64,000 nucleotides of DNA from Acidimicrobiales bacterium (GTDB lineage: Bacteria > Actinomycetota > Acidimicrobiia > Acidimicrobiales > CATQHL01), in the NCBI GenBank assembly GCA_963664235.1, contig OY760933.1, positions 1,883,419-1,947,418 of the forward strand. The letters are read 5' to 3'. Positions 1 to 64,000 of this stretch are shown one piece after another. Position numbers and translations under genes: made by a program. Under the pieces are notes generated by a model. That model searched no databases and was not told where the DNA came from. It was given only the letters and a program-made list of their open reading frames with translations. How positions within the stretch are numbered: position 1 is the stretch's first letter; each line of letters starts with the position of its first letter.

Positions 1-2168
1 CTGTGGGATGAGGATCCGACCCCGTTGATCGCGGTAACCGTGACCGAATAGGTGTTGCCGTTGGTCAGTCCACCGATGGTGTGATGGGTTCCCTGCACCG
101 GCGTGAAGTTCGTGGCACCGTCGGGCCCGGTCCAGTGCACGGCATAGGACTGCAAGGGAATCCCGCCGTCGCCGGCGGGAGGCGACCAGGAGACATTCAG
201 GAACCCGTCGCCTCGCTGCAACGACACGCCGGTCGGTGGGCTCGGGACTCCCAGGGGTGTGCCGGTTGCCGTGACAGCGGCCGAGGAGCCTCCCGCGTTC
301 GAGGCTGCGACGCTGATCGTGTAGGTGGCTCCGGTGGCGAGGTTGCGAAGCGTGCGGGCGGTGTCGGTGGTGGGGATCGTGCCCGAGGCGCCCGTGGAGG
401 AAACCCAGGTGAGCACGTAACCGGTGATCGGGCTGCCGCCGCTATTGGTGGGCGGTTGCCAGGTCACGACGATCTCGCTCGCCCCCGGCGTCAGTGAAAT
501 CGCCTGCGGTGCGGTCGGCGGGTCGATCGACGGGATCGTCACAGGTGCCGCGGTGGGTGTTATCGCAGCTGGCAGCGCCGTGCTTTCGCCGAAGACGAAC
601 TTGGTCGAGAGCAGGTGGCCCCCGCGCCCCGCGGAGTTCGGCAGCGGCCCCCATCCTTCCGACTCGGCACCCTTGTTGACGACGAACACGAGGCGCGAGC
701 CCGATACCGACCTCGTGGCCGACGAGCCGACGAGGCGAACCGTGGCCCGGTCGATGCGCCCCGAGACGCTGATGTTTTCCGACACCTCGATGCGCTGCAG
801 GGTGCCGACGTTGGTGTCGGCCACTCTGGCCAGCCAGCGACTGAGGGCGTCCACGCTGTAGGTGCGGGTCCACGGCGTGTAGGGGTCGCCGGCGGTGAAG
901 GGGTCCTGGGCGGCGACCAGGTAGGGGTGCTGCTCGTTGAAGGCGTAGCCGCTGTTCTCGGTGTAGCCGCCGCCGGAGGTCGTGAAGAGCGTCAAGGCCG
1001 GCTCGCCGCCGAAGGCCAGGACCTGCCCGGTGGTGTCGGCGATCGCCTGCAGCCACGGTCCGTTCCTCGGGGCGTTCTCCCGCGTGTTGCCGCTGTAGAC
1101 CTGGCTCATGGTGGTGGAGTAGATATCGAACGGCGCGGTCCACGTGTCGCTGTTGCGGTTCTCGCGGGCGACGTGCAGGGCGTAGCTCCTTGATGCGATG
1201 GCCTGGGCGCGCAACGCCTCGGTGGGCCAGTCCGGCGGGACCTCGGCCACGCCTCGGAGGTAATGCTCGAGGTCCAGGTTCGTCAGCACGATGCGGTACC
1301 AGGTGTCGCCTGACATTTTCGTGAGGGTTACCTGCCCGTGCGAGTACGAGTGGCGGGTGGCGGAGGACTCCACGGCGGTGCCGTCTGCTGTCCTGATCTG
1401 CAGGACGTCGCCGCTGCAGGCCTGCCCGGGGCAGAGCGCCGTTCCACCGCTGGTCGTCACGTCCCAACCGTCGCCGGAGCGGGTGACGGTGAACAACTCG
1501 GTTGCCGAGGAGCTGTACACGGCGTTGCCGTCGAGCACCAGTTCGAAGGAGCCGCGGGGGCGGAAGCGGCTCCGGCTGGCCGACGCCAGGTGGACCCGCA
1601 GGTCATTCATCGTCCACCCGCCGGTGAGCACGGTGCCGGGGTAGTAGAAGCCCAGGATGTCCGTGGCGGTCTGGCCGGCGGCGATCCTCGACGGTAGTGA
1701 TTGGTGGCTGATGCCCACACCGTGACCCCAGCCGGCACCGTTGAAGGTGACGTGATCTCCGGCACCGAGCGTCGGGGTGCTGAACCCGGCGCTCTGGGCG
1801 GCTGCGGGTCGGCTGGTGGGAACGCTCAACACCGCCGCGGCCAGGAACACCAGCGCGCCGGCAGCCGCCACAGCGCGGCGACCGACGGATCGGACGTGGT
1901 GTGGCTGGTTGGCCCGGGTGCCCGCCGCCCCTGCAGCCGGCGCAGAACGGAGTCCCGCGGCCCGAAGAGGTGCCCGCCGGCGCTGGGAGCGCAATCGGCG
2001 GGGATTGTCAGTAGCGAGGGAACGGACAGCCAGCGCGACGCGTCGCAGACCCAACCGGGAACTGACGAGTCGCAGATCCGACGGGGATATGACGATGTGC
2101 CGGCGCAGGAATCGACTGGCGGCGAAGGGACGACCAGCGCGCGCCGCGCGCCGGTGACGGTGTCTCAT
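1..2168 (-). CDS. Secreted SpoIID/LytB-domain protein with C-terminal fibronectin type III repeats (3' end runs off the window)
   Basis: Manual reverse-strand translation gives one open frame from ATG at 2168 to base 1. It is absent from the ORF track because no stop lies inside the window. It has a signal-like segment AVAAAGALVFLAAAVLSVPTSRPAAAQ and SpoIID hallmarks GWGHGVGIS, EHYLRGVAEVPPDWPTEALRAQAIASRSYAL and YSTTMSQVYSG. FN3-like modules follow (WQPPTNSGGSPITGYVL, WSPPAGDGGIPLQSYAV). Start uncertain; in-frame TTG at 1994 is an alternative. Confidence 0.8.
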   Translation of the reverse strand, partial: MRHRHRRAARAGRPFAASRFLRRHIVISPSDLRLVSSRLGLRRVALAVRSLATDNPRRLRSQRRRAPLRAAGLRSAPAAGAAGTRANQPHHVRSVGRRAVAAAGALVFLAAAVLSVPTSRPAAAQSAGFSTPTLGAGDHVTFNGAGWGHGVGISHQSLPSRIAAGQTATDILGFYYPGTVLTGGWTMNDLRVHLASASRSRFRPRGSFELVLDGNAVYSSSATELFTVTRSGDGWDVTTSGGTALCPGQACSGDVLQIRTADGTAVESSATRHSYSHGQVTLTKMSGDTWYRIVLTNLDLEHYLRGVAEVPPDWPTEALRAQAIASRSYALHVARENRNSDTWTAPFDIYSTTMSQVYSGNTRENAPRNGPWLQAIADTTGQVLAFGGEPALTLFTTSGGGYTENSGYAFNEQHPYLVAAQDPFTAGDPYTPWTRTYSVDALSRWLARVADTNVGTLQRIEVSENISVSGRIDRATVRLVGSSATRSVSGSRLVFVVNKGAESEGWGPLPNSAGRGGHLLSTKFVFGESTALPAAITPTAAPVTIPSIDPPTAPQAISLTPGASEIVVTWQPPTNSGGSPITGYVLTWVSSTGASGTIPTTDTARTLRNLATGATYTISVAASNAGGSSAAVTATGTPLGVPSPPTGVSLQRGDGFLNVSWSPPAGDGGIPLQSYAVHWTGPDGATNFTPVQGTHHTIGGLTNGNTYSVTVTAINGVGSSSH

Positions 2169-2376
2169 GAAGAGTTGTTTCCGAAGTCGTCACCGCCCCT
2201 TGCCACCAACATCATCGCCCACATTCACCACTTTCGCAACAGGCGGAACAATACCGAGACCCACTCGTCCCACATCGAATGAAGCGCAATGTCACCCCTG
2301 GAACCCGATCCCGACCCTAGGCCGGGCCGATTGCCCGGCCGCGTCAATGGCCTCCGGGCCGGTGGTCGCCGGGGAT

Positions 2377-2444
2377 TGGGTGCTGGTTCGGGTCGGTGGT
2401 TGCCGGGCGCTGGGTGCTGGTTCGGGTCGGTGGTTCCGGGCGGC
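2377..2444. repeat. Tandem direct repeat, about 34 bp x 2, upstream of gmd
   Basis: The 25-mer tgggtgctggttcgggtcggtggtt occurs at 2377-2401 and again at 2411-2435. Each copy is followed by a (g)ccgggcg tail. Confidence 0.7.
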
Positions 2445-2479
2445 CGGGGCCGCGCCGCGCCCGGAAGTAGAATCCGCCC

Positions 2480-3454
2480 GTGCCAGTTGCACTCATCACC
2501 GGCGTCACCGGTCAGGACGGCTCGTACCTCGCCGAGTTCCTGCTGGCGAAGGGCTATGAGGTGCACGGCACCACGAGACGGACCTCGCTGGACAACACCG
2601 GACGGCTTCGCGGCATCCTGGCCGATCCCACCTCCGCGGACCGGTTCAAGCTGCACACGTCGGACATGACCGACGGGGCGTCGCTCGTGCGACTCCTCGA
2701 GGCGACCCGGCCCGACGAGATATACAACCTGGCCGCCCAGAGCCACGTGGCGGTGTCCTTCGACGTGCCGGAGCAGACGATGCAGACCACGGGGCTGGGG
2801 CCGCTGCGCCTGCTCGAGGGTCTGCGGTCGCTTGGTTCCGCAGCGCGCTTCTACCAGGCCTCCTCCTCGGAGATGTTCGGGTCGGCCGCGACGCCGCAGA
2901 ACGAGCACTCGCCGCTGCGGCCTCGCTCGCCCTACGGCTGTGCGAAAGCGTTGGGACACTGCCTTGTGAGCAGCTACCGGGAGGCCTACGGGCTCTTCGC
3001 TGTCAGCGGGATCCTGTTCAACCACGAGAGCCCGCGGCGTGGCGAGACCTTCGTGACCCGCAAGATCACCCGAGGGGTGGCGGACATCCGGGCGGGCAGG
3101 ACCGGCGAGTTGCGGCTTGGGAACCTCGATGCCCGGCGCGATTGGGGGTTCGCCGGCGACTACGTCGAGGCGATGTGGTTGATGCTGCAGCAGGACGAGC
3201 CCGAGGACTTCGTGGTGGGCACCGGAGCGGCGCACTCGGTTCGCGAGTTCTGCGCGCTCGCCTTCGGGCAGGCCGGCCTGAACTGGGAGGACCACGTGCG
3301 GACCGATCCGCGGTTCGTCCGTCCGGCGGAACTGGACCACCTCGTGGCCGACCCCACGAAGGCGAACCGCGACCTCAGCTGGAAACCCAAGGTGGACTTC
3401 GAGGATCTCGTTTCGCTGATGGTCGAGGCCGATCGGATCCTTCCGCCGACGTAG
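2480..3454 (+). CDS. gmd: GDP-mannose 4,6-dehydratase
   Basis: N-terminus [27 protein letters not shown], plus [15 protein letters not shown] and [19 protein letters not shown] are typical Gmd motifs. GTG start sits 6 nt after a TAGAAT hexamer (2468-2473), consistent with a leaderless transcript. Confidence 0.95.
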
Positions 3455-3731
3455 CCGCAACCAAGCTGTCCTGTACCGGTCGGGCAGGCGGTGGCCGCCG
3501 GCGTCGGGCCGGCCGGGTCGCTGCCAATCTGCCTTCTTCCGGGTCGGGAGGACGGCTTCGGCGTGGTAGCGGTACAACTGGCGCCAAGGGCAGTCGCTGT
3601 CAACCTGCTCTCCTCCGGGTCGGGAGGGCCGCAGGCTCGTGACCGCCGGCGCCAAGCCGGCCAATCGCCACTGATTGCCCTCGTGCCGGGGCGATACCGA
3701 GCAGAAGAGCGCTTATCGCTAGTGTGAACCC

Positions 3732-5090
3732 GTGCGAGCGCTGCGATTCTGCATCGTGGGCGGTGGCCCGGCCGGCAATTCGTGTGCGTCGGTAGCCGCC
3801 CGGCTCGGAGCCGAGGTCACCTTGATCGAGAAGGACATCCTCGGCGGCGCCGCCAATCTCTGGGACTGCATCCCGTCCAAGGCGATGATCGCGGCAGGCG
3901 GTGTCATGTCTTTCGTGTCCCGTGCCACCGGGATGGGGCTGGATCCGGTGACGCCCACCATGGATCTGGACGGCCTGCGGGAGTACATCGAATCCACCCA
4001 GCGTCAGCTGAACGAGTCGCTGAGCCAGATGCTGGAGAGCCAGGGTGTCGACATCGTCGAGGGCACCGGCACACTCGTCGGTCCGCACGAGGTCGTTGCC
4101 GAGACCTCCGATGGTCGCCGCGAGTTCACTGCCGACGTGATTGTGTTGTCCACCGGCAGCCGTCCGCGTGTACCCGAGTGGTGTACGCCCGACGGCCGGC
4201 GTGTACTCACCACTCGCCAGGCGTACCCGCCGCCCGAGGTTCCGCAGCATCTGGTGATCATCGGTTCAGGGGTGACCGGAGTGGAGTTCGTCCACATGTT
4301 CAAGAGCTTCGGTAGCGACGTGACGCTCATCGTGAGCCGCCAGCAGGTCCTGCCGGGTAAGGACCCCGAGGTGGCCGCCCTTCTCGAGGAGAGCTTCCTG
4401 ACGCGGAAGGTGAACCTCTACAAGGGGGCCCGAGCCAAGGCAATCGATGTCCAGGGCGACGGCGTGGCGGTGCACTGCAACGATGGGCGGGTCGCCCTCG
4501 GGAGCCATGCCCTGCTGGCCGTCGGCGCGATCCCGAATTCGGAGCAACTGGGATTGGAGGCGGCCGGCGTGGAGTCCGACGGCGGCTACGTGCCGATCGA
4601 CCACAACTGCAAGAGTTCGGTGCCGCACATCTACGTCGCCGGGGACCTCAGCGGGAAGGCTCTGCTGTCGTCGGTTGCGGCGATGCAGGGTCGCAAGATC
4701 GCCGAGCACGCCATGGGGTTGCACCGGAACCGCCCGCACCGCCACATCGACTACAGCCAGGCTGCCTCGGCAGTGTTCACCGAGCCCGAGATTGCCGAGG
4801 TGGGCCTCACCGAGGCGGAAGCCACGGGCCGGAAGATCCGGGTCACCAAGATGCCGTTCTCGGTCACCCCGAAAGCTCTCATCAACAACGACCCGCGGGG
4901 TTTCCTGAAGCTGGTCTCGGACCCTGCCACGGGCGTTGTGCTCGGCGGGTCCATTGTGGGAGGCCAAGCCGCCGAGCTGATCTCGGTCGTGGCACTGGCG
5001 GTGACCGCCCATCTCACGGTGAGCGACATCTCTGAGACCCTCTTCGCCCACCCCACCCTCTCCGAAGCCCTCGGCGACGCCGCCGAGTAG
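3732..5090 (+). CDS. Pyridine nucleotide-disulfide oxidoreductase, LpdA-like NAD(P)H flavoprotein lacking the first redox cysteine
   Basis: FAD fold IVGGGPAGNSCA, dihydrolipoamide-dehydrogenase-like layout and a C-terminal dimerisation region with FAHPTLSEAL. The active-site stretch reads GGAANLWDCIPSK instead of GGTCLNVGCIPSK. GTG start is 6 nt after TAGTGT (3720-3725). Confidence 0.85.
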   Translation: MRALRFCIVGGGPAGNSCASVAARLGAEVTLIEKDILGGAANLWDCIPSKAMIAAGGVMSFVSRATGMGLDPVTPTMDLDGLREYIESTQRQLNESLSQMLESQGVDIVEGTGTLVGPHEVVAETSDGRREFTADVIVLSTGSRPRVPEWCTPDGRRVLTTRQAYPPPEVPQHLVIIGSGVTGVEFVHMFKSFGSDVTLIVSRQQVLPGKDPEVAALLEESFLTRKVNLYKGARAKAIDVQGDGVAVHCNDGRVALGSHALLAVGAIPNSEQLGLEAAGVESDGGYVPIDHNCKSSVPHIYVAGDLSGKALLSSVAAMQGRKIAEHAMGLHRNRPHRHIDYSQAASAVFTEPEIAEVGLTEAEATGRKIRVTKMPFSVTPKALINNDPRGFLKLVSDPATGVVLGGSIVGGQAAELISVVALAVTAHLTVSDISETLFAHPTLSEALGDAAE

Positions 5091-5095
5091 CGCCG

Positions 5096-5713
5096 ATGAG
5101 CAGCGCCGCCGAGCAGCCGCCGCCGAACGACGACGCAGAGCCGCCGCCGATGAACAGCCCCGCCGAGCAGCCGCCGACGAACGACGACGCAGAGCAGCCG
5201 CCGCCGAACGACCCCGCCGAGCCGACAGAGACCGCACTCGACGGATCCGATCCGACCGGGCCGCAGGAGCCGCTCGGATCGGTGCTGGCGCGTCTCGCTG
5301 CCCGCCTGTTCGACGCGGCGCTGATGGTGCTGGCGGTGCTCGCGAGTGTTCCGCTGTCCAACAGCGGCCAGATCGCCGTTCTCGTGGCGGTGCCGATCCT
5401 CTACGAGACGATCATGGTGGCGACAGTTGGCAGGACGGTGGGCAAGATGCTCCTCGGTCTGCACGTTGTGCGCCGCCCGGACGGCGCCCGGCCGGGATGG
5501 TTGCCCGCGCTGACCCGGGGCGCTCCAGCGGGCATCCTGGCCGCCGGCCCGCAGGTCGCCGCAATCCTGATGGTGGTATCCATCCTGCCGATGGTTGGCG
5601 ACACGAGGCTCCAGCGCAGCCTGCAGGACCGAATTGCCAGCACTGTCGTCGTCCAGCGCCAACGCCCCTGGGGACCCCGATCCGCAGCAGGATCAGGCGA
5701 ACGCGGGTCCTGA
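5096..5713 (+). CDS. RDD family membrane protein with Pro/Asp/Glu-rich N-terminal repeats
   Basis: ARLAARLFDAALMVLAV, GRTVGKMLLGLHVVRRPDG and DRIASTVVV match the RDD architecture. The N-terminus carries AEQPPPNDD-type repeats. The start lies 5 nt after the upstream stop. Confidence 0.8.
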   Translation: MSSAAEQPPPNDDAEPPPMNSPAEQPPTNDDAEQPPPNDPAEPTETALDGSDPTGPQEPLGSVLARLAARLFDAALMVLAVLASVPLSNSGQIAVLVAVPILYETIMVATVGRTVGKMLLGLHVVRRPDGARPGWLPALTRGAPAGILAAGPQVAAILMVVSILPMVGDTRLQRSLQDRIASTVVVQRQRPWGPRSAAGSGERGS

Positions 5714-5735
5714 CTCCCCCCAGACGGGCGATCCC

Positions 5736-5930
5736 GACACCCGGTACTCGTCACCCCCGGCGTTTATCGCGACCGGCGTCCACCGCCCCCGGTACTTGTC
5801 ACCTCCGGTGCTCACCCCAACCGGCGTCCACCGACACCCGGTACTCGTCACCCCCGGCGCTTATCACAACCGGCGTCCACCGCCCCCGGTACCTGTCACC
5901 CCCGGCGCTCACCCATCCGGCGCTCACCCA
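5736..5930. repeat. Intergenic tandem repeat, about 97 bp x 2 at roughly 90% identity, with internal sub-repeats
   Basis: gacacccggtactcgtcacccccggcg... starts at 5736 and again at 5833. The sub-motifs ccggtacNNgtcaccNccgg and accggcgtccacc recur. It lies in the convergent gap between the RDD gene (stop 5713) and the dioxygenase gene (stop 5974). Confidence 0.75.
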
Positions 5931-5973
5931 TCCGGTACTCACCACACCCGGCTGATGAGCGCCTCGCCGCAAC

Positions 5974-6876
5974 TCAGGTGTCGGCCGGATCCTGCTGCGA
6001 GCTGAAGATCGTCGGAAGGCCCTTGCGTGCGAAGTCGGGGGCGCCGTGCATGCGGCGACCGTCGATGGTGAGCATCTGGGAAGCCTCACCGCCGCAGATG
6101 CTGCCGCCGTGCGCGTCGAGGATGCTGTTGAGGCCGATCTGGCCGACGGGGTAGGAGTCGATCGCCGAATAGGTCTGCAGCAGCAACGGGCGAGGCCGCG
6201 GCGAGTTGTTCGGCAGCGAGCCGTGAATCATGCAGCAGTTGTGGACGGTCACGGACCCCGCAGGGCCATCGAGGTACACGATCCGATCGAGGTCCAACTC
6301 CGCAACGTCGGCATCATCGATTGCGCCGGCCCAGGATCCGTCGGCTCCGTATAGGTCATAGAGCGGTCCGCGATGGCTCCCGGGCAGCACCCCCATCGGC
6401 GCCATGTCGGCGTCGACGTCGCTGAGGTAGACCCCGATAGTGAGCGGCGTGAAGTCGGTGTGGGGCCAGAACTGGATGTCCTGGTGCCATTTCACCTCCG
6501 CGCCGCCGCCGGACCACTTGAAGTTGAGCTTCGAGTGGTGATACCGCACCGGCCCGCCCAGCAAAGCCGAGGCGAGTTGCGCCGGCGGACCTTCCAAGAT
6601 GAACCGCGCGTAAGTCGGGTGCCGGTCGACCGGGTAGTTGAGGCGCCGCAGCCTCGGGGCCTGCGCTGTGTGCGCCGGTTCGAGATCGAACTCCGTGCCC
6701 GAGGTGGTCTCTGAGCGGCTGGCCTCGATGAACTCCGCTGTAACCGCATTGAGTTCCTCGAGCCACTCGGCCCCGACGAAGCGAGGCAGGCACAAGTAGC
6801 CGGTCGCCTCGTACTCGGCGCGTTGGCTCTCTGAGATGAGACCCGCCGCTTCTGGGGGTGCTTCTGCCAGCGTCAT
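5974..6876 (-). CDS. Phytanoyl-CoA dioxygenase (PhyH) family Fe(II)/2-oxoglutarate oxygenase
   Basis: Motifs WHQDIQFWPHTD, LTIGVYLSDVDADMAPMGVLPGSHRG and VTVHNCCMIHGSLPN. I chose ATG 6876 (MTLAEAPP...) because TATGGT sits 6 nt upstream on the minus strand (6883-6888). The longer ORF to 7050 also runs through a 14-bp tandem repeat, which is not a multiple of 3. Confidence 0.8.
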   Translation of the reverse strand: MTLAEAPPEAAGLISESQRAEYEATGYLCLPRFVGAEWLEELNAVTAEFIEASRSETTSGTEFDLEPAHTAQAPRLRRLNYPVDRHPTYARFILEGPPAQLASALLGGPVRYHHSKLNFKWSGGGAEVKWHQDIQFWPHTDFTPLTIGVYLSDVDADMAPMGVLPGSHRGPLYDLYGADGSWAGAIDDADVAELDLDRIVYLDGPAGSVTVHNCCMIHGSLPNNSPRPRPLLLQTYSAIDSYPVGQIGLNSILDAHGGSICGGEASQMLTIDGRRMHGAPDFARKGLPTIFSSQQDPADT

Positions 6877-6966
6877 ACCCAAACCATACCGGGCGAGCCT
6901 GTCCCGCAGCCGGGTGCGGCTCTCCCGCCGCAGACTGCGGACCAGGGCGAAGACGCCCGGACGAGT

Positions 6967-7022
6967 CGCTCCGCTCGATCCGCTCCGCTCGATCCGCTCC
7001 GCTCCGTCCGCTCGCGCTGTCC
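6967..7022. repeat. 14-bp tandem repeat (cgctccgctcgatc), two perfect plus two degenerate copies
   Basis: Perfect units at 6967-6980 and 6981-6994. Degenerate units at 6995-7008 and 7009-7022. Confidence 0.75.
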
Positions 7023-7137
7023 GTTCCGCCGCGTCGCGTCCGGCCGTCACGTCTTCCCGCCCACCCGGGCCGGGGCTGCCATGTGTTGTTGGTTGTCAAG
7101 GTGCGTTCGGCTGTTCCGGGCGATGTGTCCCGTGGGG

Positions 7138-8553
7138 TTAGGCGGCCCTTCTGGGGGCGTCGCTCGGCGGCCGCTGGTTCGGGTGGCGTTCTCGGCGAGG
7201 CTGCGCGGGGGTTCTCGTGGCGACTCCCGGGGGTCTCTGCGGTCCTCGGGGTGGCCCTGTTGATTGTCGGGTGCTGATTGCCCTGGCTTCTTTGGCGTGG
7301 TGTAGGTGGTGGTGTTTGCTGCACAGCAGTGTGAGGTTGTCGAGGTTGGTGGGGCCGCCTTTCGCCCATGGGATGATGTGGTGGATTTCGCACATCCAGT
7401 GCGGTCGGTCGCAGCCGGGGGCGGTGCAGGTGCGGTCGCGGGCGATGAGCGCTCTGCGGAGGCTGGTGCTGGCGCACCGGCGGGTGTAGCCCAGATCCAG
7501 TGTGAGGCTTGGCCGGTCGAGGGCGGCGGTGAGGATGTCGGCGTCGCAGAGCAGGCGCCGGGCCGCCGCGGGCGACAGGGGAGTGGTGTCGTCGAGTTCG
7601 CAGCGGCTGTGTTCGTGCATGCCCCGCTCGAGGGTTTCGGCGTCGATGAGGAGCATGACGTCGATGTGGGAGCCGAGCGGTTCGCCGTTGTTGTCGCCGA
7701 GTTGGCGGGATCGGCGGGCCATGTCCACCAGCGCGTCGGCGTTGCGTTGCGGGCAGGTCAGTTCGGTGGCTGGGACCCCGTCGGCGTCGGGGTGTTCGGC
7801 GCGCCAGCGGGCTTCGGCGAGGCGTCGCAGTTCGTTCTCGAACAGTGCGAACTGGTCGGCGGGCAGCAGGGCCCGGGCGCCGTGCATGCCGTCATCGCCG
7901 TCGAAGGTGGTCACGCTGCGCCGGCGGCGTTGGCGCAAATCCCGTTCGGTTCCGTCATCGCCGGCGGCGAGGTCGGCCCAGCGGCGAAGGAACCGGCGGT
8001 ACTCCTCGACGCTCATCGTCTCGGCGGCGCGGATCAGCTCCGCTTGTTCATCCCGCGCTGCTTCGGCGATGCGGCGCGCCGCGCTCGGGAAGTCCAGGTC
8101 CGCGTCGATGCTGAGATCCACGTCGGCGGGCAAGGCGATCTGTGTGAGCGCCTGTGTGTGGCCGTGGGTGATACGTCCCTCGGCGAGAGCTTCGCCGACC
8201 TCGGGCAGTTCCTCCAGCGCGAACGCGGTGCGCGCCCGGGCGAGGGCCTCGCGGCGGCTCACGCCCGCCACGCTGCGCAGCCAGCCGGCGGTGTCCACCG
8301 CGCCCGTTTCCCGGGCTACGTTGCGCTGCTCCGCCTCAGCCAGAACCTCCGCCTCGTAGGCATCCAGCCAGGCACGCGCCATCCGCACGGCCCGCAGGCA
8401 AGCACCCAGACCGTCCGCGCCGGCAACTGCCGCGGGTCGACGACACAGCACCCGCAGCACCGCCAGCAAGCGCCCGAAGGCTGGGGCCCCGGCGCCGCTG
8501 TTCCCACAAGCGGCAGCCGAGTTGCTTCGGCCTTCGGCGACTGTTCGATTCAC
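7138..8553 (-). CDS. DUF222 / HNH endonuclease (mycobacterial REP13E12-like family)
   Basis: C-terminal HNH signature CTAPGCDRPHWMCEIHHIIPWAKGGPTNLDNLTLLCSKHHHLHH follows a long DUF222-like helical N-terminal region. I chose the GTG at 8553 (VNRTVAEG...) because it lies 7 nt after a TAAGGT -10 element with an upstream TGTCACAC box. The longer ORF to 8727 would overlap fxsA and its promoter. Confidence 0.85.
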   Translation of the reverse strand: MNRTVAEGRSNSAAACGNSGAGAPAFGRLLAVLRVLCRRPAAVAGADGLGACLRAVRMARAWLDAYEAEVLAEAEQRNVARETGAVDTAGWLRSVAGVSRREALARARTAFALEELPEVGEALAEGRITHGHTQALTQIALPADVDLSIDADLDFPSAARRIAEAARDEQAELIRAAETMSVEEYRRFLRRWADLAAGDDGTERDLRQRRRRSVTTFDGDDGMHGARALLPADQFALFENELRRLAEARWRAEHPDADGVPATELTCPQRNADALVDMARRSRQLGDNNGEPLGSHIDVMLLIDAETLERGMHEHSRCELDDTTPLSPAAARRLLCDADILTAALDRPSLTLDLGYTRRCASTSLRRALIARDRTCTAPGCDRPHWMCEIHHIIPWAKGGPTNLDNLTLLCSKHHHLHHAKEARAISTRQSTGPPRGPQRPPGVATRTPAQPRRERHPNQRPPSDAPRRAA

Positions 8554-8560
8554 GAGGACA

Positions 8561-8582
8561 ACCTTACGAAAGGGGTGTGACA
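8561..8582 (-). promoter_or_regulatory. Candidate damage-type promoter TGTCACAC-N8-TAAGGT, 7 nt upstream of the HNH GTG (leaderless)
   Basis: Minus strand reads CTGTCACAC CCCTTTCG TAAGGT TGTCCTC GTG. The box and spacings are identical to the site at 13455-13476. Confidence 0.5.
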
Positions 8583-8600
8583 GTCCCCTCCCGGCCCGCC

Positions 8601-8622
8601 TGTCGCCACCGCTGCCTACGCT
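8601..8622 (+). promoter_or_regulatory. Candidate damage-type promoter TGTCGCCA-N8-TACGCT, 7 nt upstream of the fxsA ATG (leaderless)
   Basis: Plus strand reads TGTCGCCA CCGCTGCC TACGCT GAGGGTG ATG. It lies back to back with the HNH promoter. Confidence 0.45.
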
Positions 8623-8629
8623 GAGGGTG

Positions 8630-9172
8630 ATGTTCGTCGTCCTGCTCCTGGTGCTGCTCGGCATTCCCGTGGCGGAGATCTTCTTCATCATCCGGGTGGC
8701 TCGAGATCTGGGTATTCCCGAGACCATCGGCCTGCTGGTGGCGGTGTCGATTGCCGGGGCGTGGTTGGTGCGCCGTTCCGGCCTCGGCGTGCTGCGTCAG
8801 ATCCAGGAGCGACTCGCCCGCGGCGAGATCCCCGGCAAGGAACTCGTGGACGGCCTGCTGATCCTCGTCGGCGGCCTGCTGATGCTGACGCCGGGCTTCC
8901 TGACCGACGCCGTGGGGCTGCTGCTGCTCGTCCCTCCGACCCGGCTGGCGCTGCGGGCGCTGCTGGTCCGCCGGTACAGCAAGCGGATCCGGGTCGCCGG
9001 CTGGAACGCCGGCCCGGGCGTCTTCGGTGTCGGGGGATTCGGTCGGCGCGGCGCCGGCGGATTCGGCCCCGAGACCGGGCCGGACCGGGGCGACGTTCGC
9101 GACGTCAGAGAGCCGCGTGCGCTACGCAAGGGCCGGAAACGCAGAGAGAAACCGGGCAACAGTCAGGCCTGA
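8630..9172 (+). CDS. fxsA: FxsA family membrane protein
   Basis: MFVVLLLVLLGIPVAEIFFIIRVARDLG, GEIPGKELVDGLLILVGGLLMLTPGFLTDAVGLLLLVPPTR is the typical FxsA/UPF0716 core. Start set at ATG 8630, not TTG 8522. Confidence 0.8.
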   Translation: MFVVLLLVLLGIPVAEIFFIIRVARDLGIPETIGLLVAVSIAGAWLVRRSGLGVLRQIQERLARGEIPGKELVDGLLILVGGLLMLTPGFLTDAVGLLLLVPPTRLALRALLVRRYSKRIRVAGWNAGPGVFGVGGFGRRGAGGFGPETGPDRGDVRDVREPRALRKGRKRREKPGNSQA

Positions 9173-9214
9173 CCGGCACACCGCCTCACCGGCACAAACG
9201 CCCTGAGTCGCCCC

Positions 9215-10276
9215 TCAGGCGGACAGTTCCTCCCGCACGATGGCCGCTCCGGCGGCGAGCGCTGACAACTTGGCGAATGCGACTTCGCGTGACAGGTACT
9301 TCATGCCGCAGTCGGGTGCGGGGATCAGCCGGTCCGCCGACATGTATTGCAGCGCCTCGCGGATCCGCTGCGCCACCGTCTCGGGCGTTTCCACGGTGGC
9401 GTCGCCGTTGTCGATCACGCCGAGTACCACGGTCTTGTCGGGCAGCCTCTTCAGGATGTCCAGGTCGATCCCTGGCTGCGCCGCTTCGATGGAGATCTGA
9501 TCGATTGCGCTGACGTTCAACTCCGGGAGGAAGGCGTAGGCGTCGGGCTTGCCGAGCCCCCGCCAGGCGTGGATGGCGGCGTAGCCGAAGCACATGTGCA
9601 GCACAGTCGTCCCGGTGACCCCGTCGAGTGCCTCGTCGAGCACCTCGACGGCGTACTGGGAGGCCTTGTCGGGTTTGGCCTGCATGTACGGCTCGTCGAG
9701 TTGCACCACGTCGGCCCCGGCGTCGAACAGGTCCTTGAGTTCCCGGTTGACCACCTTGGCGTAGGCGGAGGCGGCCTTGCGCTCGTCGCCGTAGTGGTCG
9801 TCCTGGGCCTGCTGGATCAGCGTGAACGGTCCCGGCAGGGTCAACTTGACGGCGCGAGTGCTGTGGGCTCGCAGCAGCTCGAGGTCGCGCACGCCGATCG
9901 GGGTGGGCCGGGTGATCGGACCGGCGATGCGCGGAACCGGATTCGGCTTGCCGGTGCGGTCCATGGCGGTGCCGTGGCGGTCGGGGTCGATGCCTCCGAG
10001 GGCGGTGGCGAAGCGGTTGGAGTAGCTCTCGCGGCGGATCTCACCGTCGGTGATGATGTCGATGCCGGCGCTCTCCATCTCGCCGATCGCCACGGTGGTG
10101 GCGTCGTCCTGGGCCTCTTGGAGGCGCTCCGGCGGGATCCGCCAGAGCTCTCTGGCTCGCACCCGTGGCGGCAGCCGGGTGCACAGCGCAGGCCGATCGA
10201 TCAGCCAGTCCGGCTGCGGATAGCTCCCCACCACGGCTGTCGGCAACAGCACGCCGCCGAGCCTAACGGACCCCAT
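9215..10276 (-). CDS. Cobalamin-independent methionine synthase family protein (MetE catalytic-domain-only type)
   Basis: VVGSYPQPDWLIDR, GIDIITDGEIRRESYSN, VVQLDEPY and IPAPDCGMKYL match the MetE C-terminal (URO-D-like) fold. Start set at ATG 10276 (MGSVRLGG...). The upstream part of the 489-aa ORF overlaps the dprA-like gene and is Arg/Ser/Pro-rich. The start may be off by about 15 nt (GTG 10291). Confidence 0.75.
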   Translation of the reverse strand: MGSVRLGGVLLPTAVVGSYPQPDWLIDRPALCTRLPPRVRARELWRIPPERLQEAQDDATTVAIGEMESAGIDIITDGEIRRESYSNRFATALGGIDPDRHGTAMDRTGKPNPVPRIAGPITRPTPIGVRDLELLRAHSTRAVKLTLPGPFTLIQQAQDDHYGDERKAASAYAKVVNRELKDLFDAGADVVQLDEPYMQAKPDKASQYAVEVLDEALDGVTGTTVLHMCFGYAAIHAWRGLGKPDAYAFLPELNVSAIDQISIEAAQPGIDLDILKRLPDKTVVLGVIDNGDATVETPETVAQRIREALQYMSADRLIPAPDCGMKYLSREVAFAKLSALAAGAAIVREELSA

Positions 10277-10367
10277 CCAGCCGTGAGCCACCCGACAACC
10301 ACCGGCGAACTGCCGGCCGCCCCCCGCCACGCTGGCGCCTATCACCGCATTCAGCGGTCGGCATTGC

Positions 10368-11339
10368 TCAGTCGAAGAGTGTGGGCTGGGGCCGGGGCGA
10401 TACTCGATCTGCCTGGAGCATCTCGACGCCGGCAGGTTCGGTGGGCTCCAGCACCGCCGCTTCGAGTTCGTCCAGCGATGTGATCGGCACCGCCCCCCGC
10501 TCCTCGAGTGGCGCGTTGCCCGGACCCTCGCCCGGGCCTCGCCACACGGCCACCCGACCGAAGCCACGTCGGAGGGCCTCCGTCGCACCGGCCCAGGTAC
10601 CACCCGTGTCGACGTCGGCGGTGACCACGAGCGTGAGATCGGACAGGGCGTAGATGAGCTTGTTGCGTCCCATGGCGCTGCCAACGCTGAAGGGCGCCTC
10701 CGGGCTGTAGGGCGTGCACATCACGGTGCGCCCGTCGTGAATAGCCCGACGGATGTCGGCACTGCGGAGCTTGCGCGCCAGCGACTCCGCCAGCACGCCC
10801 ACGACCGCTCCGCCGGCCTCGAAGGCGGCGTTCATGGCGATCTGATCGACGCCCCTGGCGCCGCCGGACACCAATGGCAGACCCAGCCGCGCCGCCACTT
10901 CGGCCGCCGCCCCAGCGACTCGGGCACCGTCGGGCGACACGTTGCGACTCCCCACCACCCCGACGCCCGGCCGGTCGAGCAACTCGACGGCACCCGCCGC
11001 GTACAGCAGCACCGGCGCAGAGGTCCCGAGCCGCTCGATGAGCCGTCCCGGATAGTCCGTGTCGAACGGAGTGAATGTCGAGATGCCCGCCTGCCCCAAC
11101 CGATCCAACTCGAACGCCATGCCGGTCGCCCGATCCAGCAGAGCCACCACCCGCGCAGCCATCTCGGCGGCCAGACCGTGTTCGCTGACAAGCTTGGTTT
11201 CGTCGACGCCCAGCAGCAGGCTCGGCCCACCGACCAGGTCGCACAGCCTCCAGAACTCCGACGCCTTGAGGGGCCGGGCCTCGTCGTTGCCGATCCGGCT
11301 CAACAGCAGGATCGTCGCCAGCGAGTCGTCGTGATTCAC
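10368..11339 (-). CDS. DprA/Smf-like (SLOG Rossmann) DNA-processing protein, partner of the RecQ-PRTase helicase
   Basis: VGVVGSRNVSPDGARVAGAAAEVAARLGLPLVSGGARGVDQIAMNAAFEAGG, FSVGSAMGRNKLIYALSDLTLVVTADVDTGGTWAGATEALRRG. The GTG start at 11339 overlaps the helicase TGA stop (GTGA, 11339-11336), indicating translational coupling. Confidence 0.85.
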   Translation of the reverse strand: MNHDDSLATILLLSRIGNDEARPLKASEFWRLCDLVGGPSLLLGVDETKLVSEHGLAAEMAARVVALLDRATGMAFELDRLGQAGISTFTPFDTDYPGRLIERLGTSAPVLLYAAGAVELLDRPGVGVVGSRNVSPDGARVAGAAAEVAARLGLPLVSGGARGVDQIAMNAAFEAGGAVVGVLAESLARKLRSADIRRAIHDGRTVMCTPYSPEAPFSVGSAMGRNKLIYALSDLTLVVTADVDTGGTWAGATEALRRGFGRVAVWRGPGEGPGNAPLEERGAVPITSLDELEAAVLEPTEPAGVEMLQADRVSPRPQPTLFD

Positions 11340-13447
11340 GTGACCGATCTGCCGGCCGTGTCGGCCAACGCGAACGGGTGCACCGGCCCGGCGCCCGCCT
11401 CGCGGAGCTTCCCGCCCACGACCGTCAGCGTCCATCTGGAGTCGACGATGTCGTCCACGAGCAGAACCGGTTCGGGGGCGACGGTCCCACGAATATCGAA
11501 CGTCTCCCGCACGTTCGCGTATTGTCGGCGGCTGTTCTGCATCATCGTCTGGGGCTCAGCATCCCGGATCTTCACGACGACATCTTCACACGGGAGCCCC
11601 AGCGCCGTTGCCAGCCGCTCGGCGAAGCCCGCAACCAACCCGGGACTGCGGAGCGAGGGCACGAAGGTCACCCAGGTCGGTGATGGGTCCGGCTTCCAGC
11701 GATTCCGGATCAGATCCCCCGCAGCGCTGACGAGTTGGCTATCGAATCGCCCGAGTTCCTGCTTGCCAGACCGCACGAGGCGGCCCCATCCGCTGTCACC
11801 CCACATCGACAGCGCATGCCCCGGCTCGAGTCGTCGGTCGGCTGCGATCCGACCCTCACCCGGCAGCAGCTTGCGGGGTTCAATGGCTCGACCGGCTCGG
11901 CGCAGGTGGTCCACCGCATTTTGAACGGTCGCCGGGTCGAACGGGATGGCGAGGCTGTCGCCGGTGCAGTTGTCGCAGACGCCGCATGGTTCCGCAGTCG
12001 CATCGTCGAGATAGAACTCGAGCAGCTGCATGCGACACCGGTCCGTGCGGACGTAGTCGAGCATCTGCCCTTGCTCGGTCCTGCGCAGGGCGGTTACCGA
12101 CTCGACCCGGGCGTGGTCGTACGTCCAGCCCCCGAGAGTCCGCAGCCAGCGGCTGCCGGCACGTTCGACTGCACCGTCGACCTCCAGGTTCTTGAGAAGC
12201 GACTCCATCTGCGTGGGCCGGACATTGAAGGATCCGAGCAGGTCGTTGGTGGACATTGGTTCTGCCCGCTCTTCGAGGAGTGCCACGACGCGTTCAGCGA
12301 GATCAGGAGGCGGGAACGCCGAGCGGATGAAGTAGTCCTGAATGTCGGCGTCCTCGGTGCCGCGCAGCAGGATCCCCCAGGACTCATCGAGCGCCCGCCC
12401 GGCACGGCCGACCTGCTGGTAGTAGGCGATCGGCGATCCCGGCGACTGGTAGTGGATCACGAAGGAGAGGTTGGGCTTGTCGAAGCCCATGCCGAGAGCA
12501 GAGGTCGCCACCACCGCCTTCACATCGTTGGACAGGAGGGCCTGCTCGGTTTCGATCCGTTCGTCGGGGTCCGTACTGCCGCTGTAGGCGACGGCGTTGA
12601 TTCCCTCCGATCGCAGCCAGCCCGCAACCCGCTCGGTGTCGGCGACGGTGAGGCAGTAGACGATGCCCGTCCCGTCCAGTTCCAGAAGGACCGCGGCGAG
12701 CCAGGTCAGGCGCTCGGCCTGCGAGGGGATGTCGAGTGCGTGCAGTCTTAGGCCGGCGCGCCGCAGCGGACCCCTCACCAGGGGAAGACCCGAGCCGAGT
12801 TGTACGGCGACATCCTCAGTAACGCGGTCGTTCGCAGTCGCCGTACAGCACAGGATGGGCACCCCGGCCGGCAGGAGCCCCAGAACGCGCGTGATGCGCC
12901 GGTAGTCGGGACGGAAGTCGTGGCCCCAGTCGGAGATGCAGTGCGCCTCGTCGATCACCAAGAGGCCGCTGCGACGACCAACCTCGGGCAGGACATCGGT
13001 GCGGAACTTCGGGTTGGCCAGCCGCTCGGGCGAGATCAGCAGCAGGTCGACTGTGTCCTCAGCCAGCCTTCCCAGTACGAGATCCCAGTCGTCGCGGTTG
13101 GTGCTGTTGATCGTCTCGGCCCGCACGCCCATCCGTTGCGCCGCCTCGATCTGGTTGCGCATCAGCGCCAGAAGCGGCGAGACCAGCAGCGTCGGCCCGC
13201 TGCCGCGGTCCCGCAGCATCCGGGTGGCGATGAAGTACACGGCGCTCTTGCCCCAGCCGGTGCGCTGCACCAGCAGCACCCGCTCACGCCGCCCCACCAG
13301 CCGCTCGATCGCCTCCAACTGATTCGGCCGGAACTCCGCACCCGGATCCCCTGTGAGCCGCCGCAGTAGCCCGAGAGCCTCTCCAGCGAGCCTCGGCTCC
13401 CGCGCCGAAGGCCCGCCCGATCCCGATCCAGCTGACCGACTTGTCAT
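11336..13447 (-). CDS. RecQ-family (RqlH-like) DNA helicase with a C-terminal ComF/phosphoribosyltransferase-like domain
   Basis: Helicase motifs: FRPNQLEAI, QRTGWGKS, LVIDEAHCISDWGHDFRPDY, CCTATAN and YYQQVGRAGRA. A RecQ Zn-finger is present (CRMQLLEFYL...EPCGVCDNC). The C-terminal roughly 140 aa have a PRTase-type core (VTFVPSLRSPGL..., EPVLLVDDIVDSRWTL) in which the usual TTG(A)T loop is replaced by DSRWT. ATG 13447 was chosen as start because it lies 7 nt after TAGGGT with an upstream TGTCACAC box. Confidence 0.9.
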   Translation of the reverse strand: MTSRSAGSGSGGPSAREPRLAGEALGLLRRLTGDPGAEFRPNQLEAIERLVGRRERVLLVQRTGWGKSAVYFIATRMLRDRGSGPTLLVSPLLALMRNQIEAAQRMGVRAETINSTNRDDWDLVLGRLAEDTVDLLLISPERLANPKFRTDVLPEVGRRSGLLVIDEAHCISDWGHDFRPDYRRITRVLGLLPAGVPILCCTATANDRVTEDVAVQLGSGLPLVRGPLRRAGLRLHALDIPSQAERLTWLAAVLLELDGTGIVYCLTVADTERVAGWLRSEGINAVAYSGSTDPDERIETEQALLSNDVKAVVATSALGMGFDKPNLSFVIHYQSPGSPIAYYQQVGRAGRALDESWGILLRGTEDADIQDYFIRSAFPPPDLAERVVALLEERAEPMSTNDLLGSFNVRPTQMESLLKNLEVDGAVERAGSRWLRTLGGWTYDHARVESVTALRRTEQGQMLDYVRTDRCRMQLLEFYLDDATAEPCGVCDNCTGDSLAIPFDPATVQNAVDHLRRAGRAIEPRKLLPGEGRIAADRRLEPGHALSMWGDSGWGRLVRSGKQELGRFDSQLVSAAGDLIRNRWKPDPSPTWVTFVPSLRSPGLVAGFAERLATALGLPCEDVVVKIRDAEPQTMMQNSRRQYANVRETFDIRGTVAPEPVLLVDDIVDSRWTLTVVGGKLREAGAGPVHPFALADTAGRSVT

Positions 13448-13454
13448 GATGCGA

Positions 13455-13476
13455 ACCCTACGAGGGGGGTGTGACA
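13455..13476 (-). promoter_or_regulatory. Candidate damage-type promoter TGTCACAC-N8-TAGGGT, 7 nt upstream of the helicase ATG (leaderless)
   Basis: Minus strand reads CTGTCACAC CCCCCTCG TAGGGT TCGCATC ATG. Confidence 0.5.
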
Positions 13477-13611
13477 GCGAGCCTCGCGGGATCCGTCCTG
13501 GGCGCGGGCGTGGTGGGTCCGCCGCGCTCGCCGCGGGCGTGCGGTTGCCGATCGGTCCTCGGGCGAGCGCGCCGTGCGCGACCGGTGAGCGCATCCGACA
13601 GGTGCGGCCGG

Positions 13612-14154
13612 TCAGACGAGTGCCCGGATGGCTCCCACCGACCGGTAGTTGCGGGCCGTCATCTCGGTCCCGATGAGCCGGTGCAATCGCTCGACCAGTT
13701 TGGACCGGCCGAACCCACCGGGGGTGTGGAGGTAGAAGACCCTCTCGGTCAGCACGAACTCCTCGCCTTGCGTGGCCAATGCCCGCAGGCCGTCCAGGTC
13801 GGCGGTCGGATCGGGCTCGGCGAGGAAGAAGAAGTGGACCGCCCTCGGATCCTGGTCGCTCCGGGAGAACGGGTTCTCAGCGATGGCGGTGTCGAAGGCA
13901 TCGACGTCGAGGACGAACGTGTGAGGAGCGAACCCGAAGCGCCCCTCGATGGCACCCTGAACCGAGCGGGCCACCGAGTCACGGTCGCCGTCCGACGAGT
14001 CCAGAACGATGTTGCCGCTCTGGATGTACGTGCGAACGTTCTCAAAGCCGACCTCGGTGAGCAGCTCGCGGAGCGCAACCATCGGCAGCTTGCGACGCCC
14101 ACCGACGTTCACGCCCCGCAGGAGCACGATCCAAGTCGTCATCACCGCCAGCAT
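13612..14154 (-). CDS. DUF1697 domain protein
   Basis: [44 protein letters not shown] is the characteristic DUF1697 N-terminus. The start could instead be ATG 14142. Confidence 0.8.
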
Positions 14155-14262
14155 CCCACGGCCCGCCCACCCGCAATCCGATTAACGTCCTGCGCAAGCG
14201 TCGCCTGCTCAGATACAAGGCCGTCGGGTCGCTTCGGGCTTCGCCGACGTCTGGGCGGGGAC

Positions 14263-14284
14263 TGTCGTATGCCACGTCTATCGT
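14263..14284 (+). promoter_or_regulatory. Candidate damage-type promoter TGTCGTAT-N8-TATCGT, 7 nt upstream of the macro-domain gene ATG (leaderless)
   Basis: Plus strand reads TGTCGTAT GCCACGTC TATCGT CGGCAAC ATG. Confidence 0.45.
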
Positions 14285-14291
14285 CGGCAAC

Positions 14292-15254
14292 ATGGCTGAA
14301 GCTCGACGAGCCGCAGGTCGGGACGACTGGGAGACACACCCGCTAACGCTGCCGGAGGCGATTCCGCCGCCCGCCCGGACCTGGACGGAAGCGGAGATGG
14401 CCCAGATCCGGCTCGGCTACATCCCCAGCATCATGGATGAGAAGTGGTTCATCTTCATGGAGGGGGACCGCTTGTTCGCTCATCGCAGTTGGACAGGTCT
14501 GGGTGTCTACGAGGCGACCTTCACGCCGACCGACGGCGGGTACATCGTCAGCTCAGCGTCCGTTACCGGTGACCGGGCCCAGTACAAGCGCTCCTCGGAT
14601 CAGGACGAGTCCCAGATCCTCGAAGCGCTCATCGCCGGCCACCTGCTCAGCCAATCGCTCACCGAGTCGCAGTTGACAGACAAGAGCCCACATCTTCGCT
14701 GGGAACTGTCGGTCCCCAACATCCCGAAGGAGGCGTTCATTCTGCCTGTCGTCGAGACGGAGGGCCCCGAGTTGAGTCTCGTCGTGGGCGACATCACCGA
14801 ACTGCCCATCGATGCCATCGTGAACGCGGCCAATTCCACGCTCCTCGGCGGCGGGGGCGTCGACGGGGCCATCCATCGAGCTGCCGGACCCGAACTCCTC
14901 CAGCACTGCCGCACGCTGGGCGGTTGCGAGACCGGGCAGGCCAAGATCACGCCGGGCTTCGATCTGGCGGCCCGGTGGGTGATCCACACCGTCGGGCCGG
15001 TCTGGGGCGGCGGCAACCAAGGTGAGCCCGAGCTGCTGGCCTCCTGCTACCGGGAGTCGTTGGCCCGGGCCGACGAGGTCGGGGCCGAGACCGTTGCGTT
15101 CCCGGCGATCTCAACGGGGGTCTACGGCTACCCGATCGAAGCGGCAGCAGCCGTCGCCGTCGAGACTGTTCGCTCCACGCCCACCGACGTCACCGAGGTC
15201 AGCTTCGTCGCCTTCAACCAGGAGACCTACGACGCCTACGCTGCACTCCTCTGA
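14292..15254 (+). CDS. Macro domain (ADP-ribose binding/hydrolase, YmdB-like) protein with an unrecognised N-terminal domain of about 150 aa
   Basis: The C-terminal half has [43 protein letters not shown] and [14 protein letters not shown] do not recognise the N-terminal half ([34 protein letters not shown]). Confidence 0.85.
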
Positions 15255-15280
15255 GAGAGCCACCGGAGGGAATCGAAACC

Positions 15281-15349
15281 GTGCCTGCTCCAACCACTGG
15301 GATCCCCACGCGATCTGTTGCGGGTCGTCGACCGGGCAGCCGCCAGTGA
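15281..15349 (+). CDS. Possible 22-codon upstream ORF coupled to the redoxin gene
   Basis: GTG 15281 is preceded by GGAGGG, 8 nt upstream. The ORF (VPAPTTGIPTRSVAGRRPGSRQ) ends in a TGA that overlaps the downstream GTG (GTGA at 15346-15349). No homology is recognisable. Confidence 0.3.
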   Translation: MPAPTTGIPTRSVAGRRPGSRQ

Positions 15350-15843
15350 CAACGCCATCAGAGTTCCCGCCGGCACCTGAGTTGGCGATCAGCCGCTGGT
15401 TCAACACCGACGACGCCCCGACCCTGGCGGGCCTCAGGGGCGAGGTCGTTGTGATCGAGGCGTTCCAGATGCTCTGCCCCGGCTGCGTCTCCCACGGGTT
15501 GCCGCTGGCGAAGCGAATCCACCAGACATTCGGCGACGAGCTGACCGTGCTGGGGCTGCACTGCGTGTTCGAGCATCACGAGGCCATGACCCCGGTCTCC
15601 CTAGAGGCGTTCCTGCACGAGTACCGCATCGACTTCCCGGTGGGGGTCGACGACTACGAGTCCGGCGTCACGACACCCATCACGATGGCCCTCTACCAGC
15701 TGCGGGGCACACCGAGCCTGGTGGTCGTCGACCGGGCCGGCCGCATCCGCGTTCATGCCTTCGGACAGGCGGACGACCTCCTCGTCGGCGCCACGCTGGC
15801 CCGCCTCATCGACGAACCTCGCCCCCGGTCGGCCGACGACTGA
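15346..15843 (+). CDS. Thioredoxin-fold redoxin (TlpA/AhpC-TSA-like)
   Basis: VVVIEAFQMLCPGCVSHGLP (CxxC motif) and LRGTPSLVVVDRAGRI. The 273-aa track ORF overlaps the macro gene, so the start was set at in-frame GTG 15346. This start is uncertain. Confidence 0.7.
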   Translation: MTTPSEFPPAPELAISRWFNTDDAPTLAGLRGEVVVIEAFQMLCPGCVSHGLPLAKRIHQTFGDELTVLGLHCVFEHHEAMTPVSLEAFLHEYRIDFPVGVDDYESGVTTPITMALYQLRGTPSLVVVDRAGRIRVHAFGQADDLLVGATLARLIDEPRPRSADD

Positions 15844-15966
15844 CCCGGCGTCGGTTGCCGCGCACCAATCCGGTAACTCCACCCCTGGGAGTGTGTTGAG
15901 CATCCGACGGCAGGCGCGGCCGGAGCCGCCGGACCATGGATTACGGCCCCTTGCCGAATCTTCCGG

Positions 15967-16227
15967 TCAGCGCAGCCGGTACGCGTCACGGCGATGCTGG
16001 ACCCGGTGCACGACGACGATCTGGTCGTCGTCGACCTCGAAGATGATCCGGTAGTCGCCGCGGCGAGCGACTCGAAGGCCCTCGAGTGGGCCGACAAGTG
16101 GCTTGCCGAGCCTTCGGGGGTTCTCTACCAGGGGACCGGAGATGGTTGCGACGGCGGCGGGACGCACTTTCTCGGGAAGCCGCTCAAGAGAACGGGCACC
16201 CTCGGGAGTGATCCTGAGGTCGTACAC
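15967..16227 (-). CDS. RelE/ParE family type II toxin
   Basis: LRVARRGDYRIIFEVDDDQIVVVHRVQHRRDAY is the classic RelE/ParE C-terminal core. GTG start at 16227. Confidence 0.85.
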   Translation of the reverse strand: MYDLRITPEGARSLERLPEKVRPAAVATISGPLVENPRRLGKPLVGPLEGLRVARRGDYRIIFEVDDDQIVVVHRVQHRRDAYRLR

Positions 16228-16236
16228 CCCGCCGGC

Positions 16237-16326
16237 TCAGAGCAGATCGTGCAGTGTCAGAAGCTGCCCCTCGGCGGCCTCGAGTTGCGACTTGTGCAGC
16301 GGCGGCCATCCTTGCCTTCGAATCCG
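16237..16326 (-). pseudogene. 3' remnant of a Phd/YefM- or RelB-type antitoxin gene (no start codon)
   Basis: The frame that ends in TGA 9 nt upstream of the relE start is open for only 29 codons (RIRRQGWPPLHKSQLEAAEGQLLTLHDLL). It is bounded by TAA at 16327-16329 and contains no ATG, GTG or TTG. Only 132 bp separate the toxin from the divergent vapB. Confidence 0.3.
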
Positions 16327-16371
16327 TTAGTTCGAACTCCGGCCTGTTCGCAGTGATGTTATGATGCGCAT

Positions 16372-16608
16372 ATGCGCACTACTGTGTCGATCGACGATGA
16401 GGTCTACGAGCAGGCCCGGCGGATTGCATTCGAATCGCGCCGGACGCTCGGCGACGTCATCAATGAACTGCTCGCCGAGGGACTCAAGCTCGTCGCCCCA
16501 CCGCCGGCGCGTCGCTCCCTCGGGCAGCTGCGAGGCACCATCAGCATCGCCGACGACTTCGACGAGTTGCCCCGCGAAGTGCTGGACTCGCTCGACAGCC
16601 CACTCTGA
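16372..16608 (+). CDS. vapB: VapB-type antitoxin
   Basis: MRTTVSIDDEVYEQARRIAFESRRTLGDVINELL. The stop overlaps the vapC ATG (TGATG). The ATG is 6 nt after TATGAT (16360-16365), consistent with a leaderless transcript. Confidence 0.8.
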   Translation: MRTTVSIDDEVYEQARRIAFESRRTLGDVINELLAEGLKLVAPPPARRSLGQLRGTISIADDFDELPREVLDSLDSPL

Positions 16609-16988
16609 TGGCGCGACTGCTGCTCGACACCCACGTTCTGCTCTGGGCCAACGAGGCGCCGGAGAGACTCTCCGCCGAAGCGGTCGCCGCGCTGGAGGAC
16701 CCGGCCAATGACCTGTTGGTGTCATCGGTCTCAGTCGCCGAGATCGAGATCAAACGACGGTTGGGTAAGCTGGCCATGGAGCACAGCTGCGAAACGCTCA
16801 GATCACAGCTCGGTGGGGTCTGGCTCGACCTGACCGCTGCGCATACCATGGGGTTGCGCGCGCTCCCCGATCTTCATGCCGATCCGTTCGACCGGCTCCT
16901 CATCGCGCAGGCACTGACCGAGGGGTGCACACTCGTCACCGCCGACAAAACGGTGCTCGCCTACCCCCTGCTGACGCTCACCGCGTAA
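16608..16988 (+). CDS. vapC: VapC PIN-domain toxin
   Basis: LLLDTHVLLW, VSSVSVAEIEIK and DPFDRLLIAQALTEGCTLVTAD supply the PIN acidic residues. Confidence 0.9.
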   Translation: MARLLLDTHVLLWANEAPERLSAEAVAALEDPANDLLVSSVSVAEIEIKRRLGKLAMEHSCETLRSQLGGVWLDLTAAHTMGLRALPDLHADPFDRLLIAQALTEGCTLVTADKTVLAYPLLTLTA

Positions 16989-17033
16989 CGGTCCGAGCCG
17001 GCGCAGCGCCGCTGCAGGTGGAGGCCGTCTGCG

Positions 17034-18842
17034 CTAGCCGGGCTCGATCATTACCGCCAGGTCACCGCCGCCGACGAGGTCTCCGGCCGCTACGCGCACC
17101 TCGCTCACGGTGCCTGCGCAGCCGGCGAGGAGGTTGTTCTCCATCTTCATGGCTTCCAGCACCACAACCGGTTCGCCGGCCTCGACGGTGTCGCCGACGG
17201 CCACGAGCACCTTCACCACGGTGCCCTGCATGGGGGTGCGCACCTCGCCGCTGCCCCCGCCGGCGCCGGAGCCTCCGCCTCGGCCGGAGTTGCGCCTCGG
17301 CCGGCGGCTGGGTCGCTGGTCGGGTGCCGGCGCCGTTGCCCCGGGCGGCATCCACAGTTTCACCGTGTAGCGCTTGGAGTTGACCTCCACGTCGATCGTG
17401 TGGCGCACCTTCTCGCCCTCGGCGGTCAGCGCCAGTTCCTCCGCCACCTGCATCGGCATCAGGCCCGAGAGGTCCAACTCGTCGGTCACCCAGCGGGTGG
17501 AGTGCGCCACGGCTGCGAAATCGGGATGCGACAGGATCGCCTCGTCGGCGGGGATGGTCGTGGCGATGCCCTCCACCTCCATCTCCCCGAGGGCGCGCAG
17601 CGCGCGGCGGATGGCCGCGGGCCGGTCGGCTCCCCAGCAGATGAGCTTGCCGACCAGGTTGTCGTACAGCGGGCTGATCTCGTCGCCGGCTTCGTAGCCC
17701 GTGTCGAAGCGGGTGCCGAACCCGTCGGGCACCACGAACTTGCTGATGCGTCCCGGCGACGGCAGGAAGTGCCCCCCGGCGGGGTCCTCGGCGTTGATGC
17801 GCACCTCGATGGCATGGCCCCGTAGTTCCACGTCGGACTGCGCGAAACCCAGCGGCTCGCCGGCCGCCACCCGCAGTTGCTGCTCCACGAGGTCCAGCCC
17901 GCAGATCATCTCGGTGGCGGGGTGCTCCACCTGCAGGCGGGTGTTCATCTCCAGGTACCAGAACGCCCCGTCCTCGTAGAGGAACTCCACCGTGCCGGCG
18001 TTTACGTAGCCGCAGCCGTTGGCCACGGTCACGGCGGCCTCCCCCATGGCGGCGGTCACCCCGGCCGGGATGTCCGGGGCGGGCGCCTCCTCGATCAGTT
18101 TCTGGTGGCGGCGCTGCGCCGAGCAGTCACGCGTGCCGAGGTAGACGCAGTTCCCACCGGCATCGGCCAGCACCTGAACCTCCACGTGGCGTGGCCGGGG
18201 CAGGTAGCGCTCCAGGTACAACTCGTCACGCCCGAAGTAGGCGAGCGCCTCGCGCCGGGCCGAGTCCAGCGCGGCGTCGATCTCGCCGGCGGCGTGCACC
18301 ACTTTCATGCCCCGCCCGCCGCCTCCGTAGGCCGCCTTGACCGCCACCGGGTAACCGTGCTCGCCGGCGAAGGCAACGACCTCGTCGGCGGAGAGCACCA
18401 GCGGTGTCCCCGGCACGCTGTGCACTCCCACGGTTTCGGCGGCCCGGCGGGCGGAGATCTTGTCGCCCATCACCTCGATGGCCTCCGGCGGCGGGCCGAT
18501 GAACGTCACTCCCATCTCCACGATCCGCCGTGCGAAGTCGGCGTTCTCGCTGAAGAATCCGTAGCCGGGGTGGACGGCCTCGGCGCCGCTGGACTCTATG
18601 GCGGCCAGGATGGCAGCCACATTGAGGTAGCTCTCCTCGCTGGACTGCCCGCCGAGGGCGTACGCCTCATCGGCCAAGCGGACGTGCAGGGCGTCGCGGT
18701 CGGGCTCGGAGTACACGGCGACGGACCGGATGCCCAACTCCCGGCAGGTCCGGATCACCCGCACGGCGATCTCGCCCCGGTTGGCGATCAGGACCGAAGA
18801 AAACACGCCATATCGTGCCAGATCGTGAAGCGGAATACGCAT
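17034..18842 (-). CDS. Acetyl/propionyl-CoA carboxylase alpha subunit (biotin carboxylase plus BCCP)
   Basis: VLIANRGEIAVRVIRTCRELG, an ATP-grasp core, and a C-terminal biotinyl domain with EAMKMEN. I prefer ATG 18842. The GTG at 18893 would leave only 5 nt to the divergent birA start. Confidence 0.9.
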   Translation of the reverse strand: MRIPLHDLARYGVFSSVLIANRGEIAVRVIRTCRELGIRSVAVYSEPDRDALHVRLADEAYALGGQSSEESYLNVAAILAAIESSGAEAVHPGYGFFSENADFARRIVEMGVTFIGPPPEAIEVMGDKISARRAAETVGVHSVPGTPLVLSADEVVAFAGEHGYPVAVKAAYGGGGRGMKVVHAAGEIDAALDSARREALAYFGRDELYLERYLPRPRHVEVQVLADAGGNCVYLGTRDCSAQRRHQKLIEEAPAPDIPAGVTAAMGEAAVTVANGCGYVNAGTVEFLYEDGAFWYLEMNTRLQVEHPATEMICGLDLVEQQLRVAAGEPLGFAQSDVELRGHAIEVRINAEDPAGGHFLPSPGRISKFVVPDGFGTRFDTGYEAGDEISPLYDNLVGKLICWGADRPAAIRRALRALGEMEVEGIATTIPADEAILSHPDFAAVAHSTRWVTDELDLSGLMPMQVAEELALTAEGEKVRHTIDVEVNSKRYTVKLWMPPGATAPAPDQRPSRRPRRNSGRGGGSGAGGGSGEVRTPMQGTVVKVLVAVGDTVEAGEPVVVLEAMKMENNLLAGCAGTVSEVRVAAGDLVGGGDLAVMIEPG

Positions 18843-18898
18843 GCAGGACCGATAATCCCGCTCCCCGGACTTGTCGGTCTCCACAGAGGCCACTGACG

Positions 18899-19756
18899 GT
18901 GACTCCCGAAAACGTGGCCAGGGAGCTCGCGGGGACGGTGTTCGGCCCTGTCCGTTTCATTGCGAGCACCGGCTCGACCAATGCCGACGTGCTGGCAGCG
19001 GCCCGCGGCGGTGCACCCGAGGGGCTGGTCATCGTGGCGGACCACCAGACGGCGGGACGGGGACGGCACGGCAGGTCGTGGGTGGCGCCGCCGGGCGCGG
19101 CGCTACTGGCCTCGGCGCTGCTGCGGCCCACCGAAGCGGGCTCCGCGATGGCCTTGCTGTCACCGGCCACCGCGCTGGCGGTGCGCGATGGTTGCGCCGC
19201 GGCGGGTGCCGAGGTGCTCCTGAAATGGCCCAACGACGTGATCGTGCGGGTGCCCGCCGAGGCGAGGGCGGCGGGGGAGCCGGACGAGGCCAAGCTGGCC
19301 GGCGTGCTGGCGGAACTCCATCTCACGGCCGACGGTACGCCGGCCGTCGTGGCGGGCTTCGGCGTCAACCTGGTCTCGCAGCCGGCGCTGGCCGCCATGG
19401 CCGCAGCGCGGGCCGGGGACCCGGACAGTGGCTTCGAACCGCTGCCGCCGATCGCTCTGGATGCCGTGGCGGCGCGCCTCCCGGGCCGCAATGAGCTGCT
19501 CGTCTCGGTGCTGCTGGGTCTCGACACCTGGTACCGGCGCCTGGCAGAGCCGGCCGGCGAGCGAGCACTCCTGGACGAATTGCGCCGCCACAGTGCAACG
19601 CTCGGCCGGCGGGTGCGGGTTCTCACGCCCGCGGGGACCGTCACCGGCGAGGCCATGGATCTTTCCGACGACGGGCGGCTCCTCGTGGAGACGGCCAGCG
19701 GAGCCGTCGAGATCGCTGCCGGCGACTGCCACCACCTGCGCGCCGACAAACGCTGA
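18899..19756 (+). CDS. birA: Biotin-[acetyl-CoA-carboxylase] ligase
   Basis: STGSTNADVL, VADHQTAGRGRHGRSWVAPPG, LLKWPNDV and KLAGVLAE. In-frame GTG 18899 was chosen as start. Confidence 0.85.
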   Translation: MTPENVARELAGTVFGPVRFIASTGSTNADVLAAARGGAPEGLVIVADHQTAGRGRHGRSWVAPPGAALLASALLRPTEAGSAMALLSPATALAVRDGCAAAGAEVLLKWPNDVIVRVPAEARAAGEPDEAKLAGVLAELHLTADGTPAVVAGFGVNLVSQPALAAMAAARAGDPDSGFEPLPPIALDAVAARLPGRNELLVSVLLGLDTWYRRLAEPAGERALLDELRRHSATLGRRVRVLTPAGTVTGEAMDLSDDGRLLVETASGAVEIAAGDCHHLRADKR

Positions 19757-19930
19757 TCCACCGGCCCGGCGACGACCTGGTCGCCCGGCGGCGTGCCCTC
19801 GCTCCGGCCGTCCCACCGGCGGCTCACCGCAGCAGGCGAGTGGGAGCGGCACAGTCTGAGTGCCGATGCGGCAGGAGTCACCCGGCTACGATCCCTTGAG
19901 ATCCTGTCCGTCCGATGTTGGAGGGTTGGC

Positions 19931-20878
19931 GTGAGCGAGCAAGTGGGCGGCGACCAGCAAGAGCAGGATCCTCCGGCGGAGGCGGCTCCCGAAGAGACCT
20001 CCCCGGCTCCCGACGACACCTCCGCGGCGCCCGAGGCGACGGAAGGATCGTCGACTGGGGCAAAGCGCCAGGTAACTCTCGCTGTACCTCCCATCGACCG
20101 GTTGCTGGTACTCCTCGGCGCGGCCGCGATGGTCCTGTCGGGACTGCTGAGTTGGATCGAGGTCGGCCCCGACGCATTCCCGAACTTCGCCGGAATCGGT
20201 GCGGGTGGTGGCGGTGTCGGACTCGTCGTGGTGCTCATCGGCCTCGCCCTGCTCTCGAGGCGGCCGGAACTCGACACCGCCACCGGTGCCGCGCTCGGTG
20301 CCTTCCTGGCTTCGCTGGTTGCGGTCATCACGCTCGTGGACGAGGCGGCCGGCATCGGAATGGGCGCCGGCGCCTGGGTTGCGATGGTTGGTGCCGTGGT
20401 CGCGCTGTCGGGGGTCTCGTTCGCCACGCTGGATCCGAACCGGCGGCCCTCGCGGAGTGTCACGCACAAGGCACCGGCGACTCTCGGCGCCGCCCTGGCC
20501 GTCATCGCCTCGTTCTGGCTGGACTGGAGTTCAGGTTTCGCCGCCGGGATGACCGGCACGTTCCCGCTCGGCGGAGGCCTCGACAGTGCCGTCGCCACCG
20601 GATACCCGGTGCTGATTCTCGGCGTGCTGATCCTGTTGCTGCTGCTCGGGCTGCTGTCGCCGACGGCTTCGGCCGCCATGAAGTCCCGGATGGCCATGAA
20701 TATCCGGGTGGCCGGTATCGCCATGGTGGTGCTGGCCGCCGGTGACATCGCCGGCAGCCTGATGAGCTCCGACCTCACCGGGTCGGGACCCATCCTCGCA
20801 TTCGTGGGCGCCCTCATGGTCACGCGGTCGGTGGGTTCGGGTCCGTCCGCCGAGACCTCTGAAGCCGAAGCGGCCTAA
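19931..20878 (+). CDS. Integral membrane protein of unknown function with an acidic/Pro-rich N-terminus
   Basis: Several hydrophobic spans (LLVLLGAAAMVLSGLL, GVGLVVVLIGLALL, and others). GTG 19931 is preceded by GGAGGG. Confidence 0.65.
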   Translation: MSEQVGGDQQEQDPPAEAAPEETSPAPDDTSAAPEATEGSSTGAKRQVTLAVPPIDRLLVLLGAAAMVLSGLLSWIEVGPDAFPNFAGIGAGGGGVGLVVVLIGLALLSRRPELDTATGAALGAFLASLVAVITLVDEAAGIGMGAGAWVAMVGAVVALSGVSFATLDPNRRPSRSVTHKAPATLGAALAVIASFWLDWSSGFAAGMTGTFPLGGGLDSAVATGYPVLILGVLILLLLLGLLSPTASAAMKSRMAMNIRVAGIAMVVLAAGDIAGSLMSSDLTGSGPILAFVGALMVTRSVGSGPSAETSEAEAA

Positions 20879-20896
20879 GGCGCACGGATACCCGCT

Positions 20897-21388
20897 ATGT
20901 CAACGTTCGATCCGGCCGAGTTCCGGCGCGTCCTCGGTCACTACCCCACCGGCGTGACGGTGGTGACCGCCGCCACCGGCGGCACCCCCGTGGGGCTCGC
21001 CATCGGCTCGTTCGGTTCGGTCTCCCTGGATCCGCCCCTGGTGATGTTCTGTCCCGGCAAGTCGTCGAACAGTTGGCCGGCGATCCAGTCCAGCGGCAGC
21101 TTCTGCGTCAACGTGCTGGCGGAGGATCAGGCTGAGGTCAGTTCGCTGTTCGCGGGGCGCGCCCCCGACAAATTCGCCGATGTCGCATGGAGTACCCGCG
21201 CCACCGGCTCACCGGTGATCGAGGGCTGCCTGGCTTGGATCGACTGCACCATCGAGACGACCCACGAGGCGGGTGACCATTGGATCGTCGTCGGGCGGGT
21301 GGCCGACCTGGGTGTCAGCCGCCCCGAAGCAGGACCACTCATCTTCTTCAAGGGCGGCTACGGCGCGGTCGGGCCCGCCGAGGGCTGA
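20897..21388 (+). CDS. Flavin reductase (HpaC/NADH:FMN oxidoreductase family)
   Basis: FRRVLGHYPTGVTVVTA, SFGSVSLDPPLVMFC, and a split-barrel flavin reductase layout. Confidence 0.85.
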   Translation: MSTFDPAEFRRVLGHYPTGVTVVTAATGGTPVGLAIGSFGSVSLDPPLVMFCPGKSSNSWPAIQSSGSFCVNVLAEDQAEVSSLFAGRAPDKFADVAWSTRATGSPVIEGCLAWIDCTIETTHEAGDHWIVVGRVADLGVSRPEAGPLIFFKGGYGAVGPAEG

Positions 21389-21536
21389 GCGGCACCGGGT
21401 CGGCGTCGGGACCGGCACGGGCTGCGCCAACGATGGCCGATCGGGTCCGAGCCGGCGCGTTCGGCCGCAAGGGCGCCGCCGGGTCCGATACTCATACGTA
21501 GCAACTCGCACCCGACCCACGCTCAGGAGGATCCTC

Positions 21537-22055
21537 ATGGCCGTCTATGCCCTCGGTGACCTGGTACCACGCATCCACCCCGATGCCTACGTCCACCCCG
21601 AGGCCACCATCATCGGTGACGTCACCATCGGCGCCGGGTCCACGGTGTGGCCCCAGGCGGTGCTGCGCGGCGACGACGGGGCGATCATCGTGGGCGAGCG
21701 CTCCTCCATCCAGGACGGCGCCGTGGTCCACACCGCCCCGGTCTGCCCCACGACCATCGGCAACGACTGCACGGTGGGGCACCTGGTACACCTGGAGGCC
21801 TGCACGCTGCGCGACGGCTCGCTGGCCGGCGTCGGCTCGGTGATCCGCCACGAGGTCGTGGTGGGGGAGGGCGCGCTCGTGGGCGCCGGCGCCGTGGTGC
21901 TCGACGGCACGGTGATCCCGCCGGAGGCACTCGCCATCGGCGTGCCGGCCAAGATCCGCCCCGGCGCCGCTTCGGGCGCCATGCTGGTCGACGCCGCTTC
22001 CAGTTACGTGCGCCGCGGTCCTCGATACCGGGCTGAACTGCGGAGATTGGACTGA
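21537..22055 (+). CDS. Gamma-carbonic-anhydrase-like hexapeptide-repeat protein
   Basis: [49 protein letters not shown] is preceded by AGGAGG. Confidence 0.9.
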
Positions 22056-22170
22056 TCGGCGGGCCGCTGTCAGGGTCGACCCATGGACCGAGGGGAGTCC
22101 CGGCGGTAGACTGGGGGCACGGAGTTCCCCGCCACAGGGCGTGGAGTTCCTTCCAGGATCGGAGGATCCG

Positions 22171-23577
22171 GTGACCACAACCAGCAACATCGGTGTCGAC
22201 CTCAGCAATTACGCCCTGGGTTGGAGCGACGAGGAGGACTACGTCTTCAAGCCGCGTCGCGGCCTCGACGCCGACATGGTGCGCGAGATGTCGTTCATGA
22301 AGAAGGAACCGGACTGGATGCTGGACTTCCGGCTCAAGTCCTACAACCGTTTCGAGCGCCGGCCGCTGCCCGCCTGGGGCGGCGAACTCGGCGGCATCGA
22401 CTTCGACAACATCTTCTATTACATCAAGCCCACCGAGGAGCAGGTCAGCGAGTGGGACGACGTTCCCGACTCGATCAAGAACACCTACGAGAAGCTCGGC
22501 ATCCCCGAGGCCGAGCGCAAGTACCTGGCCGGCGTCACCGCCCAGTACGAGTCCGAGGTGGTCTACCACCGCAACCGTGAGGACCTCGAGGCCCAGGGGG
22601 TCATCTTCAGCGACATGGGCTCGGCGGTGCGCGATCACCCCGAACTCGTGCGCAAGTACTTCGGGCGGATCATCCCTCCCAACGACAACAAGTTCTCGGC
22701 GCTCAACTCGGCGGTCTGGTCGGGCGGGTCGTTCATCTACGTGCCGCCGGGCGTGAGCGTGGAGTTGCCGCTGCAGGCCTACTTCCGCATCAACGCCGAG
22801 AACATGGGGCAGTTCGAGCGCACGCTCATCATCGCGGATGAGGGTTCGCAGGTGCACTACGTGGAGGGCTGCTCGGCGCCGGTGTACACCAGCGACTCGC
22901 TGCACTCCGCGGTGGTGGAGATCGTGGTGGGCCAGGGCGCCCGGGTCACCTACACGACCATCCAGAACTGGTCCAACAACGTCTACAACCTGGTCACCAA
23001 GCGGGCCAGGGTGGAGGCCGAGGGCCACATGGAGTGGATCGACGGCAACATCGGCAGCCAGTTGACCATGAAGTACCCGGCGGTCGTGATGGTCGGCCCC
23101 AAGGCCTCCGGCGAGGTGCTCTCGGTGGCCTACGCCGGTGCTGGCCAGCACCAGGACACTGGCGCCAAGATGACCCACGCTGCCCCCGAGACCACCTCCA
23201 AGATCGTCTCCAAGTCCATCTCCAAGGACGGTGGGCGGACCAGCTACCGCGGGCTGGTACGCGTGGAGCCCGATGCCAAGGGCTGCAAGAGCCACGTGCA
23301 GTGCGACGCGCTCATCCTTGACCCCGACAGCGTCTCGGACACCTACCCCTACATGGAGGTCGGCAGCCAGGACGCCGTCATCGGCCACGAGGCCACCGTG
23401 TCGAAGGTGGCCGACGAGCAGCTCTTCTACCTGATGAGCCGGGGTCTCAGCGAGGAGCAGGCGATGGGGATGATCGTCAACGGCTTCGTCGAGCCGGTGA
23501 CCCGCACGCTGCCCATGGAGTACGCCGTGGAGTGGAGCAGGCTCATCGAGTTGCAGATGGAGGGCTCGGTCGGCTGA
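22171..23577 (+). CDS. sufB: Fe-S cluster assembly protein SufB
   Basis: [50 protein letters not shown] and [24 protein letters not shown] 22171 follows GGAGGA. No intein-sized insertion is present. Confidence 0.9.
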
Positions 23578-23659
23578 GAATGCCGGGGTGACCTCGGGTC
23601 ACCGAACCCTCCAGAACTGCGACCTGCGTCACCGGCGCCACCCGTAGAATGAGCGTGCC

Positions 23660-24031
23660 ATGCCGATGCGACAGGACTGCAAGAACTTCGAGAGTCGCAC
23701 GTATCCCAACGGCGACACTGTGCGGAAGTGTGATCTGGATCTCGCTCCCGAGGCGCCGTGGCGCTGCCCGGAGGACTGTGAGGCGTACACCCGGCGCCGC
23801 GTCGACGTGAACTGGTCGTACGGCAGCCTCGTCACCCCGAAGACACCCGACGAGCCGGCATCGTTGGGGACCGACGATTCCATCGCTGCGCTGCTGGACG
23901 AGGCCGAGGACGTGGTGAACCGGGCCGGCGAGGAGATCATGGCCGATCTGGCCAAGGAGAAGCGGCGTTTAGGTGGCCGCCTGGGCCGAACGCTCCGCCG
24001 TCGCGGCAAGGGCCGCGGCGCGCGCGGCTGA
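23660..24031 (+). CDS. Hypothetical 123-aa four-cysteine protein inserted between sufB and sufD
   Basis: High third-position GC. Cys at positions 7, 24, 36 and 40 (C-x16-C-x11-C-x3-C), then an acidic middle and a basic tail. A TAGAAT hexamer (23645-23650) lies 9 nt upstream of the ATG. No family recognised. Confidence 0.55.
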   Translation: MPMRQDCKNFESRTYPNGDTVRKCDLDLAPEAPWRCPEDCEAYTRRRVDVNWSYGSLVTPKTPDEPASLGTDDSIAALLDEAEDVVNRAGEEIMADLAKEKRRLGGRLGRTLRRRGKGRGARG

Positions 24032-24043
24032 CCGGCGACCTCG

Positions 24044-25336
24044 ATGCCGGACTTCGGTGACGTGTTCTCCGTCGCGCACGCCGCCTCTCTGGGCGGGCCA
24101 GCCTGGCTGCAGCAGCGGCGTGCCGGGGCGGCGGTGGCGCTGGGGGGGGCGTCGCTACCGTCGGCCGCCGAGGAGGAGTGGCGGTACAGCCCCATCGGCG
24201 ACTTGCGCCTGGACAGCTACCGGCCCGTGCCGGCCGTTGCCGCCGGGGAGCCGCCGATCGACGGCGCCGGCCTATCCGACTCGCTCCGGGACCGTCTGGG
24301 GCCTCTGAGCGCGCTCGTCGTGACCTGCGACGGGCGCCGCGTCTGCACCGAGGTCTCCCCGGAGGCCGCAGACGCCGGTGTGGTGGTGCGCCTGCTCGAT
24401 GACGAGGTGGCTCCAGCGGGCGGCCTGGGCGGTGTCCTCGCCGAGCCGGCCGACATCTTCGGGCTGATGAACGACGCCTTCTGTGCCGCACCGCTGCTTC
24501 TGGAGATACCCCGCGGGGCGCGCCTCGCCGATCCGGTGGCGGTGGTCAACGTGGTGCGCTCGCCGTCGCTGGCGATCTTCCCTCGCTTGGCGGTCGTCGT
24601 CGGCGACGGCGCGGAGGCGCAGGTGGTCAATGCCCTCCTCTCCGACGGGGGCGAGCTGTTCGCGGCTCCCGTGGCCGAGATCGAGGTGGGCCCCGCCGCC
24701 CGCCTGCAGTACCTGAACCTGCAGGAACTCGGGACCCAGGCGGTCGGGATCGACCAGACGGCGGCAACGGTGGCCTCCCAGGGCCATCTGTCCATCGGCC
24801 TGGCGGCGGTCGGCGGCGGCTACGCCCGCTGCAGGGTGGATTGCACGCTGGCGGGGCGGGGCGCCACCGGCGACATGTCGGCCATGTACTTCGGCGACGG
24901 CGACCAGGTGCTGGACTTCCGAACGTTCCAGAACCACTTGGCTCCCGACACCAACAGCAACCTGCTGTTCGTGGGCGCCGTGGAGGACCGGGCACGGTCC
25001 ATTTACTCGGGTCTCATCCGGGTAGGGCCCGAGGCCCGCGGCACTGACGCCCAGCAGACGAACCGCATCCTGAAGCTGTCCGAGGAGGTGTGGGCCGACT
25101 CGGTGCCCAACCTCGAGATCGAGAACAACGACGTGCGTTGTGCCCATGCCAGCTCCGTCGGACCGATCGACCAGGATCACCGCTTCTACCTGGAGAGTCG
25201 CGGTGTGCCCCCCGAGGTGGCGGAGCGGCTCATCGTGGAGGGCTTCTTCGGCGAGGTGCGTGGCCGGCTGCCGGTGCAGTCGGTGGCGGCGGGGTTCGAC
25301 GAGATGGTGCGCGCCAAGATCGGTCCTGGCCGATGA
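24044..25336 (+). CDS. sufD: Fe-S cluster assembly protein SufD
   Basis: EEWRYSPI, a beta-helix core, and RILKLSEEVWADSVPNLEIENNDVRCAHASSVGPIDQDHRFYLESRG. Confidence 0.85.
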   Translation: MPDFGDVFSVAHAASLGGPAWLQQRRAGAAVALGGASLPSAAEEEWRYSPIGDLRLDSYRPVPAVAAGEPPIDGAGLSDSLRDRLGPLSALVVTCDGRRVCTEVSPEAADAGVVVRLLDDEVAPAGGLGGVLAEPADIFGLMNDAFCAAPLLLEIPRGARLADPVAVVNVVRSPSLAIFPRLAVVVGDGAEAQVVNALLSDGGELFAAPVAEIEVGPAARLQYLNLQELGTQAVGIDQTAATVASQGHLSIGLAAVGGGYARCRVDCTLAGRGATGDMSAMYFGDGDQVLDFRTFQNHLAPDTNSNLLFVGAVEDRARSIYSGLIRVGPEARGTDAQQTNRILKLSEEVWADSVPNLEIENNDVRCAHASSVGPIDQDHRFYLESRGVPPEVAERLIVEGFFGEVRGRLPVQSVAAGFDEMVRAKIGPGR

Positions 25337-25352
25337 TGCGGGAGGGGTCGCA

Positions 25353-25691
25353 ATGAGCGGCGAGGACGCAGCAGCGTCGGTGCGGCTGTGCGGGCGCGAT
25401 GAGCTAGTGGCCGGTGAGGTCCGTTGCTTCGACGTAGCCGGTCGGCGTGTTGCCCTGGCCCGCATCGGCGAGGAGTTCTTCGCCATCGACGACACCTGCA
25501 GCCACGCCGACTTCTCCCTCGCAGAGGGTGACCTGGATGTCGAGGAATGCGCCCTGGAGTGTCCTGCCCACGGCAGCCTCTTCGATCTGCGCACCGGCGA
25601 GGCTCTGACTCTGCCGGCGGTGGTGCCCGTGGCAGCCCACGACGTGGCCATCACCGACGATGGCGTCATCGTCACGATTCGTGAGAGGTAG
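25353..25691 (+). CDS. Rieske [2Fe-2S] ferredoxin-like protein
   Basis: CSHADFSL ... CPAHGSLFDLRTG (CxH...CxxH). ATG is preceded by GGGAGGGG. Confidence 0.85.
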   Translation: MSGEDAAASVRLCGRDELVAGEVRCFDVAGRRVALARIGEEFFAIDDTCSHADFSLAEGDLDVEECALECPAHGSLFDLRTGEALTLPAVVPVAAHDVAITDDGVIVTIRER

Positions 25692-25695
25692 CGGC

Positions 25696-26469
25696 GTGAG
25701 CGAGTTGACCATCGAGGGTCTGGAGGCCAGCGCGGCTGGAGAGGAGATCCTGCACGGCGTCGACCTGCGGGTGGCGGCCGGCGAGGTGCACGCCGTCATG
25801 GGCCCCAACGGCTGTGGGAAATCCACCCTGGCGCATGTGCTGGCAGGGAGGCACGGCTACACGGTGAGCGCCGGGCGAGCGACTCTGGACGGCCACGAGT
25901 TGCTGGCGCTGAGTCCCTTCGAGAGGGCCCGGGCGGGGCTCTTTCTGGCCATGCAGTATCCCACCGAGGTGCCGGGCGTGAACCTGGCCGACGTGCTGGG
26001 CGCGTCGCTGCGAGCGGCGGGTCGCGAGCCTGCCGCCGACGGTCTCGGTGCCCTGCTGAGCGCCGAGGCCGAACGCCTGGGAGTCCCCGCGGCGCTCCTG
26101 GAGCGGTCTGTCAACGTGGACCTCTCCGGCGGTGAGCAGAAGCGGGGGGAGGCGCTGCAACTCGCCGTCCTGCGTCCGCGCATCGCCGTGCTGGACGAGA
26201 TCGACTCCGGGCTCGACGTGGATGCCCTGCGGGCCGTGGCGGGCCGCATCGAGGAGGCCACGACCGAGGGCCTGGGCGTGCTGGCGATCACGCACTACAC
26301 GCGGTTGCTCGGCGTTCTGCGAGCTGACCGCGTGCACATAATGATCCGGGGCCAGATCGTTGCCTCCGGCGGCCCAGAGTTGGCCGACGAGTTGGAGCGC
26401 ACCGGCTACGAGCGCTGGGAGCGCCCGGCGCCTGTCGAGGTCGCCGTCAAGCTGGGACGCAGCTTCTGA
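25696..26469 (+). CDS. sufC: SufC-type ABC ATPase, divergent paralog 1
   Basis: Walker A GPNGCGKS, LSGGEQKRGEALQ, AVLDEIDSGLDVDAL and AITHY. GTG 25696 lies 4 nt after the Rieske stop. Confidence 0.85.
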   Translation: MSELTIEGLEASAAGEEILHGVDLRVAAGEVHAVMGPNGCGKSTLAHVLAGRHGYTVSAGRATLDGHELLALSPFERARAGLFLAMQYPTEVPGVNLADVLGASLRAAGREPAADGLGALLSAEAERLGVPAALLERSVNVDLSGGEQKRGEALQLAVLRPRIAVLDEIDSGLDVDALRAVAGRIEEATTEGLGVLAITHYTRLLGVLRADRVHIMIRGQIVASGGPELADELERTGYERWERPAPVEVAVKLGRSF

Positions 26470-26518
26470 CAACTCCGGCTCTTGTGCCCTGAGCAGGAAT
26501 GGCAGTGGTATTGGTGGA

Positions 26519-26566
26519 CCTTCGGGGCACGTGACCGAGCCGCCAGACAGGGGCGTGCCCCGAAGG
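26519..26566 (+). terminator. Strong GC-rich hairpin after sufC (13-bp perfect stem, 22-nt loop)
   Basis: ccttcggggcacg (26519-26531) pairs with cgtgccccgaagg (26554-26566), about 50 nt after the sufC stop. No clear U-tract. Confidence 0.45.
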
Positions 26567-26591
26567 CCATGAATCAATCGGGATATCTATG

Positions 26592-26619
26592 GTGCTAGAT
26601 AACTAGATAAGTTTAGCAC
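26592..26619 (+). promoter_or_regulatory. Candidate operator in an AT-rich patch upstream of the GntR/PBP regulator
   Basis: Inverted arms GTGCTA (26592-26597) and TAGCAC (26614-26619) enclose a tandem CTAGATAA CTAGATAA. A TATAGT -10 follows at 26641-26646. Confidence 0.4.
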
Positions 26620-26652
26620 GATGTCTAATGAGAACGGCGATATAGTGTGATC

Positions 26653-27819
26653 GTGGCCGGCAATGGCGCCGACATTCAATTTGACGATGCTCCAGTTGTC
26701 GCCGCTGCGATCAGCGTCGACAGCGCCACCCGTGTACCACTTGCGACCCAGATCGCCAGGCAAATCACCTGGCAGGTGGCGATCGGTCGTATCCCCGCCG
26801 GCAGTTACCTACCGGTCATGGCCGTGTTGGCCGCGCAGATCGGCGTGAACGTGCACACCGTGCGTGCCGCCTACCGGCAACTCGCTGATGACGGCATCGC
26901 CGCCATGGCCCGGGGCGCTCGGACGCGTGTGCTGGGCTACGACAGGCGCCGCGCGCCGCGCGGGGCCGACGCCCACCCGAGCTTCACGATCGGCGTGATG
27001 GTGGCGTCGTTCAACATTTTCTACAACGAGTACCTGGACGCCTTGACCAGGGCCGCCGAGATCGAGGGGTGGCTCCCGATCATCTGCCAGACGCGTGGCT
27101 ACGCGCCCGATGTCGTCGCCCGTTACCTCGACCAACTCTTCAGCCGTGACGTCGACGGGCTCATCCTCACGTATTTCGAGAACATCGAAGACGAAGAGGT
27201 GATCGACACCATCGTGTCGTCGGCCCGGTCCCGCCCCTTCGTCCTGGTCGACTGCGCGGACATCGGGGAGGGGTCGCGCATCGTCGTTGACCACGGCGCG
27301 GACGCGCACCGGGTGACCAAGCACCTCGCCGGTCACGGTCACGTCCGCATCGGCCACGTGGGCTCGCCTGCGCGCTTGAGCCGCACGGTCGCGTTCAGGT
27401 CGGGCTACGAGCAGGCTCTCGCCGAGGCCGGGTTGCCCGGCGACGAGCGGCTGGTTGTCCACGCCTCGGGTTTCTCGATGCATGCCGGGGCCAAGGCCGC
27501 GATGCATCTGCTGCAGCAGGACGATCCACCGACGGCGATCATGTGCGCGGACGACACCCTTGCCTTCGGTGTCATCTCAGCAGCCCGAGAACTCGGCCTC
27601 CGCGTGCCCGATGATCTGGCGGTGATGGGCTACTGCGAACTGCCTGTCTCGCGTCTCGCCGTTACGCCGCTCGCCACCGTGGAAATTCCGCCCGATCAAC
27701 TCGCCTATGAGGCGGTCCGAACCCTCCGAAAGGCGATCGACGACGGTGAGCCCCAGCCTCCGCTGGAGATCGAAACGAGGCTCGTTCCCCGGGAGTCCTG
27801 CGGCTGCATCAACACCTAG
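26653..27819 (+). CDS. Transcriptional regulator with a GntR-type winged HTH fused to a LacI/PBP1-type sugar-binding domain
   Basis: The N-terminus has LPVMAVLAAQIGVNVHTVRAAYRQLADDGI (GntR HTH). The rest is periplasmic-binding-protein-like (IGVMVASF..., AIMCADDTLAFGVISAAREL). GTG 26653 is 6 nt after TATAGT. GTG 26647 is the track start. Confidence 0.8.
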   Translation: MAGNGADIQFDDAPVVAAAISVDSATRVPLATQIARQITWQVAIGRIPAGSYLPVMAVLAAQIGVNVHTVRAAYRQLADDGIAAMARGARTRVLGYDRRRAPRGADAHPSFTIGVMVASFNIFYNEYLDALTRAAEIEGWLPIICQTRGYAPDVVARYLDQLFSRDVDGLILTYFENIEDEEVIDTIVSSARSRPFVLVDCADIGEGSRIVVDHGADAHRVTKHLAGHGHVRIGHVGSPARLSRTVAFRSGYEQALAEAGLPGDERLVVHASGFSMHAGAKAAMHLLQQDDPPTAIMCADDTLAFGVISAARELGLRVPDDLAVMGYCELPVSRLAVTPLATVEIPPDQLAYEAVRTLRKAIDDGEPQPPLEIETRLVPRESCGCINT

Positions 27820-27865
27820 CGGTTCGGCACAACGCCGGCAGTGAGCCATGGGATACCGTGGGTTC

Positions 27866-28159
27866 ATGAGCAAATCGAATGAACTGATCGCCGCCGCCGC
27901 CGTTGACGCCCGGCTCGGCGAGATCCCCGGTTGGGAGCGGCGCGGCGACGCCCTGCACCGCGACTTCGAGTTCGCCGACTTCACCGCGGCCTTCGGTTTC
28001 ATGGCATCGGTGGCCTGTGTTGCGGAGCGGCTGTTTCACCATCCCGAGTGGTCGAATGTCTGGAACAAGGTGTCCATCGCTATCAGCAACCACGCCGCCG
28101 GCGGCATAACCGAGAAGGACTTCGACTTCGCTGCCAGAGTCAACAAGCTCGCCGGCTGA
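27866..28159 (+). CDS. Pterin-4-alpha-carbinolamine dehydratase
   Basis: WERRGDALHRDFEFADFTAAFGFMASVACVAERLFHHPEWSNVWNKV. The start could be ATG 27848 or 27866. Confidence 0.85.
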   Translation: MSKSNELIAAAAVDARLGEIPGWERRGDALHRDFEFADFTAAFGFMASVACVAERLFHHPEWSNVWNKVSIAISNHAAGGITEKDFDFAARVNKLAG

Positions 28160-28172
28160 CCGGCACCAGCGC

Positions 28173-29132
28173 CTATACGGCCACGACGGCGTCCATCCAG
28201 CCGGCCACGAATGCGGGGCCGTCGGCCGCGGAGCAGACGCGCATATTGGGGCGGCGTTCGGGGTGGTCGATGGTGCGGAGGATCTGCCCCTCGTACTCGA
28301 CGGCGATGCTGGCGTCCCGCAGCGTTGTGTGGGCGCCTCCGAGAGCGGCGTGCACGGCTAGCGGGTCGTGCAGGTAGGTGCGCTCGTCGAAGTGTGAGCC
28401 GTCCAATCCGTACTTGCCGGCGAAGCCCAGGAACGGCTCGCGCATCTCACCGATGAGCCGCACCAGCTTCTGGGCGACCGGGCCGCCGTCGCTGGTGAGG
28501 CGGTCTCGATCGGCGCGGTCGAGATAGACCTGCAACGTCACTTCGAGGGGTACCAGCGTGATCTCCAGCCCCGACCCGAGCACGATGGCGGCGGCGAGCG
28601 GATCGGAGTTGAGATTCGTCTCGAACGTCGCCGGCCAGGCCACCATGTGTCGCTCGACGATCCCGCCCATGATCGTCACCGGGCCCAAGGCCTCCACCAG
28701 CCCGGGCTCCATCTGCAGTGCCAGGGCGAGGTTGGTCACCGGCCCGACGGTAACGAGGGCCAGCGGATCCCGGGCGCGCCCGGCGGCGTCGAGAATGAAC
28801 CGCGCCGCATCCTCGCGGGTCGGGTCGTCGTCGGGAACCTGCCGTTCGGCATCGCTCAGCACGCCGGCTCCCTCGTGTCCCCACATCTCGTTCCAGTGGA
28901 AACCCTCGGCGCTGCTGCGGCGCAGCGGCACCGAGCGCCCTGCCACGACCGGGACGTGGCGCTTGCCGGAGACCTCCAGCAGCGATCGTGCGATGGCGGC
29001 CCGCAGGGGCGCATGGCCGTGGACGGTCGTCACCCCGACGAGGTCCACATCCGGTTCGGCGATGAGCAGCGCCAGCGCCAGGGCGTCGTCCACATCGGTG
29101 CCGATGTCGGTGTCGAGCAGTACTTGGGTCAT
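28173..29132 (-). CDS. Nucleoside hydrolase (IUNH family)
   Basis: N-terminal VLLDTDIGTDVDDALALAL aspartate cluster. Confidence 0.9.
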   Translation of the reverse strand: MTQVLLDTDIGTDVDDALALALLIAEPDVDLVGVTTVHGHAPLRAAIARSLLEVSGKRHVPVVAGRSVPLRRSSAEGFHWNEMWGHEGAGVLSDAERQVPDDDPTREDAARFILDAAGRARDPLALVTVGPVTNLALALQMEPGLVEALGPVTIMGGIVERHMVAWPATFETNLNSDPLAAAIVLGSGLEITLVPLEVTLQVYLDRADRDRLTSDGGPVAQKLVRLIGEMREPFLGFAGKYGLDGSHFDERTYLHDPLAVHAALGGAHTTLRDASIAVEYEGQILRTIDHPERRPNMRVCSAADGPAFVAGWMDAVVAV

Positions 29133-29208
29133 GTGGTGCGATCCTTCCGTTGGACTTCTCTTGGCGTCGTTGATTCAGGCGTCCGGCGGCGTGGCACCCG
29201 GGCTCTGC

Positions 29209-30051
29209 TCATCCCTTGACCGCCGAGCCCACGACCGACTCGGTGAACGTGCGCTGGAACGCCAGCAGGATGATCGCCGGCACAAGGCACAAGAACGCGG
29301 CGCCGGCGAAGAGCATCCCCCAGTCCACGCCGTACTGCCCGAAGAGCCGGGCGAGCGCCACAGCTCCGACGTCCATGGAGGGGTCGGTGGTGAGCAGCAG
29401 CGGCAGCAGGTAGGCCTGCCACTGGAACACGAAGATGATGATGCCGGCGCCGACCATGGCCGGTCCGGTCAGGGGCAGGTACACGTGCCGGAAGATCCGC
29501 CAGGGGCCGGCGCCGTCGATGGAGGCGGCCTCGGCGAGCTCTGCGGGGATGTCCAGGTAGAACTGCCGCAGCAGGAAGATCGCCAGCCCGTTGCCCACAC
29601 CCGGCAGGATGAGGCCGATGTAGCTATTGTCCAGTCCCACGCTCCGGGCGCTGTCGGCCAACGGGATGGCGAGCGCCTCGAACGGCACCATGAAGGCCAG
29701 CACGACCAGGGCGAAGACGAAGCCGCGACCTCTGAAGCGGAACGCCGTCAGCCCGTAGGCCGCCATGGCGGATATCAGCACGCCCGAGGCGACCGTGGCG
29801 CCCGCCACGATCAGCGAGTTGACGATGGCGCGCCCCAGCGTGCCGTCGGCGATCGCCGTGACGTTCTCGGTCGTGACCGCGTCGGGGATGAACGTGCGCC
29901 AGTCCAGGCCCCGGAAGGACCGGAACACGGCGTTGCCGGGACGAAGCCCGGAGGCCACGGTCCAAGCCAGCGGGACCAGCCACAGGATCGAGAGCACGGG
30001 CACGAGTACCAGCAGGGGCATCCGGGCGAAGCGTGGCATGTCAAGACGCAT
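29209..30051 (-). CDS. Carbohydrate ABC transporter permease (MalG-type)
   Basis: Six TM segments and the EAA loop AELAEAASIDGAGPWRIFRHVYLPL. Confidence 0.9.
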   Translation of the reverse strand: MRLDMPRFARMPLLVLVPVLSILWLVPLAWTVASGLRPGNAVFRSFRGLDWRTFIPDAVTTENVTAIADGTLGRAIVNSLIVAGATVASGVLISAMAAYGLTAFRFRGRGFVFALVVLAFMVPFEALAIPLADSARSVGLDNSYIGLILPGVGNGLAIFLLRQFYLDIPAELAEAASIDGAGPWRIFRHVYLPLTGPAMVGAGIIIFVFQWQAYLLPLLLTTDPSMDVGAVALARLFGQYGVDWGMLFAGAAFLCLVPAIILLAFQRTFTESVVGSAVKG

Positions 30052-30946
30052 GGCGGACCTTCGCTCTCGGGCCGCTCATCAGCCGGAACTGCACGGCCAC
30101 GATGGCCGCCACGAGCGCCACGAGGACGGTGATCTGGGCGAACGCCGGGCCGGGATTGTTGAACACGAAGGCCTGCGTGTACGCCTCGTACATCACCAGG
30201 TTGGTGCTACCGGCGGGGCCGCCGCGAGTGAGGACCTGTACGGGCACGAACAGCAGGAAGTTCGCCACGGTGGCGGCGATCAGCACGAACCCCAACTGCC
30301 GGCGGATCATCGGGGTGACGATCGTGATGAGCCGCCGCCACCAGCCGGCGCCGTCGATGGCGGCGGCCTCGACCAGCTCGATCGGCACGTTCTTGATGCC
30401 CGCGATGAGGAACATCATCCAGTAGCCGACCCCGATCCAGCTGGCGATGACCATAATCACGTACAGGGCCTGGCCGGGCGACGTCAAGAAGGGCTGGTCG
30501 GGTAGGCCCACGACTCCCAGCAGGCTGTTCACGATCCCGTCGCCGGGGCGGAACCATATGCCCCAGACGACCGTCGACACCGCCGGCGGCACCGCCATCG
30601 GCAGGAAGATCAGCGTGCGCCACAAGCCCACGGCCGGCAGGCGCTGGCTGAGCACGACCGCCAAGGCGTAGGCGACCAGCACCTGCGCCGGATTGATGAT
30701 GGCGTTGAAGACGACCGTCGTCACGACGGCTTCCCGGAACGTCGTCGCGCCGAGTTCGGCGTAGTTGGCGAGGCTCCAGGCCCCGCCGTCGCGCAGGCTG
30801 GCGATGAAAGTGTCGACCGCCGGGGCGAGGCGCGTCAGCACCAGCGTCGCCAGCGCGGGCGCCAGGAAGACCATGGCGACCGCACCGCCCGAGCGCGGGC
30901 GGTGCCGCCTTGGCAGCGACACCGCCCGCGACCGAGGCTGGGCCAT
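30041..30946 (-). CDS. Carbohydrate ABC transporter permease (MalF-type)
   Basis: EAA loop ELVEAAAIDGAGWWRRLITIVTPM. The ATG overlaps the upstream binding-protein stop. Confidence 0.9.
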   Translation of the reverse strand: MAQPRSRAVSLPRRHRPRSGGAVAMVFLAPALATLVLTRLAPAVDTFIASLRDGGAWSLANYAELGATTFREAVVTTVVFNAIINPAQVLVAYALAVVLSQRLPAVGLWRTLIFLPMAVPPAVSTVVWGIWFRPGDGIVNSLLGVVGLPDQPFLTSPGQALYVIMVIASWIGVGYWMMFLIAGIKNVPIELVEAAAIDGAGWWRRLITIVTPMIRRQLGFVLIAATVANFLLFVPVQVLTRGGPAGSTNLVMYEAYTQAFVFNNPGPAFAQITVLVALVAAIVAVQFRLMSGPRAKVRHAS

Positions 30947-32406
30947 CAGCCGCTCGGGAGTTGAGCCTCCAGATCGGACTGGGCGCGCTCGAGGGTCTCT
31001 CGCACGTCGAGACCGTTGCGGATGTCCTCGAAGGCCCGACCCAGGATCTCTTCAAACTGGATGTAGCCGATGCTGCGCGGCCGCACCACGGAGGTGTTGT
31101 CCAACTCGTACTCGACCAGCTCGCCGGCCGTGGTGCCACCCTCGCCGCGGTCCCACGGCGGGGAGACGATGAAGGCCGGGAGAGCCCCGGTCAGAGCCGG
31201 CGGGGCGACGTCGACGGTCAGGAAGATGTTCGTGCCGGTGGGCGAGGTGGTGACCCACTTGGCGAAGGTGGTCGCCGCCTCGGTGTTCGGGCTGTTGGGG
31301 TTCACGCCGAGCGACAGGGCGCCCGTGGGCGTGACCGGATCGTGACCCTCGAAGTACGGGTGGGGCGCGAAGCCCAGATCGAACTCGAGAGGCCAGAAGA
31401 GTTCGAAAATGCCGCCCCAATGGGTCCCGCCGAGGTAGAAGGCGACCTCGCCCGCCGCGAAGGCGTTCGGGGTCTCCTCCGGTGGCATGCCGCGTGGCGC
31501 CACGCCGTCGTCGGCGAACAGGCTGGCGTAGAACTCCATCGCCTCGATCCAGCCGTCGTTGACGAGGTCGGGCTGTAGGTTGGCCGGACCGGTCAGGCCG
31601 GGGCCTCCACCGAGCGACTCGATCAGGGGCTGCAGCTGGTAGTAGCGGCTCACCTGGTCGAACTGGAAGCCGTAGGTGGCGCCGCCCTCCTGGGCCTGGC
31701 GCGCCAGGTCGACCAATTCGTCCCAGGTCATACGGTCGTCGGGAGACGTTGACGGGTAGGGAATCCCCGCCTGGTCCAGCAGCGACTTGTTGTAGTAGAG
31801 GATCTGCGTCGAGGTGTTGAGCGGCAGAGCCATCAGCCTGCCGTCCACGGTCGAGGCCGTCAGCGCCGTGTCCACCCAGTCGTTCGCGGCGTCGCCGACG
31901 GCGTCGGAGACGTCGTGGAGGAACCCCTGGTTGTCCAGCGCCGCAACCCGCGGCTGATCGGCGATATAGACGTCCGGGCTCTCGCCGCCGTCCGAGATGC
32001 GGCTCTGGATGACCTGGTTCAACTCGCCGAACGGCACGGACTGGTACTCCACGGTGATGCCGGGGTTCTCGGCGTGGAACGCATCAAGCAGTGGTGCCAC
32101 CCCCTCGGGGCCGTAGAACCCGAGGAACGAGATCGTCACGGGCTCCGCGTCGTCCATCGGCTCCGGTGGCGGAGGCGGCTCAGGCGCCGGCTCGGGAGGC
32201 GGCGGTGCCGGTTCGGGCTCGGGCGCCGGTGCCGGTTCGGGCGCCGGTGCGGGTTCGGGCGCCGGTGCCGGTTCGGCAGGCGGCGGGCTCGGGGCCGCCG
32301 CGGTGTCGCCGCCGTCGTCGCCGCAGGCAGTCAGGCTCACGGTCAGCAGTGCGATCGCGCACGCGGCCACTGCTATGGCGCGCCAGCGAGACATCGATGT
32401 TCTCAT
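30946..32406 (-). CDS. Extracellular solute-binding lipoprotein (sugar/nucleoside ABC transporter)
   Basis: MRTSMSRWRAIAVAACAIALLTVSLTACG (lipobox), a Pro/Glu/Ala linker, then a family-1 solute-binding fold. ATG 32406 is preceded by GAGGAGGGG. Confidence 0.85.
   Translation of the reverse strand: MRTSMSRWRAIAVAACAIALLTVSLTACGDDGGDTAAAPSPPPAEPAPAPEPAPAPEPAPAPEPEPAPPPPEPAPEPPPPPEPMDDAEPVTISFLGFYGPEGVAPLLDAFHAENPGITVEYQSVPFGELNQVIQSRISDGGESPDVYIADQPRVAALDNQGFLHDVSDAVGDAANDWVDTALTASTVDGRLMALPLNTSTQILYYNKSLLDQAGIPYPSTSPDDRMTWDELVDLARQAQEGGATYGFQFDQVSRYYQLQPLIESLGGGPGLTGPANLQPDLVNDGWIEAMEFYASLFADDGVAPRGMPPEETPNAFAAGEVAFYLGGTHWGGIFELFWPLEFDLGFAPHPYFEGHDPVTPTGALSLGVNPNSPNTEAATTFAKWVTTSPTGTNIFLTVDVAPPALTGALPAFIVSPPWDRGEGGTTAGELVEYELDNTSVVRPRSIGYIQFEEILGRAFEDIRNGLDVRETLERAQSDLEAQLPSG
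32205..32276. repeat. 18-bp in-frame tandem repeat encoding the (PEPAPA)n tether of the binding lipoprotein
   Basis: gcgccggtgccggttcgg-type units at 32223, 32241 and 32259, preceded by a partial unit. Confidence 0.7.
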
Positions 32407-32559
32407 GTCTTTCCCCTCCTCGGTTGAGAACCGATGACCGTTGTCTAGCACCCGGCAGCCGATCATGCAGCGAGGCGCTGCGGGCCTACCGGAGCATGGG
32501 GACCGTCAGATCGGGAGTGTTCTGGGCGGCCCGGTGGTTGCGGCGGGGCGCTCCGCCGC

Positions 32560-35112
32560 TCAGCCGCCTCGGCCCGCGAATCGCACGCCGCCAGGGACTG
32601 ACATCCGGTAGCCCCAGCACTCGAGGGTGCGGTCGTGGCGGATGCCACAGGAGTGTTCCGAGCCGACGGCCACTGCGGTGAAGTGGCCGTCCGGGGCGTC
32701 GGTGGCGCCGGCGTCATCCGAGCCCCAGCAGATGATTGTGCCGTCGGTACGCACTCCGCAGGAGTGTCTCCAGCCGGCGGCCACCGCAGTGAATCGTTCC
32801 GGCGGCGCGTCGTTCTGGCCGTACCGGTTGTCACCCCAACAGGTGATCGTGGCGTCGGTGGCCAACCCGCACGAGTGACTGTTCCCGGAGGTGATGGTGG
32901 TGAATTCGCCGGTCGGCGCGTCGGTCTGTCCTCGGTCTCGGTTGCCCCAGCACGTAACGGTCCTGTCGATGCGCAGCCCGCACGCGAAATAGTCGCCGGC
33001 GGTCACGGCGGCGAACCGCCCGCTCGGCGGGTCGGACTCGCCGGCGCTGTTGGCGCCCCAGCATCTGATCGTGCCGTCGGTGCCCAGCGCGCAGGAGTGC
33101 CCGCTGCCTGCCGACACGTCGACGAACGTGCCGGGCGGTGGATCGGTCTCCCCGGAGGCGCCGTTCCCCCAGCAGGTGATGGTGCCGTCGTTGCGCACCC
33201 CGCATGCATGAGAGTTCCCGATGGACACTGTCCCGAACTGCCCGCTCGGGGTGTTGGTCTCGCCGGAGGCTCCGTTGCCCCAGCACACCACGGTCCCGGC
33301 GGCGCGCGATCCGCACGAGCCGTCCCAGCGGCCGGAGATGGCCGTGAACGCGCCATGCGGTGGTTCGGTCCGTCCGTCGTTCAGACCCCAGCAGGCGATT
33401 GTGCCGTCGCCATGCAGCCCGCAGGAGTGGAAGCCACCGGCGTCGAAGCTGGTGAACCGTCCGTTTGGCACCCGGGTCTGTTGCCGGCGGTCGCTTCCCC
33501 AGCAGGTGACGGTGCCGTAGGGGCGCATCCCGCAGGAATGCCACATCCCGGCCGTGACGGCGGTGAACCGCCCGCCCGGCGCGTTCACCTGACCGAAGTC
33601 GTTCCGACCCCAGCACTCGATGGTTGCGTCGGAGCGCAACCCGCACGAGTGCCAGCCGCCAGCGGCGATAGCCGCCAGTCGTGTGTCCGGTACGTCCAGT
33701 TGGCCGTACCTGTCGTCGCCCCAGCAGGTCGCGGATCCGTCGGACCGAAGTGCGCACGAATGCCACGAGCCCGCGGTCACCGCGGCGAACGCGCCGCCCG
33801 GAGTTTCCGTCTGCCCGAACCGGTCCGATCCCCAGCAATCGATGGTCCCATCGCCGCGCAGCCCGCAGACGTGGTCGTCACCGGACGTGATGGCCGCGAA
33901 TTGATCGACCGGCGTGTCGATCGCGCCCTCGTCGGTGGTGCCCCAGCAGGCGGCGGTGCCATCGGCGCTGAGTGCGCAGCTATGAATGCGGCCGGCGGTC
34001 ACCGCTTCGACGGGTCCGCCGGGGGCTTCCAGCACATCCTCCGAGGCCTGATCTCCCCAGCATTCGACCGTGCCGTCCGCGCGAAGGCCACAGGCGTGAA
34101 ATCCGCCCGCGGTCACCGCGCTGAAGGTACGCGCGAGATCGGCTTCGCCGACGGAGTTGTTGCTGGATCCGTGCACGACTTGCACGCCGGCGGGCAACGC
34201 TGGCCAATCCATGTAACCCCAGCAGGCGACGGTGCCGTCGGCGCGGAGCCCGCAGCTGTGGTACGGGCCGACGCTGACGGCACTGAACGCGCCGTCCGGC
34301 GTGTCGGCCTGACCCAAGTGGTTGTTTCCCCAGCAGTAGAGGGTTCCGTCGTCGCGCAGGCCGCAAGAGTGCCAGCCGCCGGCGTCGATGGCGTCGAATT
34401 GCCCGCTCGGCGTGTCGGCCTGACCGTCGCTGTTGTAGCCCCAGCAGGCGGTCCTTCCGTCGATCCGTCGAGCGCACGAGTGCCAGTTCCCCGCCGCCAC
34501 GTCACTGAACGCGCCGGCGGGCGCCTCGACTTGACCGACGTCACTCCTGCCCCAGCAGGTGATGGCGCCGTTCACGTGCAGCCCGCACGTGTGGCCCCCG
34601 CCTGCGGCAACGGCTGCGAAGAGCCCGCGTGGCGCGTCGCTCTGCCCGAAGGTGTTGTTGCCCCAGCAGGTGATGGTGCCGTTGACGCGCAGCGCGCAGC
34701 TATGGACGTCACCGGTCGCAATCGCGGTGAACGGTCCGGCAGGTGCGTCGTTCTGGTTGGACGTGTTCTTCCCCCAGCAGGTCACCATGCCGGTCTCCAG
34801 CAGGCCGCACGAGTGTGCCCAACCGGCGCTCACCGCGACGAACAGTCCGTCGGGCGCGTCACTCTGGCCGCTGTCGTTGTTGCCCCAGCAGGTGACAGTG
34901 CCGTCGTGGTGCCGTCCGCAGGCGTGCCGGCCGCCGCTGGTCACAGCGCCGAACGGTCCGGCGGGGTCGGTGGCAGCGACGCTCTCGGAGGGCGTTGATG
35001 CCGCGGGGTCGTCGCCGCTCATCGCCGTGAGATGGGAGCCCTGCGTCGAAGCTCCCGCGCCCGCCGTCGCGACGAGGCAGATGATTGCGGTCACTGCCAG
35101 CGTGCGAGCCAC
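32560..35112 (-). CDS. Secreted RCC1-like repeat protein (21 short RCC1_2-type blades)
   Basis: Signal-like MARTLAVTAIICLVATAGAGAST. It is followed by 21 copies of a roughly 38-aa unit, F.AV.AG..HSCGLR.DGT..CWG.N..GQ...P. GTG 35112 is preceded by GGAGGG. Confidence 0.85.
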   Translation of the reverse strand: MARTLAVTAIICLVATAGAGASTQGSHLTAMSGDDPAASTPSESVAATDPAGPFGAVTSGGRHACGRHHDGTVTCWGNNDSGQSDAPDGLFVAVSAGWAHSCGLLETGMVTCWGKNTSNQNDAPAGPFTAIATGDVHSCALRVNGTITCWGNNTFGQSDAPRGLFAAVAAGGGHTCGLHVNGAITCWGRSDVGQVEAPAGAFSDVAAGNWHSCARRIDGRTACWGYNSDGQADTPSGQFDAIDAGGWHSCGLRDDGTLYCWGNNHLGQADTPDGAFSAVSVGPYHSCGLRADGTVACWGYMDWPALPAGVQVVHGSSNNSVGEADLARTFSAVTAGGFHACGLRADGTVECWGDQASEDVLEAPGGPVEAVTAGRIHSCALSADGTAACWGTTDEGAIDTPVDQFAAITSGDDHVCGLRGDGTIDCWGSDRFGQTETPGGAFAAVTAGSWHSCALRSDGSATCWGDDRYGQLDVPDTRLAAIAAGGWHSCGLRSDATIECWGRNDFGQVNAPGGRFTAVTAGMWHSCGMRPYGTVTCWGSDRRQQTRVPNGRFTSFDAGGFHSCGLHGDGTIACWGLNDGRTEPPHGAFTAISGRWDGSCGSRAAGTVVCWGNGASGETNTPSGQFGTVSIGNSHACGVRNDGTITCWGNGASGETDPPPGTFVDVSAGSGHSCALGTDGTIRCWGANSAGESDPPSGRFAAVTAGDYFACGLRIDRTVTCWGNRDRGQTDAPTGEFTTITSGNSHSCGLATDATITCWGDNRYGQNDAPPERFTAVAAGWRHSCGVRTDGTIICWGSDDAGATDAPDGHFTAVAVGSEHSCGIRHDRTLECWGYRMSVPGGVRFAGRGG

Positions 35113-35319
35113 GAGATCCCTCCTTGTGTCGCCTACCAGGCTCGCGCTGGCCGGAGCGGACAGCGCGAGACGGCGACCCCACCGTTTGGCGTCTCTAGCC
35201 GTTCAGACGACGAGAGGTGTGCGCAAGTTCCCGAGAAGAAGAAATCTGGTCGGGGGTGATTCGGTTGTGCCGAGCGGCGTTGGCCGCGCCCACGGTGTGG
35301 TCGGGCGAGGTACCTACCT

Positions 35320-35757
35320 CTAGGCGCGGAGGCTCTCGGCGAGGGTGTTCCAGCAGAGGGTGGCGCACTTGATGCGCACCGGGAACTTCACGACGCCCCG
35401 CAGCGCCTCGAGGTCGCCCAGGTCGGCGGGTGGCGCGACTTCGCCGCCGTCGGTGACGATCGACATCATCGCCTTGAAGGAGCGCTCCAGCTTCTCGACC
35501 TCGGCAAGGCTGCGCCCCTTCACCGCCACGGACATCATCGAGGCGGTGGACTGGCTGATGGAGCAGCCCTGGCCGCCCACGCGCAAGTCGCGCACCACGC
35601 CGTCGGCCACGTCGGTGTAAATCACCACCTCGTCGCCGCACAGCGGGTTGAATCCCTCGGCCCGGCGGGCTGGCGGGCACGGCAACTCGCCCCGGTTGCG
35701 GGGGTTGCGGTAATGGTCAAGGACGATCTCGCGGTAGAGGTCTTCGAGGCCGGGCAT
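35320..35757 (-). CDS. sufU: SufU/IscU-like Fe-S scaffold / sulfur acceptor
   Basis: LYREIVLDHYRNPRN, NPLCGDEV, GQGCSISQSTASMM and KFPVRIKCATLCWNTL. Confidence 0.9.
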   Translation of the reverse strand: MPGLEDLYREIVLDHYRNPRNRGELPCPPARRAEGFNPLCGDEVVIYTDVADGVVRDLRVGGQGCSISQSTASMMSVAVKGRSLAEVEKLERSFKAMMSIVTDGGEVAPPADLGDLEALRGVVKFPVRIKCATLCWNTLAESLRA

Positions 35758-35771
35758 GGTGGTTGCGAAGG

Positions 35772-37007
35772 CTATTGGGGACCGAACAGATCGCATACGC
35801 GATCCAGCGATTCGGCCAGGTGGTCGATGTCGGACTCGTCGTTGTAGATGTAGACCGAAGCCCGGGCGGTGGCCACCACCCCCAGGCAGCGCATCAGCGG
35901 CTTGGCGCAGTGGTGTCCGGCGCGCACGCACACGGCCTGCTCGTCGAGAACCTGCGAGATGTCGTGGGCATGGACGTCGCCGTAGGCGAACGACAGCACC
36001 CCGCCGCGGGCGGCCGGCTCCGGCGGGCCATGGATCGTGAGGCGCTCGCCGTGGCGCTCGGTCAGCGTGCGCAGGGCGTACGCCGTGAGCGACACGTCGT
36101 GACGGCGCACCGCCTCCATGCCGATGTCGTTGAGGTAGTCGACGGCGGCGCCGAGCCCGGCCACCTCGGCGATGGCCGGGGTGCCGGCCTCGAATTTCCA
36201 CGGCAGCTCATTGGGCAGGAACCCCTCGGTGGTGACGTTGAGGATCATCTCGCCGCCGCCGAGGAACGGGGGCATGGCTTCCAGCAGCTCCTCACGGCCC
36301 CAGAGAACGCCGATGCCGGTGGGTCCGCACATCTTGTGGCCCGAGAACGCCAGGAAGTCGCACCCGAGCTCGGCCACGTCGGTGGGCACGTGGGGTACGT
36401 ACTGAGCGCCGTCCACGAGCACCAGCGCACCCCGCTCGTGGGCGGCATCGGCGATGCGGCGCACCGGGGGGATCGTCCCCAGCACGTTGGACATGGCACT
36501 GAACGCCACGAGCCGCACGCCGTCCAGAAGCCGGTCGAGGTCGTGCAGATCCAGCCGCCCATCGCTGTCGAGCGGCAACCAGCGCAGTTCGATGCCGCGC
36601 TCGGCTGCCAGCATGTGCCACGGGACGATGTTGGCGTGGTGCTCCATGTGGCTGAGCAGCACGGCGTCGCCCTCGCGGAGGTTGGTGCGGCCCCAGCTGT
36701 GTGCCACCAGGTTCATGGCCTCGGTGGCGTTGCGCGTGAAGATGACCTCACGCGGCGAGGCGGCGCCGATGAAGCGCTGCACCTTCGCCCGTGCCTCCTC
36801 CATGGCCTGGGTGGCGATGTCGGCGATGTGGTAGGCGCCGCGGTGCACGTTGGCGTTCACCGTGCGGTAGTAGGTGTCCATGGCGTCCAGCACCGCTTGG
36901 GGCTTCTGGGAGGTGGCGGCCGAGTCCAGGTAGACGATGGGCTTGCCGTACACCTCCCTGCTGAGTAGGGGGAAGTCGGTCTTCGTGGCGGCCGCGAGGT
37001 CGCTCAT
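35772..37007 (-). CDS. sufS: Cysteine desulfurase SufS
   Basis: IVYLDSAATSQKP, FSGHKMCGPTGIGVLWG and RAGHHCAKPL. ATG 37007 is preceded by GAGGTGG, 13 nt after the sufC stop. Confidence 0.9.
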   Translation of the reverse strand: MSDLAAATKTDFPLLSREVYGKPIVYLDSAATSQKPQAVLDAMDTYYRTVNANVHRGAYHIADIATQAMEEARAKVQRFIGAASPREVIFTRNATEAMNLVAHSWGRTNLREGDAVLLSHMEHHANIVPWHMLAAERGIELRWLPLDSDGRLDLHDLDRLLDGVRLVAFSAMSNVLGTIPPVRRIADAAHERGALVLVDGAQYVPHVPTDVAELGCDFLAFSGHKMCGPTGIGVLWGREELLEAMPPFLGGGEMILNVTTEGFLPNELPWKFEAGTPAIAEVAGLGAAVDYLNDIGMEAVRRHDVSLTAYALRTLTERHGERLTIHGPPEPAARGGVLSFAYGDVHAHDISQVLDEQAVCVRAGHHCAKPLMRCLGVVATARASVYIYNDESDIDHLAESLDRVCDLFGPQ

Positions 37008-37020
37008 CGGGCCACCTCGT

Positions 37021-37776
<756 letters not shown>

Positions 37777-37940
37777 ACCGGGGAGTCTACGGGCGCACCC
37801 TCCGCGTCATCCCGGCGCAGGCCGGAATCCAGCTATGCGGTCGTCCGGGCCGGCGCTGCCGCTGGCGTGTCCGGCTCTCACCTGCGTATTCGATCCGGCT
37901 CCGCCTCCGGAGTTCCCAGCCCCCGCGCGCTGGGTGCGAA

Positions 37941-38684
37941 CTACCAGCCGCGGTCTATCCACTCCTGCAGGTGGGGGCTCTCGTGGCCGATGGTGGTGTC
38001 GTCGCCGTGGCCCGGCATGACGATGGTGTCGGGGGTGAACTGGGCGAAGATCAACTCGTCGATCGAGCGAATGATGGTGGCGAAGTCGCCGCACGGGAAC
38101 TCCGCCGGTGGCGGCTTGCCCTCGCGGAACTCGAAGCCGTCGCGGGTGAGGCCGGGACCGCCCGGGAACAGAGTGTCACCGGTGAACGCCACGGGCGATC
38201 CCTCCACCTTGAAGCAGATGGATCCGGCGGTGTGGCCCGGCGTGATGGTGGTGAGCAGGCGCAGGCGCCCGACCTCCACAGCAGAGTCGCCTTCCAGGAT
38301 CTGGTCGTAGGACGGCAGCATGTGGGCGTCGCCGGCCGTGATGTGCACGTCGTAGCCGGCATCGCGCATCTGCGGTACCGCTCCGATGTGGTCGTGGTGG
38401 CCGTGGGTTTCCAGCACGGTGCGCACGCCGAGTTGCCGGCACAGGTCCAGCAGCAGCTCGTGCTCGTTGGCGGCGTCGATCAGCACGGCATCGCCGCTGG
38501 CTCGGCAGCGCACGATGAAGACGTTGTTGTCGAAGGGGCCCACGACCACTTTGTGGATCTCCATCTGCGTGTCGCGGAAGTGCAGCGTGGGCCCGGCGTC
38601 TGCGGCCCGCCGCTCGGTCCCGTGCTGCGGCCAGCAGTAGTGGTCGATGCCGGCGCGGTCTGCGTCTGCGGCTACCTCGCTCAT
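37941..38684 (-). CDS. MBL-fold metallo-hydrolase (glyoxalase II-like)
   Basis: VLETHGHHDHIG metal motif. ATG 38684 is preceded by GGGAGG. Confidence 0.85.
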   Translation of the reverse strand: MSEVAADADRAGIDHYCWPQHGTERRAADAGPTLHFRDTQMEIHKVVVGPFDNNVFIVRCRASGDAVLIDAANEHELLLDLCRQLGVRTVLETHGHHDHIGAVPQMRDAGYDVHITAGDAHMLPSYDQILEGDSAVEVGRLRLLTTITPGHTAGSICFKVEGSPVAFTGDTLFPGGPGLTRDGFEFREGKPPPAEFPCGDFATIIRSIDELIFAQFTPDTIVMPGHGDDTTIGHESPHLQEWIDRGW

Positions 38685-38734
38685 GTCGGTGCCTCCCGGG
38701 TGTGCGGAGATCTGGGGGATCCAATCCTCGCCCT

Positions 38735-38764
38735 GTATAGCTGTTCACGGTATAGCTGTTCACG
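38735..38764. repeat. Perfect 15-bp tandem duplication (gtatagctgttcacg x 2) in a divergent promoter region
   Basis: Unit 1 at 38735-38749 and unit 2 at 38750-38764 are identical. It lies between the MBL gene (minus strand) and vapB (plus strand). Confidence 0.85.
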
Positions 38765-38861
38765 CACCTCGTCGCGTCGTTCGGCTGGTTCGAGCCCCTC
38801 GAGTTGTGCCATCTGACCCAGGGTGATCCCATTGTTAACTCACTAGTGGTATTCTTGTGAC

Positions 38862-39122
38862 GTGAATGACACATTTGCGATCAAGATGGGAGAGCGTGGC
38901 CGGGTGGTCGTCCCTGCCGCGGTTCGAGAGCGCGCGGGATTCACCGAGGGCGTCACGTTGATGCTCTTGGAGACGCCCGACGGTGTGGTGTTGATGACAC
39001 GAGAGCAGCTGCTGGCACGGGTCCGGCGCGACTTCGGAGGGCTCAACCTCGTTGACGATCTGCTTGCCGAGCGGCGCCTGGCAGCGGCTGCTGAGGACGC
39101 CGACATGGCTGCCGTCCCGTGA
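38862..39122 (+). CDS. vapB: AbrB/SpoVT-type antitoxin (VapB)
   Basis: IKMGERGRVVVPAAVRERAGFTEGVTLMLLETPDGVVLM is a swapped-hairpin AbrB fold motif. GTG is 6 nt after TATTCT (38850-38855). Confidence 0.85.
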   Translation: MNDTFAIKMGERGRVVVPAAVRERAGFTEGVTLMLLETPDGVVLMTREQLLARVRRDFGGLNLVDDLLAERRLAAAAEDADMAAVP

Positions 39123-39487
39123 GAGCGGCGCTCGACTCCTCGGCAATCCTGGCGTTCCTGGGAGGCGAGGACGGCGCCGACCGGGTCTCGGCCGCGCTCG
39201 AGGGCGAGTCTTGGTGCAGTGCCGCGAACTGGTCGGAGGTTGTCCAGAAAACTCTCGCCTGGGGGCGAGACCTGCAGCAGGTTCGGACGCTGCTGTCCGG
39301 TTATCGCCTCCGGATTGAACCTGTCGTGACGTCCGACGCGGAATGGGCGGCCCGTCGCTGGCGTCCCGGGGAGGGCCTGTCGCTGGCGGATCGCCTCTGC
39401 ATGGCGCTCGCCGAACGGCTCGACGCCGAGATCCTCACTGCCGACCGGGCATGGGGCACAGCGGGCCGCGTCCGTCAGATCCGGTGA
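39119..39487 (+). CDS. vapC: VapC PIN-domain toxin
   Basis: ALDSSAILAFL, LSLADRLCMALAERLDAEILTADRAW. The GTG overlaps the vapB stop (GTGA). Confidence 0.85.
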   Translation: MRAALDSSAILAFLGGEDGADRVSAALEGESWCSAANWSEVVQKTLAWGRDLQQVRTLLSGYRLRIEPVVTSDAEWAARRWRPGEGLSLADRLCMALAERLDAEILTADRAWGTAGRVRQIR

Positions 39488-39552
39488 TCCGCTCGGGAGT
39501 CGGCTGGGGCCGGCGGTGTACGGGGTGGGTCACGCTCGGGACGGGTGAGGAG

Positions 39553-39999
39553 TTGGAACTCGCGGAACCCGTCGCCCGGCTGCGTGCCAAGTTCATCGAC
39601 GGGATGATCCTCGTCGCGGTGATTGTCATGGGGGTCTTCGTCGTGTTGCTCTCGGCTGCTGCCGGCGAGTGGGGCGCCGGGATCGGGATCGTTGAGGGTG
39701 TCCTCATCTCGTCGGTGATTCTCGCCCTGGTGAGCGTTCTGTACGACCCGGCGATGATTGCGATACGGGGCCAGACGATTGGCAAGATGGTGACCGGGAT
39801 CAGGGTTGTCCGCCTCGACGATGGCGAGTTGCCCAGTTGGGGCAGGTCGTTCGGCCGTTGGGTTCTGCCAGGAGTGCTCCTGGCCATTCCCGGTATCGGC
39901 TTCGTCCCTGTGGTGATCTGCTGGGCCTCTTTGACCTGGGACCCCTCGCGGCGGGGATGGCACGACAAGGTCGCCGGCACCGTCGTCGTCAAGACCTGA
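39553..39999 (+). CDS. RDD family membrane protein (second copy)
   Basis: ARLRAKFIDGMILVAV, IRGQTIGKMVTGIRVVRLDDG and GWHDKVAGTVVV. The start is uncertain. TTG 39553 is the first plausible in-frame start after the vapC stop. Confidence 0.65.
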   Translation: MELAEPVARLRAKFIDGMILVAVIVMGVFVVLLSAAAGEWGAGIGIVEGVLISSVILALVSVLYDPAMIAIRGQTIGKMVTGIRVVRLDDGELPSWGRSFGRWVLPGVLLAIPGIGFVPVVICWASLTWDPSRRGWHDKVAGTVVVKT

Positions 40000-40087
40000 G
40001 AGCCGTCCCACCTGACATCGCCCGAAGGGGCTCTGCGGACAGGCGCGGCTAAGTTCTGCATCACACCTTGTGGTGAGGAGGCCGGCT

Positions 40088-41188
40088 GTGCGGTTGGGGT
40101 TCAGCGAGGATCAGGAGGAACTGCGGCGCTTCGTCCGGCAGTTCCTCGAGGAGAAGTCCCCGGAGTCGGCCGTCCGGGAGTTGATGGCCACCGAGCGGGG
40201 TTACGACGAGGCGGTGTGGCGGCAGATGGCCGGGCAGTTGGGCCTGCAGGGCATCGCCATATCCGAGAGCCACGGCGGGGGAGGGTTCACGTTCCGCGAG
40301 CTGGCGCTGGTGCTGGAGGAGATGGGTCGGGCGCTGCTGTGTGCCCCGTACTTCTCCACGGTGGTGCTGGCGGCCGGCGCGCTGACCCGGAGCGGTGACG
40401 AGGCGGCGTGCGAGGAGTTGCTGCCCACCATCGCCTCAGGTGACTGCATCGCAACGCTGGCCTTCGAGGAGGACGACGAGACGCACGGGGCGGTCGCGGT
40501 CGCCGACGGATCCGGCTGGCGGCTGCGGGGCGAGAAGAGCTACGTCCTCGACGGGCACGTGGCCGATGTCGTGCTGGTGGCTGCACGGAGCCCCCAAGGG
40601 CTGGGTCTGTTCCGCTGCAGCGGTGACGCAGAGGGTCTGGGGCGGGAACTGCTGCCGACGCTGGATCTGACGCGCAAGCAGGCGCGGCTCACCTTTGTTG
40701 GCACCCCGGCGGTTGCCGTCGGCAGGCTCGGCAACGGCGCGGCTGTCCTGGACGGCGTGCTGCAGCTGGCCGCGGCGGCGCTGGCCTCCGAGCAGGTCGG
40801 GGGCGCCCAGCGCTGCCTGGACACGGCGGTCGCGTACGCCAAGGAGCGGATGCAGTTCGGCCGGCTCATCGGGAGCTTCCAGGCGATCAAGCACCGCTGC
40901 GCCGACCTCCTGCTGGGGACCGAGACGGCCCGATCGGCCGCCTACTACGCCGCCTGGTGTGCGGCGACCGGCGACGAGGACCTGCCTGTGGCCGCGGCCA
41001 TGGCCAAGGCCCAGTGCTCCGACGCCTACTACCGTGCGGCGGCGGAGAACATCCAGATCCTCGGCGGCATCGGGTTCACCTGGGAGCACCCGGCGCACCT
41101 CTACTTCAAGCGCGCCAAAGCCAGCCAGCTGATGTTCGGGGACCCCGCCCATCATCGGGCGCGACTCGCGGACCTGGTGGGGCTCTGA
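40088..41188 (+). CDS. Acyl-CoA dehydrogenase
   Basis: LGFSEDQEELRRFVRQFLEE, YAKERMQFGRLIGSFQAIKHRCADL and QILGGIGFTWEHPAHLYFKRA. GTG 40088 is preceded by GAGGAGG. Confidence 0.9.
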   Translation: MRLGFSEDQEELRRFVRQFLEEKSPESAVRELMATERGYDEAVWRQMAGQLGLQGIAISESHGGGGFTFRELALVLEEMGRALLCAPYFSTVVLAAGALTRSGDEAACEELLPTIASGDCIATLAFEEDDETHGAVAVADGSGWRLRGEKSYVLDGHVADVVLVAARSPQGLGLFRCSGDAEGLGRELLPTLDLTRKQARLTFVGTPAVAVGRLGNGAAVLDGVLQLAAAALASEQVGGAQRCLDTAVAYAKERMQFGRLIGSFQAIKHRCADLLLGTETARSAAYYAAWCAATGDEDLPVAAAMAKAQCSDAYYRAAAENIQILGGIGFTWEHPAHLYFKRAKASQLMFGDPAHHRARLADLVGL

Positions 41189-41252
41189 GCGGCTGCACGC
41201 GGTCCGAGCGGTCTCGCACCGCGGGATCACGCCACCCGAGGGGAGAGTCGCC

Positions 41253-41699
41253 GTGATCTGGGTTTTCGTCGCCGTCGCCGCGGTGCTGGTGGTGGCGGTG
41301 GCGCGCTACACGGTCACCACGGTGAGTGCCCGCCTGGCGAACACCGAGGCTGTCGCCACCTACGACCTCGTCGCGGCGACCGAGTTCGTGCACCGCGGCC
41401 TCCCCGCCGAAAGTGCCGACCGATTGGGGCTCGACGTGGTGGCGCTGCTGCTGGCCTGGAACCTCGATCATCTTCGCCGCAGGGGCGTGGCGGCCTTTGG
41501 CGACGCGGATGCCCTGTCAGGGGGATTCGCCCGTGCCCCCAGCGAGAGCGAACCCGACGAGGCTCTCGACGAACTGTTGCGTCGCGCCGAGGCGGCGGGT
41601 GTGGAACTCGATGCCGTCGACGCCGTCGTCGTGCTGGAGATGAACGCCCATTACCTGGCGTCCATCGGCGCCGTCGGCGAGCAGGTCGACGGCGGGTAG
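41253..41699 (+). CDS. Hypothetical protein with an N-terminal membrane anchor
   Basis: MIWVFVAVAAVLVVAVA, then a soluble acidic domain. GTG is preceded by GGGGAGAG. No family recognised. Confidence 0.5.
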   Translation: MIWVFVAVAAVLVVAVARYTVTTVSARLANTEAVATYDLVAATEFVHRGLPAESADRLGLDVVALLLAWNLDHLRRRGVAAFGDADALSGGFARAPSESEPDEALDELLRRAEAAGVELDAVDAVVVLEMNAHYLASIGAVGEQVDGG

Positions 41700-41704
41700 C
41701 GACT

Positions 41705-42205
41705 TCAGCTGCTCGTCGATCGGAGTGTGGCCTCGAGTTGGCGGAGATGGCTCGCGAACGCCTCCAGTTCGCCGGTGCGCAGCCAGGCCAGAGGGGTGAG
41801 CCAGCGATCCAGGTGCTTCGCCATCAGCCCGTCGATCAGCTCGCGGCCCTCGGTGCTGAGCCGTGCCAGCATCACCCGCCGGTCGTCACTGTCGTGGAGG
41901 CGCACGACCAGGCCGAGTTGTTCCAGCTGGTCGAGTCGCCCGGTCATTCCCCCGGAGGTGAGCATGACCGTCTCGGCGAGGTCGCTGGGCTTGGCTTGGA
42001 ACGGCTCACCCAGCCGGCGGAGAGCGGCCAGCACGTCGAACAGCCCCAGCGTGAGGCCGTGTGGACGCAGGAACTCGGCCATGGACTGCTCGAAGAGGCG
42101 GTCGATGCGCGAGATCCGCCCGAAGATGCCGATGGGAGTGGCGTCGAGGTCTGGGCGCTCGCGAGCCCACTGCCCGAGGATCGAATCGACGTGATCGGCG
42201 CTCAT
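41705..42205 (-). CDS. MarR family transcriptional regulator
   Basis: LTLGLFDVLAALRRLGEPFQAKPSDLAETVMLTSGGMTGRLDQLEQLGLVVRLHDSDDRR is a winged-HTH MarR core. Confidence 0.9.
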   Translation of the reverse strand: MSADHVDSILGQWARERPDLDATPIGIFGRISRIDRLFEQSMAEFLRPHGLTLGLFDVLAALRRLGEPFQAKPSDLAETVMLTSGGMTGRLDQLEQLGLVVRLHDSDDRRVMLARLSTEGRELIDGLMAKHLDRWLTPLAWLRTGELEAFASHLRQLEATLRSTSS

Positions 42206-42360
42206 GAGAGTCCCTCGAGCGCGTTCCCGACGGCCTCGACCACGGTGTCGACCTCCGCGGTGCTGAAAGTGAGGGGCAGATAGATCCCCAGGTGGTCCTC
42301 CTGCGCCCTCACGAGCACGCCGGCGCGCTGGATCCGCCGCTGGGCCTCGGCGCCGTTCAT
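42202..42360 (-). other. Unlisted 52-codon ORF coupled on both sides (possible class-III aminotransferase C-terminal remnant or mini-protein)
   Basis: The ATG at 42360 overlaps the hydroxylase TGA (ATGA). Its own TGA overlaps the marR ATG (ATGA at 42205-42202). Translation is MNGAEAQRRIQRAGVLVRAQEDHLGIYLPLTFSTAEVDTVVEAVGNALEGLS. This resembles the last strand and helix of BioA-like aminotransferases. Confidence 0.3.
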
Positions 42361-44711
42361 GTTCGGCGCCCGCCCCTGTCGCGGCCCCCGTGCAGCTGCT
42401 CGAACAGGCGCCGGGGCGTCACCGGCACACTGTCGACGCGGGCGCCGAGGCCGGCGAGAGCGTCCTCGACCGCATTGGCGATGGCCGCCGGGGGTGAGAT
42501 CGCACCGGCCTCACCCACCCCCTTAATGCCCAGCGGGTTGAGCGGCGACGGGGTCTCCAGGTGGGCCACCACCAGGGTGGGCACGCCGGTGGCGTCGGGG
42601 ACCAGGTAGTCCAGCAGGGTCGGGTTGAGGGGTTGACCGTCGCCGTCGTAGACCGCCTCCTCGAACAGGGCCGCGCCGACGCCCTGGGCGACCCCGCCGG
42701 CGATCTGGCCGTCCACGATCACCGGGGACAGGAGCGGGCCGCAGTCGTGCACCACCACGTAGTCCAGCAGTTCCACGGCGCCTGTGGCCTCCTCGACGGC
42801 CACCCGGGCGACGTGGGTACCACTTGCGAACGTGACAGTCGGCGGTTCGAAGCAGACCAGTTCCTCCAGGTCAGCGGCGTGGCGGCCGGAGAACGCCCCT
42901 CCGGGAGCGAACCCGGCGGCGACGTCGGCCAAGTCCATGCGCACCGACGGTGTGCCGCTCACCTCCACGGCGCCGTTGTGGATCCGCAGATCACCGGGAG
43001 AGACCTCCCAGTGCCCCGCGAGCGTCTCCAGGATGCGGTCCCGCACGGCGCCGGCCGCCTGATGGATGGCGCTTCCGGCCACGACCGCACTGCGGCTGGC
43101 CAGCGTCCCCAAACCGTAGGGAACCGCCGCGGTGTCGCCTCCGGTGACCGTGACCCTGCCGGGGTCGGTGCCGAGGGCCTGTTCGCACACCTGCGCGAAG
43201 ACGGTCTCGTGTCCCTGGCCCTGCGAGCAGGCTCCGGTCGCAACCTCGACATGGCCGGTCTCGTCCATCCGCACCAGAGCGCTCTCGAACGGGCCTACGC
43301 CGGTCCCCTCGACGTACGTCGAGACCCCGACGCCAATCCTCCGACCGCTGCCGTCGGGGGTGCCGCCACGACGGCCGGACGGCAGGTCGGCCAGCGCCAG
43401 GGCAGTCTCGTAGCAGGCGGAGAAATCGCCGCTGTCGTAGTGCATGGGTGTGCCGTCGCGGTAGTTGATGCCGACCGCATACGGCATCTCGTCGGCGCCG
43501 ATGAGATTCCGGCGGCGGACCTCGAAGGGGTCGAGGCCGGCTTCCCGGGCGGTGGCGTCGATGATGCGGTCCATGGCGAAGACCGCTTCGGGGCGCCCGG
43601 CGCCACGGTACGGCGAGAGCGGCGCCTTGTTGGTGACCACCGCTGTGGCCTCGACGTCGAAGGCAGGGACCCGGTAGCAGCCGCACAGATGGGCCAGGGT
43701 GTTGTACGGCTGCACCACGCCGAGAGGGTTGGCGGCGCCGCAGTCCACCACGAAGCGGTCGCGAAGCCCGAGGATGCGCCCATCGGCCGCAAGAGCCAGT
43801 TCGATGTCATGGGTCTGGTCGCGGGACTGGATGGCGGCGGTGCCGTGCTCGCGCCGTTGCTCCACCCACTTCAACGGAACGCCGAGTTCGAGCGCCAGGA
43901 ACGCCACGACGAACTCCTCGGCGTAGGGGATGGCCTTCACCCCGAAACCGCCACCCACGTCGGGGGCGATGACCCGGACGCGGTGTGCCGGGCGCCCGAG
44001 TGCCTTGGCCAGCGCTGATCGAAGCGGGTGGGGGATCTGGGTGCTGCTCCAGACCGTGAGGAGGTCGGTGCGGCGATCGTGGGAGGCCACCACACCCCGC
44101 GGTTCCATGGGGTGGCAGGCGATCCTTCCCGAGTGCAGCCGGCGCCGGCCGACATGGGCGGCCTCGGCGAACGCAGTCTCGACGTCGCCGAATCCCGCGG
44201 CGATGCGCAGCGAGCGATTGTCGGGCCAGTGGTCGTAGAGGCGGGCGGCGCCGGGGGCCAGGGCCGTCTCGGGGTCGGTGACGGCCGGTAGCGGTTCGAG
44301 ATCGGCGACCACCCGTTCGGCGGCGTCGGCGGCGGCGTACGCATCATCGCCGACCACCACGGCGAGAGGGTCGCCGACGTGGCGGACGCGATCGGTTGCC
44401 AGGAGCGGTCGGTCCTCGTGGCGCACGAACGTCCGGTCATTGCCCAGGGCGCGCATCAGCCGTTCCTCGAAGACGCTCCCGTCGGCCTCGTTGGGTGCCA
44501 TTGCGGTGAGCCGTCCGGCGAGTTCGGCGCCGCTCCAGCCGGTGACACCGCGGGGGATGTCCACGCCGCTGACGGTCCCGTGTGCCACGTGGCTGCGCAC
44601 GAAGGCCAGGTGGCGGATGCCCGGCAGGTCGATGTCGGCCACGTAGCGCCCGTCGCCCCGCAGCAGTCGCGCGTCCTCGCGCCGCCCGAAACCTGTGCCG
44701 GTCGCGGGCAT
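42357..44711 (-). CDS. Xanthine dehydrogenase/aldehyde oxidase/CoxL family molybdopterin-binding large subunit
   Basis: GRREDARLLRGDGRYVADI N-terminus, GGGFG (DVGGGFGVK), and a long MoCo-binding body. No [2Fe-2S] or FAD subunit genes are adjacent. Confidence 0.9.
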   Translation of the reverse strand: MPATGTGFGRREDARLLRGDGRYVADIDLPGIRHLAFVRSHVAHGTVSGVDIPRGVTGWSGAELAGRLTAMAPNEADGSVFEERLMRALGNDRTFVRHEDRPLLATDRVRHVGDPLAVVVGDDAYAAADAAERVVADLEPLPAVTDPETALAPGAARLYDHWPDNRSLRIAAGFGDVETAFAEAAHVGRRRLHSGRIACHPMEPRGVVASHDRRTDLLTVWSSTQIPHPLRSALAKALGRPAHRVRVIAPDVGGGFGVKAIPYAEEFVVAFLALELGVPLKWVEQRREHGTAAIQSRDQTHDIELALAADGRILGLRDRFVVDCGAANPLGVVQPYNTLAHLCGCYRVPAFDVEATAVVTNKAPLSPYRGAGRPEAVFAMDRIIDATAREAGLDPFEVRRRNLIGADEMPYAVGINYRDGTPMHYDSGDFSACYETALALADLPSGRRGGTPDGSGRRIGVGVSTYVEGTGVGPFESALVRMDETGHVEVATGACSQGQGHETVFAQVCEQALGTDPGRVTVTGGDTAAVPYGLGTLASRSAVVAGSAIHQAAGAVRDRILETLAGHWEVSPGDLRIHNGAVEVSGTPSVRMDLADVAAGFAPGGAFSGRHAADLEELVCFEPPTVTFASGTHVARVAVEEATGAVELLDYVVVHDCGPLLSPVIVDGQIAGGVAQGVGAALFEEAVYDGDGQPLNPTLLDYLVPDATGVPTLVVAHLETPSPLNPLGIKGVGEAGAISPPAAIANAVEDALAGLGARVDSVPVTPRRLFEQLHGGRDRGGRRT

Positions 44712-44782
44712 CAGGCCACTTCCATGGCCCCGTACCGCTGGATGTGCTCGTGGAACTCCGCTTCGGTGAATTCGCTGGCCAT
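44711..44782 (-). other. Unlisted 23-codon upstream ORF coupled to the hydroxylase gene
   Basis: ATG 44782 is preceded by GAGGAG, 5 nt upstream. MASEFTEAEFHEHIQRYGAMEVA ends in a TGA sharing its A with the downstream ATG (TGATG at 44713-44709). Confidence 0.35.
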
Positions 44783-44819
44783 TGCCACTCCTCTGCCCGG
44801 TCTGGCTCCCATCGGCCGG

Positions 44820-44840
44820 GATACTTCGCCAGCAAGTATC
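44820..44840. promoter_or_regulatory. Perfect 7-bp inverted repeat GATACTT-N7-AAGTATC, candidate MarR operator
   Basis: It lies about 40 nt upstream of the uORF-hydroxylase-sORF-marR operon, next to an AT-rich stretch (44841-44880). Confidence 0.35.
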
Positions 44841-44964
44841 TTAGGACAAAGTTTCTCGGCGTCTAACTACTCTGTACCGCTGCGGACCGGCACGACCTCG
44901 GCCGGGAATTCGCCGGGACAATCAGTGGCTGCGGATCCGGCGGATCGGCTTTAGCATCGTCGGC

Positions 44965-45186
44965 GTGTACCGCCCCAGGGGAGTGGCCGACCACCGCTAC
45001 ATCGGCGACAAGCGCACCGCCGCCGTCTACGACCTCGACATGGTGCCCACCGACGATTCCCTGCCGGCCGGACAGCCCTCCCGAGCGGTCATCGACGAGT
45101 TGGTGGCCTCGGGGCGCTACCTGTGCTTCGCGCCCGACACGCTGGCCGAGGCGCGCAACCGCGGCTACCGCCTGCGGGGCGGGTGA
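44965..45186 (+). CDS. Hypothetical 73-aa protein
   Basis: GC3-rich ORF. GTG is 7 nt after TAGCAT (44952-44957). The stop is immediately followed by the GTG of the next gene. No family recognised. Confidence 0.5.
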   Translation: MYRPRGVADHRYIGDKRTAAVYDLDMVPTDDSLPAGQPSRAVIDELVASGRYLCFAPDTLAEARNRGYRLRGG

Positions 45187-46008
45187 GTGGAGGAGATCCC
45201 CTCAGGGCCGCTGACCCTCTCGGGTTACCTGGCTCGGCCCCTGCGCTCCGACGGTGAGGTCCTGCGGGACCCGCGGCCCGCCGTCGTCATCTGTCACGGT
45301 CTGCCGGCGGCGCCCGGCGGGGCCACAACGGCGGGCCGCTCGTACCACGTTCTGGCCGACCGCATGGCTGCTGAGATGGGTTGGACGGCCCTGGTGCTCA
45401 ACTACCGGGGCTGCGGACTCTCCGAGGGGGACTTCTCGTTGCTGGGCTGGGTGGAGGACGTGCGCGCCGCCACCGAGCACGTGTCGGCGCGGACCCGCAC
45501 GCGGGGGATCTGGATCGCTGGGTTCGGCACCGGCGGCGCCGTGGCGATCCGGGCCGCTGCCGACACGCCCACGGTGGCGGGGGTGGTGTCGGTGGGCGCG
45601 CCGGCGGACTTCGCCGACTGGGCCGCCAACGCCGAGCGCCTGCTACGCCACTCCCGGGAGACGGGAATCGTGCGCAGCGACACATTCCCGGTGGACCTCA
45701 AAGTGTGGAGTGACCAGTTCGCATCTTTCAGCACCGACGAGGCGTCGGACCGGCTGGCGCCACGCCCGCTGATGGTCGTGCACGGCTCGGACGACGAGCT
45801 GGTGCCATCGCTGGACGCCCGTGCCATAGCCGACGCTCACGGCGCCGCCGATCTGCGCATCATCGCAGCCGGCGGCCACCGTCTGCGCTACGACCCGCGC
45901 TGTATCTCCCTGGTGCTGGGCTGGCTCGACCGCCACGGCCATGACACGGCCCCGGAGGCAGCGACCGCGGCAGGTACGTCTGCGCCGGAGGTTCCGACTT
46001 CGCTCTGA
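45187..46008 (+). CDS. Alpha/beta hydrolase fold protein, with the nucleophile elbow reading GFGTG
   Basis: VVICHGLP, WIAGFGTGGAVAI, MVVHGSDDELVP and AAGGHRL. Asp and His positions are recognisable, but the usual GxSxG serine is a glycine. Confidence 0.75.
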   Translation: MEEIPSGPLTLSGYLARPLRSDGEVLRDPRPAVVICHGLPAAPGGATTAGRSYHVLADRMAAEMGWTALVLNYRGCGLSEGDFSLLGWVEDVRAATEHVSARTRTRGIWIAGFGTGGAVAIRAAADTPTVAGVVSVGAPADFADWAANAERLLRHSRETGIVRSDTFPVDLKVWSDQFASFSTDEASDRLAPRPLMVVHGSDDELVPSLDARAIADAHGAADLRIIAAGGHRLRYDPRCISLVLGWLDRHGHDTAPEAATAAGTSAPEVPTSL

Positions 46009-46021
46009 CGGCCCCGTGGTG

Positions 46022-46462
46022 TTACTCGCCGAAGACGCTCGCTCCGACGAAGAACAGGATCAGCACGATCACGAACACCACGCCGATCAGGCTGATGCAC
46101 AGTCCGGCGATGGCGAGTCCCTTGTGCGTTGCTCCGCGCCGTCGGGCGCGGCTCAGGCCGATTGACGAGAACGTCAGTGCCATGAGCCAGAAGAGGGGGG
46201 CGGTGAAGGGGATGGGGATCCACATCACGAGCGAGCAGACGAATCCGGCGATCGCCATCGGGTTGCCCTGGCCGCCGGCTTGGACTGCCGGTGCGTCGAC
46301 CCCGCCGGATTCAGGTGGTGGCTCCTCCCAGGTCTGCGGGGGTTGGTCGGCGGCGTCGGAGTCCTGCCACGGGAAATCTCCCGGAGATCCGGAGGATCCC
46401 GAGTCGGGAGGATCCCGCTCGCCTCGCTCGTAGCTCCGCTCCTCACGGTCGTAGCGATCCAT
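46022..46462 (-). CDS. DUF4190-like small membrane protein with an acidic/Pro-rich N-terminus
   Basis: NPMAIAGFVCSLVMWIP and GLAIAGLCISLIGVVFVIVLILFFVG. ATG 46462 is preceded by GAGGG. The upstream part of the 317-aa ORF is Arg/Pro-rich noise. Confidence 0.7.
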   Translation of the reverse strand: MDRYDREERSYERGERDPPDSGSSGSPGDFPWQDSDAADQPPQTWEEPPPESGGVDAPAVQAGGQGNPMAIAGFVCSLVMWIPIPFTAPLFWLMALTFSSIGLSRARRRGATHKGLAIAGLCISLIGVVFVIVLILFFVGASVFGE

Positions 46463-46506
46463 CGTCACGCCCTCGCTCGCCCCGGTCAGGCGCCTTGCCG
46501 TCGGCG

Positions 46507-47088
46507 TCAGTCCTGCTTGGACCGGCCGGCGGCCTTCTGTTCCTTTTTCCAGGCGCGCACCCGGGCGAGGGCTTCGGGGCCGTCGATGTCGGCCACCGAG
46601 CGGGGGGTGTCGTCGGCGAAGGGACCGGCGTGGCGCTCCCAACCGTCGGGGCGGACGGTGAAGCGCTTGGCCAGGATGGCCAGGAAGATCATGGACTTCT
46701 CGTCGCCGTAGCCGGGCAGCGCCCGCAGGCGGTCGTAGAGCTCCTGGCCGCTGCGGGCCGAGGACCACACCGCCCCGGCGTCGCCGTCGTATTGCTCGGC
46801 GATCTGGCGGCACAACTCGTGGGCGCGGCGGGCCATCGCAGCGGGGAAGCGGTGCAGCGCGGGCTTGGTGCCGAAGGTGGCCTCCAGGTCGGCGGGGTCC
46901 ATGGCCGCAATGGCGGGGGCGTCCAGCTCGCCCCCGAGCCGTTCGGCCAGCCGGTACGGCGACTTGAACGCCCACTCCATGGGGATCTGCTGATCCAGCA
47001 GCATTGCCAGCAGCAGCGCCAGCGGTTCGTTGTTGACGAGCGCGTCAGCGGCCTCATCACCGGTGACGGCAAGGGTTCCGGTGGTCAT
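46507..47088 (-). CDS. HhH-GPD-type base excision DNA repair family protein
   Basis: LALLLAMLLDQQIPMEWAFKSPYRLAERLG and LRALPGYGDEKSMIFLAILAKRF. ATG 47088 is 6 nt after TACGCT (47095-47100). Confidence 0.8.
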   Translation of the reverse strand: MTTGTLAVTGDEAADALVNNEPLALLLAMLLDQQIPMEWAFKSPYRLAERLGGELDAPAIAAMDPADLEATFGTKPALHRFPAAMARRAHELCRQIAEQYDGDAGAVWSSARSGQELYDRLRALPGYGDEKSMIFLAILAKRFTVRPDGWERHAGPFADDTPRSVADIDGPEALARVRAWKKEQKAAGRSKQD

Positions 47089-47235
47089 AACCCGAGCGTA
47101 CCGGCCACGCGTGGCGCTCGCAGCGGGCCATTGGCGGCGCGCCGAGCCGTTCCGGCTCGGCGGTAGCGTGCCGGGAGTCATGCCCCGGCCGCGGCGAGTG
47201 CGCCCGGCGGTGCGTGGAGCTCGCTTGGAGGCAAT

Positions 47236-48678
47236 GTGAGACGGCCACGAGAAGGCGCGCCGGTCTCACGGCGGGCGTGGGTGGTGCTGGGAGTGGCGTG
47301 CATCAGCATCTTCCTGGTGGTGATCGACGCCTCCATCGTGAACGTGGCGTTCCCCACTATCGGCGCCGATCTCAACACCACCGACGCCGTGCTGTCGTGG
47401 ATCCTGACCGCTTACAACGTGACTGTCGCCTCGCTGCTGCTGCTGGCCGGGCGGACCGCCGACAGGCTGGGGCGGAAGCGGGTCTTTCTCGTCTCGGTGG
47501 CCGTCTTCACGCTGGGGTCGCTGCTGTGCAGCCTCGCCCCGGACGCAGGCTCGCTCATCGCCTTCCGGGTGGTGCAAGCAGTCGGCGGCTCGGCGATCTT
47601 CCCGTCATCTCTGGCGCTGGTGCTGCCGGAGTTCCCCGTCGAGCGGCGCTCGGCGGCCGTGGGAATCTGGTCTGCGGTGGCCGGATTCGGCGGGGCGGTC
47701 GGCCCGTCCGCCGGGGCGCTGCTGATCGAACTGTTCGGGTGGCGGGGGATCTTCTGGGCGAGCGTCCCCCTGGGCGCCGCCGTCGTGGTGCTGGGTCGTC
47801 GCTACCTGACCGAGACGCGGGTGGTAACCGACACCGGGCGCCTCGACTTCATCGGCGTCCCGGTGAGTGTGCTGGGAGTGGCACTCGTGCTACTCGCTGT
47901 CGTACAGGCCGAGCACTGGGGCTACACCAGTGTCCGGACGCTCACGCTGGCGTGTGTGGGCCTGGCCCTGCTACCGGTCCTGGTGTGGCGGTCGCGCCGC
48001 CATCCTTCGCCGGTGCTGGACCTGTCGCTGTTCGGTATCCCGTCGTTCCGGGTGGCCACGTTCGCCACGATCTTCTTCGGGTTCGCCTTCCTGGGCGGGT
48101 TCTTCTTGAACTCGCTGCTGTTGCAGCGTCTCTGGGAGTGGCCGGTCTGGAAGACCGGACTCGGTCTCAGTCCCAGCCCGCTGATTTCGGTCGTGGCCTC
48201 CTGGTGGGCCGGCCGCACCGCCGACCGTCTCGGCCACCGCTGGCTCACCACGGCGGGGAGCGGGCTGTGCGTCGCTGCGTTCTCGTGGCAGTTCTGGCGC
48301 GTCGGCTCCGTTCCGGACTACTGGTCGGACTTCCTGCCGTCCATGCTGATGCTTGGAGTCGGCGTGGGGCTGGCGATCACCTGCATCACGGCCGCGCCCT
48401 TGGCGGACCTAAGCAGCGACCAGTTCGCCATGGGAAACGCCACGGCTCGCACGGTGCAGCAGCTCTGCTACGGCGTTGGTGTGGCCGCCATCGTGGCGCT
48501 GCTTGGCACCGGCGGCGCCGAGGATCTCACCCGCTACCCGCGTGCGTGGATCTGGCTCATCTGCTCCTACGCCTCGGCGGGGCTGACGATGGCGCTGCTC
48601 TACCCCTCCGGCAGCGCCGCCGGCCGGGCGCGCGCCGCCTCAGGACCCGCTGGGGAGGTGCGCTCGCCGGCTAGGTGA
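47236..48678 (+). CDS. MFS transporter, DHA2/EmrB-like (14-TMS type)
   Basis: FLVVIDASIVNVAFPTIGADL and LLLLAGRTADRLGRKRVFL. GTG is preceded by GGAGG. The other-frame 486-aa ORF at 47214 is rejected. Confidence 0.9.
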   Translation: MRRPREGAPVSRRAWVVLGVACISIFLVVIDASIVNVAFPTIGADLNTTDAVLSWILTAYNVTVASLLLLAGRTADRLGRKRVFLVSVAVFTLGSLLCSLAPDAGSLIAFRVVQAVGGSAIFPSSLALVLPEFPVERRSAAVGIWSAVAGFGGAVGPSAGALLIELFGWRGIFWASVPLGAAVVVLGRRYLTETRVVTDTGRLDFIGVPVSVLGVALVLLAVVQAEHWGYTSVRTLTLACVGLALLPVLVWRSRRHPSPVLDLSLFGIPSFRVATFATIFFGFAFLGGFFLNSLLLQRLWEWPVWKTGLGLSPSPLISVVASWWAGRTADRLGHRWLTTAGSGLCVAAFSWQFWRVGSVPDYWSDFLPSMLMLGVGVGLAITCITAAPLADLSSDQFAMGNATARTVQQLCYGVGVAAIVALLGTGGAEDLTRYPRAWIWLICSYASAGLTMALLYPSGSAAGRARAASGPAGEVRSPAR

Positions 48679-51394
48679 GCGGGCCACACTCGTAGTCGAG
48701 GGGGTTGACCGCCTCGGGGTCTACGTCGAAGCGCTCGATGGCGTCGTCGACGGCCGAGGCGTCGATCTCCCCGGCGGCGACGAGCCCGGCGAGGACGGCC
48801 ACGGTGACATGGGCGCCGTCGACCTCGAAGAAGCGGCGCAGTGACTCACGGGTGTCGCTACGGCCGAAGCCGTCGGTCCCCAGAACGGAGTAGCTCCCGG
48901 GCACCCAGCGGGCGATCTGATCGGGCACCAGGGTGAGGTAGTCGCTCACTGCCACCACCGGCCCGTTGGCTCGAGCCAGCTTGGCGGTCACAGCCGGCAC
49001 ACGCGGCGCCTCCAGCGGGTGCAGGCGGTTCCAGCGCTCGGCGTCGAGGGCGTCCTCCCGCAGCCTCTTGTAGGAGGTGGCGCTCCACAACTCGGTGCCG
49101 GTGTCGTAGTGCTCGGCGAGGATCGCCTGCGCCTCGCGGGCTGCGGCGTGCGCCGGCCCGGAGAACAGGATCGTGGCACGGTGGCGCTTCCCCGGCGGCC
49201 CGGCGTCCCAGCGGTACATGCCGCTCATGATGTCGGCGTCGCTGACACTGTCGGCGCGCGCGGGCTGGAGGTAGTTCTCGTTGTAGATCGTCAGGTAGTA
49301 GAAGACGTCGTCGCCGTGCGCCACTCCCGCCGGGGGATACATGCGCTCCAACCCGCAGGCGATGATCGTGGCCATCTCGTAGGCGAACGCCGGGTCGTAG
49401 GACTGGCACGCCGGGACCGAGGCCGCGAGCAGGTGGCTGTGGCCGTCCTGATGCTGCAGACCCTCACCGGCGAGGGTGGTGCGCCCGGCCGTGGCGCCCA
49501 GCAGGAACCCCCGGGCCCGGCTGTCTGCCGCCGACCAGATGAGGTCACCCACCCGCTGGAAGCCGAACATGGAGTAGAAGGTGTACATCGGCACCATCGG
49601 CACGCCCAGGTTGGCGTAACTGGTGCCGGCGGCGATCCACTCCGCCAGCGAGCCCGCCTCGGTGATGCCCTCCTCCAGGATCTGCCCGTCGGTGTCCTCG
49701 GAGTACGACAGCAGCAGGTCGTGGTCCACCGGCTCGTAGAGCTGCCCGTGCGAGGCGTAGATCTCGAACTCCCGGAACAGCGAGTCCATCCCGAAGGTGC
49801 GAGCCTCGTCGGCGACGATCGGGGCGACCCGGGCGCCGAAGTCCTTGTCGCGCAGCAGCGAGCGCAGCAAGGTGGTGAACGCCACCGTGGTGGACACCTC
49901 CCGGTCGCCGGAGCCCTCGTCGAAGGTGGCGAAGATCTTGCGGTCGGGTTGGCTCAGGGGCCGGCGGTCCCGCACGATGCGCGACGGGAGCGCCCCGTCG
50001 AGCGCCTGGCGGCGCCGGCGCATGTACGCCATCTCCTCGGCGTCCGGCGGCGGCCGGTAGTACGGCGGGGCGTCGTCGGTGAGGGCGCTCTCGGGGATCT
50101 GTTCCCACAGGCGCAGCCGGTCGCGGAGATCCAGCAACTGGCGTGTGGTCATCTTCTTGATCTGATGGGTGGCGTTGCGGCCCTCGAACCCCTTACCGAG
50201 GCTCCAGCCCTTGATGGTCTTGGCCAGGATCACCGTCGGTGAACCGACGTTCTCGGTGGCGGCCTTGTAAGCGGCATACAGCTTCTCGTGGTCGTGGCCG
50301 CCGCGGGGCAGGTTGGCGAGGTCGGCGTCGCTGTAGTCGTCCACCATGGAGCGCAGGCGCGGGTCGGGCCCGAAGAAGTGCTCGCGGATATAGGCGCCGG
50401 ACTCGGTGGCGTAGCGCTGGTACTCGCCGTCCACAGTGGAGTTCATCTTGTTCAACAGCAGGCCGTTGGTGTCGTGCTTGAGCAGTTCGTCCCAGCGGGA
50501 CCCCCAGATGACCTTGATGACGTTCCAGCCGGCGCCGCGGAACAGGCCTTCGAGTTCCTGGATGATCTTGCTGTTGCCCCGCACCGGTCCGTCGAGGCGC
50601 TGCAGGTTGCAGTTGACCACCCAGATGAGGTTGTCGAGCTCCGAGCGCCCAGCCAGGGAGATGGCGCCCAGGGTCTCCGGCTCGTCCATCTCGCCATCGC
50701 CCACGAAGCACCAGATGCGCGACCCGGAGGTGTCGTCGATGTGCCGGTGGTGCAGGTAGCGGTTGAATCGGGCGTGGTAGATGGAGTTGATGGGGCCGAG
50801 CCCCATGGACACCGTGGGGTACTCCCAGAAGTCGGGCATCAGCCGGGGATGCGGGTAGCTGGACACGCCCCGGCCGCCGATCTCCATGCGGAAGTTGTCG
50901 AGGTGCTCGGTGCCGAGGCGTCCCTCGAGGAAGGCGCGGGCGTAGATGCCGGGCGCGGCGTGGCCCTGGAAGTACACGTGATCACCGGGCTGGTCGGCGT
51001 CCTTGCCCCGGAAGAACCAGTTGAAGCCCACGTCGTACAGCGACGCCGAGGAGGCGAAGGTGGACAGGTGCCCGCCGATGCCGTCGGCCGCCTTGTTGGC
51101 CCGTATCACCATGACCGCCGCGTTCCAGCGGATGTAGCGCCGGATCAGCTTCTCGAGGTGCTCGTCGCCGGGGAAGAACGGCTGGCTGTCGGCGGGGATG
51201 GTGTTGACGTACGGGGTGGTGACCGTGGCGGGGATGCCGACGTCGAGTTGCTGGGCCCGCTCCAGCATCCGGGCCACGACCAGCCGGGCGCGCTCCTTGC
51301 CGCGTTCGTGGACCAGAGCGTCGAAGGAGTCGATCCACTCGCCGGTCTCGGTGGGGTCGGTGTCGGGGAGTTGGTGCGAGAAGTGGCCGCGCAT
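48671..51394 (-). CDS. aceE: Pyruvate dehydrogenase E1 component, homodimeric type
   Basis: 907 aa. DTDPTETGEWIDSFD N-terminus and a thiamine-diphosphate motif region GDGEMDEPETLGA. Confidence 0.95.
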   Translation of the reverse strand: MRGHFSHQLPDTDPTETGEWIDSFDALVHERGKERARLVVARMLERAQQLDVGIPATVTTPYVNTIPADSQPFFPGDEHLEKLIRRYIRWNAAVMVIRANKAADGIGGHLSTFASSASLYDVGFNWFFRGKDADQPGDHVYFQGHAAPGIYARAFLEGRLGTEHLDNFRMEIGGRGVSSYPHPRLMPDFWEYPTVSMGLGPINSIYHARFNRYLHHRHIDDTSGSRIWCFVGDGEMDEPETLGAISLAGRSELDNLIWVVNCNLQRLDGPVRGNSKIIQELEGLFRGAGWNVIKVIWGSRWDELLKHDTNGLLLNKMNSTVDGEYQRYATESGAYIREHFFGPDPRLRSMVDDYSDADLANLPRGGHDHEKLYAAYKAATENVGSPTVILAKTIKGWSLGKGFEGRNATHQIKKMTTRQLLDLRDRLRLWEQIPESALTDDAPPYYRPPPDAEEMAYMRRRRQALDGALPSRIVRDRRPLSQPDRKIFATFDEGSGDREVSTTVAFTTLLRSLLRDKDFGARVAPIVADEARTFGMDSLFREFEIYASHGQLYEPVDHDLLLSYSEDTDGQILEEGITEAGSLAEWIAAGTSYANLGVPMVPMYTFYSMFGFQRVGDLIWSAADSRARGFLLGATAGRTTLAGEGLQHQDGHSHLLAASVPACQSYDPAFAYEMATIIACGLERMYPPAGVAHGDDVFYYLTIYNENYLQPARADSVSDADIMSGMYRWDAGPPGKRHRATILFSGPAHAAAREAQAILAEHYDTGTELWSATSYKRLREDALDAERWNRLHPLEAPRVPAVTAKLARANGPVVAVSDYLTLVPDQIARWVPGSYSVLGTDGFGRSDTRESLRRFFEVDGAHVTVAVLAGLVAAGEIDASAVDDAIERFDVDPEAVNPLDYECGPLT

Positions 51395-51502
51395 CGGTGT
51401 TCAGTCTCGCACGCTCCGGCGAATTCCGGCCAAGTCGGTCCGCCGTCGTTGAACGGCCGCCCGGGTGGCGGAAGCGCCGGTGCCACCGCAGCGCGTGCGA
51501 GG

Positions 51503-52000
51503 ATGAGCGCTGTGACGAACTCTGCGGGCGGTTCCCCGCGACCCACCGTCGTGTACACCGATGGGGCGTGCCGCGGCAATCCGGGTCCCGGCGGCTGGGG
51601 CTGGGTGGTTCCCGACGGTCCGTGGGCGGCCGGCGCCGCTGCGGACACGACCAACAACCGCATGGAGTTGCAGGCCGTTCTGGAGGCGCTCGCCACCCTG
51701 GAGGACGGCGACCCTCTGGAGGTGGTCACCGACTCCACCTACATCGTGAATTGCTTCGAGCAGCGCTGGTGGGTGGGATGGCAGCGTCGCAACTGGCGAA
51801 ACGCCAGCAAGCAGCCGGTCAAGAACCAGGATCTGTGGGTGCCGCTCATCGAGCAGGTCCTGGCGCGGGGGGTGACGTTCCGCTGGGTGAAGGGCCACAG
51901 CGCCGACCCCTGGAACGACGCCGCCGACCTCCTCGCCACCGCCGCTGCGGACAGCCAGAGTGGCACCCGCGGCGAGCGCTACCGCCCGGCATCCGGCTGA
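51503..52000 (+). CDS. rnhA: Ribonuclease HI
   Basis: VVYTDGACRGNPGPGGWGWV, NNRMELQAVLEAL, VTDSTYIVN and WVKGHSADPWNDAAD. Only the last 165 codons of the 570-aa track ORF are used. GTG 51512 is an alternative start. Confidence 0.9.
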   Translation: MSAVTNSAGGSPRPTVVYTDGACRGNPGPGGWGWVVPDGPWAAGAAADTTNNRMELQAVLEALATLEDGDPLEVVTDSTYIVNCFEQRWWVGWQRRNWRNASKQPVKNQDLWVPLIEQVLARGVTFRWVKGHSADPWNDAADLLATAAADSQSGTRGERYRPASG

Positions 52001-52019
52001 GGAGAATCTTTTTCTCCTC
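51999..52019 (+). terminator. Weak AT-rich hairpin at the rnhA stop (8-bp stem, 5-nt loop)
   Basis: gaggagaa (51999-52006) pairs with ttctcctc (52012-52019). Confidence 0.3.
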
Positions 52020-52082
52020 GCTTGTCAACCGAACCGGCGACTGAGGCGTCTGTCAGTCAAAGATCGCCGGGATCTTCCGGAT

Positions 52083-52118
52083 GCCGCAACCCGAGTGTTG
52101 GAGCAGCAGGGTTGCGGC
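52083..52118 (+). other. 10-bp perfect stem-loop in the 5' region of the acyl-CoA synthetase gene
   Basis: gccgcaaccc (52083-52092) pairs with gggttgcggc (52109-52118) across a 16-nt loop. A second GC stem plus a T-run follows at about 52129-52170. Confidence 0.35.
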
Positions 52119-52209
52119 AGGTGGAAAAGGCGGGTTCGAGCCTTGGAGCGGGTTCGGGCCCGCCTCGACCTTTTTGGTGCCGGATCTGCCAGAGTTCTGC
52201 GACACTGAG

Positions 52210-53805
52210 ATGATGTCCGAGCCCTCATCGCCGGCCACCGGCCCCCGTCCGGCTTTCGGCCCCGAACCGCTGGCACCGACATTGTTCCTGGATCGCAGCG
52301 CATTGGTCTTCGGCGACAGGACGGCGATGATCGACGGAGAGCGCTCCTTCACGTACCGCGAGTTGCAGGGGCGCTGCATGCGGTTGGCGGGGGCGCTGGC
52401 CACCGCGGGGGTGAGTCCCGGCGACAGGGTCTCGACACTGGTGCCGAACACCCACGTGGCCCTGGAGTCGCACTTCGGCGTGTCCTGGGCGGGCGCCGTG
52501 CTGAATGCCCTGAACACGCGTCTGGCGCCCGGCGAGTTGACCTGGATCGTGAACCACGCCGGCTCGCGGGTGCTCATCTGTGACGACTCTCTGGCCGACG
52601 TCGGCGAAGCGATCGCCGCGGGGGCCGACCACCCGGTGCAGGTGATCCGCTGCGGCGGCCCCGAAGACGACTACGAGGAGCGGCTCGCCGCGGCCGAACC
52701 CCTGCGCCGCGAGGTCGACGACGAGTTGGGGCTGCTGAGCCTCAACTACACCTCCGGCACCACCGGGCACCCCAAGGGTGTCATGTACTCCCACCGGGGT
52801 GCCTACCTGCAGGCGCTGGCCATGATGGCCCAGGGCGGCCTGGATGCCGCCAGCGTGTTCCTGTGGACGTTGCCGATGTTCCACTGCAACGGCTGGTGCT
52901 ACCCCTGGGCGGTCACCGCGGCCGGTGGGGTGCACGTGGCGCTGCGCCAGCTGAACCCCGAAGCCATTTGGACGGCGATCGGTCGCCGTGGCGTCACCCA
53001 CCTCAACGCCGCACCCACGGTGCTGACGATGCTGGCCTCCCATCCCGGCGCCACCCCGGCGTCCTCCCCGGTGCATGTGGCCGTCGGTGGTGCGCCGCCG
53101 TCGCCCAGCCTGCTGGCCCGCCTCGCCGACCTGAACCTCCACGTCACACACCTCTACGGGCTGACCGAGAGCTACGGCCCCGCGGTGATCTGCGACTGGC
53201 GGCCCGAGTGGGGTGCCCTGGGCCCCGCCGAGCAGGCCCGGCGCAAGGCCCGCCAGGGCGTTGCCAATGTGGCGTGCGCGCCGGTGCGCGTCGTTGACGC
53301 CGACGGCGCCGACGTGCCCGCAGACGGCGCCACCCCCGGCGAGGTGGTATTGCGGGGCAACGTCGTGATGCTGGGCTACTACCGGGATCCCGAGGCGACG
53401 GCGGCGGCCACGCTCCAGCGGCCCGACGGCGCCTGGTTCCGCACCGGTGACGTGGGCGTCGTGCACTCCGATGGCTACATGGAGGTCCGCGACCGGGCCA
53501 AGGACGTGATTGTCAGCGGCGGGGAGAACATCACTTCCATCGAGGTGGAGCAGGTCCTGGCGCGTCACCCTGGCGTGCTGGAGGCGGCGGTGGTGGGTGC
53601 GCCCGACGAGACCTGGGGCGAGGTGCCGGTCGCCTTCGTGGTGCCGCGCCCGGGAGCGTTGCCGACTGAGGAGGAGATCATCGAGTTCGTGCGCGGCGCC
53701 ATCGCCCGTTTCAAGGCGCCCAAGCGCGTGATCTTCGGCGACCTCCCCAAGACCAGCACCGGCAAGATCCAGAAGTTCGTGCTGCGGGACCGGCTCCGGG
53801 GCTAG
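52210..53805 (+). CDS. AMP-dependent acyl-CoA synthetase/ligase
   Basis: LNYTSGTTGHPKGV, YGLTES, FRTGDVG and GKIQKFVLR. ATG 52210 (MMSEP...). Confidence 0.9.
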   Translation: MMSEPSSPATGPRPAFGPEPLAPTLFLDRSALVFGDRTAMIDGERSFTYRELQGRCMRLAGALATAGVSPGDRVSTLVPNTHVALESHFGVSWAGAVLNALNTRLAPGELTWIVNHAGSRVLICDDSLADVGEAIAAGADHPVQVIRCGGPEDDYEERLAAAEPLRREVDDELGLLSLNYTSGTTGHPKGVMYSHRGAYLQALAMMAQGGLDAASVFLWTLPMFHCNGWCYPWAVTAAGGVHVALRQLNPEAIWTAIGRRGVTHLNAAPTVLTMLASHPGATPASSPVHVAVGGAPPSPSLLARLADLNLHVTHLYGLTESYGPAVICDWRPEWGALGPAEQARRKARQGVANVACAPVRVVDADGADVPADGATPGEVVLRGNVVMLGYYRDPEATAAATLQRPDGAWFRTGDVGVVHSDGYMEVRDRAKDVIVSGGENITSIEVEQVLARHPGVLEAAVVGAPDETWGEVPVAFVVPRPGALPTEEEIIEFVRGAIARFKAPKRVIFGDLPKTSTGKIQKFVLRDRLRG

Positions 53806-53819
53806 ACGCCGGGGTCCGG

Positions 53820-54782
53820 TCAGTCGAGCCCGTGCCGGAGCCGTCGATCCACAGCGGGGTCGGCGGCGGCCGGATCCAGAAGGTGTTCGGGGGTTTCGCC
53901 GCGCAACCACGCGAGCGCCTGCGCCAGCGCCTGGTGTATGACCCGCTCCGCGCCGGCGGTGGTGCCCGAGGCGACATGGGGGGTGACCAGAACGTCGTCC
54001 CGGTGCAGCAGGGGATGATCGGCGGGCAGCGGCTCCGGGTCGGTGACGTCAAGGGCGGCTCCGGCGACGTGGCCGGATGTGAGGGCCGCGAGCAGGGCGT
54101 CGTGATCCACGAGGGCGCCGCGGGCGCAGTTGACGATCACCACGCCGGGACGCATCGCCGCCAGCGAGGTGGCGTTCACGAGGTGGCGGGTCGCAGGTGT
54201 GGCGGGGGCGTGCAACGACACGATGTCCGCTGAGGACCATATGTCCTCGAGGTCGACCAATCTGCCCACGGGTGCGGCGTCGAGGTGGGGATCGTGTGCC
54301 AGCACCTGCATGCCCAGCGCCTCGGCGTAGCCGCCCAGGCGCCTCCCGATCCGACCGCAGCCGATGAGACCGAGGGTGCGGCCGTCGAGTTCGAGGCCCC
54401 CCACCGCAGCGGGCGTCCCGACGAGGCCGTCACCGTCGCGGAGACGGCGCTCGGCGACCTTGAGCCGCTTGCTGGCGGCCAGCAGCAGCGCGAGGGCATG
54501 TTCGGCGGTCGAGGTCGTGGGTCCGTCGGGGGTGTTGCAGACGGCAACGCCATGGGCGGCGCAGGCTGCATGGTCCACGGTGTCGGTGCCGATACCACGT
54601 CGCACAACGACCTTCAGGTCGGGCAGACGCCGGCAGGCGGCGCCGTCCCAACGTTCCTTCGACCCCACGATCGCGCCGTCCGCGTCCGAAGGGTTGTCAA
54701 CGATGACCACATCGGCGGGAAGCTCGATTCCCGGCGCCGGCCCGTCGATCCAGACGCGGTGTCTCACATCCTGCCTCCTCAT
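53820..54782 (-). CDS. D-isomer-specific 2-hydroxyacid dehydrogenase (PGDH-like)
   Basis: LGLIGCGRIGRRLG, VIVNCARGALVD and LVTPHVAS. ATG 54782 overlaps the upstream stop (ATGA). Confidence 0.85.
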   Translation of the reverse strand: MRRQDVRHRVWIDGPAPGIELPADVVIVDNPSDADGAIVGSKERWDGAACRRLPDLKVVVRRGIGTDTVDHAACAAHGVAVCNTPDGPTTSTAEHALALLLAASKRLKVAERRLRDGDGLVGTPAAVGGLELDGRTLGLIGCGRIGRRLGGYAEALGMQVLAHDPHLDAAPVGRLVDLEDIWSSADIVSLHAPATPATRHLVNATSLAAMRPGVVIVNCARGALVDHDALLAALTSGHVAGAALDVTDPEPLPADHPLLHRDDVLVTPHVASGTTAGAERVIHQALAQALAWLRGETPEHLLDPAAADPAVDRRLRHGLD

Positions 54783-55423
54783 GGCTGCGGGGCGGGGACG
54801 AGCCCGCTGACCGTGGCGAGCCCGAGCGAGTCGGTGTAGCACAGGTTCCAGGCGTCGGAGGCACCGGCATCGGGCGACAGCGGGGCCTCCAGGGCGCACA
54901 GGCTGAACACCACCCGGGTGCCCGCCGGCGGGTAGCCGGGCCAGTCGAACTCGCCGCCGGACCGCGGCAGCGACCGCACCCCTGGGGGCAATGGCCCGCC
55001 GAAGAGGCCGGCGCTGGAGGGTCCGAGGCCGGCGACGGCCCAAAGGACCGGTGGCTCCTGCGGATCGAATGCGCTGACGAGCAGCACCAACTCGGTCGCT
55101 CTCAGCGGGATGTTCCACCATGCCAGCGTGGGCGGTTCGCCCGTCTCGAGCAGCCCCGGAGGCAGTTCAACGCCCGGCGCGAAGTCGGTGCCCTCGATGA
55201 GCATCCCGCCGGGTCCCTGGCTCTGGTTGACCGGCACGAAGCGGGCTTGGGAAGCGGCGAAACCGGGCGGGGCGCGCAATTCCCGTCCCGAGGAGCCGCA
55301 TCCGGCCAACACGAGCGCCGCAGCCAGCATGATCAGTGCCCTGCCGGCGCCCGGGCGGCACCCGGTGTGCCCGTACCACCGGAACGAGCCGGTGCCGGCG
55401 GGATGTTCTCGGCGCCGTCGCAT
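54779..55423 (-). CDS. Putative lipoprotein, PEBP/YbhB-like
   Basis: LAAALVLAGCGSSG lipobox. WWNIPLRATELVLLVSAFDPQEPPVLWAVAGL resembles PEBP-family cores. ATG 55423 is 6 nt after TACGCT (55430-55435). Confidence 0.55.
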   Translation of the reverse strand: MRRRREHPAGTGSFRWYGHTGCRPGAGRALIMLAAALVLAGCGSSGRELRAPPGFAASQARFVPVNQSQGPGGMLIEGTDFAPGVELPPGLLETGEPPTLAWWNIPLRATELVLLVSAFDPQEPPVLWAVAGLGPSSAGLFGGPLPPGVRSLPRSGGEFDWPGYPPAGTRVVFSLCALEAPLSPDAGASDAWNLCYTDSLGLATVSGLVPAPQP

Positions 55424-55536
55424 GGCGCCAGCGTAGGAAGCGCACCCGGTCGCTACGAGGATTCCGGTCGCAAATGCCGCCGGCTTGCTGCACTCTGGGG
55501 GAGACTTGATCGCTGATCGGCCCCGGGGAGCGTGGC

Positions 55537-56796
55537 ATGGACCGAACCTTCCCGCTGCTGGCGAGGTTCCGTCCGCGGCGCGCACCCCCGCAGGGGCGAG
55601 GTGTGCCCGGTGTGCCCCACTGGGCCGGCGCGCAGAGCCTGGTGGCCCTCGGACTGCTGGCCGTCGTCAGCGTGGTCGTGGGGATCCTGCTCGGCGCCAG
55701 CGCCGACCGCCTCGGGCAACTCGGCGGGCTGCTGCTGATGGTGCCGGCCGCCATCGCGCTCCAGGGCAAGGTCTTCGGCGCGCTGGGGTCGCGCCTGGGC
55801 ACCGCCATCCACTCCGGCACGTTCCGCTTCAGCCTCCGTCCCGCAACCGTCGTCGGCGAGAACATCCTGGCCGGTCTGGCGCTGAGCATCGTGTCCTCGG
55901 CGATGCTGGCGATGCTGGCCAAGGCAGCGGCGGAGCTCTTCAACATCCCCGTGCCCATGAGCCTGGCGGCCTTCGTGGTCATCAGCACCCTCGGCGGGGT
56001 GATCTCGTCGCTGTTCGTGCTGGTGGTGGCGCTGGGCATGGCCGCCGGTTCGGTGCGCTTCGGCTGGGACCCCGACAACGTGACGGCCCCGCTGGTAACC
56101 GCGGCGGCCGACGTGATCACCCTGCCGGTGCTGCTGCTGGTCGTGCCGCTGGCAGAGTCCGAGGCGGTGGTCGGTGCGGTGGCGATCACCTGCGGCGCGG
56201 CCGCCGTCGTGACCGGCGTGAGCGTCTGGCGCAGCGGCGGGCCGTCGCTGCGCTCCATCCTGCGGGAGTCCTTCGGTGTGCTCGTGATAGCGCTGCTGCT
56301 GGACATTGGCGCAGGGGTCATCGTCGAGCAGCAGGAGGTGTTCCTGAGCCGTCTGCCGAGCCTGCTGGTGCTTCTGCCGGGCTACCTGGCGGTCGGGGGC
56401 GCCCTCGGCGGCATCCTCTCCAGCCGGCTGGCCTCCAAGCTGCACCTGGGCCTCATCGAGCCCTCCGCGGTGCCCGGCCGCGAGGCCCGGCGCGAGGTGC
56501 GCAACACATTCGTCATGGGACTTCCCGCTCTGGCCGGCACGGGGGCGCTCGCCTACCTCGCGGCCAGGATCGCGGGTCTCGCCGGTCCCGGGCTGGGGGA
56601 GATGATCGGGGTGGCACTCCTCGGTGGCCTGGTTGCGGTGGCGGCGGCAGCGCTCGTGGCGTATTTCGGCACGATCCTCGCCGAGCGCTTCGGCCTGGAT
56701 CCCGACACCTACGGCATCCCGCTGGTGACCTCTGTGATGGATCTGGTCGGCGCCCTCACGCTGGTGGGGGCGCTGGCGGCACTGGCGATCCTGTGA
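55537..56796 (+). CDS. MgtE-like divalent cation channel, duplicated transmembrane module, no cytosolic N/CBS domains
   Basis: Two tandem MgtE-type TM modules (LLMVPAAIALQGKVFGALGSRLGT ... DPDNVTAPLVTAAADVITLP, and LLVLLPGYLAVGGALGGILSSRL ... DPDTYGIPLVTSVMDLVGAL). ATG is preceded by GGGGAG. Confidence 0.8.
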   Translation: MDRTFPLLARFRPRRAPPQGRGVPGVPHWAGAQSLVALGLLAVVSVVVGILLGASADRLGQLGGLLLMVPAAIALQGKVFGALGSRLGTAIHSGTFRFSLRPATVVGENILAGLALSIVSSAMLAMLAKAAAELFNIPVPMSLAAFVVISTLGGVISSLFVLVVALGMAAGSVRFGWDPDNVTAPLVTAAADVITLPVLLLVVPLAESEAVVGAVAITCGAAAVVTGVSVWRSGGPSLRSILRESFGVLVIALLLDIGAGVIVEQQEVFLSRLPSLLVLLPGYLAVGGALGGILSSRLASKLHLGLIEPSAVPGREARREVRNTFVMGLPALAGTGALAYLAARIAGLAGPGLGEMIGVALLGGLVAVAAAALVAYFGTILAERFGLDPDTYGIPLVTSVMDLVGALTLVGALAALAIL

Positions 56797-58112
56797 TGGC
56801 TGCGAAGGCCGGTTCGTCCGCCTCGATGGGGCCGCGGCGGCGCCGCGATAGTCTCGGGTTGACACCGATGGACGATCGCCCCCGGAATCTGCGTTCCATG
56901 CTCGCCGAGGCGAAAGACCTCAGCGAGTTGATGGTTGACCTGGCATATGCCTCGGTCTGCTTCGGTCACCCGGAGTTGGCCACCGAGGTCCGCGCCCTCG
57001 AAGAGCAGATGAGCGATCTGGTGCACGACATGCGCGCTGTCTGCGTGAAGGCCGCCCGCCGCCCGCGCGACGCCGGGGGCATGTCGTCGGTGCTGCAGGT
57101 GGTGAGTGCGATCGAACGCATCGCCAACGCCGCGGTGGACATCGCCCGGGTGGTGACCCACCAGTTGGGGATCCCCGCGGAGTTGGTGGTGTCCCTGTCG
57201 GTCGCCGAGGAGGTCTCGCACCGGGCGCAGGTCGCCGAGGGGTCCGCGATGGCCCACCGGCCCGTCGGCGCCCTCGAGTTGCCGGTGGCCACCGGCACGC
57301 GCATCATGGCCATCCGCCGGGGCCGGCAGTGGATAACCGGCGTGGCCGGCGACGACGTGCTGATGCCGGGCGACGCCCTGTTCATGCGCGGGTCGCCCGA
57401 GGGCATCCCACGGATCCGCGAACTCGCCGGTGACGAGGTCTGGGTACCGCCGGAGGCGCCGCCCGAACCGTCCATCAGCGACCTGGACCGGGCCGCTGAC
57501 CTGCTGGTGGAGATGAAGAACGTCTCCGAGGTGGCGGTGGACCTGGCGTACTCGACGCTGGTGCTGGGAGATCCGGGTCTGGCCGCGCAGGTGCGGCACC
57601 TGGAGTCCCGGCTCGATGACATGCACGACCAGTTGGAGCTGTGGGTGCTGCGGGCCGCCGCAGATCGCCCCGATCCGGCGCCGCTGCGAGGCCTCCTGCA
57701 CATCTCCAACGCGGCGGAGGACCTGGGCGACCAGGCCAGCCAGATGGTTTGGCTCGTGGAGAAGGGCGAGGACGTGCACCCCATTCTGGAGATCGCCCTG
57801 GGTGACTCCGACGAGGTCGTCGTGGACTATCCGGTGGCCGAGGGATCGCCGGTCGACGGCCGCACCCTGGGCGAGTTGGGCCTGAACATCGAGCCCGGTT
57901 TCACCGTGCTGACGATCCTGCGAGGTCAGCGGTACCTGTACCGGCCGAGGGGACCCACGGTGCTGCAGGCAGAGGACGAGGTGATCGCCTCTGGTCCCGA
58001 CGAGGGGCGCGGCGCGTTCGCCACCCTGCTGGGTTGGGACCTCGAGCGCGACCCGGAGACGGGCACCGATGAGTTGTCGCCCCGGGCGGCGGTGCTCGGG
58101 GTACGGGCCTGA
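56796..58112 (+). CDS. Cytosolic regulator with two [PhoU-like helical + TrkA-C/RCK_C] modules
   Basis: The two halves are similar (LSELMVDLAYASVCFGHPELA... and VSEVAVDLAYSTLVLGDPGLA...). Each ends in a TrkA-C-like segment (VLMPGDALFMRG, VLQAEDEVIASG). The ATG shares its A with the channel gene TGA (TGATG). Confidence 0.8.
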   Translation: MAAKAGSSASMGPRRRRDSLGLTPMDDRPRNLRSMLAEAKDLSELMVDLAYASVCFGHPELATEVRALEEQMSDLVHDMRAVCVKAARRPRDAGGMSSVLQVVSAIERIANAAVDIARVVTHQLGIPAELVVSLSVAEEVSHRAQVAEGSAMAHRPVGALELPVATGTRIMAIRRGRQWITGVAGDDVLMPGDALFMRGSPEGIPRIRELAGDEVWVPPEAPPEPSISDLDRAADLLVEMKNVSEVAVDLAYSTLVLGDPGLAAQVRHLESRLDDMHDQLELWVLRAAADRPDPAPLRGLLHISNAAEDLGDQASQMVWLVEKGEDVHPILEIALGDSDEVVVDYPVAEGSPVDGRTLGELGLNIEPGFTVLTILRGQRYLYRPRGPTVLQAEDEVIASGPDEGRGAFATLLGWDLERDPETGTDELSPRAAVLGVRA

Positions 58113-58131
58113 GGCAGCCGGCCGGACGACG

Positions 58132-59070
58132 GTGACCCAGCTGGCGCCTCCGGGCGCGCCCGGAGGCGGCGACGACCCGCTGCGGCTGCTGACGGTGCAC
58201 GCGCATCCCGACGACGAGTCCTCCAAGGGGGCGGCCACGGTCGCCCGCTACGTCGACGAGGGGGTGCGGGCCGTGCTGGTGTGCTGCACCGGCGGCGAGG
58301 AGGGCGACATCCTCAACCCCGCGGCCGACCTGCCGGGGGTACGCGAGCGGCTCGCCGAGGTGCGGCGCACCGAACTCGAGCGGGCGGCGGCGATCATCGG
58401 CTACCACGAGGTGGTGTGGCTGGGCTACCGCGACTCGGGCTATCCGGAGGCGCCTGACGTCAATGACCCCCCCGCCGAGCCGGTGGAACTTCCGGCCGGT
58501 TCGTTCGGGGCGGCCCCGATCGCCGAGGCGACCGAACGCCTCGTGACGATCCTGCGGGCCGAACGCCCCCTCGTGGTCGTCATCTATCCCGATGACCAGC
58601 AGGGCTACCGCCATCCCGACCACCTGCGCGTGCACGACGTGGGCCTGGCGGCCTTCGAGGCGGCGGGCGACCCCGGGGCCTTCCCCGCCGCGGGCCCTCC
58701 CTGGCGCCCGCCCAAGCTGTACTACTCGCTGTGGGCCAAGGCCCGGATCCTGGCTCTCCACGAGGCGTTCGGCGAGCAGGGCATGGAGTCTCCCTACCAG
58801 GAGTGGTGGTTCGAGCGGCCCTGGCAGGACGAGCGCATCACCACGCGGATCGAGGTGGCGAAGTGGTACGACCGGCGCTGCGACGCGCTGCTCGCCCACG
58901 CCACCCAGGTGGATCCCACCGAGCCGTTCTGGTTCGGGCTGCCCCGGGAGGTGGCCGCCGAGGCGTACCCGTGGGAGGACTACATCCTGGCCTCATCCGA
59001 CGTGGCGACGGCGCTGCCCGAGGACGACCTGTTCGCCGGGCTGCGAGATGCGCCACCGGCGGCCGGCTGA
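58132..59070 (+). CDS. PIG-L family deacetylase, mycothiol S-conjugate amidase (Mca)/MshB-like
   Basis: LLTVHAHPDDESSKG, VVWLGYRDSGY, YRHPDHLRVHD and WEDYILA. In-frame GTG 58132 was chosen as start. Confidence 0.85.
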   Translation: MTQLAPPGAPGGGDDPLRLLTVHAHPDDESSKGAATVARYVDEGVRAVLVCCTGGEEGDILNPAADLPGVRERLAEVRRTELERAAAIIGYHEVVWLGYRDSGYPEAPDVNDPPAEPVELPAGSFGAAPIAEATERLVTILRAERPLVVVIYPDDQQGYRHPDHLRVHDVGLAAFEAAGDPGAFPAAGPPWRPPKLYYSLWAKARILALHEAFGEQGMESPYQEWWFERPWQDERITTRIEVAKWYDRRCDALLAHATQVDPTEPFWFGLPREVAAEAYPWEDYILASSDVATALPEDDLFAGLRDAPPAAG

Positions 59071-59084
59071 GGGTCAGCGGCGCG

Positions 59085-59483
59085 ATGGGCAACATCGGGA
59101 GCGAAGGCTGGGTGCAGGCCGTACTGGCCGCCGCTGAGGTGCTGGCTGAGGTCCCGGGCTGCAACGTGACCGCCCGGATCGAGATCTCCGGGGGCCCCGA
59201 CGGTCCCTGCCGGCTGGGGGCGGTCGTGGCCGACGGGCGTCTGGTGGCGTTGAGTCCCGGACGTCCGGCTGATCCGGACTGCACCGTGTCGTGCAGCGCC
59301 GCTGACGCGCACGGGATCCTGAGCGGCCAAGTTGACCCGGCTGTGGCCTACATGCAGGGGCGCCTCAAGATCGACGGCGCCTACGAGCGGGTCCTGTTCG
59401 GTCTGCGTCCCATGGTGGGCGGCGAGGCGTTCGCCGCCTTCGTCGCTGGGGTGACCGCTCTCGTCGTCAGGGATTTCAGCTAG
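59085..59483 (+). CDS. SCP2 sterol-binding domain protein
   Basis: DAHGILSGQVDPAVAYMQGRLKIDGAYERVLFGL is a typical SCP2 C-terminal motif. Confidence 0.8.
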   Translation: MGNIGSEGWVQAVLAAAEVLAEVPGCNVTARIEISGGPDGPCRLGAVVADGRLVALSPGRPADPDCTVSCSAADAHGILSGQVDPAVAYMQGRLKIDGAYERVLFGLRPMVGGEAFAAFVAGVTALVVRDFS

Positions 59484-59486
59484 CGA

Positions 59487-59505
59487 CTTGTCGTCAATCG
59501 ACAAG
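59487..59505. promoter_or_regulatory. Inverted repeat CTTGTCG-N5-CGACAAG just after the SCP2 stop (terminator stem or operator)
   Basis: Perfect 7-bp arms. The TGTCGCG half-site recurs twice downstream (about 59558 and 59588), before the binding-protein gene. Confidence 0.3.
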
Positions 59506-59655
59506 CCAATATGGTTGCGTTATCCTGCCTGGCCAAGCAGTCAGGGCCTAGCCGCGAAATAATCTGTCGCGTGGGTGTGGTCCCGTGCTTGTCGCGAGGT
59601 CATGGCACTCAACTAAGACAGCCAACCAGTTGATAAGGCTCGGGGAGGATGCTTC

Positions 59656-61107
59656 ATGAAGCGCAAGTTGGTACTTCGAATCGTGGCCACGACGGCTGCG
59701 GTCCTTGTGATCGCAGCGGCGTGCGGTGGTGACGATGACGGTGGGGGGACGACTGCTCCGCCTCCGGCACCTGAGCCTGCGGCACCGGCCCCTGCTCCGG
59801 AGCCCGAGCCTGCGGCACCGGAACCGCCACCTCCGCCGGAGCCTGCGGCACCGGAACCGGAAGACGAGCCGGAGGCTGCGGCCCCCGAGCCGGAGGATGA
59901 GCCGGCCCCCGAGCCGGAGGCCGCCCCCGAACCGTCGGGCACTTCGGCTCCCGGCGTCAGTGACACCGAGATCAAGCTCGGCGCGATCAGCGACGACGGT
60001 CTTCCACTTCCCGAGATCGTGACGATTCCCGTCGTGGCCTCGGCCATCGCCATGTTTGATTCGGTCAACGACGAGGGCGGCGTCCACGGGCGCAAGATCA
60101 GCGTCACGAACTGCGACGCCGCCGGCGACGTGGCCCGTGCTCGCGCCTGCTTCAGGAAGCTGGTGGACGAGGATCAAGTCTTCGCTTTCATCACCAGCAT
60201 CACCTGGGGCACCGGCGAGTTGCACCAGGATCTGGCCCGGGACGAGGTCCCGTGGTTCGGCTCGTGGGGCTTCTTCACCAGCGAGTGGCGTGATCCGTGG
60301 ATGTTCCCGGCCCACATGGCCACCATCCATGAGGCGCATGCCAACTCCATCTGGGTGCGGGACAAGCTCGATCCCGAGACAGTCGGCATCATCTACCTCA
60401 ACATCCCCGAGGACCGCCTCGCCGCTGACGCCATGCACGACATCTTCGATCCTGCAGGCATCGAGGTCGTCATCGAGCAGCCGATCGAGATCGAGACGCC
60501 GGACCACACGCCGGCGGTCATCGAGATGGCGGCTGCGAACCCGGACCACGTCATCCACTTCGCCTGGGCCGCGCCCATGGCAGGTTGGATGATCGCCGCC
60601 GAGCAGCAGGGCTACTGGCCGCCTCTGGGCATCAGCGGCAACCACTTCGCTGCCGAGGCTTTGGGCGAATTCGTGGGCGACTGGCCGCTGAAGGGCATGT
60701 GGACGATCACCACGTTCAAGGTCTGGAACGACAACACCGAGTACCTTGCGGCGCTCGAGAAGTACAACCCGGAAACGCTCCTCAAGATCCACCACATCAC
60801 CCAGTCGGGCTATGCAGGTGCTCGCATCTTCATCGAGACCGCCAAGTCGGTCGGGCCGGACATCACCCGGGAGAACATGATGGAGGCTTGGGAGGCGCAG
60901 CCGTGGGACGCCGGTCCGGGCCTGGGTATCACCTTTGCCTGGGGCGACGCCTCCGCAGAGCGGGCCGCCGGAACACAGACGACGGATGCGCACGACACGC
61001 TGCGCTGTGAGTACCAGTTCAAGTACAACCAGGCAGCGGCTTCGACCGACTTCGCCGTGTGGATCCCGGCCCCTGAGGGTTACGAGATCTGCGACGATTA
61101 TGACTGA
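59656..61107 (+). CDS. ABC transporter substrate-binding lipoprotein, Liv/PBP1 (branched-chain amino acid-type)
   Basis: MKRKLVLRIVATTAAVLVIAAACGG lipobox, a roughly 75-aa Pro/Glu/Ala tether, then GVSDTEIKLGAISD... typical of the LivK-like family. ATG is preceded by GGGGAGGA. Confidence 0.9.
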   Translation: MKRKLVLRIVATTAAVLVIAAACGGDDDGGGTTAPPPAPEPAAPAPAPEPEPAAPEPPPPPEPAAPEPEDEPEAAAPEPEDEPAPEPEAAPEPSGTSAPGVSDTEIKLGAISDDGLPLPEIVTIPVVASAIAMFDSVNDEGGVHGRKISVTNCDAAGDVARARACFRKLVDEDQVFAFITSITWGTGELHQDLARDEVPWFGSWGFFTSEWRDPWMFPAHMATIHEAHANSIWVRDKLDPETVGIIYLNIPEDRLAADAMHDIFDPAGIEVVIEQPIEIETPDHTPAVIEMAAANPDHVIHFAWAAPMAGWMIAAEQQGYWPPLGISGNHFAAEALGEFVGDWPLKGMWTITTFKVWNDNTEYLAALEKYNPETLLKIHHITQSGYAGARIFIETAKSVGPDITRENMMEAWEAQPWDAGPGLGITFAWGDASAERAAGTQTTDAHDTLRCEYQFKYNQAAASTDFAVWIPAPEGYEICDDYD

Positions 61108-61158
61108 GTGACATTGCCTTTCGACCAACTAACAGGTCGAATAGCAACGGACAGAATC

Positions 61159-61197
61159 GGGGCACCTTGCCTGACCGACGGTCTGGTAAGGTGCCCC
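61159..61197 (+). terminator. Hairpin between the binding-protein and permease genes (10-bp perfect stem, 19-nt loop)
   Basis: ggggcacctt (61159-61168) pairs with aaggtgcccc (61188-61197). A second 7-bp stem, ttcgacc/ggtcgaa, lies at 61120-61141. Confidence 0.4.
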
Positions 61198-61230
61198 GAG
61201 CGGTCACTGGATGGACGTTAGGGGTCCTCG

Positions 61231-62172
61231 GTGTTTGACCCGTTCATAGTCAAAGCGTCACTCGTAACGGGCGTCGCTCTCGGGGCGCTGTACGGCATTC
61301 TCGGCATCTCGCTCGTGCTCTCCTTCCGCATGAGCCGCATTGTGGCCTTCGTGCACGGTGGTATCGCGCTCTGCTCGGCGTTCCTCTACTGGTACCTGAC
61401 AGCCGATCCGGCACGCACCTCCGGCCATGGCACCAACCTGGCCTATGCCACCAAGGAATGGCCCAAGGCGCCGGCGGTGATCCTCGCCGTCCTGCTGGGT
61501 GCGGGCCTGGCCGCCCTGTTCGCCTGGGTTGCGACCGGGCGCATGGCGAATTGGCCGCGGGTCACCGTGACGACCTTCTCCCTGGGGGGGATGCTGATCT
61601 TCACCGGCATCACTCAGGAAATCTGGCAGGGCGCCTTCGAGATTGTCCCGAGCCCCTTCGGCAAGGGCCGCGTCACCCTCTGGGGCGCCAACGTGTCCCA
61701 CCATCAGATCGCCGTGATCGCCCTGCTCGTTTTCCTGGTGATCGTGTTGCACTTCGTCGTGACGAGAACCAAGACCGGGGTGCAGATGCGCGCCATCTCC
61801 GACGACGTGGAAGCGGCCGAGATGGTCGGCGTGCCTGTGCGGAAGATCTCCATGGGCGTGTGGTGCCTTTCGGGGGCCCTGGCCGGACTCGGGGGCGTGC
61901 TGCTGACCCCCATGACGAGACTTGGGGCAAGCGTCGTGTTGTTCGTCTTGATCAGGTCGCTGGCGGGCGCGGTCCTGGGCGGGTTCAAGAGCCTGCCGCT
62001 GGCCCTGCTCGGGGCGATGCTTTTCGGGCAGGTCGAGGCGCACACCGCCGGCGGCACGTTCGGCAAGATCAGCTCAGGATGGCGCGAGGTCATCCTGATG
62101 GCGGTGCTCTTCGTGGGCGTCGTGATCGTGGCGCGCCGCAAGCGCTCGCAGTTCCGGCTGGCGGAGACGTGA
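61231..62172 (+). CDS. Branched-chain amino acid ABC transporter permease (LivH-type)
   Basis: Polytopic membrane protein with LivH-like motifs (GISLVLSFRMSRIVAFVHGG, AISDDVEAAEMVGVPV). Confidence 0.9.
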   Translation: MFDPFIVKASLVTGVALGALYGILGISLVLSFRMSRIVAFVHGGIALCSAFLYWYLTADPARTSGHGTNLAYATKEWPKAPAVILAVLLGAGLAALFAWVATGRMANWPRVTVTTFSLGGMLIFTGITQEIWQGAFEIVPSPFGKGRVTLWGANVSHHQIAVIALLVFLVIVLHFVVTRTKTGVQMRAISDDVEAAEMVGVPVRKISMGVWCLSGALAGLGGVLLTPMTRLGASVVLFVLIRSLAGAVLGGFKSLPLALLGAMLFGQVEAHTAGGTFGKISSGWREVILMAVLFVGVVIVARRKRSQFRLAET

Positions 62173-62176
62173 GCCC

Positions 62177-63262
62177 GTGTCAGTGACTCCCCCCAAGACA
62201 TCGCAGCGGCTTCCCGGCTCGCTGTCCGGCCTCCAACTCACGCCCCCGGTCGTGGCCGTGCTGGGGCTGGCACTCGTCATGGGCATCGTCCCGCAGTTCG
62301 TCAAGGAATACTGGATCTTCCTTTCCACGGCCGGCTTCCTGACGGCGGTCACCGTCATGGGTCTCGCCGTCATCATCGGCTGGGCCGGCCAGGTGACGCT
62401 GGCGGGTGCAGCGCTCCTGGGCACCTCCGTCTACATCACTGGTTACCTGCTGCGGGAGGGTCTGGCCGGCTCTGGGGCCTGGCCGTTCATCCCGGCCATG
62501 ATCGGCGGGGTTGTCTGCGCCACCGTGCTGTCGGCGCTGGTGGCCATACCGACTGCCCGGTTTTCCGGGGTCTACGTCATGGTGCTGACCATGGGACTCC
62601 AGGTCACGATGGAGCGCACGCTGTTCACGTATACGTGGATCTCGGGCGGGGCGGGCGCGGACGTGCGCGTCCCCCGGCCGGCGCTGTTCGGTTTCGAGTT
62701 CAACACCGACATGCGGTACTTCTATCTCTGCTTCGTCGTGATGGTCATCGCGGGTCTGCTGATGCACGCTCTGCGGATGTCGAGGCACGGTCGCGCCATC
62801 CAGTTGGTGCGAACCGACAGGCAGGCAGCGGCCGCCGTGGGCATCTCGCCATGGCGGTACCGCGTGATCGCCTTCGCCGTGGGCGGGTTCCTCATCGGGA
62901 TCGCCGGAGCGTTCACGGCTCCCCTCTACGAGTCGCCTCCCGCGCTGACGCAGTACATCCTGTTTCAGTCGCTGTTCCTCCTGGCAATTCCGGTCGTCGC
63001 CGGCACGCAGACGATCGTCGGTCTTGCCAGCGTGGCGGTCGCCTTCCAGATCCTTCCCGCGGCCCTGCAGAGCCACCGGCTGTCGGTGTACTTGCTGGGC
63101 GGCGCCGGGCTGATCGGCGGAACCCTCCTGGGTCCGCGGGGCATGGCGGGAACGCTGCTCGACATGCTCCAGCAGAAGCGCGATGTGGCGCGGTTGAGCG
63201 AGTTGGCGGGCACCGAGGATGACTCGGCGACCCCGACCGGCTCGGGCGAGTCCGGGGAGTGA
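62177..63262 (+). CDS. Branched-chain amino acid ABC transporter permease (LivM-type)
   Basis: GWAGQVTLAGAALLGTSVY, SRHGRAIQLVRTDRQAAAAVGI. Confidence 0.9.
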   Translation: MSVTPPKTSQRLPGSLSGLQLTPPVVAVLGLALVMGIVPQFVKEYWIFLSTAGFLTAVTVMGLAVIIGWAGQVTLAGAALLGTSVYITGYLLREGLAGSGAWPFIPAMIGGVVCATVLSALVAIPTARFSGVYVMVLTMGLQVTMERTLFTYTWISGGAGADVRVPRPALFGFEFNTDMRYFYLCFVVMVIAGLLMHALRMSRHGRAIQLVRTDRQAAAAVGISPWRYRVIAFAVGGFLIGIAGAFTAPLYESPPALTQYILFQSLFLLAIPVVAGTQTIVGLASVAVAFQILPAALQSHRLSVYLLGGAGLIGGTLLGPRGMAGTLLDMLQQKRDVARLSELAGTEDDSATPTGSGESGE

Positions 63263-63264
63263 GC

Positions 63265-64000
63265 ATGAACGCCGACTCGGCCGGGAACGGCCGGCCGCCG
63301 GAGACCTGGGGAGAGGGTCGGCTCGCTGCTCTCGAGGTTGTGGAGGCGGCACTGCCTCCCCCGGTCACCGAGGGCATGGTCCTGGAGGCGACCGACATCC
63401 ATGTGTCCTTCGGTGGGGTCCGGGCGCTGCGCGGGGCCTCGCTGCAGATCCCGGCCGGCACCATCGTCGGGTTGATCGGGCCGAACGGATCGGGCAAGTC
63501 GACGCTCTTCGACGTCATCAACGGTTTCACCGTTCCGGACTCGGGACGCGTCCGGGCGTTCGGCGAGGACATCACCGACCTGAATCCGTGGAATCGGGCG
63601 CGGCTGGGGATGTGCCGTACGTTCCAGGCCAATCACATCGATCCCAATCTCACCGTCTTCGAGAACCTCATCACGGGCGCCTTCCTGAGCATCGGCGGCG
63701 GGGTCTTCACGTCGGTCTTCCAGTTCCCTGCGCCGCGCCGCGGCCAGCGGCAGGCCGCCGAGTTGACGCGCGCCGTGGCCAGGCTGATGGATCTCGAGAA
63801 AGTCCTGGATGTGCGTGCCGGCGTGCTCTCATTCGGCGGGCAGCGGCGCGCCGAGATCGGCCGGAGCATCATGAGCCGGCCGCGACTCCTCCTGCTGGAC
63901 GAACCCAGCGCCGGGATGGACTCCAACGAGGCCAGTGAGCTGCTCAACCTCGTGACGCGGCTGCAGTCAGACCTCGGATTCGCCGTCTGCCTGATCGAGC
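63265..64000 (+). CDS. ABC transporter ATP-binding protein (LivG-type), 3' end outside the window
   Basis: Manual translation from ATG 63265. Walker A GPNGSGKS, Q-loop RTFQ, signature LSFGGQRR and Walker B LLLLDEP. It is not in the ORF track because no stop lies in the window. Confidence 0.9.
   Translation, partial: MNADSAGNGRPPETWGEGRLAALEVVEAALPPPVTEGMVLEATDIHVSFGGVRALRGASLQIPAGTIVGLIGPNGSGKSTLFDVINGFTVPDSGRVRAFGEDITDLNPWNRARLGMCRTFQANHIDPNLTVFENLITGAFLSIGGGVFTSVFQFPAPRRGQRQAAELTRAVARLMDLEKVLDVRAGVLSFGGQRRAEIGRSIMSRPRLLLLDEPSAGMDSNEASELLNLVTRLQSDLGFAVCLIE

Follow-up and report, generated by a model that had tools for sequence, protein, structure and literature searches.

Four promoters in the genome of an Acidimicrobiales bacterium carry the same bipartite element immediately upstream of their genes. 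The question is whether they belong to the class that the activator PafBC controls in other actinobacteria (the RecA-NDp class), and whether the genes behind them make up a local damage-response island, as a preliminary description proposed. The host belongs to class Acidimicrobiia, not to Mycobacterium, and its closest relatives are sponge-associated MAGs. We analysed a stretch of 64 kb around these promoters, hereafter the window. The comparisons below suggest one more instance of an established regulon, secure for two of the genes and doubtful for the other two.

Occurrence of the motif in the window

The motif TGTCR-N11-TANNNT was found exactly four times on both strands of the window, compared with 0.51 expected matches, and none of 100 dinucleotide shuffles contained four or more. 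No match in the window had a spacer one base shorter or longer. The relaxed form GTC-N12-TANNNT returned the same four matches and no others; GTC spacers of 11 and 13 nt gave 0 and 1 matches, respectively, the single one being unrelated. The four sequences had been given exactly, as re-reading of the window confirmed, and each of them ends 7 nt 5′ of the start codon of a genuine gene (Table 1). The window contains 15 leaderless configurations (TANNNT-N6-8-ATG/GTG followed by a long ORF with high GC3), and GTC stands at the corresponding position in only 4 of them, namely the four sites, in agreement with the earlier remark that some 11 other leaderless promoters lack TGTC there. TGTCR at a fixed position had also rightly been called rare: base composition gives p ~0.0014, so that a set of 15 leaderless promoters should contain about 0.02 matches.

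About 40 other genes of the window, nearly all housekeeping, were without such a site. The motif was absent from the HhH-GPD glycosylase gene (46507-47265), and the window has no classical repair gene that carries it. No GTC-N12-TANNNT was found close to the DUF1697 gene located between sites 3 and 4. A consensus scan of 6800-15400 detected no sigma-70-type -35/-10 pair, and direct reading of the four sites found no TTGACA-like element at 17 nt 5′ of any -10. Across Acidimicrobiia-type loci totalling 300 kb, 9 of 9 strict matches were placed 6-9 nt before a start codon, as were the matches in the related loci L092, L094, and L095, and that codon opened a long ORF wherever the available sequence sufficed for the check. 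The predicted architecture would be a canonical SigA -10 hexamer (TAnnnT) with TGTC(R) in place of the -35 element, its GTC lying 12 nt 5′ of the hexamer. From this geometry, transcription would start 6-8 nt past the -10, at or adjoining the start codon, and the mRNAs would therefore be leaderless.

Table 1. Positions of the candidate promoters and associated features in the window.
Feature	Positions	Strand	Description
Inserted segment	6905..8597	.	~1.7 kb; HNH gene, promoter, 3′ non-coding tail; boundaries approximate
DUF222 + HNH endonuclease gene (13E12/REP13E12-like)	7138..8553	-	471 aa from leaderless GTG
Site 1, candidate PafBC-type promoter	8561..8582	-	TGTCACACCCCTTTCGTAAGGT + TGTCCTC + GTG (8553); TGTCACACCCCTTTCG-TAAGGT (-26 GTC element + -10)
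Site 2	8601..8622	+	TGTCGCCACCGCTGCCTACGCT + GAGGGTG + ATG (8630); TGTCGCCACCGCTGCC-TACGCT, exact motif match
fxsA, FxsA family membrane protein	8630..9172	+	180 aa; Pfam FxsA 1.6e-33; NCBIfam NF008528
psyrA / rqlI, DprA-like antitoxin	10368..11339	-	323 aa; PADLOC PsyrA E=3.1e-82; Pfam DNA_processg_A
psyrT / rqlH, RecQ-like helicase-PRTase fusion, PsyrTA toxin	11336..13447	-	703 aa
Site 3	13455..13476	-	TGTCACACCCCCCTCGTAGGGT + TCGCATC + ATG (13447); TGTCACACCCCCCTCG-TAGGGT
DUF1697 gene	13612..14142	-	context only; Pfam DUF1697 2.3e-42
Site 4	14263..14284	+	TGTCGTATGCCACGTCTATCGT + CGGCAAC + ATG (14292); TGTCGTATGCCACGTC-TATCGT
Macrodomain gene	14292..15254	+	320 aa; N-terminal domain (~1-160) + MacroD/YmdB-type macrodomain fusion

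Probable assignment to the PafBC class

The PafBC motif obtained by ChIP-seq, tGTCgg(N10)tA(N3)T, is 22 nt long; residues R46 and R50 of PafB read GTC at about -26, the 3′ part of the motif is the SigA -10 element, and there is no -35 element (PMC8635444). The same elements recur here in the same register, GTC-12 nt-tA(N3)T being exact in 4 of 4 sites and TGTC(A/G) present in all four, which bears out the likeness to the PafBC/RecA-NDp motif drawn in the preliminary description. The -26 element of this lineage is mostly TGTCAC, compared with the published TGTCGG. Sites of this lineage other than 2 and 4 mostly show the extension TGTCAC(A/G).

Regulon precedents have been published for 13E12 genes, for RqlH and for a macrodomain. 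The 13E12 genes have RecA_NDp and are damage-induced (PMC3381160), in agreement with the naming of DUF222/13E12 genes as regulon members in the preliminary description. The protein level of M. smegmatis RqlH (MSMEG_5935; PMC3378886) is 1.9-fold lower in a pafBC deletion (PMC5656591), and in Streptomyces a conserved RecA-NDp promoter precedes the macrodomain gene SCO6735 (PMC9411070). FxsA is without a precedent, and our literature search found no link between FxsA and PafBC. PafBC is present in almost every actinobacterial species, Acidimicrobiia not being named there, and the published promoter alignments cover class Actinomycetes only (PMC8635444). We found no description of the motif in class Acidimicrobiia in published PafBC/RecA-NDp work, and no pafB or pafC (WYL) gene within the 64-kb window. 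We consider it probable that all four are hybrid promoters belonging to the PafBC (RecA-NDp) class. By analogy with mycobacteria, PafBC, a WYL-domain activator, would be switched on by ssDNA arising from DNA damage or phage attack, would insert between sigma region 4 and the DNA and read the GTC triplet, and housekeeping RNA polymerase would then start at the PafBC-bound promoter.

TGTCAC-N10-TAnnnT could instead be a lineage-specific class read by a factor other than PafBC and perhaps not damage-responsive, such as a SiwR-like -26 WYL activator, ClgR, or a factor that a phage or mobile element encodes; even taken jointly, we judge these candidates improbable. Positions 5-8 fit such a factor, since they read CAC(A/G) (CACAC in sites 1 and 3) and depart from the mycobacterial GGTG (gg/Ggtg). 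Other -26 WYL activators do exist, SiwR reading GGA at -26 (PMC10693628), and ClgR is cited in PMC5656591 as once reported to bind RecA-NDp. Furthermore, the element in L095 forms an inverted repeat, GTCACAC...GTGTGAC, and the same element lies 5′ of phage Cas4-like nuclease genes. However, the invariant bases and their spacing match exactly what PafB recognises (GTC at 12 nt from TA), SiwR recognises GGA and not GTC, the inverted repeat is missing at the window sites, and RqlH of M. smegmatis depends on PafBC (PMC5656591). On rqlH/psyrT, the canonical TGTCGGTG form recurs in Mycobacteriales, Micrococcales, and Streptomyces, evidence in favour of a single regulator conserved throughout the phylum.

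Promoters of psyrTA and of the DUF222-HNH gene

By sequence comparison, site 3 is the best supported of the four. The genes behind it had been described as a RecQ-PRTase/DprA operon. This is right as to gene content, but the system itself is identified by PADLOC as the toxin-antitoxin and anti-phage system PsyrTA/RqlHI, not a generic repair operon. The PsyrT profile is matched at E=2.9e-263 over profile positions 7-686 of 689, Pfam assigns DEAD, Helicase_C, RecQ_Zn_bind, and Pribosyltran to the product, and the public gene call agrees with the helicase start. The GTG start of psyrA overlaps the psyrT stop codon (GTGA), and psyrA is thus expected to be co-transcribed from site 3. Pairing of the two genes is conserved across phyla (>50 loci), and rqlH occurs without an adjacent antitoxin gene in some Actinomycetes (Arthrobacter ERGS1 and Tsukamurella loci).

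The site 3 promoter is conserved in nine Acidimicrobiia-type relatives; the motif precedes psyrT in L082, L092, L001, L002, L005, L007, and L033, and its CGTC variant does so in L037. In class Actinomycetes, all 5 rqlH homologues, from Tsukamurella (TGTCGGTG-N8-TAGCCT), two Arthrobacter, Streptomyces, and Nonomuraea, have an equivalent of the TGTCGGTG type, in which (T/C)GTC(G/A)G keeps the register and a -10-like hexamer follows. Among ~55 non-actinobacterial psyrT homologues, the motif was absent save for two relaxed, non-TGTC matches. The helicase promoter thus has strong comparative support, and site 3 is very probably a real PafBC-type promoter.

The product behind site 1 matches DUF222 (2.5e-23) and HNH (5.7e-08) in Pfam, and its GTG start is backed by a homologue starting with V-N at equal offset. 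Two proteins, P0140 (100% identical to the HNH protein) and P0160 (91%), are both encoded on the 3.49-Mb source contig; having two copies there, the gene is multi-copy in this genome, and a relative has three copies. In L094, a homologue with 90% identity lies in another genomic context and is preceded by TGTCACACCCCCTTTCTATATT+7+GTG, with the same leaderless V-N start, and related copies were found in L095 and L087. Judged by the L094 homologue, the HNH promoter moves together with its gene into a different genomic context. The gene itself is a recent 1.7-kb insertion: the segment was present in this genome only, and the four syntenic relatives (L081, L082, L092, and L093) have 110-185 bp of unrelated spacer in its place. 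Neither terminal inverted repeats nor a target duplication was found around 6905..8597, and no SOS box accompanies the gene here. Comparison of the copies strongly supports the HNH promoter, and it is highly likely that site 1 is a genuine PafBC-type promoter.

Sites 1 and 3 are identical at 18 of 22 positions, site 1 lies at the extreme end of the inserted segment, and tandem copies occur ~115 nt apart in L095, as might be expected of a dispersed repeat, for example the ends of a mobile element, with no regulatory signal. This explanation is barely credible, since the similarity covers a promoter of 22-23 nt and goes no further, only the motif positions are common to sites 2 and 4, and the insertion has no flanking terminal repeats. 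Moreover, site 3 is orthologously kept before a chromosomal gene across the class, and as TGTCGG across the phylum.

Promoters of the macrodomain gene and fxsA

The macrodomain product was recognised by Pfam (Macro, 1.5e-46) and by NCBIfam (O-acetyl-ADP-ribose deacetylase), and the best PDB sequence matches were DR_2288, MACROD2, and YmdB. The N-terminal domain is conserved and uncharacterised (pLDDT 81.5) and gave no PDB fold match; conservation of residues 10-35 backs the long start. Conservation of site 4 is partial in the orthologues compared. L089 (88% identity) retains it as TGTCGCATGCCGCACCTATCGT+7+ATG; L084, L090, and L091 keep TATCGT+N7+GTG with the GTCAC element 4 nt further upstream; in the more distant L085, L086, and L088 the -26 element is absent. 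Site 4 is somewhat more probably than not a real PafBC-type promoter.

The start of fxsA agrees with an identical 180-aa gene call in public data. Its -10, N7 spacing, and start are kept in L081, L082, L092, and L093, and its -26 element is conserved in 0 of these 4 close relatives: GTC is GCC in L081, stands 3 nt closer in L082 and 6 nt closer in L092, and is absent in L093. The fxsA -26 element thus appears specific to this lineage, and we are slightly inclined to doubt that site 2 is a real PafBC-type promoter.

Recent gain or chance may account for the fxsA and macrodomain sites. Genuine PafBC-type promoters could be limited to sites 1 and 3, sites 2 and 4 being ordinary leaderless SigA promoters whose TGTCR is fortuitous, or very recent and unselected. 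The mutated or mis-spaced GTC of fxsA in 4 of 4 relatives would fit, as would the lack of a literature link for FxsA, the macrodomain GTCAC lying 4 nt too far upstream in three relatives (84-88% identity), its absence from more distant orthologues, and the 5′ portions of sites 2 and 4 (TGTCGCCA and TGTCGTAT), which are without the TGTCAC(A/G) extension. We nevertheless hold this to be unlikely. The macrodomain site is exactly kept in L089, there is a precedent for RecA-NDp ahead of a macrodomain gene, and even a fortuitous match would be PafBC-responsive if PafBC action needs no more than a -10 and GTC at -26. With ~0.02 matches expected among the 15 leaderless promoters by the composition estimate, two arising by chance is very unlikely.

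Genomic setting and significance

Membership of the four sites in the PafBC class, our preferred reading, does not make the locus a damage-response island. We found no coherent inherited unit: the HNH gene is an insertion absent from four syntenic relatives, and the macrodomain gene borders a hypervariable hotspot of defence genes. Sequence comparison indicates that the setting is a variable mobile and defence region, not a repair island. The genes so wired would be mostly mobile or conflict-related, comprising a multi-copy selfish DUF222-HNH gene that would bear the promoter at its own 5′ end, PsyrTA/RqlHI, and a MacroD-type ADP-ribose hydrolase fusion, with fxsA apparently joined to the set in this genome only. 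Further genes with a PafBC-type element encode TnpB, McrB (CGTC variant), a DNA methyltransferase, and a DUF433 toxin-antitoxin, and the element also lies upstream of Cas4-like nuclease genes on viral contigs. We tentatively suggest, as a possibility rather than the expected case, that the PafBC-type -26/-10 leaderless promoter is a portable cassette of mobile elements, defence systems, and phages in Actinomycetota. If so, a host ssDNA-sensing activator would be the common trigger, from Mycobacteriales to the deep-branching Acidimicrobiia, of defence, selfish, and phage genes, and recruits like fxsA could be gained through single-base or indel changes beside an existing leaderless -10.

The mechanism itself is already known, and nothing mechanistically new is added here. 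On sequence evidence, the promoter class would extend from Actinomycetes to uncultured, sponge-associated Acidimicrobiia, and rqlH/psyrT is a phylum-wide carrier of it, thereby probably tying a validated anti-phage toxin-antitoxin system to the ssDNA-sensing damage activator of actinobacteria. The locus also offers two natural experiments: a DUF222-HNH insertion importing its own putative damage promoter, and fxsA promoter variants whose -26 elements differ by one base or small indels, which bear on what suffices for PafBC-dependent activation.

Comparison with known systems

Like the PafBC (RecA-NDp / P1) promoters (Gamulin 2004; Muller 2018; PMC8635444), the window sites are 22-nt and bipartite with GTC 12 nt 5′ of TAnnnT. 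As in PafBC-dependent promoters of Mycobacterium and other Actinomycetes, they have no -35 and lie upstream of 13E12/DUF222-HNH, RqlH, and macrodomain genes, and by analogy sigma adaptation by an ssDNA-sensing WYL activator would be expected. They differ from the published promoters in a host class outside the published alignments, in mostly CAC(A/G) after GTC where mycobacteria have GGTG, and in that all instances seen here are predicted to be leaderless, their start codons coming 6-9 nt past the -10. At the window sites this distance is 7 nt, one more than in the M. smegmatis -12/-7 register.

The psyrTA pair resembles PsyrTA/RqlHI (Sberro 2013; PMC4670107; bioRxiv 10.1101/2022.05.11.491447) in its full-length PsyrT and PsyrA profile matches, its adjacent, translationally coupled genes and its spread over many phyla. 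In homologues, the antitoxin neutralises toxicity and the system protects against phage (PMC4670107; 10.1101/2022.05.11.491447). We found no description of damage-activator control of the paired toxin-antitoxin form in published PsyrTA/RqlHI work; here and across Actinomycetota, a PafBC-type promoter precedes the toxin gene.

The DUF222-HNH gene shares with M. tuberculosis REP13E12/13E12 its domains, multiple copies, presence/absence polymorphism, and RecA_NDp promoter (PMC3381160), and differs in having no SOS box and in a protein only ~30-35% identical to DUF222 proteins of Actinomycetes. The macrodomain gene, like S. coelicolor SCO6735 (PMC5087735, PMC9411070), is an ADP-ribose hydrolase gene behind a RecA-NDp-type promoter; SCO6735 is of the TARG1/ALC1 class, whereas the window protein is of the MacroD/YmdB class and fused to a conserved 160-residue domain. 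Finally, nucleic-acid-sensing WYL control of defence genes is shared as a concept with WYL activators of other phyla that tie the DNA damage response to anti-phage defence, such as those of Moraxellaceae (PMC12392091) and the BrxR/CapW type (PMC9122601), which are encoded beside their targets or belong to other families. The window sites, in contrast, have no regulator gene nearby, and their motif is the PafBC one.

Occurrence of the motif in the window

Promoters of the form TGTCR-N11-TANNNT precede the DUF222-HNH gene (site 1), fxsA (site 2), psyrT (site 3) and a macro-domain gene (site 4), and their four sequences were present in the window exactly as given in the preliminary description. 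They were the only matches on both strands, against 0.51 expected, and 0 of 100 shuffles reached four. A spacer one base shorter or longer gave no match in the window, while the much looser pattern GTC-N12-TANNNT again returned only these four sites. Scanning for TANNNT-N6-8-ATG/GTG followed by a long ORF with high GC3 yielded 15 leaderless-type configurations, and the other 11 carried no GTC at that position, as had been claimed; about 0.02 chance coincidences were expected among the 15 by a base-composition calculation. No sigma -35/-10 promoter was found in 6800-15400 by consensus scan. The motif was absent from the remaining, housekeeping genes of the window (SUF, ABC transporters, PDH E1, acyl-CoA enzymes and others) and from the HhH-GPD glycosylase gene, and none of the WYL/pafBC, recA and lexA genes occurs within the 64 kb.

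The earlier gene identities were upheld by Pfam. Independent public gene calls gave identical starts for FxsA and the helicase. For the DUF222-HNH and macro genes, public callers picked internal Met codons instead of the longer starts, which are backed by conservation of residues 10-35 in the macro protein and, for HNH, by a homologue beginning V-N at equal offset from the promoter.

Features of the window
Feature	Position	Strand	Remark
Site 1	ends 7 nt before GTG 8553	-	DUF222-HNH start
Site 2	ends 7 nt before ATG 8630	+	fxsA start
Site 3	ends 7 nt before ATG 13447	-	psyrT start
Site 4	ends 7 nt before ATG 14292	+	macro gene start
Segment replaced in relatives	~6905-8597		DUF222-HNH gene and promoter
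Tandem repeat	6957-7012		14-nt unit, 3-4 copies
MetE-like gene promoter	10252-10274	-	TAGGCT+7+GTG 10252
Macro N-terminal domain	14292-14786		residues 1-165
HhH-GPD glycosylase gene	46507-47265

Identity of the motif and other regulators

The in vivo motif of PafBC, the actinobacterial DNA-damage activator, is the 22-nt tGTCgg(N10)tA(N3)T. Its 5′ part covers -23 to -28, its 3′ part corresponds to the SigA -10 element, and a -35 element is absent; R46 and R50 of PafB read both G:C pairs of the GTC triplet (PMC8635444). The register of the window sites is identical to this motif base for base. The preliminary description was correct in recognizing a PafBC-like feature. The identity, position and enrichment of the motif are established, as are the gene identities and a conservation that differs from site to site. 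As a set, the four sites are probably PafBC-type promoters.

Other regulators were also considered. SiwR, a related activator acting at -26, reads GGA within a palindrome (PMC10693628), and an element of that type does not fit the sites, which have GTC. A palindromic operator could be read from inverted repeats over the -10 of site 3 (CCCT/AGGG) and site 1 (CCTT/AAGG), which we judged to be chance because their loop lengths differ. Scanning the window for SOS boxes (TCGAAC-N4-GTTCGA, up to 2 mismatches) gave 3 matches, no more than chance and none near the four promoters, and thus no evidence for their dual control by LexA.

Conservation of the psyrT promoter

The 703-aa protein behind site 3 was matched by PADLOC over its full length to PsyrT (E=2.9e-263), a RecQ-like helicase with a PRTase domain, and the downstream DprA-like protein to PsyrA (E=3.1e-82). 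The GTG start of psyrA shares bases with the stop codon of psyrT. PsyrTA, the same as RqlHI, is a toxin-antitoxin pair whose toxicity requires the PRTase domain, and a validated anti-phage system (PMC4670107; bioRxiv 10.1101/2022.05.11.491447). The pair is found in many phyla. The helicase has its nearest homologues, with ~70% identity, in Acidimicrobiales MAGs, among them 'Candidatus Poriferisodalis'. When synteny of the four promoter-bearing genes was sought at 80 or so psyrT homologues, it did not reach beyond psyrA.

Directly upstream of psyrT, the motif was kept in the close relatives L082 and L092 and was also found in more distant Acidimicrobiia/Actinomycetota loci (L001, L002, L005, L007, L033), with a CGTC variant in L037, while ~55 non-actinobacterial homologues gave only two matches, both relaxed and non-TGTC. 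Additionally, a mycobacterial-type element in the same register preceded 5 of 5 rqlH homologues of class Actinomycetes on annotated replicons. M. smegmatis RqlH is MSMEG_5935 (PMC3378886), and deleting pafBC reduced its level 1.9-fold (PMC5656591). Given this conservation and the drop of M. smegmatis RqlH without pafBC, rqlH/psyrT appears to belong to the PafBC regulon throughout the phylum. The promoter at site 3 is strongly supported, and we consider it very likely to be of the PafBC type.

Promoter forms upstream of homologous genes
Gene	Locus or source	-26 element	-10 element and start
rqlH	Tsukamurella	TGTCGGTGGGGCCGTC (with spacer)	-10-like TAGCCT, 31-nt leader
rqlH	Arthrobacter ERGS1	TGTCGGTGGCCGCTGG (with spacer)	-10-like GATACT, +7, ATG (= RefSeq start)
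rqlH	Arthrobacter StoSoilB13	TGTCAGGGGCTGCTGG (with spacer)	-10-like AATACT, +6, ATG
rqlH	Streptomyces BHT-5-2	TGTCGGTGGCATCCGG (with spacer)	-10-like TTGCAT, +6, ATG
rqlH	Nonomuraea	CGTCGGGTGAAGCTGG (with spacer)	-10-like TAACAA, +7, ATG
fxsA	L081	TGCC instead of TGTC	
fxsA	L082	GTC 3 nt closer	
fxsA	L092	GTC 6 nt closer	
fxsA	L093	GTC absent	
macro	L089 (88% identity)	motif exactly kept	motif exactly kept
macro	L084, L090, L091	GTCAC 4 nt further upstream	TATCGT+N7+GTG kept
macro	L085, L086, L088	element absent	
macro	L087	gene comes after HNH gene	

Several features of these loci were observed besides. Unlike in the window, no psyrA-like gene is annotated beside rqlH in Arthrobacter ERGS1 (L217) and Tsukamurella (L220). 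In L082 (~8100-8229), the reading frame behind the conserved psyrT promoter runs for only 60 codons, and the match to PsyrT is confined to its C-terminal half; the copy may be a pseudogene, or the assembly may contain a frameshift. The MetE-like gene 3′ of psyrA is preceded by a separate leaderless promoter with no GTC element, and is therefore probably separate from the psyrTA transcript; its mechanically listed ORF of 489 aa is too long, 345 aa being called in relatives. In a Limnocylindrales (Chloroflexota) locus (L026, 4185-4553), a macrodomain gene lies directly 3′ of psyrA, a possible sign that PsyrTA and ADP-ribose processing are functionally connected.

A mobile DUF222-HNH gene carries site 1

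The gene order PhyH - fxsA - metE-like - psyrA - psyrT - DUF1697 is found in four syntenic relatives (L081, with 93% nucleotide identity, L082, L092 and L093). The DUF222-HNH gene is missing in all four, with an unrelated spacer of 110-185 bp in place of the segment. The gene with its promoter is an insertion/deletion polymorphism; neither terminal inverted repeats nor a target-site duplication was found at the ends of the insertion. The family is multi-copy, with a second copy on the source contig (P0160, 91% identity) and three copies in one relative. A 90%-identical homologue (L094) lies in another neighbourhood (rpoZ, gmk, pyr genes) and reads TGTCACACCCCCTTTCTATATT+7+GTG-AAC, with a promoter and leaderless start equal to those of site 1. 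Upstream of a 65% homologue (L095) there are three motif units ~115 nt apart, and in L087 a DUF222-HNH gene stands immediately upstream of the macro orthologue, the spacer of its element being 1 nt shorter. In M. tuberculosis, the 13E12 genes of this family carry RecA_NDp promoters and are damage-induced (PMC3381160). Site 1 is likely a PafBC-type promoter, if a little less surely than site 3.

The tandem repeat within the inserted segment resembles CCGCTCCGCTCGAT and lies in the non-coding tail 3′ of the HNH gene. L095 holds four motif copies in 1.3 kb (3586-4914), the one other than the DUF222-HNH units standing before an N6/N4 DNA methyltransferase gene. In all of them, GTCACAC forms an inverted repeat with the sequence spanning the -10 (TAGTGTGAC); this GTCACAC/GTGTGAC repeat is absent from the window, its four sites included.

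Variation at the fxsA and macro promoters

Support is weaker for sites 2 and 4. At fxsA, conservation covers TACGCT, the N7 interval and the start codon in each of the four close relatives and does not extend to the -26 element. No link between FxsA and PafBC was found in the published literature, and annotated actinobacterial plasmids yielded no FxsA homologue. Site 2 is at best a tentative PafBC-type promoter.

The macro homologues are labelled Acidimicrobiia or 'Candidatus Poriferisocius', and the motif varies among them. We somewhat favour a PafBC-type promoter at site 4. In five macro loci (L084, L087, L089, L090, L091) gene order is conserved to the right (AhpC-like, biotin carboxylase, BPL, flavin reductase, SUF). 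To the left lies a variable hotspot of genes for type I restriction-modification, toxin-antitoxin, ParE/PhD, PIN, McrBC and HNH proteins. The N-terminal domain of the macro protein, which is cut at Met36 in the public gene calls of the source genome, is conserved and ~160 residues long, with W52, H64-R65-S66 and T68-G69 invariant in 30 homologues, and is confidently modelled by AlphaFold as a beta-sheet and long helix (pLDDT 81.5); it had no match in Pfam and no fold match in PDB (best E 0.037).

The promoter type in Acidimicrobiia and viral contigs

In 300 kb of Acidimicrobiia-type loci, nine strict matches were found against 3.5 expected, each with a start codon 6-9 nt further on. In eight this codon opened a long ORF, the exception being L082. 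The lineage consensus is TGTCAC(A/G). Genes 3′ of the motif were psyrT (six loci), macro, HNH and DNA methyltransferase, and further ones (L084 3071 and 729; L085 10784; L087 4743 and 4776) encode TnpB (OrfB_IS605), McrB (CGTC variant, divergent from an HNH promoter), a DUF433 toxin-antitoxin and DUF5131 (TGTCT variant).

On viral contigs, 55% of the TGTCACACCCC-N5-TANNNT matches listed fell in ORFs of at least 100 codons, compared to 80% of random positions, and many viral matches are probably chance. In at least eight viral loci of four unrelated sequence families, a PD-(D/E)XK Cas4-like nuclease gene starts 6-8 nt after the motif (L102, L103, L108, L123/L129/L163/L171/L174; GC 0.45-0.64). 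The promoter type may thus also be used by phages, possibly those of both low-GC and high-GC Actinomycetota.

Interpretation and comparison with known systems

The preliminary description proposed a local damage-response island. Damage-type promoters do stand on individual genes, but the island as such did not hold: given the targets of the motif and the variable hotspot in relatives, the region is better called a variable mobile/defence-gene region. These results extend the promoter class to Acidimicrobiia, tie PsyrTA to it and offer natural promoter variants as test material; no new mechanism is revealed. PafBC, once activated by ssDNA, is described as bridging sigma region 4 and DNA, termed 'sigma adaptation' (PMC8635444; PMC10693628). 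By analogy with established PafBC biology, ssDNA-bound PafBC would activate the four promoters and their transcripts would be leaderless. A macrodomain gene under a RecA-NDp promoter has a precedent in SCO6735 (PMC9411070), although SCO6735 belongs to the TARG1/ALC1 class whereas the macro protein of the window is of the MacroD/YmdB type.

Follow-up and report, generated by a model that had tools for sequence, protein, structure and literature searches.

An RqlHI (PsyrTA) gene pair with a putative PafBC-type leaderless promoter on an Acidimicrobiia-type actinobacterial chromosome

Introduction

RqlH of the extraintestinal pathogenic Escherichia coli strain F11 combines, in this order, a RecQ-like ATPase, a linker, a four-cysteine zinc module and a PRTase domain (PMC4670107). 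Russell & Mulvey (2015) traced the genotoxicity of the protein to its PRTase domain, the toxicity requiring the DD acidic pair, and reported that the DprA-like RqlI binds and restrains RqlH (PMC4670107). E. coli RqlI reportedly has a C-terminal HTH, which is dispensable (PMC4670107). RqlH-RqlI and the PsyrTA of Pseudomonas syringae are one system (Sberro 2013; Millman 2022), and PsyrTA cloned in E. coli conferred phage resistance (Millman et al. 2022 preprint). In Mycobacterium smegmatis, the ComF/PRTase C-domain of RqlH (MSMEG_5935) was described by Ordonez, Unciuleac & Shuman in 2012 (PMC3378886). A P1/RecA-NDp (RecA-independent promoter) motif is listed for this gene (PMC5656591), and the level of the protein drops 1.9-fold in a pafBC deletion mutant. 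In a 2015 survey, nearly all Gram-positive RqlH proteins were without RqlI (PMC4670107).

Two other groups of proteins are relevant for comparison. ShosTA pairs a PRTase-pyrophosphatase toxin, whose toxicity is tied to PRPP binding and DNA damage, with a DprA-like antitoxin (PMC11961720, PMC12961424); PsyrA and ShosA are both DprA-like, and both toxins have PRTase domains (Millman et al. 2022 preprint). The ComFA/ComFC/DprA trio of competence likewise brings together helicase, PRTase-like and DprA-like proteins, a parallel with RqlH(I) that has been remarked (PMC3378886, PMC4670107).

Here, we analysed a gene pair from an actinobacterial chromosome within a 64-kb window, meaning the whole stretch of DNA (64,000 nucleotides) under analysis. 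The locus is an ordinary instance of RqlHI (PsyrTA), a known two-gene toxin–antitoxin/anti-phage module. Its architecture, its toxin–antitoxin behaviour, its anti-phage role and the presence of a damage-type promoter on an actinobacterial rqlH are already published.

Results

The helicase gene

Both genes of the pair lie on the minus strand. The first gene and its parts are as follows:

11336..13447 (stop codon included), minus strand: rqlH / psyrT, a 703-aa RecQ-like helicase with a C-terminal PRTase-like domain (PADLOC PsyrT, TIGR00614, E. coli identity)
12392..13330, minus strand: superfamily-2 helicase core, DEAD aa 40-211 and Helicase_C aa 255-352 (Pfam, PDB RecQ cores)
11963..12076, minus strand: RecQ-type four-cysteine zinc-binding module, aa 458-495 (Pfam RecQ_Zn_bind)
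11354..11887, minus strand: ComF/PRTase-fold domain, ~aa 521-698 (AlphaFold2 and Foldseek; sub-threshold in Pfam)
11429-11467, minus strand: PRPP-loop motif VLLVDDIVDSRWT, aa 661-673 (motif conservation across homologues)

Read from its first ATG, the open reading frame spans 11336..13594 on the minus strand and encodes 752 aa. We favor the ATG at 13447, from which the 703-aa version begins, because homologues are 703 or 690 aa long and the alignment to the PsyrT model begins at residue 23. The translation contains TGWGKS, DEAHCISDWGHDFRPDY, GRAGRA, C-x16-C-x2-C-x2-C and the PRPP-loop motif listed above. Pfam recognized DEAD (3.6e-22), Helicase_C (1.6e-17) and RecQ_Zn_bind (8.7e-6, 26.8 bits vs a cut-off of 25), and aa 37-352 align with RecQ cores from the PDB at ~1e-54. 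These motifs and domains bear out the complete RecQ core and tetracysteine module that the initial annotation had read in a 703-aa protein. A linker of ~100 aa separates the ATPase core from the zinc module, as in M. smegmatis RqlH (layout described in PMC3378886); the Pfam search of the helicase found no HRDC domain.

The strongest assignment came from the PADLOC model PDLC03928 (PsyrT), with 2.9e-263 and 873.3 bits over residues 23-699 of the protein and positions 7-686 of 689 of the model, PRTase region included. An E. coli RqlH-type protein is 48% identical to the helicase end to end. Several PADLOC DpdF models also match (best 2.8e-89), as would be expected of a DpdF-type helicase from a dpd (7-deazaguanine DNA modification/restriction) cluster; given that the PsyrT match is far stronger, that the NCBIfam DpdF equivalog scored 127.7 against a cut-off of 550 and that no other dpd genes lie nearby in the window, such an origin has practically no probability. 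The protein passes the general RecQ family model TIGR00614 (recQ_fam, 225.2 bits vs a cut-off of 219.8) and misses the recQ equivalogs TIGR01389 (280.3 bits vs 640.2) and NF008279 (207.8 vs 1015). The same helicase-PRTase architecture was present in all 80 homologous loci retrieved, from many phyla, and 1686 of the 5426 E. coli genomes counted contain rqlH-like DNA.

The C-terminal domain was first proposed as PRTase-like with a degenerate PRPP loop, DSRWT. Pfam Pribosyltran stayed below its cut-off (20 bits vs 26.3), and the PRTase fold emerged from structure prediction: with the AlphaFold2 model of aa 505-703 (pLDDT 83, pTM 0.84), the best 50 Foldseek matches in the PDB all had the PRTase fold, including PurF, ShosT (8zvd, TMq 0.55) and ComF of Helicobacter pylori (7p0h, TMq 0.54). 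The PRTase-type fold thus stands; the loop cannot be called degenerate, since it is conserved across the RqlH family. Indeed, D-S-(R/G)-W-T is a family signature, with S in 78, W in 78 and T in 75 of 78 homologues, the variable position being R in 39 and G in 34. The loop DDIVDS(G/R)WT is common to the window protein, which has R, and to E. coli RqlH, which has G. The acidic pair D665-D666 is present, E. coli D663 corresponding to D666.

As a separate observation, RqlH homologues without a partner mostly miss the aspartate that opens the D-S-(R/G)-W-T loop. This loss could guide the choice of mutants for finding the PRTase activity of RqlH.

The partner gene and its linkage to the helicase

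The second gene and its junction with rqlH comprise:

10368..11339, minus strand: rqlI / psyrA, a 323-aa DprA-like (SLOG/Rossmann) partner (PADLOC PsyrA, Pfam DNA_processg_A)
10566-11093, minus strand: DNA_processg_A domain, aa 83-258 of the partner (Pfam, 7.3e-34)
11336-11339, minus strand: GTGA, the rqlI GTG start overlapping the rqlH TGA stop (sequence reading)

The partner matched PADLOC PsyrA at 1.8e-82 (275.6 bits), with the alignment starting at residue 4 when the protein is read from its GTG. Because it covers model positions 5-297 of 398 only, the C-terminal PsyrA region is judged absent; the ~100 C-terminal aa of longer PsyrA family members are missing, and so is the region reported as HTH in E. 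coli RqlI. The initial annotation had described PsyrA as a small nucleotide-binding partner, which is not correct, PsyrA being DprA-like (Millman et al. 2022 preprint). The domain calls made at the outset (RecQ-like core, zinc module, PRTase-like C-domain, DprA-like partner) agree with Pfam, PADLOC and AlphaFold2/Foldseek, and the proposed kinship to PsyrTA/RqlHI and the RqlH clade is confirmed by the PsyrT and PsyrA scores.

The locus had moreover been presented as a hybrid of PsyrTA and ShosTA, with no functional work known on the arrangement; a PsyrT-type helicase would thereby have acquired a PRTase of the ShosT type and a DprA partner of the ShosA type. ShosA models do match the partner (95 bits, 1.2e-27), the ShosTA antitoxin chains 8zva and 9vzo resemble it in sequence at ~2e-8, and ShosT structures are among the Foldseek matches of the C-domain. 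Nevertheless, the partner reaches 276 bits on PsyrA against 95 on ShosA, and the PRTase region is itself part of the PsyrT model; the canonical architecture of RqlHI/PsyrTA is a helicase-PRTase fusion beside a DprA-like gene. ShosT shares the PRTase fold, yet its identity to the C-domain is only 12-14%, and it carries a hydrolase/pyrophosphatase domain at its N-terminus and lacks a helicase, whereas the large protein of the window is a helicase; no ShosT model appeared among the best 25 PADLOC matches of the latter. The fused arrangement had already been described for M. smegmatis (PMC3378886) and for E. coli RqlH/RqlI (PMC4670107), and it recurs in every homologous locus retrieved; rqlH-like DNA is present in the E. 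coli genomes counted above. Taken with the Millman preprint, these data refute the hybrid, to which we give hardly any credence.

It might also be supposed that a housekeeping RecQ helicase stands by chance beside the canonical dprA of the genome, the competence/recombination mediator. RefSeq names the E. coli homologues "RecQ family ATP-dependent DNA helicase" and "DNA-processing protein DprA", and the rest of the region around the locus is housekeeping chromosome. However, the dprA equivalogs were missed (TIGR00732, 84.2 bits vs a cut-off of 191.15; NF008007, 66.4 vs 495), as were those of recQ, and no HRDC domain was found. A survey of gene neighbourhoods across 75 homologous loci placed the partner directly downstream of the helicase gene in 56, and the projected gap between the two was 0-84 nt in 55. 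A housekeeping pair with an incidental adjacency is thus very unlikely.

The GTGA overlap, which had been taken to suggest production of the two proteins in fixed stoichiometry, is present as read. Two E. coli rqlHI loci also have a 4-nt stop/start overlap (ATGA), with the DprA-like partner directly downstream as in the window, but the 4-nt overlap is not kept in the closest relatives (L081 and L082), in which 66 nt separate rqlH from rqlI. The gene order rqlH-rqlI-MetE-like-FxsA-PhyH-RDD is preserved in relatives with an 88-89% identical helicase. In relatives, the upstream side of rqlH varies in content and holds ParDE, PIN, HNH and transposase genes, and the genes neighbouring rqlHI in the window gave no PADLOC match. 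Near the pair, the window holds no other competence genes; the helicase is RecQ-like and not ComFA-like, and two genes bring the functions together, by fusion or by pairing.

The promoter region

Upstream of rqlH lies a further feature:

13455..13476, minus strand: candidate PafBC/RecA-NDp-type promoter motif TGTCAC-N10-TAGGGT (consensus fit, geometry, recurrence at rqlH starts)

The string TGTCACACCCCCCTCGTAGGGT runs from 13476 to 13455 and is followed by 7 nt and then by the ATG at 13447, a leaderless geometry. It is composed of a -26 element TGTCAC (13476-13471), a 10-nt spacer and a -10 hexamer TAGGGT (13460-13455), with no -35 element; a search of 10000-13700 gave no sigma-70 -35/-10 promoter. 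The PafBC promoter consensus is tGTCgg(N10)tA(N3)T (PMC8635444; also Table S1 of PMC5656591). The motif has the PafBC/RecA-NDp (P1) features, that is GTC at about -26, 12 nt before TANNNT, and no -35; after GTC it reads AC, where the consensus has a weakly conserved GG.

The window contains 4 occurrences of the pattern versus 0.81 expected; when a start codon and an ORF of >=100 aa are also required, there are 4 versus 0.13 in shuffles. These four copies, which mark three neighbouring genes besides rqlH, share an identical 7-nt geometry and are clustered within 6 kb. Across 36 high-GC homologous loci, the full pattern was found in only 8 copies in 0.69 Mb, 6 of them exactly at an in-frame rqlH start. 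At rqlH, the motif was seen in loci L001, L002, L005, L007, L033, L037, L054, L081 and L082 (as variants in L001, L033 and L037), and it was missing in the actinobacterial homologues L003, L004, L006, L009 and L016. The consensus fit and the recurrence at actinobacterial rqlH starts argue for the damage-type leaderless promoter that had been predicted.

Alternatively, PsyrTA might be a purely constitutive abortive-infection system, TGTC...TAGGGT being an ordinary -10 promoter whose likeness to PafBC sites is fortuitous. The phage resistance conferred by cloned PsyrTA in E. coli and the variable region upstream of rqlH in relatives would fit such a system. In a transcriptome survey of E. coli, defence-system expression generally correlated negatively with recA, so damage induction does not hold for PsyrTA in general; nor is SOS induction the rule among E. 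coli defence systems. Against constitutive expression stand the rarity of the full motif and its concentration at rqlH starts, the uniform geometry of the four clustered copies, the adjoining genes without PADLOC matches, and the rqlH of M. smegmatis, which carries the motif and is PafBC-dependent at protein level. We consider the constitutive explanation unlikely.

Discussion

As a whole, the data are very probably best explained by a canonical RqlHI (= PsyrTA) two-gene module on an Acidimicrobiia-type actinobacterial chromosome, acting through the mechanism proposed below. It is no new hybrid, because the RqlHI architecture is known and a damage-type promoter has already been reported for M. 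smegmatis rqlH. The M. smegmatis protein has the same four-part architecture, judged from its published description (PMC3378886), and its gene has a RecA-NDp/P1 motif like that of the window. The papers cited here on M. smegmatis RqlH mention no RqlI partner, whereas the window has the pair. Compared with E. coli RqlHI, the locus differs by its promoter, which appears to be of the actinobacterial PafBC type and leaderless, and by its host, a high-GC Acidimicrobiia-type bacterium, the 2015 survey having found almost no RqlI in Gram-positives (PMC4670107).

Motif, geometry and conservation suggest that a PafBC-type WYL-domain activator would sense ssDNA arising from damage or infection and recruit the housekeeping RNA polymerase to the -26 GTC and the -10 TAGGGT, giving a leaderless rqlH-rqlI mRNA; no WYL or pafBC gene lies within the 64-kb window. 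As read from the sequence, one message with overlapping stop and start codons would yield both proteins. The N-terminal ~505 aa would act as a 3'-5' ssDNA translocase and helicase, an activity shown for M. smegmatis RqlH. By analogy with the E. coli pair, the PRTase domain at the C-terminus would be genotoxic when unrestrained, in dependence on its DD acidic pair, and the DprA-like partner would bind RqlH and suppress this toxicity. PRPP, as in ShosT, or a related ligand with a phosphoribosyl group may bind to the conserved DD...DS(R/G)WT loop. RqlH freed from RqlI, plausibly when abundant ssDNA engages RqlI, might then cause DNA damage and growth arrest, which could serve an abortive-infection-like defence or damage processing.

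A wider reading can be offered only tentatively, and we think it rather doubtful: in Actinomycetota, RqlHI/PsyrTA might be wired into the ssDNA-sensing PafBC regulon and co-induced with the neighbouring leaderless DUF222-HNH nuclease, FxsA and macro-domain genes, as a DNA-processing module triggered by damage or infection, and in lineages that lost RqlI the disappearance of the PRPP-loop aspartate from the PRTase domain might have been a compensation. If this is true, the loss of the aspartate after that of RqlI would trace a path from a toxin to a domesticated repair helicase.

To conclude, the locus adds a clean example of paired RqlH and RqlI in a Gram-positive (Acidimicrobiia-type) lineage. 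Moreover, the putative PafBC-type leaderless promoter, kept across several Actinomycetota, would tie a catalogued defence system to a DNA-damage regulon.

Results

Family identity of the locus

The initial annotation observed a real feature correctly but read too much novelty into it: the locus belongs to the known RqlHI/PsyrTA kind, and its damage promoter is of a known type. Re-reading confirmed the 703-aa helicase, its motifs, the GTGA overlap and the promoter string, with both genes on the minus strand. The RqlH translation carries the helicase motifs TGWGKS, DEAHCISDWGHDFRPDY and QQVGRAGRA, a C-x16-C-x2-C-x2-C module and, at aa 661-673, VLLVDDIVDSRWT.

Profile searches bore out the domain assignments of both proteins. 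RqlH matched Pfam DEAD, Helicase_C and RecQ_Zn_bind (26.8 bits against a cut-off of 25) as well as PADLOC PsyrT (2.9e-263, 873 bits, model positions 7-686 of 689), and the 323-aa DprA-like protein opened by the rqlI GTG matched DNA_processg_A (7.3e-34) and PADLOC PsyrA (1.8e-82, 276 bits, versus 95 bits for ShosA). The PADLOC profiles settle the identity of the locus as the canonical RqlHI/PsyrTA architecture. It had been proposed to be a hybrid of PsyrTA and ShosTA; this reading fails, since the extent of the PsyrT match means that the model itself takes in the PRTase-like C-terminus, the partner scores higher with PsyrA than with ShosA, and the arrangement is published. Canonical RecQ (recQ equivalog, 280 against a cut-off of 640), canonical DprA (dprA equivalog, 84 against 191) and membership of RqlH in DpdF (128 against 550) were rejected.

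At least 8000 RqlH homologues were found. End-to-end identity between the window RqlH and an E. coli homologue is 48%. Of 5426 complete E. coli genomes, 1686 contain RqlH-like DNA; RefSeq labels the genes "RecQ family ATP-dependent DNA helicase" and "DNA-processing protein DprA". Identity reaches 70-73% with Acidimicrobiales metagenome-assembled genomes and up to 93% with metagenome proteins; an exact-sequence look-up returned no record of the window helicase in public assemblies.

The arrangement is exactly that of RqlH from E. coli F11 and M. smegmatis, and the view that it lacked functional work is contradicted by studies of both (PMC3378886, PMC4670107). M. smegmatis RqlH (MSMEG_5935, 691 aa) comprises a RecQ-like ATPase, a ~90-aa linker, a four-cysteine zinc domain and a ComF/PRTase-like C-domain, and its aa 1-505 are enough for 3'-5' translocase and helicase activity (PMC3378886). 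In E. coli F11, RqlH is genotoxic via its PRTase domain, this toxicity being lost in D663A, and RqlI, the product of the downstream gene with homology to DprA, binds and restrains RqlH; the parallel with ComFA/ComFC/DprA was already discussed for this pair (PMC4670107). The preprint of Millman et al. treats PsyrTA and RqlHI as the same system and reports phage defence; it describes PsyrA and ShosA as both DprA-like and PRTase domains in both toxins.

Start codons

11336..13594, minus strand: longest open reading frame of rqlH, 752 aa counted from the first ATG

The ATG at 13594 would give RqlH 49 extra Pro/Arg-rich residues (13448-13594, minus strand), and the longest-frame start of RqlI, ATG 11435, would add 32 residues. 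For both predicted proteins, the shorter start is favoured by the lengths of homologues and by the profile alignments. Many close RqlH homologues have exactly 703 or 690 aa, and the PsyrT alignment begins at residue 23; together with the promoter geometry at this codon, this supports ATG 13447 (minus strand) as the start of the 703-aa protein.

The PRTase-like C-domain

The Pribosyltran match of RqlH was sub-threshold (20 bits against a cut-off of 26.3, aa 608-693), and a sequence-only PDB search matched RecQ cores and nothing for the C-domain, which was therefore tested by structure prediction. AlphaFold2 modelled aa 505-703 with 39 homologues at pLDDT 83 and pTM 0.84, and the best 50 Foldseek matches of this model in the PDB were all PRTase-fold proteins, including PurF, ShosT (8zvd, TMq 0.55), H. 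pylori ComF (7p0h, TMq 0.54), APRT, HGPRT, OPRT and PyrR. Thus, the PRTase-type domain initially recognised is backed by its predicted fold, though sub-threshold in Pfam.

The PRPP loop, DSRWT in the window protein, had been called degenerate. It is instead a family signature, the motif across 78 homologous loci of many phyla being DD-(M/I)-V-D-S-(R/G)-W-T:

Loop S: 78/78 homologous loci
Loop W: 78/78 homologous loci
Loop T: 75/78 homologous loci
Loop R or G: 39 R and 34 G among 78 homologous loci

Each residue of this motif has its counterpart in the 6-oxopurine PRTase motif E-D-I-I-D-T-G-K-T. In a translated E. coli homologue, DIVD spans residues 663-666, so that D663, the second Asp of VDD, corresponds to D666 of the window protein, in which this toxicity-critical residue is present.

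The rqlI partner and its linkage

11336-11339, minus strand: GTGA, overlap of the rqlH TGA and the rqlI GTG

Of 75 homologous loci in which this could be determined, 56 have a DprA-like partner directly downstream of rqlH, which refutes an incidental rqlH-dprA adjacency. The proposed translational coupling stands in part: a 4-nt overlap is seen as GTGA in the window and as ATGA in two E. coli loci, but in the closest relatives (L081 and L082) the genes are separated by 66 nt. RqlI aligns with the 398-position PsyrA model over 5-297 and hence is without the C-terminal part, where an HTH was reported in E. coli RqlI and found dispensable in that species (PMC4670107).

Among the 75 loci, the Asp preceding the loop Ser is present in 55/56 paired and 7/19 unpaired RqlH. 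The other 12 unpaired proteins, mostly from Solirubrobacterales-type genomes (L005, L020, L025, L031, L042, L043, L054, L058, L059, L061, L064 and L068), have F, M, L, I, G, H or N there and still keep the DD pair. The association of Asp absence with the unpaired state (12/19 versus 1/56, Fisher p = 2e-8) is uncorrected for phylogeny and may therefore reflect few evolutionary events. Russell & Mulvey reported that paired and unpaired RqlH do not differ in any major way in sequence (PMC4670107).

The predicted damage-type promoter

13476->13455, minus strand: rqlH promoter string TGTCACACCCCCCTCGTAGGGT, separated from the downstream ATG by 7 nt
8553-8582, minus strand: PafBC-type motif of the DUF222-HNH endonuclease gene (GTG at 8553)
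8601-8632, plus strand: PafBC-type motif of fxsA (ATG at 8630)
14263-14294, plus strand: PafBC-type motif of the 320-aa macro-domain gene (ATG at 14292)

The activator PafBC acts by "sigma adaptation" on the consensus tGTCgg(N10)tA(N3)T, in which GTC is strictly conserved and which is without a -35 (PMC8635444); an alternative form is tTGTCRgtg-8nt-TAnnnT (PMC5656591 Table S1). The rqlH string, TGTCAC-N10-TAGGGT, fits this consensus. TGTC-N12-TANNNT occurs four times in the window against 0.81 expected, and all four motifs end exactly 7 nt before the in-frame start codon of a real gene (rqlH, the DUF222-HNH gene, fxsA and the macro-domain gene); with start codon and ORF required, shuffles gave 0.13 (maximum 2 in 200). 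Four leaderless damage-type promoters thus lie within 6 kb.

The motif recurs at rqlH elsewhere. In 36 high-GC homologous loci (0.69 Mb, both strands), six of eight full patterns lie exactly at the in-frame rqlH start; the motif is also seen in L001 and L033, at a spacing of 9 nt, and in L037, where it precedes the start by 67 nt. In L081 and L082, whose helicases are 88-89% identical to that of the window, GTC, spacing and -10 hexamer are kept while the spacer sequence has diverged. M. smegmatis rqlH is listed with a PafBC-type motif (PMC5656591 Table S1), and its protein level is 1.9-fold lower in a pafBC deletion mutant; the main text of the SOS-versus-PafBC paper (PMC8682763) does not mention rqlH/MSMEG_5935. 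A scan of window positions 10000-13700 found no sigma-70 promoter or intrinsic terminator. Consensus fit, enrichment, recurrence and the mycobacterial precedent uphold the leaderless damage-type promoter initially proposed, and this predicted assignment is well supported, yet not new.

In the same two relatives, the gene just upstream of rqlH, encoding phage Gp37/Gp68-like DUF5131, has TGTC-N12-TACGAT-N7-GTG (L081 6109-6140, L082 7142-7173, plus strand), which suggests that it may share the rqlH regulon and that its called starts are probably too far downstream.

Genomic neighbourhood

The window represents ordinary chromosome, with genes such as those for GDP-mannose dehydratase, SUF, ABC transporters and PDH E1. 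The order rqlH-rqlI-MetE-like-FxsA-PhyH-RDD is conserved in L081 and L082, whose side upstream of rqlH is variable (DUF5131, ParDE, HNH, macro-domain and transposase genes). A PADLOC scan of seven neighbouring proteins gave no defence-system match, so that nothing evident places the locus in a recognised defence island.

The DUF222-HNH gene (7138-8553, minus strand), whose promoter motif TGTCACACCCCTTTCGTAAGGT is nearly identical to that of rqlH, lies between PhyH and FxsA; since these adjoin in L081/L082, it looks like an insertion with its own promoter. A ParE-family toxin (15967-16227, minus strand) and a PIN-domain VapC-like protein (16608-16988, plus strand) are encoded a few kb upstream of rqlH, and relatives carry PhdYeFM-ParE pairs in the equivalent variable region. 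In E. coli strain 1283 (L083, NZ_CP023371.1 4313049-4320154), rqlH-rqlI is flanked on its two sides by the S-subunit and R-subunit genes of the type I restriction-modification operon that contains it.

Discussion

Family membership, fold, operon structure and the promoter motif with its conservation come from the present analysis; 3'-5' helicase activity, PRTase-dependent genotoxicity, RqlI binding and neutralisation, and phage defence were demonstrated by others in homologues. Single-stranded DNA might trigger a PafBC-type induction yielding a leaderless bicistronic rqlH-rqlI mRNA. The conserved RqlH loop may, by analogy with ShosT, bind a PRPP-type ligand, and engagement of RqlI by single-stranded DNA would release RqlH.

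To conclude, what appeared to be a hybrid is the canonical architecture of the family, and the promoter type was already known on rqlH. Conservation of the damage promoter, together with the chromosomal synteny, tends to favour, for this lineage, a role in DNA processing that is induced by damage or infection.
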